Shown here: positions 1 to 25,678 of the stretch, piece by piece
How positions within the stretch are numbered: position 1 is the first letter of the stretch
How the letters are laid out: each line of letters opens with the position of its first letter
From: Candidatus Woesearchaeota archaeon
GTDB lineage: Archaea > Nanobdellota > Nanobdellia > SCGC-AAA011-G17 > GW2011-AR17
DNA: 25,678 nt
Reading direction: 5' to 3'
Assembly: GCA_043818535.1 (NCBI GenBank)
Contig: JBDRFS010000042.1
Location: forward strand, 1-25,678
Notes under the pieces: model-generated
The model's database searches: none
Seen by the model: the letters and a program-made list of their open reading frames with translations, nothing else
Told to the model about the DNA's origin: nothing
Translations under genes and position numbers: made by a program

Positions 1-23
1 CCACAAGGCAAAACAGGGATAAG

Positions 24-794
24 TTAAAGCCCCAAAGAAAGCAGCTCCCCACGAATGTCCTTGGGCACAAGCGCCACCCTGAACCTCCTCCCATTCTGAA
101 ACATCCTCCCCACAACAAGAAGCCCATGCGCCCTCAACACGCCTATTGCCGAAGACGGCGGATGCCCCCTCCAAAATAAGCCAACCCCATCATCAAAACC
201 CTTCAGCACAGAATACCTCACACAGCCCCCCTTCCCCAAAACAAGCCTCAGCGCATCCCTCGACCTTTCCGGCAGCCCAGAAACCACATCCCCCATCCCA
301 GACTTCAGCCTTTCCGCAATCAGCTTCGCCTTCATCCCCTTCCTGCCCCCCGCATCCAGGGAAAGGTTTTCGCAGATGCCGTCAACCCACTGCGAAGGGA
401 ACTTGTTCAGTATGGCCGCAAGCCTTGAATTCTCAGAAAGCAGCATCCCCTCAATCTCCCTTATCCTGCCCTGCTCATAAGCATGCATCATTACATCCGG
501 ATCCAGGATAATTGGAGAATTATGAATCCCAAAAGCCCCGGCAAACAGGTAAGCATCGCCAAAAGCGTGTATCCTTCCTGTCAGCAGGGTGTTCCTCCCA
601 ATAGAAGGGATTTTACTTAGCAGCATCACCCTATAATGTTTCCCGCTTTCCCTGTCCTTGGCCATAAGAAAATCTGCATCTTTTGAAATTACCACAAACT
701 CAGACACTATGAACCTTCCAGCATCCCTGAGCTTTTGCCTTGTATCATCCTCCATCTCAGGATGCTCGCTTATGTACTCCTCAAGCATGGTCAC
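24..794 (-). CDS. hypothetical protein, no family recognised
   Basis: 256-codon ORF. GTG at 792-794 is followed by ATG at 786-788 (MLEEYISEHPE...), and the ATG is the likelier start. It is the last gene of a co-directional minus-strand string. The overlapping + ORF 146..511 is P/S/Q-rich low complexity and looks like antisense noise. Confidence 0.6.
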   Translation of the reverse strand: MTMLEEYISEHPEMEDDTRQKLRDAGRFIVSEFVVISKDADFLMAKDRESGKHYRVMLLSKIPSIGRNTLLTGRIHAFGDAYLFAGAFGIHNSPIILDPDVMMHAYEQGRIREIEGMLLSENSRLAAILNKFPSQWVDGICENLSLDAGGRKGMKAKLIAERLKSGMGDVVSGLPERSRDALRLVLGKGGCVRYSVLKGFDDGVGLFWRGHPPSSAIGVLRAHGLLVVGRMFQNGRRFRVALVPKDIRGELLSLGL

Positions 795-827
795 GCCTGT
801 CTCAGGAAGCTTTTTTTCAAAAATGAG

Positions 828-986
828 CTAGTCCATGAAATTCCTGATGTAGCCCTGCTCATCCAGCCCTTCAATCTTGTAAGGGAATTCAGGATAGAAA
901 TCCTTATGGAATTCCGCTATCCTGCCCTTATACTTGCGCACGGCATACTCTGTCAGCACGGTATTAAAATTGGCTGCATCAATCAT
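828..986 (-). CDS. small hypothetical protein (52 aa), below the ORF-track cut-off
   Basis: ATG at 984-986, TAG at 828-830, translation MIDAANFNTVLTEYAVRKYKGRIAEFHKDFYPEFPYKIEGLDEQGYIRNFMD. Its ATG overlaps the TGA (979-981) of the upstream gene within ATGATTGA, a typical coupling arrangement. It fills the gap between two longer genes. Confidence 0.35.
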   Translation of the reverse strand: MIDAANFNTVLTEYAVRKYKGRIAEFHKDFYPEFPYKIEGLDEQGYIRNFMD

Positions 987-1401
987 TTTGCATTCCCCCA
1001 TCAAGCCCGATTTCCCCGCTCACCACAACCTCTTCCCCATTATTGTGGATTTTTGAGATAATCCCAGAAGTTATATCATCAACCAGCGCCTCAAGCATCT
1101 TTGAATACTCCATATATTCCGGCCATACCACCCCATCCAGAAATGACTTGCTCACCCTAACCATGGACGTTGTGTACTTCTGCCGGAAATACCTGTACGG
1201 CTTGAGGCTATGCTTAAGGCAGATTGCCACAAACAGCCTCTTGTGCCACATGTCCTGCGTGCTGATGTTATATTCAATCTCCTCGTCTTCCTTAATCCTC
1301 GCCAGCCTTTCCCTGGCTAGAATAGCGGACTGCCTCTCGCCTTCTGTTGCCGCCCTTTGAATTAAGGCTTCAATTTTCCTTATCTTGTCCAGTACATCCA
1401 T
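979..1401 (-). CDS. hypothetical protein with DUF2786-like N-terminal helix pair
   Basis: 140-aa ORF. The N-terminus VLDKIRKIEALIQRAATEGERQSAILARERLARI resembles the KIRKLLALA...EAEAA motif of DUF2786-type proteins, which are common on phage and plasmid DNA. This is recalled from the motif only, with no search run. Confidence 0.6.
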   Translation of the reverse strand: MDVLDKIRKIEALIQRAATEGERQSAILARERLARIKEDEEIEYNISTQDMWHKRLFVAICLKHSLKPYRYFRQKYTTSMVRVSKSFLDGVVWPEYMEYSKMLEALVDDITSGIISKIHNNGEEVVVSGEIGLDGGMQND

Positions 1402-1409
1402 TGCGTGAA

Positions 1410-1619
1410 CTACATATGGGCTAAAGCCCGTGGCGTCAATCCCGCCCGGACTGCCCCTTTGCTTTGAGCCTCATCCCTGCTTTGCAGGAAATCATCGCTC
1501 TGGGCCGGTTCATCCTGATGCACAGTTAATTCTGTGCCGACCCGATAGGTTACGAAGCTTTTGTTCGTGCCCATCTTCATTGCTGCAAGTCTCTGAAGGA
1601 AAAGACATGGTACCACCAC
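1410..1619 (-). CDS. possible small hypothetical protein
   Basis: 69-codon ORF with a GTG start at 1617-1619 and an internal ATG giving MKMGTNKSFVTYRV.... Its stop lies 8 nt upstream of the next gene's ATG at 1399-1401. An AT-rich TATA-like stretch at 1628-1650 lies upstream on the minus strand. No homology recognised. Confidence 0.3.
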   Translation of the reverse strand: MVVPCLFLQRLAAMKMGTNKSFVTYRVGTELTVHQDEPAQSDDFLQSRDEAQSKGAVRAGLTPRALAHM

Positions 1620-1776
1620 GTGATTTTTCCCTCAATAAAATATAAAATATCCCATTCATTTATAAGTTTTGCGTGCACAGATGTCAAGTGGCTAACTTTC
1701 GGAGTACTGAGCCATTCTTCCAAGAAGAAACAAAACAGTTCTTTGCTCGGCTCACTCCGCCATTCAATCTGCGGAC

Positions 1777-1815
1777 TAAAGCCACGCAGGGTTTCTGGCT
1801 GAGCCTCACCCTAAA
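1777..1815 (-). repeat. inverted-repeat arm A (39 nt), partner at 2545..2583
   Basis: The reverse complement tttagggtgaggctcagccagaaaccctgcgtggcttta matches 2545-2583 at 34 of 39 positions without gaps (hand alignment). It overlaps the stop codon of the small HTH ORF. Confidence 0.8.
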
Positions 1816-1957
1816 ATCTCCCAATAGCCATGCTTCCTGCCCTTGCCAGGAGCCCCTTCCCCTTCAACCTGCCAAGGTATTCTTTTACAGTATCCGGAGA
1901 TATCCCCAATTCTTTTGCCATCCCTTGCATGGTAATTCCCCTAATCATGGCAGGCAT
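1811..1957 (-). CDS. small helix-turn-helix protein (48 aa), below the ORF-track cut-off
   Basis: ATG at 1955-1957, TAG at 1811-1813, translation MPAMIRGITMQGMAKELGISPDTVKEYLGRLKGKGLLARAGSMAIGRF. The segment MAKELGISPDTVKEYL has the classic HTH pattern. Confidence 0.4.
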   Translation of the reverse strand: MPAMIRGITMQGMAKELGISPDTVKEYLGRLKGKGLLARAGSMAIGRF

Positions 1958-2023
1958 TTTCTGCTCAAGCCCAGTTGGCTTTTTTGGGGTTGCTGCCCTT
2001 TTGAATATTACAAATTGTCAAAA

Positions 2024-2523
2024 TTAATAAGCTTTTTGCAAAACGCCCATCCGTAAACAGGCTAAAGCCAGAGGTGCCATCCGCACAAAGGACTTCCACA
2101 GCAGCAAGCCAAAAAAATGCAGGCTGCCAAAAACCAAGGCAGTGGATAACGGAGTAAAAATATAAGCCAACTGAAAGAGATTATGAATGCTCACGTTTTT
2201 GTAAAAAACGCAAAAGTTACACAAACCCCTATATACTCCTGCAACATTATTATCCCATATGCTCCAAAAATGTAGCATCTGGAAAGTATTCGGCGCCTTT
2301 GCCTCAGGCCCAGAGAAGAGCTTCCACATAAGGGAGAATAGGAAGTTCCTGCATAACAAGCAGCCTGCACATCAAGGGTTAATTTGAGTGGAAGGCATTT
2401 AACCTTTTCGCAGAGAAAAACTTTGGCCCTTTTAGTTGTGAGTTGGCTGAGCCACATCGGGAAAAACGCAAAAGTCCAGGCAAGAGGGATTAATGTGCTA
2501 TCCATAATGTTTTGATAGCCCAA
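2024..2523 (-). pseudogene. possible membrane-protein ORF interrupted by the 71-nt repeat copy at 2343..2413
   Basis: Track ORFs 2191..2523 and 2024..2359 overlap in different frames. Deleting 2343-2413 joins codon 37 (L, 2415-2413) of the first to codon 7 (L, 2341-2339) of the second in frame. The result is about 140 hydrophobic, Trp/Phe-rich codons. No homology recognised. Confidence 0.25.
2343..2413. repeat. direct-repeat copy 1 (71 nt), a duplicate of the ygiQ-like 3' end plus downstream flank
   Basis: Matches 2807-2877 at 68 of 71 positions. On the minus strand it still reads AKRLNAFHSN-stop, against AKRLNAFHPN-stop in the intact gene. Confidence 0.9.
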
Positions 2524-2544
2524 GGGCTTAACAGATTATTGAAG

Positions 2545-2583
2545 TTTAGGGCGAGGCTCAGCTAGAAACCCTGTGCGGCTTAA
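2545..2583 (+). repeat. inverted-repeat arm B (39 nt), partner at 1777..1815
   Basis: tttagggcgaggctcagctagaaaccctgtgcggcttaa matches the reverse complement of arm A at 34 of 39 positions. Confidence 0.8.
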
Positions 2584-2806
2584 TTCTTAATATCCGGTTT
2601 AAATTGAGTTTTTCGGCGATTTTGCTTATTTATACACCTTATAGTAAAAAGCGTATTATAATACATTTTTGTATTAGGAAGGGGCATAAATCCTTCCAAG
2701 TTGCAATGCACCTTCTGCCGCTTAAGATAGCTTTCTGCTCAGACAAAAGAAGCACCACAGGCTTCCATTAATGGGACTGGGTAAGGCCATGAGGGCACAG
2801 GAGGCT

Positions 2807-2877
2807 AAGTTCCTGCATAACAAGCAGCCTGCACTTCAAGGGTTAATTTGGGTGGAAGGCATTTAGCCTTTTCGCAG
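2807..2877. repeat. direct-repeat copy 2 (71 nt), covering the last 35 nt of the ygiQ-like CDS and 36 nt downstream
   Basis: Matches 2343-2413 at 68 of 71 positions. It includes the native stop codon at 2843-2845. Confidence 0.9.
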
Positions 2878-4390
2878 TGCCTCGCCCCGGCCTGCAGCGA
2901 AAGAGGATGCGCTTCTGCTCTTTCTTCTCAGAATATGTGTAGGGGACATGTACAGGCTTCTTGGTCCTAGGGTCAAGCCCAGTGTAATACATGCACGTGG
3001 ACAAGGTCATGGGGGTAGGGGTGAAGACTTGGACCTTTTCTGAATCCTCCAGCCCGCTCATTGCAGATGCAAGCTCCTTCGCCTCCTTCATGCCTGAACC
3101 CGGATGGGCTGTCATGAAATAAAAGGATATCTTCTTGCGCGTGCCCGTCTTTTTAAAAGCCTCAACAAACTTCCTGAAGTCGCCCCTGTCCTTGTTCATA
3201 AGCTGGAGCACTCCCTTGCTCACATGCTCCGGAGCAATCTTCAGCGTGCTGTAGACATGATGCATGGCCACTTCCCTGATGTACTCTTCTGATGCCAGGT
3301 CGTGCCTTATTCCGCTCCTTATGTAGACGTTCTTCACTCCGCTTATACGCCTTGCCTTCCTGAGCAGGCGCAGGAGCTTTTGGTTGCTTCGGTCAAGCCT
3401 GTTGCACCCTATGCAGTGGCCTTCCCTGCACTTGCTGCAGTCCATGCCGTACATGTTTGCAGACGGGCCGCCCATGTCGTCAATGTTTCCCTTGAAATAC
3501 TTTAGCTTTGTGATGCCTTCAATTTCTTTTAGAATAGATTCCTCTGACCTTGAGATTATACGCCTGCCCTGCAATAGCGTCAGTGAGCAGAAGCTGCACT
3601 CGCCTATGCATCCCCTGTGCGTGACTACGCTGAACTCAAATCCCCTCAGCTCTTTTGTGGGGGCCTTCCTGCTGAACCCCAGGCCATAGTACTCGTCAAG
3701 GTCTTTCTGGGAATATTCAGGATAGCGGTGCTGCACAACATAGCGGTTGTCAATCTTCTGTGCCAAGCACTTGCTGTTGCTTAGCATGTTTTGCATGTCG
3801 CAGAACCTTTCTTTTGAGTTCAGGACCTCCTCGTAGGAAGGGAGTTCAGAGAAGCCATTATTGCCCTGGCTTATCATGCAGGTGCCCCCAATCCCATCAA
3901 GCGGCTTTCCCGCCTTTATCCTTGAGGCAATCTCGATGACCTGCTTCTCGGCATTGCCGTAAGCAAGTATGTCAGCCCTTGAGTCAAATAGGATTGGCCT
4001 CCTGAGCCTGTTCTCCCAGTAGTCATAGTGCACAAGCCTCCTCAGGCTCGCCTCTGTGCCGCCAAGCACGATGGGCGTGCCCCTGAACTTATGCCTTATC
4101 CAGTTGCTGTATACTATCACCGCCCTGTCAGGGACTTCACCTGCGGATTCGCGTCTCCTCTTCATAGGGGTGTAGTTGCGCAGCATTGAATCTATGCATC
4201 CGCTGCTGACACCGAAGAAGAGCCTGGGCCTTCCAAGCCTTTCCACATCTTTCTCTTCCTTTGGCATCTCTATTATGCCAACAGAGTAGCCGTGCTTTTC
4301 CAGCAGCCTCTTCAGTATTGCTGCCCCGCAGAGGGGGTGGTCAAAGAACACTTCTCCGAGCACGAATATTATATCATATGCCATGAGCAT
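2843..4390 (-). CDS. ygiQ: YgiQ-family (UPF0313) radical SAM protein
   Basis: 515 aa. The N-terminus YDIIFVLGEVFFDHPLCGAAILKRLLEKHGYSVGIIEMP matches the YgiQ N-terminal domain pattern. It has the radical SAM motif HRGCIGECSFC (CxxxCxxC). Confidence 0.9.
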   Translation of the reverse strand: MLMAYDIIFVLGEVFFDHPLCGAAILKRLLEKHGYSVGIIEMPKEEKDVERLGRPRLFFGVSSGCIDSMLRNYTPMKRRRESAGEVPDRAVIVYSNWIRHKFRGTPIVLGGTEASLRRLVHYDYWENRLRRPILFDSRADILAYGNAEKQVIEIASRIKAGKPLDGIGGTCMISQGNNGFSELPSYEEVLNSKERFCDMQNMLSNSKCLAQKIDNRYVVQHRYPEYSQKDLDEYYGLGFSRKAPTKELRGFEFSVVTHRGCIGECSFCSLTLLQGRRIISRSEESILKEIEGITKLKYFKGNIDDMGGPSANMYGMDCSKCREGHCIGCNRLDRSNQKLLRLLRKARRISGVKNVYIRSGIRHDLASEEYIREVAMHHVYSTLKIAPEHVSKGVLQLMNKDRGDFRKFVEAFKKTGTRKKISFYFMTAHPGSGMKEAKELASAMSGLEDSEKVQVFTPTPMTLSTCMYYTGLDPRTKKPVHVPYTYSEKKEQKRILFRCRPGRGTAKRLNAFHPN

Positions 4391-4444
4391 GCTAATTGAG
4401 ATGCAGTTTTAAAGCTTTCCTTAACTTTGGACTGTAAACTCCAG

Positions 4445-4541
4445 TCTTGATAAAGCATAAAAGTTAGCAGCCCGGGATGCTTCTTTTGTTTCAAAAGAAA
4501 GCCTTGCGATCATAAGTGACAGAAGATGCAATGCTGGCTTC
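4445..4541 (+). repeat. dispersed intergenic repeat, copy a
   Basis: Starts tcTTGATAAAGCATAAAAgTTaGCAG, shared with copies at 11724 and 24327. The stretch 4464-4541 aligns without gaps to 7944-8021 at 56 of 78 positions, including the identical blocks ttagcag and atgctggcttc. Confidence 0.7.
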
Positions 4542-4557
4542 TATCTTAAAAATCAGA

Positions 4558-4571
4558 AAGCTATATATAGG
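4558..4571 (+). promoter_or_regulatory. putative archaeal BRE/TATA promoter for 4614..5471
   Basis: aaagcTATATATAgg lies about 48 nt upstream of the ATG, with GGAGG at 4602-4606 seven nt before the ATG. It has the same aaag(g)cttata consensus as other upstream regions in this window. Confidence 0.45.
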
Positions 4572-4613
4572 TCTTCCTTCTAACCATTAAAAAAATGCTA
4601 TGGAGGCTATCAA

Positions 4614-5471
4614 ATGAAAACACTTACTAAGATTTTAGGCATTGCTGGGCTTGCGCTTATGGGCACTGTAGCTGCCCCCAAAACTGCAAAGCCGGAAGAA
4701 GTGCCACAAGAAGCAAAGGAAATCATCAAGGACCTAGACCTTAAATTGGAAACACATTATGGAATAGGAAGCTCACTACCTGGAATAGGAAGCTCACTAC
4801 CTGAAGTGGGGAGTACAGCGGATATTGGAATAAGGTATGACTTCGGCAAGAGCCTATTGTCAGAGAAGAGCATACTCATGGCTGATTACCAGTTTGAAGC
4901 AGGAAAAGTCGGAATGCACCAAAAGCTCAACTTAAGCTACCTCAAGGACATCAGCAGGAAATTCCGCATAGATGAAGAGGTAAAGGGCCCATGGGTAGAA
5001 AGGCCGTTCTTCTTCGAGCAGAGCAATGTGTCCTTGGGCATTGGGGCATCTCTTGATGTCTACAGGGCCGGCACAAGAAAAATATTCTGGGGCTTAGGAC
5101 CTGTGTTTAGCGCTGGCGAGCATACAAAAAAGTCCGGCCACTACCAGCGCTCTGTAATGGTAAACGCTAGCCTTATTCTGGGAGAACTGATAAGAGAAGA
5201 GGAATTAAGCAGCTTTGCCGCAACCATATACGGGAGTATCGGGGAGGAAGTAGTGTTCAAAAAGAACATGGGCCTTGGATACGATTTTGGGCTCGGCGGC
5301 ATGGTCTCTTCCAAAGGATGGGAAAGGACGGATTATGACCTCTCTGCCTACTGGATCTATAAGGAAGGAGCAAGCGCCATAACGCTTGGGGCAAAGCTGT
5401 TTGCCTGCCTGCCTGAAGAAATGCCTGCAAACGGCGGATTGCTGGTTGAGATTGGCCTAAGGGCCTTCTGA
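4614..5471 (+). CDS. secreted or membrane-associated beta-rich hypothetical protein
   Basis: 285 aa. N-terminal signal-like segment MKTLTKILGIAGLALMGTVAAP. Many short alternating hydrophobic/polar segments such as DIGIRYDFG, VSLGIGASLDVY and MGLGYDFGLGG. No family recognised. Confidence 0.75.
   Translation: MKTLTKILGIAGLALMGTVAAPKTAKPEEVPQEAKEIIKDLDLKLETHYGIGSSLPGIGSSLPEVGSTADIGIRYDFGKSLLSEKSILMADYQFEAGKVGMHQKLNLSYLKDISRKFRIDEEVKGPWVERPFFFEQSNVSLGIGASLDVYRAGTRKIFWGLGPVFSAGEHTKKSGHYQRSVMVNASLILGELIREEELSSFAATIYGSIGEEVVFKKNMGLGYDFGLGGMVSSKGWERTDYDLSAYWIYKEGASAITLGAKLFACLPEEMPANGGLLVEIGLRAF
4761..4802 (+). repeat. perfect 21-bp tandem duplication inside a CDS
   Basis: ggaataggaagctcactacct occurs twice back to back (4761-4781 and 4782-4802), encoding GIGSSLP GIGSSLP. 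Confidence 0.95.
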
Positions 5472-5477
5472 CTAGGC

Positions 5478-6104
5478 TTACCTGTGCCCGTGCTTCCCTT
5501 TCAACGGCACAAAACAGAACCAGCCAAGCTCCTGTGTAATTGCTCTGCCTTTTTTCTTCTTAACTTTTAACATTGACTGCGTGTACAAGCCTCCTGAGGG
5601 GACAACCATTATGCCATTTTCCTTCAATTGCTTGAACAGATCTTCTGGAAAGCAAGGGGAAGCAGCAGTAACTATTATCCTGTCATAAGGTGCTTCTTTC
5701 TTGTAGCCTAATGAGCCATCACCATGAACAGTTTCAACATTCTTTATCCCGGCTGCTGAAATGTTGTTCTCCGCAAACCTTGCAAGCTCTTCAATTATTT
5801 CTATTGTGAAAACCTTCCCCCTGCTCCCTATAAGCTTTGAAAGTATTGCGGCTTGATACCCTGAGCCAGAGCCTACTTCCAACACCTTATCTCCTGCCTT
5901 TACTTCTAATGCTTCTGTCATTATTGCCACTGTAGACGGCTGTGAAATGGTTTGCTGAGCGTGTATTGGCAAGGGAATGTCTGCATAAGCATCTTTGATA
6001 TATTCCTTGAGAACAAACTTATCCCTTTGTACTTGAGAAATTGCTTTAACGACCTTCTTGCTTATTCCCCTTTCTTCCATCCTTCTAAAGAGGGATTCTT
6101 TCAT
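5478..6104 (-). CDS. pcm: protein-L-isoaspartate O-methyltransferase
   Basis: 208 aa. Contains the SAM motif VLEVGSGSGYQAAILSKLIG and the overall PIMT pattern (TISQPSTVAIM, APYDRIIVTAA). Confidence 0.9.
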   Translation of the reverse strand: MKESLFRRMEERGISKKVVKAISQVQRDKFVLKEYIKDAYADIPLPIHAQQTISQPSTVAIMTEALEVKAGDKVLEVGSGSGYQAAILSKLIGSRGKVFTIEIIEELARFAENNISAAGIKNVETVHGDGSLGYKKEAPYDRIIVTAASPCFPEDLFKQLKENGIMVVPSGGLYTQSMLKVKKKKGRAITQELGWFCFVPLKGKHGHR

Positions 6105-6122
6105 AAGTACTCTACAAAAAAA

Positions 6123-6136
6123 TAAGCTTATAAGCC
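6123..6136 (-). promoter_or_regulatory. putative TATA box for pcm, apparently leaderless
   Basis: The minus strand reads gaaaggCTTATAAGcttatt, centred about 26 nt upstream of the pcm ATG at 6102-6104. It abuts the nadB stop codon. Confidence 0.4.
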
Positions 6137-6139
6137 TTT

Positions 6140-7735
6140 CTAAGGATAATCAAGCCTGAGATGAGTGCCTATGCTCTCCTTTCTTTTTAAGGCAGAATCT
6201 ATTATTATCCCGGCAACTTCTGCAATGTTCCTCAGCTCCAGAAGGTTCAAGGTCACGATGTAGTGCCAGTAGTACTTGTTTATCTCTTCCTGTATAAGCC
6301 TTATCCTCCTCTTCGCCATCAGCAGCCTTTCCTCGTTCCTTGCTATGCCCACAAGGTTCCACATCATCCTTCTTGCCTCATCCCAGTTCTGCGCTACCTG
6401 CACCTCATCCCTGCTCTCAACAGCCTTGCCAATGTTCCACTCTTTTAGCTCAATGGCTTCCCTGTTGGAATTATTCAGCGCATGCGCCACTGCTGCTTTT
6501 CCGAAGAGTGCAGCTTCTGACAGCGAGTTGCTTGCGAGCCTGTTTGCGCCATGCAGCCCAGTGCACGCCACTTCCCCTATTGCGTAAAGCCCTTTTAATT
6601 CGGTTTCCCCGTTAATATTTACCTTTACCCCGCCACAGGTGTAATGCGCTGCCGGCACCACAGGAATAGGCTCTTTTGTTATGTCAATTCCCAGGCTAAG
6701 GCAATGCTGGCAGATTTCAGGAAAGCCTTCTTTTAATTCTTCGGCGCTTTTTCCTGTAACTTCCGGGGTGACATTGAGGTAGACATGGTCTAATCCCCTT
6801 TTCTTCATCTCAATGTCTATTGCCCTTGAGACAATGTCCCTTGTTGATGCAGAGCCGTCTTTATGATAGCCCAAGGCTTTTACAAAGTCTTCCTTTGAAT
6901 CCCTTTTAAGTACTAAAATCCCTCCGATGTTCTTCCCCCTGAGCGCTTCTGTTATCAGGAACCTCCTGTCATCCGGGCTTTTTGGAGAAGGGTTGTAGAG
7001 GCATGTTGGGTGGAACTGCATGAACTCCATGTTCTCTATTGTTAACCCTAGCCTTTTAGCCATAGCTATGCCGTCTCCAGTTGCTGTGTCAGGATTGCTT
7101 GTGTAGAGGTAAACCCTTCCTGCGCCCCCTGTTGCCAGGAATGTGGCTTTTGCAGAGAACGTTATTACCTTATTGCCTTTTGCGTCAAGAACGTATGCTC
7201 CCAGGCAAAGGCCCTCTCCTTTTATTCCTAGCTTTTTCTTTGTTATGAGGTCTATTGCCATATGGTCTTCGTATATGGTTATGTTGCTGTTTTCTCTTGC
7301 TTTTTTTTCTAGTGCTTCTTCTATCGCTTTTCCTGTGTAGTCTGCGACATGGAATATTCTTGGGGAAGAGTGCCCGCCTTCCTGGTGCAGGCTGTACTTG
7401 TAGCCTTTCTTTGATTCTGTGAACTTTACGCCTTCTTTGATTAATGGCAGGATTACGTCATTGAATGCGTTTTTTGCAAAGTATTCGACAACCTTTTTGT
7501 TGCAGATTCCGGCTCCTGCCTTTTCAGTGTCCTCTATATGTGATTCAAAAGAGTCTCCTTCAAGCGGGTGCTTGTTTGTTATTGGGACTGCTGATATGCC
7601 TCCCTGTGCGTAATATGTGTTTGCGTCTGTGAGTCTTTTTTTTGTGACTAAGGCTACCTTATGCTTGCTTAGCTCTAATGCAGCTCTTAATCCTGCTATT
7701 CCGCTTCCTATCACCAAGAAGTCTGTTTTTATCAT
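6140..7735 (-). CDS. nadB: L-aspartate oxidase
   Basis: 531 aa. N-terminal FAD fold DFLVIGSGIAGLRAAL, the motif FMQFHPT, and ACTGLHGANRLASNSLSEA typical of the NadB/SdhA flavoprotein family. The length favours NadB over SdhA. Confidence 0.88.
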   Translation of the reverse strand: MIKTDFLVIGSGIAGLRAALELSKHKVALVTKKRLTDANTYYAQGGISAVPITNKHPLEGDSFESHIEDTEKAGAGICNKKVVEYFAKNAFNDVILPLIKEGVKFTESKKGYKYSLHQEGGHSSPRIFHVADYTGKAIEEALEKKARENSNITIYEDHMAIDLITKKKLGIKGEGLCLGAYVLDAKGNKVITFSAKATFLATGGAGRVYLYTSNPDTATGDGIAMAKRLGLTIENMEFMQFHPTCLYNPSPKSPDDRRFLITEALRGKNIGGILVLKRDSKEDFVKALGYHKDGSASTRDIVSRAIDIEMKKRGLDHVYLNVTPEVTGKSAEELKEGFPEICQHCLSLGIDITKEPIPVVPAAHYTCGGVKVNINGETELKGLYAIGEVACTGLHGANRLASNSLSEAALFGKAAVAHALNNSNREAIELKEWNIGKAVESRDEVQVAQNWDEARRMMWNLVGIARNEERLLMAKRRIRLIQEEINKYYWHYIVTLNLLELRNIAEVAGIIIDSALKRKESIGTHLRLDYP

Positions 7736-7760
7736 TTATTTCTTGTATCTCTTTTGAGGC

Positions 7761-7770
7761 TTATATATAT
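7761..7770 (-). promoter_or_regulatory. putative TATA box for nadB
   Basis: An alternating TATATATA run within gaggcttatatatattg is centred about 30 nt upstream of the nadB ATG at 7733-7735. Confidence 0.35.
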
Positions 7771-7822
7771 TGTGGATAAGAAGCCAGCTTTGCTTCTGAT
7801 GGTTGGGGTGGGTTGGTTTGAG

Positions 7823-7837
7823 AAAGTTTTAAAAATG
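7823..7837 (+). promoter_or_regulatory. putative TATA box for tRNA-Gly
   Basis: aaagTTTTAAAAAtg is centred about 30 nt upstream of tRNA position 1 (7861). Confidence 0.4.
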
Positions 7838-7860
7838 ATGCTGCCATTCACAACTGCGGA

Positions 7861-7931
7861 GCGCTGGTAGTCTACCGGTAGGATTCGACCCTCCCAAGGT
7901 CGAGAAGCGGGTTCGATTCCCGCCCGGCGCA
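7861..7931 (+). tRNA. tRNA-Gly(CCC), no encoded CCA
   Basis: Hand-folded cloverleaf. Acceptor GCGCTGG/CCGGCGC with one T-G pair. D arm GTCT-ACCGGTA-GGAT. Anticodon stem CGACC/GGTCG with loop CTCCCAA (anticodon CCC). Variable region AGAA. T arm GCGGG-TTCGATT-CCCGC. Discriminator A. Total 71 nt. Confidence 0.85.
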
Positions 7932-7932
7932 G

Positions 7933-7945
7933 TTTATTCTTTTTT
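7933..7945 (+). terminator. oligo-T tract after the tRNA
   Basis: tttattctttttt follows the discriminator base directly. Archaeal RNA polymerase terminates at T-runs. Confidence 0.45.
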
Positions 7946-8021
7946 AGCAGTCTGTTCTGCTTGGGATGTTTTTAAAGAAAGCTTGGCAATCTTAAGTAAC
8001 ATACGAGTTTATGCTGGCTTC
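7944..8021 (+). repeat. dispersed intergenic repeat, copy b
   Basis: Aligns without gaps to 4464-4541 at 56 of 78 positions. It starts at ttagcag and so lacks the TTGATAAAGCATA head. Confidence 0.65.
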
Positions 8022-8086
8022 CAAAGAGAACCAAGGAATAAAAGGCGGAAAAAATATCTGGACTCTACATTTGCAGTTTCTCACCC

Positions 8087-8100
8087 TAAAGCTTATAAGG
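8087..8100 (+). promoter_or_regulatory. putative BRE/TATA promoter for the CrtI-like gene
   Basis: taaagCTTATAAgg. Its centre is only about 20 nt before ATG 8116 but about 47 nt before ATG 8143, so 8143 (MGKKKAIVIGAG...) may be the true start. Confidence 0.4.
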
Positions 8101-8115
8101 TAATAGTTATTTCCT

Positions 8116-9774
8116 ATGGAGAATAATACTTATGGAAAAAAAATGGGCAAGAAAAAGGCAATTGTAATTGGAGCCGGTCTTGGTGGGTTGGTATGTGCAA
8201 ACAGGCTGGCGATAAGCGGCTTAGATGTTACGCTACTTGAGCAGCACGACAAAGTTGGAGGTCTTTCACAGGCCTGGGAAAAAAAACCGAGGCTAAACAA
8301 TGGAGAGAGGATAGCAGCAACATTTGAGCTGACGCAAGTAGTCTCGGGCTTTCTCGAAGGTGAGAAATGGTACAAGCTCTATGAAGATCTGGGCGTTGAA
8401 TGGGATAGGATAGGGCCATTCGTTCCTGCACCTAGATTCGGAGTATTGAGGACGGCTGATGGTGAAGAGTCGGAGATATTCAATGATTTCGAGGATAACA
8501 GGAACTACCTCCTAGAGCAATTCCCTGAAGAATCTGATGGAGTCAACAAATTCTTCGGTATCCTTGATAGGATGCATGAAGAATATTACTCCTGTTCGGG
8601 TTGGAAGAAGAAACTTGAAACGTTTGTTGAACCTAGGATAAAAAGACATCCCTTTTTCAAGAAACCGCTTTACTTGTTGACAAAGCCGACGTTCGTAAAG
8701 CTTCGCAACCATACATACCAGGACATTCTTAATAACTGCTTCAAGGGAGAGGACATCAAGGCACATCTTTCAATGTTACGTAATTATGTGGGCATTTCTC
8801 CATCGAAAGCTTCAGGCTTGCTTATGTCAATCTTGCTTCTCTCTTTTTGGAAGAGCGGAGGTCCGCTTGCTCCTGCCGAAAGTTCGTTTCAAGTAATGCA
8901 CGATGAGCTTGCAAGGGTATTAGTAGAAAAGCATGGGGGGGATGTGCGGCTGCTTTCTAAGGTGAAAGATATACATGTAGAAAATAATGCAGTGAAGGGA
9001 GTAAAGGTAGTGCAGAGAGGCAAGAAGGAGGAATATAGACTTGAAGCCGATTATGTTATTGTAGCAGGTGATGCGAAGAGAGCGCTTCTTCCTCTGAGAG
9101 ACCATTTGCCTAAGAAGTATGTGAATATGCTTGAAGGGATGGTGATGTCTGGCTCATTAATGGGTGTCCATGCCATTGTGGAGAAGGACCTGTTTGGTAT
9201 TGAAGAAAGGATGGCATGTGCCACAAATGTCCTTATATCGTCAAAGGAAGCCTTAAGTGTAGCAGACGGTACAAACTTCCCTGAACATTACGCCATTTCT
9301 GTTGCGGTGCCCACAGTGCTTCGTCCAGAAGCGAAACTTGTTAGAGATTTGGACGGGAAGCCCCTATCCAAGTACCACATTGTTGACTTAGCTATGGACA
9401 GCCTGCCATATGAGAATTGGGATAAGCTACGCAAGGAAGACATCAAGGCCTATAGGGCAAAAAAAGATGCCTATGCTCAAGAGATGATAAGGATAACAGA
9501 AGATATGTTAATTCCAGGGCTCAGCGATGCTGTCCGTTATACAGATGTTTACACGGCAAAAACCTGCGAACGCTTTTGCAATGTGACAGAGGGGGCAGTT
9601 TACGCCTTTGAACAGACACCCGGGCAGTTTATACCAAATAGGCCTACTGCCTGCACCCCTATCAAAGGATTATATTTGACGGGCTCTTCAATCCTGGCAG
9701 GAGGAGTTCCACCGGCGATTTCGGCTGGGAAGATGACTGCTGATGCATTGCTAGAGGATGAAGCGAACTCATGA
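8116..9774 (+). CDS. NAD(P)/FAD-dependent oxidoreductase, phytoene desaturase (CrtI)-like family
   Basis: 552 aa. Dinucleotide-binding motif KKAIVIGAGLGGLVCANRLAISGLDVTLLEQHDKVGG. C-terminal LYLTGSSILAGGVPPAISAG is typical of the CrtI family. An alternative start lies at 8143. Confidence 0.8.
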   Translation: MENNTYGKKMGKKKAIVIGAGLGGLVCANRLAISGLDVTLLEQHDKVGGLSQAWEKKPRLNNGERIAATFELTQVVSGFLEGEKWYKLYEDLGVEWDRIGPFVPAPRFGVLRTADGEESEIFNDFEDNRNYLLEQFPEESDGVNKFFGILDRMHEEYYSCSGWKKKLETFVEPRIKRHPFFKKPLYLLTKPTFVKLRNHTYQDILNNCFKGEDIKAHLSMLRNYVGISPSKASGLLMSILLLSFWKSGGPLAPAESSFQVMHDELARVLVEKHGGDVRLLSKVKDIHVENNAVKGVKVVQRGKKEEYRLEADYVIVAGDAKRALLPLRDHLPKKYVNMLEGMVMSGSLMGVHAIVEKDLFGIEERMACATNVLISSKEALSVADGTNFPEHYAISVAVPTVLRPEAKLVRDLDGKPLSKYHIVDLAMDSLPYENWDKLRKEDIKAYRAKKDAYAQEMIRITEDMLIPGLSDAVRYTDVYTAKTCERFCNVTEGAVYAFEQTPGQFIPNRPTACTPIKGLYLTGSSILAGGVPPAISAGKMTADALLEDEANS

Positions 9775-9892
9775 TCTAAGTAACTGCCAAACTTTCATGG
9801 AAGAGGCATATCTGACTTTATCTTCTTTACTGGCACCTGGCGCATCTAAGTTAGAAGAATAATCCGTTCTAAGAAGAAATAAATTTTAGGAG

Positions 9893-10588
9893 TTAAATCA
9901 GGCCTTGCTTTTCCAAGTAAGAGAATCCTTCTTTCCTTAGATGCCCAATATCATATAGCGTATGGGAGTCGCTGTTTACATAAATCCTTTCTGCAGCAGA
10001 TAGTAATAAAGGTAATTTTTCAAGGTCGGTTTTTCCATAAAAAAGATTTGCACAGTTCAATTCTGGAGGTATTGAAAAACTATTGGCAGCTTCTATTACT
10101 TGGCCTATATCTAAATGTCCAGAAAAAGAGCTTGCACAGAGATGTCCTAAGCAGTCAATCTTAGAATTGTATTTTTCCAAAGCCCGCAAATAAGCCTCAG
10201 TTATTTTTTCAGGGTTGCCCTGATAAACTCCCCTATGAGCTGATAAAATAATAAAATCTTTGCCTTTGCTATAAGCTTCAAAATCCACTTCCCCATCTTC
10301 ATCAAGGAGGTCTGCTTCAACCCCAAAGATAACTTTAACATCATTGTGGATGTTCTTCCATCTTTTGGTATTTGAACCGCTTGTTTTCTTTGGGATTCTT
10401 TTTGATTCTAAATGGGATATGGAGTGGTCAGTAATTGCAAGTTCCGTTAAGCCAACTTTTCCAGCCTGAACTACAAGTTCATCAATTGAGTTTGCACCAT
10501 CCGAAAACGTAAACGTATGCGAGTGGTAATCGCCTTGAAGGTTAATTATTTCCATTTTAAAGGAAATCAAAAGTGGGTTTTTAAACAT
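9893..10588 (-). CDS. PHP-domain (histidinol-phosphatase-like) metal-dependent phosphoesterase
   Basis: GDYHSHTFTFSDGANSIDELV...AITDHS is a PHP motif I/II pattern, with DSH near the C-terminus. The true start may be M12 (ATG at 10553-10555, MEIINLQGDYHSH), because a TATA-like gctatataat at about 10598-10610 leaves ATG 10586-10588 too close. Confidence 0.78.
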   Translation of the reverse strand: MFKNPLLISFKMEIINLQGDYHSHTFTFSDGANSIDELVVQAGKVGLTELAITDHSISHLESKRIPKKTSGSNTKRWKNIHNDVKVIFGVEADLLDEDGEVDFEAYSKGKDFIILSAHRGVYQGNPEKITEAYLRALEKYNSKIDCLGHLCASSFSGHLDIGQVIEAANSFSIPPELNCANLFYGKTDLEKLPLLLSAAERIYVNSDSHTLYDIGHLRKEGFSYLEKQGLI

Positions 10589-10699
10589 TGCTTACCTAAA
10601 CTCTTTATTATATAGCTCGAAACAATCTAAGTGATGTTTCACCAATTGACTTCCCACCCCTATAGGAAAAGGCAAGGCGGCTGCTAAAAAAGAAAAAAA

Positions 10700-11638
10700 T
10701 TAAAATTTAGGGTCAATGCCCTTAGATTTCTGGTATTCTTCAGTTGTTATTACCTTGTCAGACCAAATCTCTTTTACAACCAAGCCTTTTTGTTTACCAT
10801 CTTCTTCGGAAGAGTCTATTGCCCAATGGTAATGCCCATCATCCCGAAGAAGGTTTGAGTTAAGGTTCACTATCCTGAAAACACTTGGCAAGTTATCCAA
10901 TAAACCACAAATATTGTCAGGTGTGACTTGCGGTACTTCCCTCAATAATGAAGAATGCCTGCCCATTAAGTCCGAATAGGATTCTATTACTCCCTTGCCT
11001 GCTCCCTCAACTTCAGGAGTAACTCTCCAGTCAACTTGCGGACGTTTCCGCAGGCCTCTTACCACCATTTTCATTCTTGACAAAACAGTTGTCTCGCAAG
11101 CCATGGTAGTTGCAACCGGATTGAAATGTGCCCTCTCACCTTTTGCAAGCTCGTCAACCATATATGCAAAGCCAACCAAGCCTTCCCCAAGGTTTTCCTT
11201 CTCGACATTTTCCATTATGCCGTCTATTGTCCAGTTAGGCATAATTTTTTTACTCGCGACAGTTACCGGGTCTACAACAGGTGATATTGTAACCAGATCC
11301 TCTTCAGGAAAATAAACATCAGTCGGATTAATTGCATTAGGCTTCCCTTGTTTTAGGCCAAATACTGGATGTGTATAGATGTCGTGAAGCTTTTGTATAG
11401 CGCCAGTAACTGTTGTTGTATATTTATCCTGTAATGTCCTTACATGCAGGAAATATTGTGTCAGTTCTTTAGTTTCAGGGTAATAACCTTCAACAGGATA
11501 ATTGCCCAGCGGAAAACCTGCGTCTTTCAATGCCTGCTCTGCAACAGGAAGCATTTCTGTCTCAAATGCTTTCATATACCTTCGCACTGTAGCATCTACA
11601 GCTTGGAAATAATCAAAATTTTCTATTATTTTTACCAT
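10700..11638 (-). CDS. hypothetical protein, no family recognised
   Basis: 312-aa ORF with ordinary globular composition. Only a weak antisense ORF competes with it. Confidence 0.7.
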   Translation of the reverse strand: MVKIIENFDYFQAVDATVRRYMKAFETEMLPVAEQALKDAGFPLGNYPVEGYYPETKELTQYFLHVRTLQDKYTTTVTGAIQKLHDIYTHPVFGLKQGKPNAINPTDVYFPEEDLVTISPVVDPVTVASKKIMPNWTIDGIMENVEKENLGEGLVGFAYMVDELAKGERAHFNPVATTMACETTVLSRMKMVVRGLRKRPQVDWRVTPEVEGAGKGVIESYSDLMGRHSSLLREVPQVTPDNICGLLDNLPSVFRIVNLNSNLLRDDGHYHWAIDSSEEDGKQKGLVVKEIWSDKVITTEEYQKSKGIDPKF

Positions 11639-11723
11639 TTTTATTCCCTCCTAGAGTATTACCCTCAGTAGTATATTACCAGCATCTATACTTTTCGTTT
11701 TTTGATGGATGTCACCTTCAATT

Positions 11724-11780
11724 TTGATAAAGCATAAAATTTGGCAGTTTGTGCTGTTGGATTTGTTGGTGTGGAAGTTC
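11724..11780 (+). repeat. dispersed intergenic repeat, copy c
   Basis: TTGATAAAGCATAAAAtTTgGCAG head. After GCAG, 26 of 33 positions match copy d (ttggatttg.tgg.gtggaagt.c). Confidence 0.7.
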
Positions 11781-11860
11781 TTTTTGGCTCTTACTAGGAG
11801 AGCATAGCTCTCACTTTACCTGTTGAGCATCAAGACGAGACTTGCAGAGACAACAAAACA

Positions 11861-11877
11861 AAAGGCTTATATAGGGG
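11861..11877 (+). promoter_or_regulatory. putative BRE/TATA promoter of the AT-rich operon
   Basis: aaaggCTTATATAgggg has its TATA centre about 32 nt upstream of ATG 11902, implying a very short or absent leader. It shares the consensus seen at 4558, 6123 (minus strand) and 8087. Confidence 0.5.
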
Positions 11878-11901
11878 TGATGTAAACCCTCAGGATGCAA
11901 T

Positions 11902-12042
11902 ATGAAACATCAAACAAGTATAACCATAAATGAAGAAGTAATGTTAAAGGTTAAAGAGAAACTAAGAGATTGTTCTTTTAGGAACCAGTCTCATTTGTTT
12001 GAATTTGCAGTAAGAAAACTTCTAGAGGGAGATGAAAAATGA
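11902..12042 (+). CDS. ribbon-helix-helix (CopG/MetJ-like) DNA-binding protein, 46 aa, below the ORF-track cut-off
   Basis: MKHQTSITINEEVMLKVKEKLRDCSFRNQSHLFEFAVRKLLEGDEK shows a beta-strand (TSITIN), helix, RNxS turn and second helix. Its TGA (12040-12042) overlaps the next ATG (12039-12041) as ATGA. Confidence 0.6.
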   Translation: MKHQTSITINEEVMLKVKEKLRDCSFRNQSHLFEFAVRKLLEGDEK

Positions 12043-13427
12043 AACTCCTAGTGATAAATCCGCCAAATGAACCTTTCAGCGAAAGAAGTCTCCTCATAGA
12101 ACCTATTGATGTCTTAGGGGTTGCTACTTATGCAAAATCTATAGGCAACGATGTAAAATTGGTGGATATGGATGTTAAACAACAAACTCCAGAATCACTT
12201 GAAGAGACTTTAAAGGATTTTAGACCTTTCCTCACAGTAATCCCTTTTGATTATCATATTCCCTTACATACTTCTAAGGCAGTAGATGGTATTAATAGAA
12301 TTAGCAGCTTAGCCAAAGAGTATGGATCAAAGGTAGCAGTTGCTGGAAAAACTTCAAAGCACTACCCGGATTTATTCTTAAATGGAGGTGCAGATGTTGT
12401 AATTAATGGTGAAATTGAACTTACATTGAGTGATTTAGTCCACTTAAGTTTGTGGAACCCTTCTGAACTAATGAAGATACAAGGAATAACATATGCAAAT
12501 AATGGAGAGACCATATCCACTAAACCAAGAAGAACAAGAATAAACCTTGATTCTCTCCCAATTCCTGAAAGGGAATTAGTTGATTTGTCTGATTATATTG
12601 ATGTAAGAACCATACTAACCAGCAGAGGCTGTATGGGGAGATGTAGTTTTTGTCCTACACCTAATTACTGGGGCAATTGGAGAGCTAGAAGTCCTCGAAA
12701 TGTAGTAGATGAGATTGAAGAGTTAGTTACTAAATCTGGTGCAAAAAAAATTCTTTTCTTAGATGATAATGCAACTGTAAATAAAGATAGGATGAAACAG
12801 ATTTCAAGAGGCATTATGGATCGTGGAATTGATGTTACTTTAGGCTGTTTAGGGACAATTTCAGCTTATGATAGAGAAACTATAGGACTCATGCAGGTTG
12901 CTGGATTTAGATGGATCCATTATGGTGCAGAATCTGGAAATTCCGCAATCTTAAAAGCCAATGGAAAGAATATTACTCCTGAACAGATTAAAAAAGCAGT
13001 TAAAGAAACAAAAGATGCAGGTCTTAGGGTTAGGACTAGTTGGATTTTTGATCTGCCAGGCACAAACGAAGATACTTTACAGGAAACAATAGATTTAATT
13101 CTTGAGACGGAACCTCATGAAATTCGGGCCCATTATCTTGCTTTACGTGCTGGAACAGATATGTATAAACAAGCAGCAGAGGGACAAGTATTACCTTCAC
13201 AATATATTCACACTAAAGAACCAATGCTGAGCTTATCTGGATATAATCAACATAAAATAACAGAGAAAGTAAGAGAACTAAAAGAAGAATTGCAAAACAA
13301 AGGTTATTTGGTTATAGATGATGTAACAGCGTGGAGAGATATAGATAAATTGAGGGACCAAGATCCTCAGTTGAGGTTTATTTCCTTTTGTCCCTCAAAA
13401 TATGGTTTAAACTGGGAGCAAAAATGA
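12039..13427 (+). CDS. B12-binding-domain radical SAM protein (class B type)
   Basis: 462 aa. N-terminal Rossmann-like MKLLVINPP...VKLVDMD...VAVAGK, as in cobalamin-binding domains. SRGCMGRCSFC supplies C198/C202/C205 (12630-12653). Confidence 0.88.
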   Translation: MKLLVINPPNEPFSERSLLIEPIDVLGVATYAKSIGNDVKLVDMDVKQQTPESLEETLKDFRPFLTVIPFDYHIPLHTSKAVDGINRISSLAKEYGSKVAVAGKTSKHYPDLFLNGGADVVINGEIELTLSDLVHLSLWNPSELMKIQGITYANNGETISTKPRRTRINLDSLPIPERELVDLSDYIDVRTILTSRGCMGRCSFCPTPNYWGNWRARSPRNVVDEIEELVTKSGAKKILFLDDNATVNKDRMKQISRGIMDRGIDVTLGCLGTISAYDRETIGLMQVAGFRWIHYGAESGNSAILKANGKNITPEQIKKAVKETKDAGLRVRTSWIFDLPGTNEDTLQETIDLILETEPHEIRAHYLALRAGTDMYKQAAEGQVLPSQYIHTKEPMLSLSGYNQHKITEKVRELKEELQNKGYLVIDDVTAWRDIDKLRDQDPQLRFISFCPSKYGLNWEQK

Positions 13428-14110
13428 GGAAAACAAAAGAAATTCTGGAAGAAGAAAATACCAATAGCTTTTTGTTAGGAGTAACTGGCTCAATTGGGTG
13501 TGGAAAAACACATGTTTGTCATACATTAATAGATATAGCCTCAAATCAAGGACTTTCATTGTCTTATGTAAACTTAGATACTATTAGAAGACAAATTTTG
13601 GGTACAGAATCACGTTATGCTCATCTAAGATTACAATTATCAGATCATTTTGGAGAGAGAATAACAAAGTTAGATGGATCCATTGATGGTAAAGAACTAG
13701 GTCAAATAATCTTTTATGATTCTGATGCAATGAATTATTTTAGAAATTTAATATCTCCTGCTATTGATCAAGAGCTTGAGATTGAAACTCAAGATAAAAA
13801 AGGCTTGGTTTTAGTTGAATGGGCTCTTTTAGTTGAAGATGGTTTGCTTCCTTTGGTAAAAGGTGATGTCTTAGTCACAACATGTAGTTATGATAAACAA
13901 ATAGCTAGATTGATGGGTGGCGATCTACCCTTGAATCAAATATTAAAGAGAAGGAGTAATCAATTAACTAACAGTGAAAAAATAGAAAAAATTAGAGCAT
14001 ATCAACAAGATACTGGGGGGGGGAAGCTTTATGTTTTTGATACAACTGAAAATCCTTCAAAAGGCCAATACAGGGCTCTATTAGAAAAAATAATCCAAGG
14101 TGTAAAATGA
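13424..14110 (+). CDS. dephospho-CoA kinase (CoaE)-like P-loop kinase
   Basis: Walker A LLGVTGSIGCGKTHV. VEWALLVE and CSYDKQIARLMGG parallel the CoaE PLL.E and Q..RL..R blocks. Start is placed at ATG 13424, which forms ATGA with the upstream stop and has GGGAG 9 nt upstream. The track start at 13388 would overlap by 40 nt. Confidence 0.75.
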   Translation: MRKTKEILEEENTNSFLLGVTGSIGCGKTHVCHTLIDIASNQGLSLSYVNLDTIRRQILGTESRYAHLRLQLSDHFGERITKLDGSIDGKELGQIIFYDSDAMNYFRNLISPAIDQELEIETQDKKGLVLVEWALLVEDGLLPLVKGDVLVTTCSYDKQIARLMGGDLPLNQILKRRSNQLTNSEKIEKIRAYQQDTGGGKLYVFDTTENPSKGQYRALLEKIIQGVK

Positions 14111-15096
14111 AAAAAGAAAAAGTTGTAAAGGATTTTGAACCAGAATTAGAGAATTATTCCTTTTGCTTATTTAGATTGCCTGAAGAAGGTGGAAGAGTAA
14201 TTTGGGAAATCACAAATAGTTGTAATTACTCATGTGGTTATTGTATCTTTAGTGCAGAAAAGGGAAGAATTCCAGATGAACTTACAAATGAAGAAGTATT
14301 TGAAGTTCTAGAAGGATTAAAGGAAAGGGAATTTAGCCACTTAAAATTAACTGGTGGAGAACCGTTTATTAGAAAAGATTTCATGGACATATTAAAACAA
14401 TCTTCGAACTTAGGATTTATTGTGGATGTTTCAACTAACGCTTCCTTAATAACTGCTGAAAAAGCGAGGACAATAAAAGACTTAGGTGTACAAATGGTCC
14501 ATGTTAGCATTGATGGTCATAACCAAGAGTTACATGAATTAGCACGTGGAAAAAACACATATCAAAGGACAATTAGAGGTCTTCAACACCTAATCGATAA
14601 TGATGTGAACGTGAGAGTTGGTACAGTAATTTTCAAAGCAAATGAAGATTATTTAAGTAAGATGGTAGACTCTGCAGCGGCTCTTGGTGCAAATGAGATC
14701 ATATTTTCTTTTATGGAACCAGTAGGAAGAATGAAGGATGATTATTCTATGATATCATCTAGGCCTATTCTTGAAGTAAAAAGTAAAATTGAACAATTAG
14801 CTGAACAATATGTTGGACAAATTCAAGTTAAGCATAGTTTCACAGAAGATGCAAAACATAATGAACAAGGTACCTGTCCAGCAGTTAGGAAATTCCTTTA
14901 TATTGATAATTTAGGAACAGTATCTCCTTGTACTTGGGTAGTAGAACAAAATCCAAAATATAGATCTAATTTAACTGTGAAAGAGGCAAGTTTTGATGAA
15001 GTTATGAATTCAAAACCGATTAGATCATACTTATCTTACATTGAAAGATTAAATAATGAAGAGATTAAAGGTTGTCCTGTGAGAAGAAGATGTTAA
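14107..15096 (+). CDS. radical SAM protein with C-terminal twitch/SPASM-like Cys cluster
   Basis: 329 aa. NSCNYSCGYC supplies C39/C43/C46 (14221-14244). The C-terminus CPAVRKFLYIDNLGTVSPC fits Cx12Gx4C, and the protein ends GCPVRRRC. The start forms ATGA with the kinase stop. Confidence 0.85.
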   Translation: MKKEKVVKDFEPELENYSFCLFRLPEEGGRVIWEITNSCNYSCGYCIFSAEKGRIPDELTNEEVFEVLEGLKEREFSHLKLTGGEPFIRKDFMDILKQSSNLGFIVDVSTNASLITAEKARTIKDLGVQMVHVSIDGHNQELHELARGKNTYQRTIRGLQHLIDNDVNVRVGTVIFKANEDYLSKMVDSAAALGANEIIFSFMEPVGRMKDDYSMISSRPILEVKSKIEQLAEQYVGQIQVKHSFTEDAKHNEQGTCPAVRKFLYIDNLGTVSPCTWVVEQNPKYRSNLTVKEASFDEVMNSKPIRSYLSYIERLNNEEIKGCPVRRRC

Positions 15097-16124
15097 CAGA
15101 ACAGAAATGGGATATAGAAGATTCACTTAGTGATAAATCTATTACTCAAGACATTGAAAAGCTGTTTGATAAAGACTTAGAATACAATTTACAACCTAAT
15201 AGGAAATTTAGCAGATTTTCTCCAATGTATTCTTTTGCTACTGAGAACTTATCAGGCTACTTTCCTGTATTGCCAATGCAAGGGAAGAAAATCTTAACTG
15301 TGAGTGGTTCTGGTGATCATATTATAAATGCTTATATGTTTGGTGCAACAGAAGTTGATGCATTTGATGTAAATATTTTGTCAGCATTTATCTCCGAACT
15401 AAAATTACAGGCGCTAAAAGAATTATCTTTTAAAGAATTTAAAGGGTTCTTTTTAAGAGAAAGCCCAAACAGTTCAACATATAATCTTAATGCCCTAGAT
15501 TTTGAGGTCTATAAACAGTTAAAGGGAGGACTATCTCATTTCTGCTCCTTATTCTTTGATAAAGCCTATGAATACTTTGATTTTGATGGTTCTCGTTTAA
15601 GAGAATCTTACCTTTTCAATAACAAATATGATTTAAATCAGAAGAAGATCCAGAATAATCCTTACTTACAGTCTAAGCATAACTTTGAGGAGGTAAAAAG
15701 ACTTAGCAGAAAGAATCATAATAGGCAGATAATAAGTGAGGTTCAGAATTTAGGAGAATTACTTGGAAAAAAACAGTCGTTTGATGTTATACTTCTCTCA
15801 AACATAGTCGATTATGCTAAAATTATGTTTCCAGAATCTAAAGAATACTTGGGAGCTTTTTGCGATTCTGTTATAGAACCGTTAAAGATGCATTTGACAG
15901 AAGAAGGGATTATCTGTGCGGCTTATATTTATGTTGATGATAATAACCCCTATTCAAAATATAGAACTGAAGTACATAATCCATTATCAAAGTATAGAAG
16001 TGCTATTGATGATCCTGAAAAAAGGAGGCTTGTCTTTCAGGGTAGTGGGATGAAATATTATGAGATAACATTCGAAAGTGTCATCCCTGAAGAAAAAGAT
16101 GCAGTTGTATTACTGCAAAAATAA
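15090..16124 (+). CDS. DUF3419 / BtaA-like SAM-dependent enzyme
   Basis: KKILTVSGSGDHIINAYMFGATEVDAFDVNILSAFISELKLQALKELSFKEFKGFF parallels the DUF3419 pattern (I.S.G.n...A.D.N..Q..L.eLK...l..L.y.ef). FDVILLSNIVDY occurs later. ATG 15090 (ATGTTAA overlap with the upstream stop) is preferred to the TTG at 15072. Confidence 0.72.
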   Translation: MLTEQKWDIEDSLSDKSITQDIEKLFDKDLEYNLQPNRKFSRFSPMYSFATENLSGYFPVLPMQGKKILTVSGSGDHIINAYMFGATEVDAFDVNILSAFISELKLQALKELSFKEFKGFFLRESPNSSTYNLNALDFEVYKQLKGGLSHFCSLFFDKAYEYFDFDGSRLRESYLFNNKYDLNQKKIQNNPYLQSKHNFEEVKRLSRKNHNRQIISEVQNLGELLGKKQSFDVILLSNIVDYAKIMFPESKEYLGAFCDSVIEPLKMHLTEEGIICAAYIYVDDNNPYSKYRTEVHNPLSKYRSAIDDPEKRRLVFQGSGMKYYEITFESVIPEEKDAVVLLQK

Positions 16125-16139
16125 TAGGAGGAAAATAAA

Positions 16140-16655
16140 ATGGAACCATTGAAAAAACTAAAAGCAACATATGGAAGTGAGGATATAAACAATCTCGTAG
16201 ATTTTACAAGACGAGCACCCATAGAACTTCCGGAAAGCAAGACGTACCGTTTCGAGAAAGTAGGCTCTGTAATACACATATATGGAGAAGATTCTGGAAT
16301 AAACCAGTATAACATTGCGGATTTAAGTGAGGGAATGTCCTTAAAGGGAATAAAAACAACACCTCAAGCAATAGAAATAAATCTTTCTTTTGAAGGAATA
16401 GAGAAAATACTATTGCATACTAAGCCTTATAAATGGACAAAAGTTGGAAGAAGGAAAACTTCCAGTGTAAGTTCTTTAGTAAGTAGTATATCTAGCTGCT
16501 TGTCTGGAGAAAGTCGTTCTTCTGGTGAATCTGCCGGGATTAATGGAGAAAGCAGAGGATCAGGCTCCAGTGGAGAATCTAGCAGTTCTTCTGGAGAGAG
16601 CAGACGTCCATCTTCCAGTGGAGAATCTAGTGGTTCTTCTGGAGAATCTCGTTAG
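16140..16655 (+). CDS. 171-aa protein with a globular N-terminal part and a Ser/Gly/Glu-rich tail carrying seven (S/N)GES units
   Basis: The strongest Shine-Dalgarno site in the operon (AGGAGG at 16126-16131, 8 nt before the ATG). The tail reads SGESRSSGESAGINGESRGSGSSGESSSSSGESRRPSSSGESSGSSGESR and ends the protein. No signal peptide. Confidence 0.75.
   Translation: MEPLKKLKATYGSEDINNLVDFTRRAPIELPESKTYRFEKVGSVIHIYGEDSGINQYNIADLSEGMSLKGIKTTPQAIEINLSFEGIEKILLHTKPYKWTKVGRRKTSSVSSLVSSISSCLSGESRSSGESAGINGESRGSGSSGESSSSSGESRRPSSSGESSGSSGESR
16503..16652 (+). repeat. degenerate in-frame tandem repeats encoding the (S/N)GES units
   Basis: gga gaa/gag agt/agc/tct recurs seven times. The last two units lie in a near-duplicate of about 40 nt (tccagtggagaatctagNNgttcttctggaga at 16567-16598 and 16612-16643). 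Confidence 0.8.
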
Positions 16656-16674
16656 CATGAGGAATTAAATTAAG

Positions 16675-17679
16675 ATGTTGAATGAACAAGAGTTACAAAG
16701 ATTACATACCAATCAAAGATTGTTGGTTCTAGAACTTCAACGTAGAGATATCAATGTTAAAGTGATTGATAGGGGATTAGAATTGCTTGAGGCATTTTAT
16801 AACAGGCATAAGGAATTTATTTTAGATAGGGATTCTTCTATAAACCCTTACCCTGCTTCAGTTATTAGTGGGAATAAGTGTCTTGCTAAAAATTTATTAA
16901 AAGAAGCTGGAATAAGTGTTGTAAAGGGGGAACAGTTTTATTCTGACCAACTAGACGATGCGCTTATTTATTCCCAAGAAATAGGTTTTCCAATTGTAGT
17001 AAAACCAAATTTTGGATCTCATGGAGATGGTGTTCATATGGATTTGGAGAATCTATGCCAAGTAAAAGAAGCATTTGATAAGGTTATAAAGTTAATAGGA
17101 ACTTCAAGAGCTTTCCTTGTAGAAGAACAGTTTGAAGGCAAGGAATATAGAGTATTTATTACTGAGAATGGAGATTATGCAGTACTTCATAGAGACCCTG
17201 CTCATGTTATAGGAGATGGCAAGAAAACAATAGAACAACTAGCAAAAGAGGAATCTTTTAAAAGGATGAACCCTAGGACAACTTGTCTTTGTCCAATCAG
17301 ATTAGATGATGTTGTGAATGGATATTTGGCAAGAAGTGGAAAAGACTTAAACTTTATCCCTAAAGAAGATGAAAAAATTTATCTCAGGCATAATTCTAAT
17401 GTGGCGGCAGGAGCGACATGTGAAGATTATACAGATAAAGTACATCCTTCAGTGATAGAAATTTCTAAAAAAGCATTAGAAGTTTTCCATGGATTGCCTT
17501 ATGCAGGAATGGATTTCCTTAGCAAAGATATATCTGTTGAACAGGATAAAAATAGCTATAGGGTTCTAGAAGTGAACTCAATTCCTGGAATTCATATGCA
17601 TATGAGGCCTGGAGAAGGCAAACCTAGAAATGTTGCACAATATCTTGTTGATATGATTTTCCCGGAGACAAGAACATGA
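16675..17679 (+). CDS. ATP-grasp ligase of the cyanophycin-synthetase G-domain type, with no Mur-ligase domain
   Basis: 334 aa. FPIVVKPNFGSHGDGV, PAHVIGDGKKTIEQL and LEVNSIPGIHMHMRPGEGKPRNVAQYLVDMIFP closely follow the CphA pattern EVNaaPG.rMHl.P.eG.pRnV....vd.LFP (recalled motif). GAGGA lies 11 nt upstream of the start. Confidence 0.82.
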   Translation: MLNEQELQRLHTNQRLLVLELQRRDINVKVIDRGLELLEAFYNRHKEFILDRDSSINPYPASVISGNKCLAKNLLKEAGISVVKGEQFYSDQLDDALIYSQEIGFPIVVKPNFGSHGDGVHMDLENLCQVKEAFDKVIKLIGTSRAFLVEEQFEGKEYRVFITENGDYAVLHRDPAHVIGDGKKTIEQLAKEESFKRMNPRTTCLCPIRLDDVVNGYLARSGKDLNFIPKEDEKIYLRHNSNVAAGATCEDYTDKVHPSVIEISKKALEVFHGLPYAGMDFLSKDISVEQDKNSYRVLEVNSIPGIHMHMRPGEGKPRNVAQYLVDMIFPETRT

Positions 17680-18374
17680 AACAATATAGCTTATCCGAAG
17701 GCTCAAAAAGTTATCATGATGAAGCCTATATATATGAACACTTTAGTCAAGTAGAGGATATTCCTGGAAATATTCTACGTTTCTTGGAACCCTTAGTTAA
17801 AAGTAAGGATGTTTTAGACCTTGGTTGTGGAACTGGCAAGTATTTGGTTTCTTTAGCACCATTAGCTAAAAGTTATTGCGGGTTGGATATTTCATCTGAT
17901 CAATTGGGGATTGCAAAATCTAAAGTTAATAATATTTGTAATGTAAATTTTTTATGTTCATCTGCAGAATCAATTAATCTCCCTAATGAAAGCATTGATA
18001 CTATAATTTCTACTTGGGTGTTAAGTACTATTCTAGATGAAAAAAGAAGAGTAAAGGCTCTCAAAGAAGCAGAAAGAGTTCTTAGAACAAATGGAAATAT
18101 TTACTTAGTAGAGAATGACATAGGTGGAGAATTTGAAATGATTAGGGGAAGATATCCTGATATAACAAGAACTAAAACATATAATGGTTGGGTAGAAGCC
18201 CAAGGTTTTAAGATTGCAAAACGTTTAAACACTTATTTTGAGTTTGAATCATTAGAAGAAGCAAAAAAAGTTATAACTTCTATATGGGGCAAAGAAGCAG
18301 CTACAAAAGTCAAGGGTAAAAGAATATATCATAAGATACTGATATACCACAAGAAAAAGAGCGACATAGAGTAA
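17676..18374 (+). CDS. class I SAM-dependent methyltransferase
   Basis: 232 aa. Motif I is VLDLGCGTGKY, with post-I LDIS and DTIISTWVL. The start forms ATGA with the ATP-grasp stop. Confidence 0.85.
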   Translation: MKQYSLSEGSKSYHDEAYIYEHFSQVEDIPGNILRFLEPLVKSKDVLDLGCGTGKYLVSLAPLAKSYCGLDISSDQLGIAKSKVNNICNVNFLCSSAESINLPNESIDTIISTWVLSTILDEKRRVKALKEAERVLRTNGNIYLVENDIGGEFEMIRGRYPDITRTKTYNGWVEAQGFKIAKRLNTYFEFESLEEAKKVITSIWGKEAATKVKGKRIYHKILIYHKKKSDIE

Positions 18375-18378
18375 AAAG

Positions 18379-18392
18379 TTTGTGTACACAAA
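18379..18392. other. perfect 14-bp palindrome directly after the operon's last intact gene
   Basis: TTTGTGTACACAAA begins 5 nt after the TAA at 18372-18374. It shares the core TGTACAC with the IS left terminal repeat. Confidence 0.6.
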
Positions 18393-18476
18393 GGTTCCTA
18401 TGACTTAAAAATACATCTTTTTAATTACCAATATTCTTTTAAACATAGAAAAAAATGAAGTAATAGAGGTGAAACA

Positions 18477-18577
18477 ATGACTTTATATAAAACCCTTAAT
18501 GAAATTGCAGAAGACGATCTATCCCGCTTTACAACAAGCCAAGTAACTGAGATCTCTGATTACCTGAGTTTTCCTGA
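18477..18577 (+). pseudogene. 5' fragment of a small gene split by the IS element
   Basis: GAGGTGA lies 5 nt upstream of ATG 18477. The fragment reads MTLYKTLNEIAEDDLSRFTTSQVTEISDYLSFP(D), runs into the IS, and stops at 18609-18611. Confidence 0.55.
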
Positions 18578-18656
18578 TTTTTTGTACACTATGACTCATT
18601 TTATTTCTTAGATTCAGTTTATCGTCGTAGTTTTCTGTTTTTTGAGTAATTTTTTA

Positions 18657-18672
18657 GAAAGATTTATATATG
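18657..18672 (+). promoter_or_regulatory. putative TATA box of the transposase gene
   Basis: gaaagaTTTATATAtg is centred about 30 nt upstream of ATG 18697. ATG 18670 lies inside this box and is therefore an unlikely start. Confidence 0.45.
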
Positions 18673-18696
18673 ATTAGTGTATATCTATACACTAGA

Positions 18697-20193
18697 ATGG
18701 CTTTTATTCGTAAAATCAAAAGGGGAAAATATACTTACTTAGCTGAAGTTGAGAATAAATGGATCAAAGGAAGAGTAGTGCAAAAACATATTCGTTATGT
18801 TGGTAGGCAGTTGAATGGAAAGATAATAAAATCTGGCTCAATAGGAAATATTGAAGTTACGAAAGTAATTACTTGGGCACCCTTACTTGTTTTGAATACT
18901 TTAGCTAAACAGATTCATTTGTCTGAGATTCTTGGCGATTATGGTGATTATTTACTGAGTCTTGCTTATGCTCATTGTCTGGATCCTAAAAGTGTCAATA
19001 AGATGGAAGACTGGTTTAGTAGGACAGATCTTCATAGCATGTTGAACATCAATGAAGTGTCTGAAAAGGAGTTGTATTTTGCTATGGATTCAATAACTGA
19101 AAAAAATTCTGATACAATCCAGAAAAAGATTTTCAATTCAGTGAAATATGTTCATAACTTAAAACCAAAAGGATATTTTTTTGATGTTACTAATGCTTAC
19201 TTTTATGGAACCGAATGCTGTATTAGCAAGAAAGGGCATAACAAAGAAGGCAAAAATAAACCGCAAGTCCAAATTGGTCTTGCAGTAACTGAAGAAGAAG
19301 GAATACCCATATTTCATAAGACTTTTGAAGGGAATATTCATGATTCAAGAATTCTAAAAGACATGATGGTCATGTTTCATGATTTAAACATCAAAGATGT
19401 TTTTATTGTGTGGGATAGAGGCATAACTTCAGAAGAGAATATTACCGACGCTAAACAAGTAGGATTTGAGGTGATTTGTGGTTTAGCAATAAAACAAAAT
19501 GTTAAAAAACAGGTTGATCAAATAAAGGAAAACGAATCTTTTCTAAAACTCAAAAATAGAGTAAGATTAAAGAAGACTGTATTATATTGTCTAAAACAAA
19601 AATACAAATATGGTGATATTAACGGACACATGATTGTCTGTTTCAATGAAGAAACTGCAAGACTAAACAAAGAAAAAAGAATTGATAATATTTACAAAGC
19701 AAAAGAACTTCTAAAGAAAAATAAACCAATATCAGAAGGCATAAAAAAATATTTCAAAGAAAATGAGATCAATGAAGAAGTATTACTTGAAGCTCAAAAA
19801 TATGATGGATATTCAAGTTTATTCTCAACAAAAGATTTAGAGATTGAAAAGATTGTGAAACATTACTTTGAAAAGGATAAAGTAGAAAAAGCATTCAGAA
19901 GCTTAAAAAGTGTTTTGGGACTAAGACCGATAAAACACTGGCTCGAAGAACGAGTAAAATCACATATATTCATCTGCTACTTATCATATTTGTTAATCAC
20001 ATTATTAGAGCATAAACTAAAATCAAAAGATATTTCAGCCATTGAAGCACTGGACAAATTAAGCACAGCATACAAAGTTCACATTAAAAACAAAAAGCTC
20101 AAAGAAGAATTTACTAAAACAGTAACATTAACAAAGGAACAAGAAACAATCATGAAGGCTGTAGACAAAAAGATTCTAAAACCTAGTGTATAA
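18697..20193 (+). CDS. IS1634-family DDE transposase
   Basis: The N-terminus MAFIRKIKRGKYTYLAEVENKWIKGRVVQKHIRYVGR is typical of this family. DDE-region blocks are FFDVTNAYFYG, FIVWDRGITSEENI and YFEKDKVEKAFRSLKSVLGLRPIKHW. The track ORF starts at 18670. Confidence 0.88.
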   Translation: MAFIRKIKRGKYTYLAEVENKWIKGRVVQKHIRYVGRQLNGKIIKSGSIGNIEVTKVITWAPLLVLNTLAKQIHLSEILGDYGDYLLSLAYAHCLDPKSVNKMEDWFSRTDLHSMLNINEVSEKELYFAMDSITEKNSDTIQKKIFNSVKYVHNLKPKGYFFDVTNAYFYGTECCISKKGHNKEGKNKPQVQIGLAVTEEEGIPIFHKTFEGNIHDSRILKDMMVMFHDLNIKDVFIVWDRGITSEENITDAKQVGFEVICGLAIKQNVKKQVDQIKENESFLKLKNRVRLKKTVLYCLKQKYKYGDINGHMIVCFNEETARLNKEKRIDNIYKAKELLKKNKPISEGIKKYFKENEINEEVLLEAQKYDGYSSLFSTKDLEIEKIVKHYFEKDKVEKAFRSLKSVLGLRPIKHWLEERVKSHIFICYLSYLLITLLEHKLKSKDISAIEALDKLSTAYKVHIKNKKLKEEFTKTVTLTKEQETIMKAVDKKILKPSV

Positions 20194-20197
20194 AAAA

Positions 20198-20486
20198 CAC
20201 GGCAAAGTCAGGTGATTATATAAACGAAAAGACCACTAAAAAAATTGGGAAGAAGGCCTATGAAAAACTAGAGAATTACATAGACAGTAATAAAGACGAT
20301 GAAAACTTGCAGGAGTTAACGCAGTACCTTTTACTGCCCATTAGTTTTGAGGTAACCTTTATGCACGACTACGATGACTTAAAGGAAGAGAAGGTCATAG
20401 GATATAAATTAGCGATCAAGCTGCATGAACAGCTCTCAGCAAATAAATATGATGTTGATCTTGCATTAATGGGCTTGGGTTCATAA
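20198..20486 (+). pseudogene. 3' fragment of the IS-split gene
   Basis: An open frame of 95 sense codons with no start: (D)TAKSGDYINEKTTKKIGKKAYEKLENYIDSNKDDENLQELTQYLLLPISFEVTFMHDYDDLKEEKVIGYKLAIKLHEQLSANKYDVDLALMGLGS, with TAA at 20484-20486. It is in frame with 18477-18577 once 18578-20197 is removed. Confidence 0.55.
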
Positions 20487-20499
20487 AAGGTCACACTTA

Positions 20500-20516
20500 A
20501 ACTTTTTTCTTTCTTC
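20500..20516 (+). terminator. T-rich tract after the island's last gene
   Basis: aacttttttctttcttc lies 14 nt after the TAA. Oligo-T termination is assumed. Confidence 0.3.
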
Positions 20517-20660
20517 CTAAGAAGAGATATGCTCAAGAATAAGTTCAACGCACTCTTCAATTGACAGCTTCCCAGTATCTACGATGATTTCATAGTCCTC
20601 AGGCTCAAGATAGCCCTCATGAACTTCCCTGACTCTGGAATCAGCGATATGCTTTGCCCT
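20517..20660 (-). pseudogene. 3' remnant of a nucleotide-kinase-like gene (47 codons, no start)
   Basis: Reads RAKHIADSRVREVHEGYLEPEDYEIIVDTGKLSIEECVELILEHISS-stop, with an in-frame TAA directly upstream (20661-20663). The ending resembles the C-termini of small P-loop kinases. The assignment is weak. Confidence 0.3.
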
Positions 20661-20748
20661 TTATAAAATTAAAGTTTTTTACAGTTTTTTTACACTTTTC
20701 CTTAATTTTAGCCTAAAATTGGGCACATAGGGAGTTTTATCCCATAAT

Positions 20749-21210
20749 TTACGATCTCCCCAACCCCCCAGCCACATCACTGGCTTCTTCAAGAAAATCC
20801 CCTATCTCTTCCTTAAAAAAAGGATATTCCCGCGCTCCAGAAATCCTGTGGCTAGAATACTCCAAACCCTCATAAAAGAACCTGAAAGCAGGAACGCCAT
20901 AAAACTTGTACTGCTCCATCAGCCAATAGTCATCACGCGTCACCTTAAGCTCAACAACCTTCATCCTCCCATAATACTCCTTTGACAGATGCTCAACAAC
21001 AGGCTCAACCTCCCTGCAGTAATGGCAGTTTTCAGAAGAGAAGTCCACCATCACTGGAAGCTCTGCCTCCAGCACTTCCTCATCAAAAGAGCCAGCAGTG
21101 ATATGCACAACCCTTGAGGGACCTGGAATTTCCTCCATGGCATCCTTCTTCTCACAGGCAACAACCAGAAGCGCACAAAGGCAGTATTTGGCAACTCTTT
21201 TCATAGACAT
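20749..21210 (-). CDS. thioredoxin-fold protein with a lipoprotein-type signal
   Basis: 153 aa. The N-terminus MSMKRVAKYCLCALLVVAC is lipobox-like. It has the CxxC motif NCHYC and a thioredoxin-like YGVPAFRFF. Confidence 0.8.
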   Translation of the reverse strand: MSMKRVAKYCLCALLVVACEKKDAMEEIPGPSRVVHITAGSFDEEVLEAELPVMVDFSSENCHYCREVEPVVEHLSKEYYGRMKVVELKVTRDDYWLMEQYKFYGVPAFRFFYEGLEYSSHRISGAREYPFFKEEIGDFLEEASDVAGGLGRS

Positions 21211-21260
21211 AAAACTTATGCCTCTCAGATTAATAAAGATTTCCCCACCTCCCAGAAAGC

Positions 21261-21275
21261 GAAAAGTATATAATC
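21261..21275 (+). promoter_or_regulatory. putative TATA box for the surface-protein gene
   Basis: gaaaaGTATATAAtcc is centred about 45 nt upstream of the TTG start at 21315. A GGGGGA Shine-Dalgarno site lies at 21303-21308. Confidence 0.4.
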
Positions 21276-21314
21276 CTCATAATAATTAACTTCTCTAGGA
21301 AAGGGGGAATAATA

Positions 21315-23009
21315 TTGAAAAAGCTACTGCTCTTACCAGCAATAATGATAATAATGGCAGCCTTTGCAGTTGCCACTCTTGAAGATTCAGATTACGTCCT
21401 CTCAAACTCAGATGACTGGAGGGATGTGTACTCTTCTGTGCAGTATGCCACGCTCTCAGGCAAGGACTTCGGCTTCCTGGTAAGCGAGAAGCATGCATTA
21501 TCTGTAGTAAATACCATAAGCAGAAACCTCAATATAGGGCTGGTAAGCTCTGACACCTCGCCTTTCTTCATGGGATACAAGTCCTTTCTGGAGTCAAAAG
21601 GCTTCTCCACAGTAAGCGAAGATGTCTTAAGGAATGTAAACCTTGAGCTTGCAGAAAGGCTTCCGGACATAACAAATTTCATAATAATGGACGATTCTTA
21701 TGGCTATAATGCCATTGCAGCAGCGCCATATGCAGCTACCAAAAAGTCCTATGTTATATTTGCCAACAGGGAGAATATAGGCGCTGTTGAGGACTTTCTG
21801 GACTCTAAGCCCGCAATAGGTGAGCTCCTTATCTTCGGGCATGTGGACAGGGAAGTGAAGGAGCAGCTGTCAAGGTTCAATCCTGAGATAATCAACAAGG
21901 AAGACAGGTTTGACAATAATGTGGAAATTGTGAAGAGGTACAGGGAGATAAGGCCGGCAAAGCAAATTGTGATAACAAACGGCGAGTTCATAGAGAAGGA
22001 AATCATGATGGGGGCAGAGCCTGTACTATTTATAGGCAGGGAAAACGTCCCTGACCAGATAAAGAACTACATACAGTCAACTGATATCGAGGTTGCCGTG
22101 CTTGTGGGTAATGAGCTGATAAACACAGCAACAAACATAAGGAGAACAGTAGGGATAAGCACTTTCGTCAAGTTTGCACAAGGATCCAGGGGCGGGGGAG
22201 GATCAATCTCCCAGGTTGAAGCACTGGACATGTTTTACCTACCGACATACACCCTCAATGTGGCTATTGAGTCGGTGAAGTACAACAAGGCAATGAACAC
22301 GCTTGAAGTCACTTACAGGAACAATGCTGATGTCGCTTCTTACCTGAAGGGCACAATAACTCTTGAGGACAAGGATTCAGGGGAGGAGCAGAGAGTAGGC
22401 GATATTGATTCTGTGTTCATAGAGGGAGGAAGCCTGAAGACAATAGCTTACTCAGGGATTAACCTTACTGGCGAGTCATTCCTTGCCAGGGTTTTTACAA
22501 TCTACGGCGAATCAAGGAATTCCCTGGAATTTGTCCTGCAGGCCGAGCTGGATGTTGATGTCGTGAACATATATGACAACTGCGAGATTGAGCTTGAAAA
22601 GGCCCTCTTCCACAAGAGGAAACAGCAGTTTTTGATCACAGTGGCAAACATAGGGCCTGAGGCCTGCTATGTGCAGCTTGAGCTGACAGATGTTGTCATT
22701 GCTGACGAGAGGGTAACTCTTGGGACAGTGGACCCTGTGAAGATTGAAATAGGGAAGAAGTCCGACATAGCAATTGACGCAATGCTTACTGATTCTGACT
22801 TGGAAAAGAACAATTACATTAACCTTATTGCATATTATGGCCAGAGGGAATCAAGCCTGATAAAGGTTCTCAAAGCAAAGCTCCAGCTTGAAATTAAAAG
22901 CGTTGACATAGTGTACTATTCTGTATGGGTTGGAGTAATCCTTTTAATAATAGTGCTGCTCTTCCTTCTTTTCAGGAGAAGGAAAGAGGATGAGGAAGAA
23001 GAGGACTAG
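21315..23009 (+). CDS. large cell-surface protein with an N-terminal signal and a C-terminal TM anchor
   Basis: 564 aa with a TTG start. Signal sequence MKKLLLLPAIMIIMAAFAVA. Three N-terminal segments resemble cell-wall-binding-repeat-2 units (SNSDDWRDVYSSVQYATL, MDDSYGYNAIAAAPYAA, VITNGEFIEKEIMMGAEP). The C-terminus has a TM segment VWVGVILLIIVLLFLLF followed by RRRKEDEEEED. Confidence 0.8.
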   Translation: MKKLLLLPAIMIIMAAFAVATLEDSDYVLSNSDDWRDVYSSVQYATLSGKDFGFLVSEKHALSVVNTISRNLNIGLVSSDTSPFFMGYKSFLESKGFSTVSEDVLRNVNLELAERLPDITNFIIMDDSYGYNAIAAAPYAATKKSYVIFANRENIGAVEDFLDSKPAIGELLIFGHVDREVKEQLSRFNPEIINKEDRFDNNVEIVKRYREIRPAKQIVITNGEFIEKEIMMGAEPVLFIGRENVPDQIKNYIQSTDIEVAVLVGNELINTATNIRRTVGISTFVKFAQGSRGGGGSISQVEALDMFYLPTYTLNVAIESVKYNKAMNTLEVTYRNNADVASYLKGTITLEDKDSGEEQRVGDIDSVFIEGGSLKTIAYSGINLTGESFLARVFTIYGESRNSLEFVLQAELDVDVVNIYDNCEIELEKALFHKRKQQFLITVANIGPEACYVQLELTDVVIADERVTLGTVDPVKIEIGKKSDIAIDAMLTDSDLEKNNYINLIAYYGQRESSLIKVLKAKLQLEIKSVDIVYYSVWVGVILLIIVLLFLLFRRRKEDEEEED

Positions 23010-23010
23010 G

Positions 23011-23019
23011 TTTTTCTTT
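23011..23019 (+). terminator. oligo-T tract after the surface-protein gene
   Basis: tttttcttt begins 2 nt after the TAG at 23007-23009. Confidence 0.4.
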
Positions 23020-23049
23020 AATTTATTAGTTTCTAAACTATACCGATAA

Positions 23050-23062
23050 CATTAAAAATATC
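23050..23062 (+). promoter_or_regulatory. putative TATA box for the signal peptidase gene, apparently leaderless
   Basis: cATTAAAAATAtc is centred about 26 nt upstream of ATG 23082. Confidence 0.4.
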
Positions 23063-23081
23063 TAAAATTGTTTAAGGCTTG

Positions 23082-23711
23082 ATGAGGTGGTACATTTTAT
23101 TAGTTTTAGCCATGGCATTATGCCTTGGCTGGTTTGGGCATAAGGCCTATTTTGAGTATAATTACTATCCCGGAGCTGAGATCTGGCTGCCAGTAAAGGA
23201 AGGTCCGGCATCTCTGGGACAAGAAGCTGGTTACGTGGAAAAAGATGAGCAATACATAGACGCAAAAGTGCTTGACAGCCTGTATGGGGAGCCATTGAAA
23301 GCAGGAGCTCCCCTAATAACAGGCATGGCCACATATGAGCCGGCAATTGTTCCGGGGGACCATGTAGGCGAGGAAGACATACATGTCTACACCAATAGGT
23401 TCACAGTAGTGCCGCACAGGAAGCTTAGCTGGTCAAAGTATGCTGCAACAAAGTCCATGGTTCCTGTCCTTGATGAAAATGTCAACGGGATAGAATTCAT
23501 CCCGGAAAGCATAGCGGATATACAGGTTGGGGACATAATATCTTTTTCTGCAGAAGAGTCTGATACATTAGTTGTCCACAGGGTGATTGAGCTGGGCAGG
23601 GACGAAAAAGGGTGGTATGCAGTGACAAAAGGGGACAACAACCCTCTTGAGGACCCTTTCAGGACAAGATTCGAGAACATAAAAGGCGTTTTGGTAGCTA
23701 TTATATATTAG
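23082..23711 (+). CDS. signal peptidase I, archaeal/eukaryal (S26B, Sec11-like) type
   Basis: An N-terminal TM segment, the Ser box ATKSMVPVL, the His box VVHRVIEL, and the TKGDNNPLEDP motif diagnostic of the S26B type. ATG 23082 is preferred to the TTG at 23079. Confidence 0.8.
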   Translation: MRWYILLVLAMALCLGWFGHKAYFEYNYYPGAEIWLPVKEGPASLGQEAGYVEKDEQYIDAKVLDSLYGEPLKAGAPLITGMATYEPAIVPGDHVGEEDIHVYTNRFTVVPHRKLSWSKYAATKSMVPVLDENVNGIEFIPESIADIQVGDIISFSAEESDTLVVHRVIELGRDEKGWYAVTKGDNNPLEDPFRTRFENIKGVLVAIIY

Positions 23712-23794
23712 TACTGGTTGCCCAAACCTCTTCTGCTGCCAAAGACTGTCCATCATCCAAAGACGGCAATCTATGCAAAAATGCGGCTGCTGAC

Positions 23795-24265
23795 TTAAAA
23801 AGAATACTGGGCAAGCCATACAGCCCCGCCAATAATCAGGCCTAATACAAGGCCGAAAACAAAGCCCTTCTTGAACGCTGTTGGATGGAACAGCGTGGCA
23901 GGGTGCAATGTGCCTAGGAAGTCTATTGTGTCTCCCAGGAATGTTTTCCACCATCCTTCGCTCTTTATCCTCATTTCCCTCTTTATCTTCCTCACCCTCT
24001 TTTTTACTATGCTTATTGAGGACTTCCTGTCCTTTGTCTTTATCAGCTCGTCGGCAAGCACTTCATCCCCCACAACTTCCCTTACCCACTTTGCAAAGTC
24101 GTTTTTCCAGTCGTTTACGTGCTGGGCAAAGACATTGTCATCCATGGTCTTAAATATCTCTTCCATGTCCTCTATGGCCCTTATCACGCGGCCGTCATGC
24201 GTCCAGAACTGCTTTTCCCATGGAACCTCTTCCAGCAGGCCTGGCTCTATAAGGTCATATTCCAT
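23795..24265 (-). CDS. tail-anchored membrane protein, function unknown
   Basis: 156 aa. A soluble acidic N-terminal domain is followed by a basic stretch and a C-terminal TM segment GFVFGLVLGLIIGGAVWLA. Confidence 0.7.
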   Translation of the reverse strand: MEYDLIEPGLLEEVPWEKQFWTHDGRVIRAIEDMEEIFKTMDDNVFAQHVNDWKNDFAKWVREVVGDEVLADELIKTKDRKSSISIVKKRVRKIKREMRIKSEGWWKTFLGDTIDFLGTLHPATLFHPTAFKKGFVFGLVLGLIIGGAVWLAQYSF

Positions 24266-24326
24266 ATGAGTAAAGATGCAGGAAGAGTTTTAATAACTTT
24301 CGATTGTGCGTGTGCAGGTTTTGGTC

Positions 24327-24377
24327 TTGATAAAGCATAGGCAGCCTGCGCTTTTGGATTTGCTGGCGTGGAAGTCC
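24327..24377 (+). repeat. dispersed intergenic repeat, copy d
   Basis: TTGATAAAGCATAgGCAG head, then 26 of 33 positions match copy c. Confidence 0.7.
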
Positions 24378-24473
24378 TTGCATGGCTTTTGCCAGAATAT
24401 GATTTGCTAGGATGAAATCCTTTATGCTATTCTTCTCAGAAAATCAGTCCAGCCAGAAGTGCTCTCGTGGTGA

Positions 24474-24656
24474 TCAGGTTCTCTTGTAAACTTCCAGAAG
24501 CCTCTTTGCCACATTGTCCCAGGTTATGCTTTTTATCTCAATCCTGCCATGCTCCTTGAGCGTGGACCTAAGGACCTCATACTTGAGCACTCCGAGAACT
24601 TTGTTTGCCAGCTCATTTACATCCCAGAAATCAGCCTTCAGCGCGTGCTTTATTAT
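24474..24656 (-). pseudogene. out-of-frame C-terminal 60 codons of the GT4 glycosyltransferase
   Basis: IIKHALKADFWDVNELANKVLGVLKYEVLRSTLKEHGRIEIKSITWDNVAKRLLEVYKRT-stop is the expected GT-B C-terminal helix region. It lies in the -1 frame relative to 24653..25678. Confidence 0.7.
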
Positions 24657-25678
24657 TCAGAAACCCCTGACTGCTTTGATATCACTACAGGTGTGTCCCT
24701 GATCATGGACTCCAATGGCGTAATGCCGAAAGGCTCTGAGACAGAGGGCATAACAAAGACGTCCGCCATCCTGTAGAGCTTGTCAACTTCAGGCCCTCGC
24801 ACAGCGCCAGTGAAAAAGACCTTGTCGCTTATGCCCAGCTCTGCCGCAAGCTCAATCATTCTCGGAAGCATGTCGCCTGAGCCGGCCATTATGAATTTCA
24901 CGTCCGGCATCTTCTCAAGTATCCTCTTTGCTGCGTAGATGAAGTATTCCGGACCCTTCTGGATTGTGATCCTCCCGAGGAAAAGCACAACTTTGTCTTT
25001 CTTCTCTATTATGAAATTCTGCGGGTGCTCCTCTGCTTCAACTGCATTGTGCACTACAGAAATCTTTTCCGGGTCTATGCCATACTTCTCAACTATAATG
25101 TTCTTTGTGTAATGGCTTACTGCTATTACCTTATCAGCAGCGTTCATGCCTGCCTTTTCAATGTCATAAATGTACTGGTTTGGGTGGTTGGCTGTCCTGT
25201 CAAATTCTGTTGCATGCACCTGCACGATGAGCTTCTTCCCGGAGACAGCTTTTGCCTCTATGCCTGCCTGGAACGTGAGCCAGTCATGGCAGTGGATTAT
25301 GTCAAACTCTTCTGCAGCAGCTATGAGCCTTGCGTTTTTTGAGTAGATTTGGACATCATTGAATAGGTCCCTCCCGTACACCTCCGCCATCTTGCCGCCC
25401 AGCACCTTTCCATAGCGGTACGAGACCTCAGAAGAATAGCCTGCTGATGACACATAAGGCATTATCGTAGAATTGACGCCTATGAGCCTTATGTTCTTTA
25501 TAGGTATTGAACTAACTAGCTTGACGTATTTTGCCTTCAATTCTCCAAGGAACTTTGGGATTACGAAAGTTACTTCTACGCCGAACTTGCTAAGCCCTTT
25601 AGTCATACCGTAACAAGCTGTTCCCAAGCCACCGCTGTAATACGGTGGGAACTCCCAACCAAACATCAATATTCTCAT
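24653..25678 (-). CDS. family 4 glycosyltransferase (glycogen-synthase-like), N-terminal 341 codons, interrupted by a frameshift
   Basis: MRILMFGWEFPPYYSGGLGTACYGMTKGL is a typical N-terminus. EPFGITPLESM is the GT4 E-x7-E region. The reading frame ends at TAA-TAA (24650-24655) where homologues would continue. The ATG is the last triplet of the window. Confidence 0.85.
   Translation of the reverse strand: MRILMFGWEFPPYYSGGLGTACYGMTKGLSKFGVEVTFVIPKFLGELKAKYVKLVSSIPIKNIRLIGVNSTIMPYVSSAGYSSEVSYRYGKVLGGKMAEVYGRDLFNDVQIYSKNARLIAAAEEFDIIHCHDWLTFQAGIEAKAVSGKKLIVQVHATEFDRTANHPNQYIYDIEKAGMNAADKVIAVSHYTKNIIVEKYGIDPEKISVVHNAVEAEEHPQNFIIEKKDKVVLFLGRITIQKGPEYFIYAAKRILEKMPDVKFIMAGSGDMLPRMIELAAELGISDKVFFTGAVRGPEVDKLYRMADVFVMPSVSEPFGITPLESMIRDTPVVISKQSGVSE

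Follow-up and report, generated by a model that had tools for sequence, protein, structure and literature searches.

The operon described here belongs to a conserved and unnamed cassette that associates six enzymes with a small repeat protein (REP) and whose product is undescribed. It was found in a window (the whole stretch of DNA analysed, 25,678 nucleotides) from a Candidatus Woesearchaeota MAG. We estimate at roughly 60% the probability that REP is the dedicated substrate of this operon, which would then act as a self-contained system of post-translational modification, the tail of REP probably being what the enzymes modify. The preliminary description of this DNA had proposed an undescribed peptide- or scaffold-modification system, and this proposal is supported on the two, out of three, refuting points that are accessible to computation. 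First, the repeat ORF is indeed present in homologous clusters of other genomes; it adjoins the DUF3419 gene in 28 of 30 loci and the ATP-grasp gene in 24 of 27 loci, in archaea as well as in bacteria. Second, the curated cutoff for a named pathway was attained by none of the enzymes, the sole exception being a marginal pass on a generic dephospho-CoA kinase model. Furthermore, no name for the system was found in NCBIfam, PADLOC, Rfam, the phage and plasmid collections or the literature, PADLOC matching the radical SAM and methyltransferase genes only generically.

About 32 independent loci carry the cassette, its genes being arranged in at least three different orders and joined in three kinds of fusion. 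Its hosts are DPANN archaea, about 22 MAGs of gut Clostridia and Bacilli, and one genome each of Peribacteria and Micavibrio. Rosetta-stone links are provided by the fusion of the CoaE-type kinase to the twitch radical SAM enzyme (L039) and by that of the latter to the DUF3419 enzyme (L018 and L023). Moreover, the gene of the B12 radical SAM enzyme is directly followed by the CoaE gene in 27 of 27 loci, and catalytic residues are kept across orthologues in all six enzymes. Every complete locus except two divergent ones harbors a repeat ORF. An E-S-R protein is not clear in the Peribacteria and Micavibrio loci, which counts against REP being the substrate.

In the window, the eight plus-strand ORFs and all the sequence details given in the preliminary description were recovered (Table 1). 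Successive genes overlap by ATGA (at 12039, 13424, 14107 and 17676) or ATGTTAA (15090-15096), and the gaps flanking the REP gene measure 15 nt (TAGGAGGAAAATAAA, including AGGAGG) and 19 nt. The operon forms a low-GC island (31-36% versus 44-50% outside) followed by an IS1634 transposase gene; an IS element also lies beside the low-GC cassette island of L011.

Table 1. Features of the operon (positions in the window) and evidence for their assignment
Feature	Position	Strand	Evidence
BRE/TATA-like archaeal element, putative promoter	11861..11877	+	AAAGGCTTATATAGGGG, read from sequence
Ribbon-helix-helix-like protein, 46 aa	11902..12042	+	Weak RHH_1 matches of orthologues
Class B radical SAM enzyme with B12-binding domain, 462 aa	12039..13427	+	Radical_SAM 4.9e-26
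CoaE-family P-loop kinase	13424..14110	+	Pfam CoaE 1.2e-21
Radical SAM enzyme with single-cluster SPASM/twitch-type C-terminal domain, 329 aa	14107..15096	+	Radical_SAM 8.4e-28, SPASM 2e-4
DUF3419 (BtaA-family) SAM-dependent transferase, 344 aa	15090..16124	+	PF11899 8e-08
REP, repeat protein, 171 aa	16140..16655	+	Family alignment, AF2, motif statistics
Stand-alone ATP-grasp ligase, cyanophycin synthetase G-domain/GshF type, 334 aa	16675..17679	+	Profile and structure matches
Class I SAM-dependent methyltransferase, 232 aa	17676..18374	+	Methyltransf_11 1e-19

REP consists of a folded domain (residues 1-100, 16140-16439), for which comparison with PDB folds gave no match, and of an S/G-rich, disordered tail that carries seven G-E-S-x motifs (16506-16652) and ends in SGESR. 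The AF2 model, whose pLDDT exceeds 90 over residues 1-100 but stays under 50 in the tail, counts in favor of REP being the substrate. The repeat had been read as (S/N)GES; the seven G-E-S copies are indeed present here (four ESR, one ESA and two ESS), but the motif of the whole family is [G/S]-E-S-R, which fits 132 of 146 copies from 30 distinct REP proteins. Part of the array in the window derives from a 48-nt duplication (81% match, 16544-16646). Since differing codons encode the 146 motifs, and since these are spread over 30 distinct proteins, the repeat is not attributable to chance. A profile search retrieved 77 REP clusters among 1.84 billion representatives. In archaeal REPs, the motif lies in the C-terminal tail, behind the folded domain, whereas in bacterial ones it lies at the N-terminus, ahead of a helical domain. 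Only the repeat motif is common to both groups, the non-repeat part being wholly different and the architecture opposite.

The pairing of REP with the ATP-grasp ligase extends beyond the complete cassette. Three loci (L052, L055 and L056) have the pair but no visible radical SAM gene, and their ligases share 47-49% identity with that of the window. Hence, REP and the CphA-G-type ATP-grasp constitute the nucleus of the system. The CphA-type assignment made from the sequence was borne out by the cyanophycin synthetase model (9e-69, G domain only; 232 bits versus a cutoff of 850 for TIGR02068) and by CphA1 (7wac, 1.7e-44). The closest sequence relatives of this ligase are the G domain of CphA1/CphA2 and the glutathione-synthetase module of GshF. 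As in the CphA G domain, the catalytic residues are nearly always kept (PMC9427784): the equivalents of TeCphA1 Arg309 and Asn394 are invariant in 31 sequences and those of His267, Arg323 and Gly456 are found in 27-30 of them. By analogy, the expected chemistry would be formation of an acyl-phosphate on a peptide carboxylate and then of an amide. Unlike CphA, the ligase consists of the G domain only, without N or M domain, and its partner is a ribosomally made protein instead of a polymer primer. Furthermore, Arg458, which lines the nucleophile pocket of TeCphA1 and holds the incoming Asp, is replaced by His in the window and the other full cassettes versus Gly or Ala in the loci that carry only REP and ATP-grasp.

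Both radical SAM enzymes display the CxxxCxxC motif announced by the preliminary description. The first one (CMGRCSFC) has a conserved C-terminal FCPSKYGxxWE tail, and 27 orthologues all keep its C198, C202, C205, C270 and C451. Its B12-type N-terminal domain does match the B12-binding profile (1.4e-05), but at 25.3 bits, under the Pfam cutoff of 32.1. The best NCBIfam models for this enzyme (BchE, HpnJ, PhpK and MCR Gln C-methyltransferase) all scored far under their cutoffs. In the second one, the Cx12Gx4C and Cx5C tail is present, but the last Cys of Cx5C is not conserved among 31 orthologues, which share the cluster cysteines C39/C43/C46 and the auxiliary C20, C257, C275 and C323. This enzyme resembles MoaA-type proteins about as much as peptide maturases.

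The CoaE-like kinase, DUF3419 enzyme and methyltransferase proposed initially also gained support from the Pfam matches. Alignment with CoaE structures matches the kinase in its P-loop, its DxD-equivalent Asp and the helices of its CoA domain. The kinase passes the dephospho-CoA kinase model (TIGR00152, 68.4 bits versus a cutoff of 65.55) and keeps the substrate-domain helices of CoaE, which counts against REP being the substrate. The DUF3419 match spans only 64 of 385 profile positions, and a PF11899 match is on record for all 18 close homologues. In its AF2 model (pLDDT 88), this enzyme has the fold of class I methyltransferases; sequence comparison yielded no relative of solved structure. 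BtaA, the one member of DUF3419 known to be characterised, acts on a lipid. As in BtaA/BtaB betaine-lipid (DGTS) synthesis, a DUF3419 SAM-dependent transferase is accompanied by a class I methyltransferase, and by analogy a putative 3-amino-3-carboxypropyl group may be transferred onto a hydroxyl, here possibly that of Ser, and then methylated. In contrast to BtaA/BtaB, the cassette includes no lipid genes and its methyltransferase is dispensable, since it is absent from four loci (L006, L020, L021 and L037).

If REP is the substrate, the enzymes would dock on its non-repeat domain, folded and N-terminal in archaea or helical and C-terminal in bacteria, which would play the role of a leader or follower peptide, and the tail would display 2-9 copies of [G/S]-E-S-R. 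The ancestral core reaction would be that of the ATP-grasp, which would phosphorylate a tail carboxylate and join it to an amine. The most likely source of this carboxylate is the side chain of Glu, which is retained in nearly all tail variants seen, the other option being the C-terminus. The Arg located two residues further may be recognized like that of the beta-Asp-Arg primer in the CphA G domain. In extended cassettes, including that of the window, the add-on module would elaborate the tail motif itself or the group joined to it: both radical SAM enzymes may act on unactivated carbons (C-methylation or cross-link), the DUF3419 enzyme and methyltransferase may transfer SAM-derived groups (methyl or 3-amino-3-carboxypropyl) and the kinase may phosphorylate a hydroxyl. 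As the operon encodes neither protease nor exporter, its product is probably intracellular and would be either a modified protein or a peptide-derived small molecule freed by housekeeping proteases.

Several known systems share part of this logic. In radical SAM/SPASM RiPP systems with short repeated cores, such as the His-Xaa-Ser (Hxs) system and the triceptides with three-residue motifs, a genetically linked small ORF with many copies of a 3-4 residue motif likewise lies beside radical SAM enzymes, one of them with an auxiliary-cluster (SPASM/twitch) domain. However, the E-S-R motif includes neither His nor an aromatic residue, the precursor bears a folded domain of about 100 aa or, in bacteria, a follower domain, and no Hxs model was among the best NCBIfam matches of the cassette enzymes. 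The cassette loci share no conserved RRE/PqqD-like domain, peptidase or transporter. This is unusual for RiPPs, differs from Hxs systems and counts against REP being the substrate; therefore, the label of classical secreted RiPP is not established. To our knowledge, a CoaE-type kinase, a DUF3419 enzyme and a CphA-G ATP-grasp have been described in no RiPP class. As for the peptide-derived cofactors PQQ and mycofactocin, the system is probably intracellular, has no exporter and can include a methyltransferase, and a SPASM radical SAM enzyme acts there on a motif that contains Glu (PqqA) or is C-terminal (MftA). These pathways differ by their RRE chaperone (PqqD, MftB), dedicated peptidase and short, single-core precursors. 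The NCBIfam models of PqqE and MftC scored far under their cutoffs in the cassette. Pearlin-type scaffold peptides, for instance in fosfazinomycin, which is built on a C-terminal Arg, combine an Arg-ending ribosomal peptide, a carboxylate-activating ligase, kinases and a methyltransferase, thus RiPP machinery with small-molecule logic (PMC13622209). Such precedents count in favor of REP being the substrate, although the ligase is asparagine-synthetase-like or a PEARL there, and the motif here is internal, repeated and, in bacteria, N-terminal, with no peptidase.

A rather unlikely alternative, although the best of the others, is that REP is a carrier or primer and not product material, as in the amino-group carrier logic of LysW/LysX. 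The Glu (or C-terminal) carboxylates of REP would be the sites where the ATP-grasp tethers an amino acid or amine. This tethered molecule would be remodelled by the kinase, radical SAM enzymes, DUF3419 enzyme and methyltransferase and later released, or grown into a polymer as CphA does on its primer. The REP-ATP-grasp nucleus recalls the lysW-lysX gene pair, the folded handle and flexible acidic tail of REP suit this role and, as in the LysW/LysX cluster, a kinase and further enzymes belong to the set. Moreover, the nearest relatives of the ligase add amino acids to peptide or primer carboxylates (PMC9427784), and the His versus Gly/Ala split at the Arg458 equivalent is expected if the attached molecule differs. 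However, REP is unrelated to the LysW Zn-ribbon, lacks an EDWGE tail and has many attachment motifs where LysW has one. The ligase belongs to another clade, far nearer to CphA-G than to LysX (1.7e-10), and the cassette encodes neither LysY/J/K equivalents nor a conserved release hydrolase. Furthermore, the strictness of Ser and Arg in the motif exceeds the needs of a simple attachment point.

It is less probable still that the enzymes make a free small molecule (for instance a modified nucleoside or nucleotide, a CoA-like compound or a lipid head group), REP being no substrate but an accessory protein such as a regulator, chaperone or immunity factor. The bona fide CoaE-family kinase, above its equivalog cutoff, the MoaA likeness of the twitch enzyme and the lipid activity of BtaA would fit this role. 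Nucleotide-acting B12 radical SAM enzymes also exist, such as OxsB, which is among the PDB matches of the first enzyme, and SinC (bioRxiv 10.64898/2026.05.21.726688). PLD-like genes are found among the cassette neighbors, NUDIX genes in 7 loci and CinA/PncC-like, NT5C or NTPase genes near others. Because nucleotide-metabolism genes recur nearby and NUDIX genes also lie 3' of DUF3419 paralogues without cassette, a nucleotide-like substrate is possible for part of the pathway, which also counts against the main reading of REP as the substrate. However, most loci lack such neighbors, as does the window, and no riboswitch was found 5' of the cassette. This alternative also leaves unexplained why one short motif is conserved in archaea and bacteria alike when the remainder of REP was replaced, and why REP and ATP-grasp persist together in loci that show no further enzyme of the cassette.

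An anti-phage or conflict system, for instance a viperin-like maker of nucleotide analogues, is very improbable: PADLOC pVip models match the second radical SAM enzyme (1.9e-24) beside a nucleotide kinase, a known pVip arrangement, and the low-GC islands with IS elements and the Mob-like genes near some gut loci would suit such a role, but this match is limited to residues 32-189, the generic radical SAM core, of an enzyme with a SPASM/twitch C-terminus, the L019 orthologue scores 71 where the NCBIfam viperin model requires 180, the phage, plasmid and IMG/VR collections gave no match, and the cassette has no nuclease, sensor or abortive-infection component.

In archaeal loci, the gene of the 46-aa protein is kept 5' of that of the B12 radical SAM enzyme. 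Its product shares 76-79% identity with orthologues in L001, L005 and L011. A Pfam search with the protein of the window gave no match, and its orthologues match RHH_1 below the cutoff (E 0.002-0.005). This protein is probably the regulator of the operon. Since the TATA-like element pointed out initially lies only about 25 nt 5' of the first ATG, its position suggests a leaderless or short-leader transcript.

The cassette of eight genes at 11902-18374 is best read, with a probability of about 0.6, as a system dedicated to modifying the E-S-R tail of the repeat protein REP (16140..16655), in which the ATP-grasp enzyme would perform the core step and the module of radical SAM enzymes, kinase and transferase would be an add-on. 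The peptide- or scaffold-modification system proposed in the preliminary description of this operon is, as far as computation reaches, supported. All eight co-directional ORFs that it had reported are present, with their four ATGA overlaps and one ATGTTAA overlap in place. The promoter-like element at 11861-11877 reads AAAGGCTTATATAGGGG, and the gaps flanking the repeat gene are indeed of 15 and 19 nt, with AGGAGG inside the upstream one. The first small ORF likely encodes a ribbon-helix-helix protein, its orthologues matching RHH_1 at E-values of 0.002-0.005.

The GC content of the operon is 31-36%, versus 44-50% in its flanks; the whole stretch from 11.7 to 20.5 kb has 30-36% GC and the remaining contig 44-50%. 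This low-GC stretch and the adjoining IS1634-family transposase gene suggest that the cassette reached the contig by horizontal transfer. A similar contrast is found in L011, one of the loci from other genomes (cassette 37%, flanks 51%). A perfect 14-nt palindrome, TTTGTGTACACAAA, lies at 18379-18392, 4 nt past the stop codon of the methyltransferase gene, and might act as a terminator or mark the boundary of an element; a related sequence, TTTTGTACAC, is found near 18581-18590. The PHP-domain gene and the gene of a 312-aa protein located just upstream are not conserved beside the cassette in other loci.

Features of the window and of related loci outside the cassette genes
Feature	Locus	Coordinates	Strand	Context	Match
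Radical_SAM_N/DUF3362-type radical SAM protein	window	2843-4390	-	host gene unrelated to cassette	
protein-L-isoaspartate O-methyltransferase	window	5478-6104	-	host gene unrelated to cassette	
tRNA gene	window	7861-7931	+	host gene unrelated to cassette	
PHP-domain phosphoesterase	window	9893-10588	-	divergent, just upstream of operon, intermediate-GC DNA	
312-aa protein	window	10700-11638	-	divergent, just upstream of operon, intermediate-GC DNA	no family match
IS1634-family transposase	window	18670-20193		directly downstream of operon	NF033559, 3.8e-84
PLD-like and CinA/PncC-like families	L001	1623-2507, 9358-10230		beside archaeal cassette	
PLD-like and CinA/PncC-like families	L004	3757-4614		beside archaeal cassette	
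PLD-like and CinA/PncC-like families	L006	3992-4786		beside archaeal cassette	
PLD-like and CinA/PncC-like families	L016	2303-3166, 3319-4113		beside archaeal cassette	
DUF3419-NUDIX locus	L043	151-5574			
DUF3419-NUDIX locus	L046	6780-9698			
DUF3419-NUDIX locus	L045	2511-3380			

Loci from other genomes were retrieved from the neighbourhoods of REP and DUF3419 homologues and by a one-genome-per-species scan seeded with a DUF3419 alignment, and were mapped by ORF calling and BLAST. The same enzyme set is kept in about 32 independent loci, and a REP ORF lies inside the cassette in 28 of 30. Homologous clusters lacking an adjacent repeat ORF would have refuted the preliminary description, which passes this test. 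Archaeal hosts are DPANN (Woese-, Pace- and Nanoarchaeota) and two contigs binned as Methanosarcinales. Bacterial hosts are about 22 MAGs with the label Clostridia or Bacilli, of which several derive from human and mouse gut samples, as well as one Peribacteria and one Micavibrio genome. Gene order differs among loci (for instance, L001 has rSAM-REP-RHH-B12-CoaE-DUF3419-ATPgrasp-MT, and REP is detached from the rest of the cassette in L004), but some sub-blocks are fixed: the B12 radical SAM gene is followed by that of the CoaE-type kinase in 27/27 loci, DUF3419 by REP in 28/30 and REP by the ATP-grasp gene in 24/27. Furthermore, gene fusions tie the cassette enzymes together: CoaE and the twitch radical SAM are joined in one gene in L039, as are the twitch radical SAM and DUF3419 in L018 and L023. 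The methyltransferase gene is absent from four loci, and the loci with more distant DUF3419 paralogues (L040-L051) carry no cassette. In a single mouse-gut MAG lineage (L007/L027), frame disruptions split the B12 radical SAM (6117-7506) and ATP-grasp (10123-11134) genes, and REP is a 58-aa short form starting MSESRGESR; the cassette may be decaying there, or the assembly may be faulty. The contig of L005/L009 (SAG AM-311-M09, labelled Nanoarchaeota) carries, besides the cassette, a gene for a full four-region sigma-70 factor (1899-3065, minus strand). A bacterial or chimeric origin of the contig may explain this, as may a transfer of the sigma-70 gene.

Homology search found 12 REP relatives. 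Each consists of a conserved domain of ~100 aa at the N-terminus and a tail with 4-9 G-E-S-R motifs, and each ends in GESR, to which W, Y or WW may be added. In the AF2 model of REP, residues 1-100 have a pLDDT >90 and the tail is disordered. The fold of the domain has no match in the PDB (Foldseek, best E 0.47), and neither the archaeal nor the bacterial type of REP (the latter from L019) matches any NCBIfam model. A profile search of 1.84 billion representatives returned 77 clusters; REP is a real protein family. The window protein has seven G-E-S copies with differing Ser and Arg codons, part of the array being explained by one 48-nt duplication. Thirty distinct proteins contain 146 [G/S]-E-S motifs, and Arg comes next in 132 of them. 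Bacterial REPs have no similarity to the archaeal N-terminal domain and their architecture is reversed: they start with MSESRGGESR, and 2-7 E-S-R motifs lie in an S/Y-rich stretch at the N-terminus, ahead of a C-terminal domain that is charged and helical and often ends in G-E-[E/D]-R. One tripeptide is kept while the remainder of REP is replaced, as expected of a substrate or attachment motif read by co-inherited enzymes. Variants of the motif are S-S-E-S-R (L006), G-E-S-N (L005), [S/G]-E-N (Micavibrio) and G-D-E-N (the protein P0045), Glu being the most constant position. More distant members of the domain family have one or few GES(R) motifs and tails ending in Gly or SGER. The profile search of representatives recovered, through the repeat only, an unrelated 209-aa protein (P0093) with seven perfect tandem copies of VSEGESRS; GESR arrays are thus able to arise outside the REP family.

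The nucleus of the system is the pair formed by REP and the ATP-grasp enzyme. In L052 (60% GC), REP is followed by an ATP-grasp gene whose product is 49% identical to that of the window, and the 12.8 kb retrieved there contain no radical SAM gene. The pair REP-ATPgrasp is also found on a 3.4-kb contig (L055), the arrangement ATPgrasp-REP-ATPgrasp on a 7-kb contig (L056), and REP followed by a B12 radical SAM gene in L053. The two ATP-grasp paralogues of L056, which are of the type of the G domain of cyanophycin synthetase CphA1 and 46% identical to each other, flank the REP-like gene (1-969, 1082-1807 and 1819-2865); the tail of its product contains just one S-S-E-G motif, and its last residues are SRSSG. 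The ATP-grasp subfamily comprises at least 358 clusters, whose annotation is limited to hypothetical protein or an automatic cyanophycin synthetase label, and one gut cluster is present on >100 contigs.

The nearest solved relatives of the ATP-grasp enzyme are CphA1 G domains (1.7e-44). A full cyanophycin synthetase is ruled out since the three-domain N-G-M architecture is absent from this 334-aa protein, and its match to TIGR02068 is limited to profile positions 167-474 of 862, with 232 bits versus a cutoff of 850. The catalytic residues of the CphA1 G domain are His267, Arg309, Arg323, Asn394, Gly456 and Arg458, the last of which holds the incoming Asp (PMC9427784). Using these residue roles, the corresponding positions were mapped in 31 sequences. 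The equivalents of Arg309 and Asn394 are invariant, and those of His267, Arg323 and Gly456 are found in 27-30 of the 31. The window enzyme keeps five of the six residues, and this conservation indicates that it is most probably an active carboxylate-amine ligase working on REP. The sixth, Arg458, is replaced by His in full cassettes and by Gly or Ala in L052, L055 and L056, the three loci where just REP and the ATP-grasp are in view, and in the divergent L018 and L023; from these substitutions, the nucleophile appears to differ between system types.

Pfam and NCBIfam bore out the earlier domain calls for the other enzymes, with reservations for the two radical SAM proteins. The first has the Radical SAM domain, and its B12-type N-terminal domain is a weak match in the window protein (PF02310, 25.3 bits, under the cutoff of 32.1); several orthologues carry an unmarked precomputed PF02310 hit. 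It has two extra invariant Cys and a conserved C-terminus, FCPSKYGxxWE, and its best NCBIfam matches are all class B enzymes, none of them near its cutoff. The second has the announced CxxxCxxC motif (CNYSCGYC) and SPASM/twitch tail (SPASM at 2e-4, just above cutoff); the last Cys of the tail noted in the preliminary description is not conserved in orthologues. It has one conserved auxiliary-cluster set, made up of C257, C275 and C323, each kept in 30-31 of the 31 orthologues, and possibly C20.

The kinase keeps the P-loop of CoaE, the counterpart of the E. coli Asp D33, the Arg of the lid and the helices of the CoA domain, with G19-K28, D52 and R162 as conserved residues. It scores 68.4 bits against TIGR00152 (cutoff 65.55), and the L019 bacterial orthologue is just under the cutoff with 64.7. 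Its coupling to the B12 radical SAM in every locus compared and its fusion to the twitch radical SAM argue against a housekeeping dephospho-CoA role. The DUF3419 protein matches PF11899 partially (32.3 bits, cutoff 28.2), and PF11899 hits are recorded for each of the 18 homologues. Its AF2 model (pLDDT 88) has a class I SAM-dependent transferase fold with large insertions. Fold searches gave only generic class I methyltransferase matches (TM-scores up to ~0.4, mostly 0.3-0.4), and a profile search against PDB sequences gave none. Neither sequence nor fold separates methyl from 3-amino-3-carboxypropyl transfer. The operon methyltransferase is of class I according to Pfam and NCBIfam.

Two traits of radical SAM RiPP systems are found here: a candidate precursor linked to the maturase genes (28/30 loci) with a conserved core motif (132/146 copies), and a maturase, the twitch radical SAM, that combines CxxxCxxC with an auxiliary Fe-S domain. 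No RRE/PqqD-like domain, dedicated peptidase or exporter was found in the Pfam annotation of any locus, nor as a conserved flanking family. The cassette would work in the manner of a radical SAM RiPP or protein-modification system with a short repeated core, such as the Hxs and triceptide systems. Membership of Hxs, defined by an HxsA precursor with H-x-S repeats, the radical SAM proteins HxsB/HxsC and HxsD, was rejected: the E-S-R motif is without His, and the 25 best NCBIfam matches of either radical SAM protein include no Hxs model. A published graspetide survey concerns a different ATP-grasp clade.

Rather than being the object of modification, REP might be a carrier or primer, and the cassette shares features with LysW/LysX, the scaffold peptide of fosfazinomycin (PMC13622209) and similar carrier or scaffold systems. 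On the criteria that define them, it belongs neither to these nor to the Hxs or triceptide systems. We consider this rather unlikely beside a dedicated modification of the tail. As to LysW/LysX itself, defined by a Zn-ribbon carrier with EDWGE at its end and an ATP-grasp of the LysX/RimK clade, membership was rejected: the REP fold is unmatched in the PDB, and the ATP-grasp enzyme matches LysX_arch at 1.7e-10 versus ~1e-69 for CphA. That the enzymes make up a small-molecule pathway independent of REP is more doubtful still. Among NCBIfam models searched for named pathways with the window and L019 proteins, only that of CoaE was passed, marginally. A defence system is very improbable, since PADLOC gave generic matches only and its prokaryotic viperin match is limited to the radical SAM core (residues 32-189) of a protein with a SPASM/twitch-type C-terminus, whose L019 orthologue scores 71 bits versus the NCBIfam viperin cutoff of 180. 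The L019 DUF3419 orthologue found nothing by tblastn in phage or plasmid collections, a scan of IMG/VR gave no match, and an Rfam gathering scan, run on the window and on seven loci, returned tRNAs only and no riboswitch.

Beyond the proposed modification of the REP tail in this cassette, a wider proposal can be made, tentatively and with more doubt than confidence. REP and its CphA-G-type ATP-grasp could represent an unrecognised, widespread prokaryotic system in which a small, dedicated protein offers its disordered tail to a ligase, for tagging as in Pup or carrying as in LysW. In DPANN archaea, in CPR bacteria and in many Firmicutes of the human and mouse gut, this pair would be joined by the two radical SAMs, the CoaE-type kinase and the BtaA-type transferase, turning E-S-R tripeptide units into a residue that is new and heavily modified, or into a cofactor or metabolite derived from the peptide, by chemistry outside known RiPP classes. 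If the modification model is correct, the cassette would represent a new class of ribosomal-protein or peptide modification, encoded in small-genome archaea and many uncultured gut bacteria; DUF3419 would gain a function outside lipids, a CoaE homologue a non-CoA role and a CphA-type ligase a protein-directed role. To our knowledge, there is no precedent for the combination of a B12 radical SAM, a twitch radical SAM, a CoaE-fold kinase, a BtaA-family transferase and a cyanophycin-type ligase. Our literature search found no paper describing or naming the cassette, and an earlier in-silico mention may exist in a 2009 amidoligase paper of the Aravind group. Since the cassette is compact (6.5 kb) and the candidate substrate gene is in hand, it is directly testable by co-expression and mass spectrometry.

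Part of the cassette chemistry may involve a nucleotide-like group, a possibility raised by recurring neighbours. A NUDIX gene adjoins the cassette in L001, L006, L007, L028, L030, L035 and L038, a CinA/PncC-like gene (domain at 5.8e-06, above cutoff in L006) lies beside three archaeal cassettes, NT5C and NTPase genes lie beside the cassette in other loci, and a PLD-like gene (PLDc_2, 4.7e-06, slightly below cutoff) flanks three archaeal cassettes. Clustering of the flanks for extra conserved genes gave only sporadic NUDIX, Mob-like, ABC, CinA-like and PLD-like families, none of them in the window. An analogy was considered with sinefungin (bioRxiv 10.64898/2026.05.21.726688), by which the B12 radical SAM would adenosylate Arg and the kinase would next phosphorylate the ribose. 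A partial SinC* sequence has only a generic 20% identity (E 2e-5) to the window B12 radical SAM, and SinF resembles an aminoglycoside-phosphotransferase-type kinase, not a CoaE-type one; the analogy is therefore without sequence support. The likeness of the upstream PHP gene to the sinefungin phosphatase SinD looks coincidental. NUDIX genes also follow stand-alone DUF3419 arrays in L043, L045 and L046. In Muribaculaceae and Bacilli MAGs, DUF3419 paralogues occur in tandem arrays of three to six or as a single copy, with a NUDIX-box ORF 47-75 nt after them and no radical SAM or REP genes; this DUF3419-NUDIX association is separate from the cassette.

Follow-up and report, generated by a model that had tools for sequence, protein, structure and literature searches.

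A Glu-Ser-Arg Repeat Protein as the Putative Substrate of a Six-Enzyme Cassette in DPANN Archaea and Bacteria

What is a protein that ends in an array of Gly-Glu-Ser units doing inside an operon of modifying enzymes? The question is raised by an open reading frame (ORF) on the forward strand at 16140..16655 of the window, the whole 25,678-nt stretch of DNA that was analyzed. Its product, here called the tail protein, is encoded within a cassette with the gene order B12-radical SAM enzyme (B12-rSAM), CoaE-like kinase, radical SAM/SPASM enzyme (rSAM/SPASM), DUF3419 enzyme, tail protein, ATP-grasp, and class I methyltransferase. The preliminary description of the locus proposed a candidate substrate or scaffold, and genomic context supports that proposal: the six modification enzymes of the cassette almost certainly have the tail protein as their dedicated target or carrier. 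Literature searches, Pfam, and NCBIfam returned no description of the tail protein or the cassette, which is apparently undescribed so far.

Architecture of the Tail Protein

The translated ORF is a 171-aa protein composed of a ~100-aa domain, a Ser-rich linker, and a 50-aa tail. Residues 1-100 (16140..16439, + strand) are predicted to form a folded α/β N-domain with an AF2 pLDDT of ~94. Residues 101-121 (16440..16502, + strand) are a basic, Ser-rich linker (KVGRRKTSSVSSLVSSISSCL) whose residues 106-120 read KTSSVSSLVSSISSC, and pLDDT falls below 50 from residue 103 onward. Residues 122-171 and the stop codon (16503..16655, + strand) make up the disordered tail, in which motif conservation across 57 cassette-linked proteins marks the proposed modification sites. 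The tail contains SGESR (122), SGESA (128), NGESR (135), SGESS (144), SGESR (151), SGESS (160), and SGESR (167) directly followed by the stop. These seven G-E-S units comprise four GESR, two GESS, and one GESA, and all seven Glu residues of the tail stand in a G-E-S context. The preliminary description had named these parts from the letters alone, and both the translation and the disorder prediction bear it out.

The array is not a product of composition. In 100,000 shuffles that preserved the composition of the 50-aa tail, seven GES were never reached (the maximum was five), and four ESR were reached only 4 times. Codons vary between the repeats (TCT, AGT, and AGC for Ser; CGT and AGA for Arg), as expected from the degenerate DNA repeats first reported; that account holds only in part, since one old duplication of 48 bp is still recognizable to Tandem Repeats Finder at 16544-16646 (2.1 copies, 81% match). 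Comparable repeats are absent from every other ORF of the window. Two further early readings are confirmed: the gene has the best ribosome-binding site of the operon, with the Shine-Dalgarno sequence TAGGAGG 8 nt upstream of its ATG as the strongest match, and it lies directly upstream of the ATP-grasp gene, with 19 nt between its stop and the ATP-grasp start at 16675. A disordered tail behind a folded domain, the strongest ribosome-binding site, and varied Ser and Arg codons are substrate-like properties.

The tail protein has no match in Pfam, NCBIfam (E<=0.01), or PADLOC. A Foldseek search of its AF2 model against the PDB gave no match at E<0.001, with the disordered tail kept in the query, which may have weakened the search. 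As judged by these comparisons, the N-domain is a previously undescribed family. The suggestion that it resembles an NHLP/Nif11-type leader finds no counterpart in Pfam or NCBIfam at E<=0.01 or among PDB folds.

The ESR Motif, Its Scaffolds, and the Cassette

An exhaustive profile search of 1.84 billion representatives returned 77 matches at E<=1e-3, and 5 of these match the tail only. Two outcomes had been named beforehand as counting against a substrate or scaffold: N-domain homologues that generally lack the tail or occur outside such clusters, and a tail that turns out to be a generic low-complexity linker. The 13 close homologues and most of the 77 profile matches instead keep a GESR-bearing tail, and those with readable context are encoded in the same cassette or adjoin an ATP-grasp gene. 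Unrelated proteins match the tail in only those 5 cases; in the 4 that were inspected, the repeat units are longer and form perfect, recent tandem arrays, and no cassette is evident.

The unit conserved in the 57 cassette-linked proteins reads [G>S]-E-S-R, not the (S/N)GES first described. ESR occurs 281 times, ES followed by a residue other than Arg 66 times, and E[not S]R twice. The fixed pair is thus the adjacent E-S (347 versus 2), which displaces the earlier pairing of Glu with the Ser two residues before it. The E-S pair is near-invariant and Arg is replaced in ~19% of units. Sequence logos of 162 archaeal and 97 bacterial sites show the same [G/S]-E-S-R with flanks rich in Ser and Gly. 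Repeat number was expected to vary while spacing is kept; the number does vary, from 1 to 13 ESR copies per protein, and the E-S-R adjacency is retained, but the spacers range from 0 to 15 aa and their length is not kept.

The part of the protein that carries these units differs among lineages. In DPANN archaea, the repeats are carried on the N-domain. In Clostridia, N-terminal repeats (MSESRGGESR...) are followed by a helix-rich part, while in Bacilli a helical part is followed by a C-terminal GESR...GESRW. One locus (L028) has ESR repeats at both protein ends, another (L010) has yet another N-terminal part in its tail-position protein, and a third (L052) encodes a 488-aa protein at this position that is without an ESR array and ends in GASGE at the stop. 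High-GC bacteria encode a single-ESR protein (...SESRGGxGSGER-stop) followed by B12-rSAM, CoaE, SPASM, and DUF3419 genes, which in sequence is the layout of an ordinary one-core RiPP. The N-domain HMM matches none of the bacterial tail-position proteins, so an N-domain needed as leader, as originally envisaged, is not upheld: bacterial cassettes use other helix-rich parts, some with N-terminal ESR repeats. A helix motif, [DN]I..L[IV][DE], is common to the archaeal and Bacilli-type scaffolds but was spotted post hoc, and the 76% probability that hhalign gives for these two scaffolds is inflated by their ESR tails. Many tails end in GESR, GESRW, or GE[ED]R; the C-terminus is not conserved in bacterial loci L025-L027 and L029, although the ESR units are kept. 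Across the proteins compared, the ESR unit emerges as the sole feature that outlasts replacement of the remaining scaffold.

Synteny was assessed in 42 loci whose ATP-grasp is >=45% identical to that of the window and whose flanking sequence is readable. All 42 encode a protein with ESR repeats or with a Gly-Glu motif near its C-terminus, and in 36 the gene for this protein ends within 30 nt of the ATP-grasp start. In most of the 42, the five remaining enzymes are also present, and their order hardly changes. Gene order thus demonstrates that the tail protein and the cassette enzymes are inherited together. The cassette is seen in DPANN archaea, in gut Clostridia and Bacilli (as MAGs), and in high-GC bacteria. 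Three distant loci have only the ATP-grasp beside the tail protein, which carries a single GESA or GESR (L006, L032) or five ESR (L007); three of the ATP-grasp-only loci lie on short or partial contigs, so the remaining enzymes could be encoded elsewhere, and a search of the ATP-grasp-only loci for further conserved partners found none. In single-motif relatives of this group, Ser is relaxed to Gly (GEGR), and Glu is the best conserved residue of the tail.

Immediately upstream of the cassette, a conserved 46-aa ORF (MKHQTSITINEE...FEFAVRKLLEGDEK; 11902..12042, + strand) overlaps the B12-rSAM start with its end. It has no Pfam match, also lies directly 5′ of the B12-rSAM gene in L001, L010, and L011, and to the eye looks like a candidate ribbon-helix-helix regulator. 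When the window and five bacterial loci were scanned for riboswitches, the sole find was a SAM riboswitch 5′ of a metK fragment beside the L028 cassette, which is too little to infer regulation. Downstream, an IS1634-family transposase (18670..20193, + strand; NF033559, 3.8e-84) lies outside the pathway at the edge of a low-GC island, with 30% GC at the transposase, 33.9% in the cassette, and ~45% in the flanks. An integrase adjoins the cassette in a Clostridial MAG. The transposase, the integrase, and the low-GC island suggest horizontal spread between domains of life and a selectable function.

PADLOC gave no specific defence match in the window, with generic similarity for the radical SAM enzymes and methyltransferase and nothing for the tail protein, ATP-grasp, or DUF3419 enzyme. 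A viperin-like nucleotide pathway, considered because of PADLOC pVip matches and the kinase fusions described below, was rejected: the similarity is that of a generic radical SAM core, and AhbD, StsB, and others score far better.

Enzymes of the Cassette

Against curated NCBIfam models, the cassette enzymes score far below cut-offs, with the exception of the generic dephospho-CoA kinase equivalog; their specific activities are therefore not transferable. No RiPP recognition element (RRE) was found in them with Pfam or NCBIfam.

The ATP-grasp (16675..17679, + strand) is a stand-alone ligase of 334 aa that resembles the G domain of cyanophycin synthetase; homologues among the 120 matches listed are all 318-351 aa. 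Its NCBIfam matches are cyanophycin synthetase (NF010623, 2.9e-69), GshAB (1.2e-53), Ngg (2.4e-40), RimK (6e-12), and LysX_arch (1.7e-10). The NF010623 match is confined to positions 208-475 of the 871-position profile, and its 234 bits fall short of the 877-bit cut-off. The best PDB match is CphA1 (1.7e-44), and the alignment with CphA, ~35% identical over ~260 residues, takes in the stretch near CphA residues 320-420. Homologues form at least 355 clusters at E<=1e-40, and the ATP-grasp alignment was used to scan metagenomes. Orthologues that are 48-75% identical adjoin the tail protein in 42 of 42 readable loci, and by this measure the ATP-grasp is the universal partner of the tail protein. 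Cyanophycin synthesis was rejected as its role, for the 334-aa enzyme has neither the N domain nor the Mur-ligase-like M domain. A graspetide macrocyclase of the MdnB/MdnC type was likewise rejected: the best matches are cyanophycin synthetase, GshAB, and Ngg, the RimK-type match is weak (6e-12), and the matches listed include no microviridin-type model.

The B12-rSAM (12039..13427, + strand) is a 462-aa B12-binding radical SAM enzyme (Pfam Radical_SAM, 4.9e-26; B12-binding, 1.4e-5) with a CxxxCxxC motif at residues 198-205. Its best NCBIfam matches, namely BchE, HpnJ, PhpK, and the MCR Gln C-methyltransferase, all lie far below cut-offs. Orthologues occur in ~35 loci at 38-64% identity.

The CoaE-like P-loop kinase (13424..14110, + strand; Pfam CoaE, PF01121, 1.2e-21) belongs to the dephospho-CoA-kinase family, whose members phosphorylate the ribose 3′-OH of dephospho-CoA. 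Its likely start is the ATG at 13424, which overlaps the preceding stop; the mechanical ORF start is a TTG at 13388. It exceeds the TIGR00152 cut-off (68.4 versus 65.55 bits), retains an intact P-loop (GSIGCGKT), and matches dephospho-CoA kinases in the PDB at ~1e-11. CoaE is fused to the rSAM/SPASM enzyme in L027, L028, L045, and L046. Given the cassette context and these radical SAM fusions, its substrate is likely other than dephospho-CoA.

The rSAM/SPASM (14107..15096, + strand) is a 329-aa radical SAM enzyme whose C-terminus forms a short domain of the SPASM/twitch type (Pfam Radical_SAM, 8.4e-28; SPASM, 2.1e-4). It contains Cys-39, -43, and -46 and only four C-terminal cysteines (Cys-257, -275, -323, and -329). 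Its NCBIfam matches, including AhbD, StsB, NirJ, and MftC, are all below cut-off, and its PDB matches are SkfB, GDGT-MAS, MoaA, and PqqE. It is fused to DUF3419 in L052 and L053.

The DUF3419 enzyme (15090..16124, + strand) is a 344-aa SAM-dependent transferase of the BtaA family that scores 32.3 bits against a PF11899 cut-off of 28.2. All 16 homologues match PF11899 (best E, 7.1e-16), and precomputed annotation likewise assigns PF11899 to every one. Its AF2 model (pLDDT 87) returns only class I methyltransferases in Foldseek, a fold that cannot separate methyl from aminocarboxypropyl transfer. In the BtaA reaction, a hydroxyl receives the 3-amino-3-carboxypropyl group of SAM (PMC10685587). 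In the literature searched, BtaA is the only activity linked to DUF3419, and DUF3419 queries otherwise gave betaine-lipid or unrelated papers.

The final enzyme is a 232-aa class I SAM methyltransferase (17676..18374, + strand; Pfam Methyltransf_11/25, ~1e-19) that overlaps the ATP-grasp stop by 4 nt. Phosphoethanolamine N-methyltransferases are among its best PDB matches (2e-11), and orthologues come after the ATP-grasp in most loci. In L017, it is replaced by a Metallophos::methyltransferase fusion. The pairwise fusions (CoaE-rSAM/SPASM, rSAM-DUF3419, and Metallophos-methyltransferase) support coupling among the enzymes.

Possible Roles of the ESR Array

On balance, the tail protein is probably a ribosomally made, RiPP-like, multi-site substrate in which each [G/S]-E-S-R unit serves as one modification site. 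The ATP-grasp would phosphorylate the γ-carboxylate of the motif Glu and join it to an amine, either a free amino acid or another. The CoaE-like kinase, rSAM/SPASM, and DUF3419 enzyme may jointly act on the adjacent Ser through O-phosphorylation and/or BtaA-like 3-amino-3-carboxypropyl O-alkylation, combined with radical chemistry. The class I methyltransferase would then methylate the product, possibly on nitrogen like BtaB, while the B12-rSAM would methylate or, less likely, adenosylate Arg or Glu at an unactivated carbon. The link between Glu and the ATP-grasp is supported by the distant ATP-grasp-only loci, two of three with a single motif, and by the related single-motif tails, in which Glu is best conserved. 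The C-terminal α-carboxylate, as in RimK, TTL, CphA, and pearlins, ranks below the Glu side chain as the ATP-grasp site because several bacterial loci keep ESR units with unrelated C-termini.

As in RiPP systems, a ribosomally translated precursor gene is clustered with modifying enzymes, here with a strong ribosome-binding site, an overlapping-gene operon, and synteny in 42 of 42 loci; leader proteolysis and export have no counterpart, as neither a protease nor a transporter recurs within or next to the cassette across lineages. More broadly, no protease, hydrolase, or exporter is conserved across lineages in or beside more than 40 cassettes, and the likeliest end product would therefore be the modified protein itself, staying in the cell. 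Housekeeping proteases may alternatively release a small ESR-derived molecule. Counting against the substrate reading, its chemical steps are predicted from family membership, and L052 is without an ESR array. In addition, the ATP-grasp is most closely related to the G domain of CphA, the GshB portion of GshF, and Ngg, all of which activate α-carboxylates rather than side chains.

The first alternative, tentative and rather unlikely, is that the tail protein acts as a reusable carrier or scaffold like LysW/ArgW or the pearlins. LysW/ArgW and pearlins are small proteins with a flexible Glu tail that is loaded by an ATP-dependent ligase and then served by a kinase and tailoring enzymes. With LysW, whose C-terminus reads ...EDWGE, loading by the ATP-grasp LysX comes before the kinase acts. 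Here, the ATP-grasp would load an amine or amino acid on Glu or on the C-terminus, the five other enzymes would tailor the tethered molecule, and a hydrolase encoded elsewhere would free the product, leaving Ser and Arg as recognition handles. A small folded domain with a flexible tail bearing a Gly-Glu motif, an ATP-grasp that is the only universal partner and whose relatives ligate free amino acids, and a kinase within the cassette, as in the LysW/LysX pathway, all fit this arrangement, as do the replaceable Arg and the SGE-stop that ends the L052 tail. However, the cassette encodes neither a LysW zinc-ribbon nor homologues of LysZ/Y/J/K, similarity of the ATP-grasp to LysX is weak (1.7e-10 versus 2.9e-69 for CphA), and a release hydrolase is not conserved. 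The near-absolute Ser beside Glu in full-cassette systems, replaced by Gly in the ATP-grasp-only relatives, also fits a chemical target better than a handle. Carrier proteins with as many as 13 units arrayed at one end or the other are, to our knowledge, not known, which argues against a carrier. The scaffold-peptide logic of PEARLs and pearlins is described elsewhere (bioRxiv 10.64898/2026.05.21.726688); in contrast to these systems and LysW/ArgW, the present cassette has no LysW fold, LysZ/Y/J/K, or PEARL enzyme, and its motif occurs in as many as 13 copies and can be N-terminal.

A second alternative, decidedly unlikely, is a multi-core precursor of a small molecule or cofactor, comparable to PQQ, mycofactocin, or multi-core fungal RiPPs, in which the ESR tripeptide would be converted and excised, with the repeats multiplying the yield of a product useful to genome-reduced symbionts. 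Copy number is free from 1 to 13 with the flanking scaffold irrelevant, the SPASM enzyme is PqqE/MftC-like at the family level, and the cassette is carried by, among others, DPANN archaea and MAGs of gut Clostridia and Bacilli. Excision, however, finds no conserved peptidase in or beside the more than 40 cassettes, and every scaffold retains a sizeable folded or helix-rich part that a disposable precursor would not need. It is highly improbable that the protein is no substrate at all but rather a partner of the enzymes in docking, assembly, or regulation, or else a disordered protein unrelated to them, with an ESR tail of low complexity: such S/G/E/R tails are common, one duplication is detectable, and the profile search found a few unrelated proteins with GESR-containing tandem repeats, but the same tripeptide holds the same operon position in archaea and several bacterial groups on scaffolds unmatched by the N-domain profile, composition as the cause is ruled out by the shuffle test, most units are too diverse in their codons to stem from recent slippage, and the unrelated matches inspected are perfect, longer tandem repeats with no cassette evident.

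The favored multi-site substrate shares features with several known systems. In graspetides such as microviridin and plesiocin, the precursor is encoded beside an ATP-grasp, its cores combine Ser/Thr with Asp/Glu and are often repeated, and a methyltransferase is sometimes present. The present locus likewise joins a precursor-type gene to an ATP-grasp, repeats a core with Ser and Glu, and includes a methyltransferase. Unlike in graspetides, its ATP-grasp belongs to the cyanophycin-synthetase G-domain/GshF/Ngg group rather than to MdnB/MdnC, its Glu and Ser are adjacent and would give a very small ring, its fixed partners are two radical SAM enzymes, a CoaE-like kinase, and DUF3419, and the place of a "leader" is taken by a folded domain of 100 aa or by a helix-rich part. 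CphA1/CphA2 provide the best sequence and structure match for the ATP-grasp, and both enzymes would act on an Arg-containing acidic peptide; unlike CphA, the ATP-grasp is without N and M domains, cannot make the Asp-Arg polymer, and pairs with a gene-encoded tail protein.

The His-Xaa-Ser system encodes HxsA, which contains many copies of a three-residue motif, beside the radical SAM enzymes HxsB/HxsC. The tail protein resembles HxsA as a repeated three-residue-motif protein beside two radical SAM enzymes, but the motif and enzymes differ, the Hxs system has no ATP-grasp, kinase, or DUF3419, and no Hxs model is among the NCBIfam matches listed. Diphthamide biosynthesis proceeds through aminocarboxypropyl transfer, N-methylation, and amidation, and a carboxylate-acting, ATP-dependent ligase would complete that sequence here, a likeness of logic only. 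The same holds for BtaA/BtaB, in which a DUF3419 enzyme is paired with a methyltransferase (PMC10685587), as it is here with a class I methyltransferase. In contrast to both, the putative acceptor here is a protein Ser rather than diacylglycerol or His. In sinefungin biosynthesis, the B12-radical SAM enzyme SinC acts on Arg before the kinase SinF phosphorylates a ribose hydroxyl, and SinC takes free L-Arg and rejects its peptide SinA (bioRxiv 10.64898/2026.05.21.726688). The B12-rSAM gene here always precedes the kinase-family gene and the motif contains Arg, which is an analogy only.

Taken together, the proposal of an undescribed archaeal and bacterial pathway, in which six enzymes build a new side-chain structure on the Glu-Ser of [G/S]-E-S-R as a protein-borne prosthetic group on a disordered tail or as a peptide-derived metabolite or cofactor, comes close to an even call but falls slightly short of it. 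Because the ESR motif is short, repeated, and portable between scaffolds, it may also serve as a tagging tool with a ready mass-spectrometry readout. If the proposal is true, the tail protein would give DUF3419/BtaA-type enzymes and CphA-type ATP-grasps their first substrate that is a protein or peptide. First functions would follow for DUF3419 outside betaine lipids, for the stand-alone cyanophycin-synthetase-type ATP-grasp, and for the rSAM-fused CoaE-like kinase. The cassette would then represent new modification chemistry on a three-residue motif, carried by an unnoticed seven-gene module of hundreds of sequence clusters (at least 355 for the ATP-grasp) that extends from DPANN archaea to Bacillota of the human and animal gut.

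The tail protein and its relatives

The tail protein is the 171-aa translation product of 16140-16655 (+), with a C-terminal tail that reads SGESRSSGESAGINGESRGSGSSGESSSSSGESRRPSSSGESSGSSGESR-stop, and is 100% identical to an NCBI 'hypothetical protein' from a Candidatus Woesearchaeota MAG. Translation bears out the seven GES units of the preliminary description. All seven tail Glu residues lie within G-E-S, and none of 100,000 composition-preserving tail shuffles reached seven (best shuffle, five); the observed count of four Glu-Ser-Arg (ESR) units was equalled in 4 of 100,000. The repeats use three alternating Ser codons (TCT, AGT, AGC) and two alternating Arg codons (CGT, AGA), so it is at the protein level that the periodicity is kept. 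The repeats were initially described as degenerate in the DNA, which holds for their codons, but one old 48-bp duplication (16544-16646, 81% match) is still detected by Tandem Repeats Finder. No similar repeats were found in other ORFs of the window. The gene is preceded by the operon's strongest Shine-Dalgarno match, as first noted: TAGGAGG, 8 nt before the ATG.

An AlphaFold2 model built with 13 homologues agrees with the proposed division of the protein. Residues 1-100 form an alpha/beta domain (N-domain, pLDDT ~94), beyond which pLDDT is mostly below 50. A PDB fold search with this model returned zero matches at E<0.001, and the protein matches nothing in Pfam, NCBIfam, or PADLOC. Both membership among NHLP/Nif11 precursors and the suggestion that the N-domain is a leader of that type are dropped, as no profile matched.

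The 12 close homologues all combine an N-domain with a tail. Their tails carry 3-10 copies of G-E-S-R and usually end in GESR, GESRW, or GESRY; repeat number thus varies as anticipated, but the spacers are uneven (0-15 residues). Searched exhaustively with a profile, 1.84 billion representatives yielded 77 proteins at E<=1e-3, including the repeat-rich archaeal type, a type with N-domain, helical linker, and a single ...SGESRSGGxRxxG-stop, and a high-GC bacterial type ending in ...RRTSPWR...SESRGGxGSGER-stop. Only 5 of the 77 matched through the tail alone, and the four of these examined were unrelated to the tail protein, with longer units repeated perfectly in tandem, so the tail does not behave as a generic linker.

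The operon and its surroundings

The operon consists of genes that overlap or almost touch. It opens with a conserved 46-aa ORF, MKHQTSITINEEVMLKVKEKLRDCSFRNQSHLFEFAVRKLLEGDEK (11902-12042, +), whose end overlaps the start of the B12-binding radical SAM gene; it has no Pfam match, looks by eye like a ribbon-helix-helix regulator, and has a counterpart immediately upstream of the same gene in related loci L001, L010, and L011. The B12-binding radical SAM enzyme (B12-rSAM; 12039-13427, +) is encoded second and a CoaE-like P-loop kinase (13424-14110, +) third, followed by a radical SAM enzyme with a short SPASM-type end, whose C-terminal part has only four Cys (14107-15096, +), and a DUF3419/BtaA-family SAM enzyme (15090-16124, +) directly before the tail-protein gene. 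That gene does sit directly upstream of the ATP-grasp gene, as described (16655 vs 16675). The 334-aa ATP-grasp (16675-17679, +) is followed by a class I methyltransferase (17676-18374, +), the last cassette gene.

The ATP-grasp matches cyanophycin synthetase at 2.9e-69 through the G-domain portion alone, and it lacks the N and M domains that membership would require. Further matches are the ATP-grasp halves of GshAB and N-acetylglutaminylglutamine synthetase; RimK is matched very weakly. The deposited NCBI version has 318 aa (95% of the 334-aa ORF), and its start probably lies too far downstream, because alignments with homologues already begin at residue 1 of the longer ORF. At a cut-off of E<=1e-40, the family has no fewer than 355 clusters. 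Members of the 120 clusters listed are free-standing, 318-351 aa long, and called 'hypothetical' or, by automatic assignment, 'cyanophycin synthetase'.

The cassette (11902-18374) has a GC content of 33.9%, against 45.4% in the left and 44.5% in the right flank, which marks it as an island. An IS1634-family transposase lies downstream (18670-20193, 30% GC), and the island was apparently acquired by horizontal transfer. In the Clostridial locus L014, the cassette is closely preceded by a phage-type integrase gene.

The flanking genes (24-11638 and 20749-25678) appear unrelated to the cassette. They encode a YgiQ-type radical SAM enzyme (2843-4390, -), a protein-L-isoaspartate O-methyltransferase (5478-6104, -), a fumarate-reductase/aspartate-oxidase-like flavoprotein (6140-7735, -), an amine-oxidase-like flavoprotein (8116-9774, +), a PHP-domain protein (9893-10588, -), thioredoxin (20749-21210, -), and an incomplete GT4 glycosyltransferase that crosses the window end (24653-25678, -). 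The sole RNA gene detected in the window is tRNA-Gly (CCC) (7861-7931, +), and three sizeable flank ORFs have no family match (4614-5471, +; 10700-11638, -; 21315-23009, +).

The cassette in other genomes

The full cassette with its tail protein occurs, in partly shuffled gene order, in MAGs labelled Woese-, Pace-, and Nanoarchaeota. The ATP-grasp of DPANN loci shares 67-75% identity with the window's; comparable values (67-68%) come from two contigs binned as 'uncultured Methanosarcinales' (L011 and L013), whose cassettes suggest either mis-binning or transfer. In L013, a long extension at the N-terminus brings the B12-rSAM ORF to 796 aa. When the ATP-grasp alignment was searched against GTDB with each species represented by one genome, all six enzymes turned up in unchanged order in MAGs of uncultured gut Clostridia, Bacilli, and 'Tenericutes', with ATP-grasps 48-56% identical to the window's; a metagenome scan added further loci.

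The bacterial proteins encoded between DUF3419 and ATP-grasp do not match the N-domain HMM, yet they carry ESR units on different scaffolds. The Clostridia scaffold begins with MSESRGGESRSYSSY...GESR, continues with a helix-rich part, and often ends in GRGE[ED]R, while the Bacilli scaffold has a helical part and then ...GESR...GESRW. Proteins of L028, L045, and L046 bear ESR arrays at both the N- and C-terminal ends, and the L010 tail protein has another, distinct N-terminal part. In L051, of the high-GC type (69% GC), the tail protein is followed by B12-rSAM, CoaE, SPASM, and DUF3419. In the distant loci L006, L007, and L032 (ATP-grasp 48-49% identical; L007 tail protein only ~27%), the ATP-grasp is the sole cassette enzyme seen beside the tail protein.

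The preliminary expectation that the protein stays within such clusters is upheld. Of the loci whose flanks could be read and whose ATP-grasp shares 45% or more identity with the window's, 42 of 42 encode it, and in 36 no more than 30 nt separate its end from the ATP-grasp start; many comparison loci come from MAGs with possibly wrong taxonomic labels, and some are duplicates of one contig. Where the ATP-grasp is 34% identical (two loci), the protein is absent. By this comparison, a link between tail protein and cassette is close to certain.

One lineage does not fit the substrate model neatly. In L052, from an uncultured bacterium (ACD_28-type record), the ATP-grasp is preceded by a 488-aa protein (6525-7991) with four internal ~90-aa repeats (Y-T-x-E-D-x-x-F-W-R...), a coiled coil, and a tail QQGSSSYRQQGYSRSGYGASGE-stop that ends ...GYSRSGYGASGE-stop, without an ESR array. 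In L028, a Bacilli MAG, a SAM riboswitch and terminator-like hairpin (4730-4846) precede a 260-aa ORF (4876-5658) that encodes the SAM synthetase N-terminal domain alone, directly upstream of the cassette. The riboswitch may reflect the heavy SAM demand of four SAM-using enzymes, or coincidence.

Proposed target residues, chemistry, and product

In logos built from 162 archaeal and 97 bacterial sites, the consensus is [G>S]-E-S-R; its flanks are rich in S and G, and no further position is fixed. The proposed (S/N)GES unit therefore describes the window's tail, but the wider core is the adjacent Glu-Ser pair, as shown by repeat-region counts (ESR, 281; ES[not R], 66, mostly N, S, or K; [not E]SR, 21; E[not S]R, 2). 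Arg is replaceable in about one fifth of units. Among single-motif relatives, to which the ATP-grasp-only loci L006 and L032 belong, Glu is constant, but some tails have Gly for Ser (GEGR) and some have Ala, His, or Ser for Arg; several bacterial tail proteins retain ESR units and have unrelated C-termini. From these patterns, we infer a pairing of residues with enzymes in which the ATP-grasp requires Glu and the additional enzymes require Ser and, to a lesser degree, Arg. The likeliest ATP-grasp site is the Glu side chain rather than the C-terminal carboxylate.

A helix motif, (Y/F)-x-S-x-x-D-I-x-x-L-(V/I)-(D/E) with core [DN]I..L[IV][DE], was noticed post hoc in the archaeal N-domain (residues ~13-25) and in 9 of 9 Bacilli-type scaffolds (alignment columns ~135-150), and could be an enzyme-docking helix. 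An hhalign comparison of the two scaffold types gave 76% probability, to which the ESR tails add.

Fusions join the CoaE-like kinase to rSAM/SPASM (~485-490 aa; L027, L028, L045, L046) and rSAM to DUF3419 (637 aa; L052/L053, 3867-5780), which suggests that kinase, SPASM, and DUF3419 enzymes work as a single unit. In L017 (11046-12437), a 464-aa calcineurin-like phosphoesterase-methyltransferase fusion replaces the plain methyltransferase, and L007 has a histidine phosphatase close by; phosphorylation may be transient.

BtaA attaches the SAM aminocarboxypropyl group to a hydroxyl, and the product is N-methylated by BtaB (PMC10685587). No other DUF3419-linked activity was found in the searched literature. 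Phosphoethanolamine N-methyltransferases are among the methyltransferase's best solved-structure matches, and the DUF3419 model (pLDDT 87) matches generic class I methyltransferase folds only. BtaA/BtaB-like O-alkylation and N-methylation of Ser is thus a lead rather than a result. In the sinefungin pathway, a B12-radical SAM enzyme adenosylates free Arg and a kinase phosphorylates the ribose (bioRxiv 10.64898/2026.05.21.726688). The invariable cassette pair of B12-rSAM then CoaE, together with the motif Arg, can be set beside this pathway as an analogy.

The best-supported reading, on evidence that is comparative throughout, is that the tail protein would be a multi-site substrate of a RiPP-like system. 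Graspetides and other radical-SAM RiPP clusters are most alike in working mode; the cassette's ATP-grasp is of a different type from that of graspetides. The foremost of three rivals casts the protein as a carrier of the LysW or pearlin kind, with a small molecule assembled while tethered to it; the window's system has neither LysW nor LysZ/Y/J/K and is not a LysW system. Next is a multi-core precursor from which a metabolite or cofactor is released. No conserved protease, hydrolase, or exporter was found across cassette loci, and every scaffold has a folded or helix-rich part, for which reasons a modified intracellular protein is favored as the end product. A non-substrate partner role for the tail protein ranks last.

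No curated model in Pfam, NCBIfam, or PADLOC names the tail protein or assigns a specific function to the cassette enzymes, and PADLOC gave no specific match to a defence system. Literature searches on the cassette or motif found nothing relevant, and DUF3419 alone led to betaine-lipid and other unrelated papers. For the proposed multi-site substrate and its enzymes, there is a substantial chance that the cassette harbors new chemistry.
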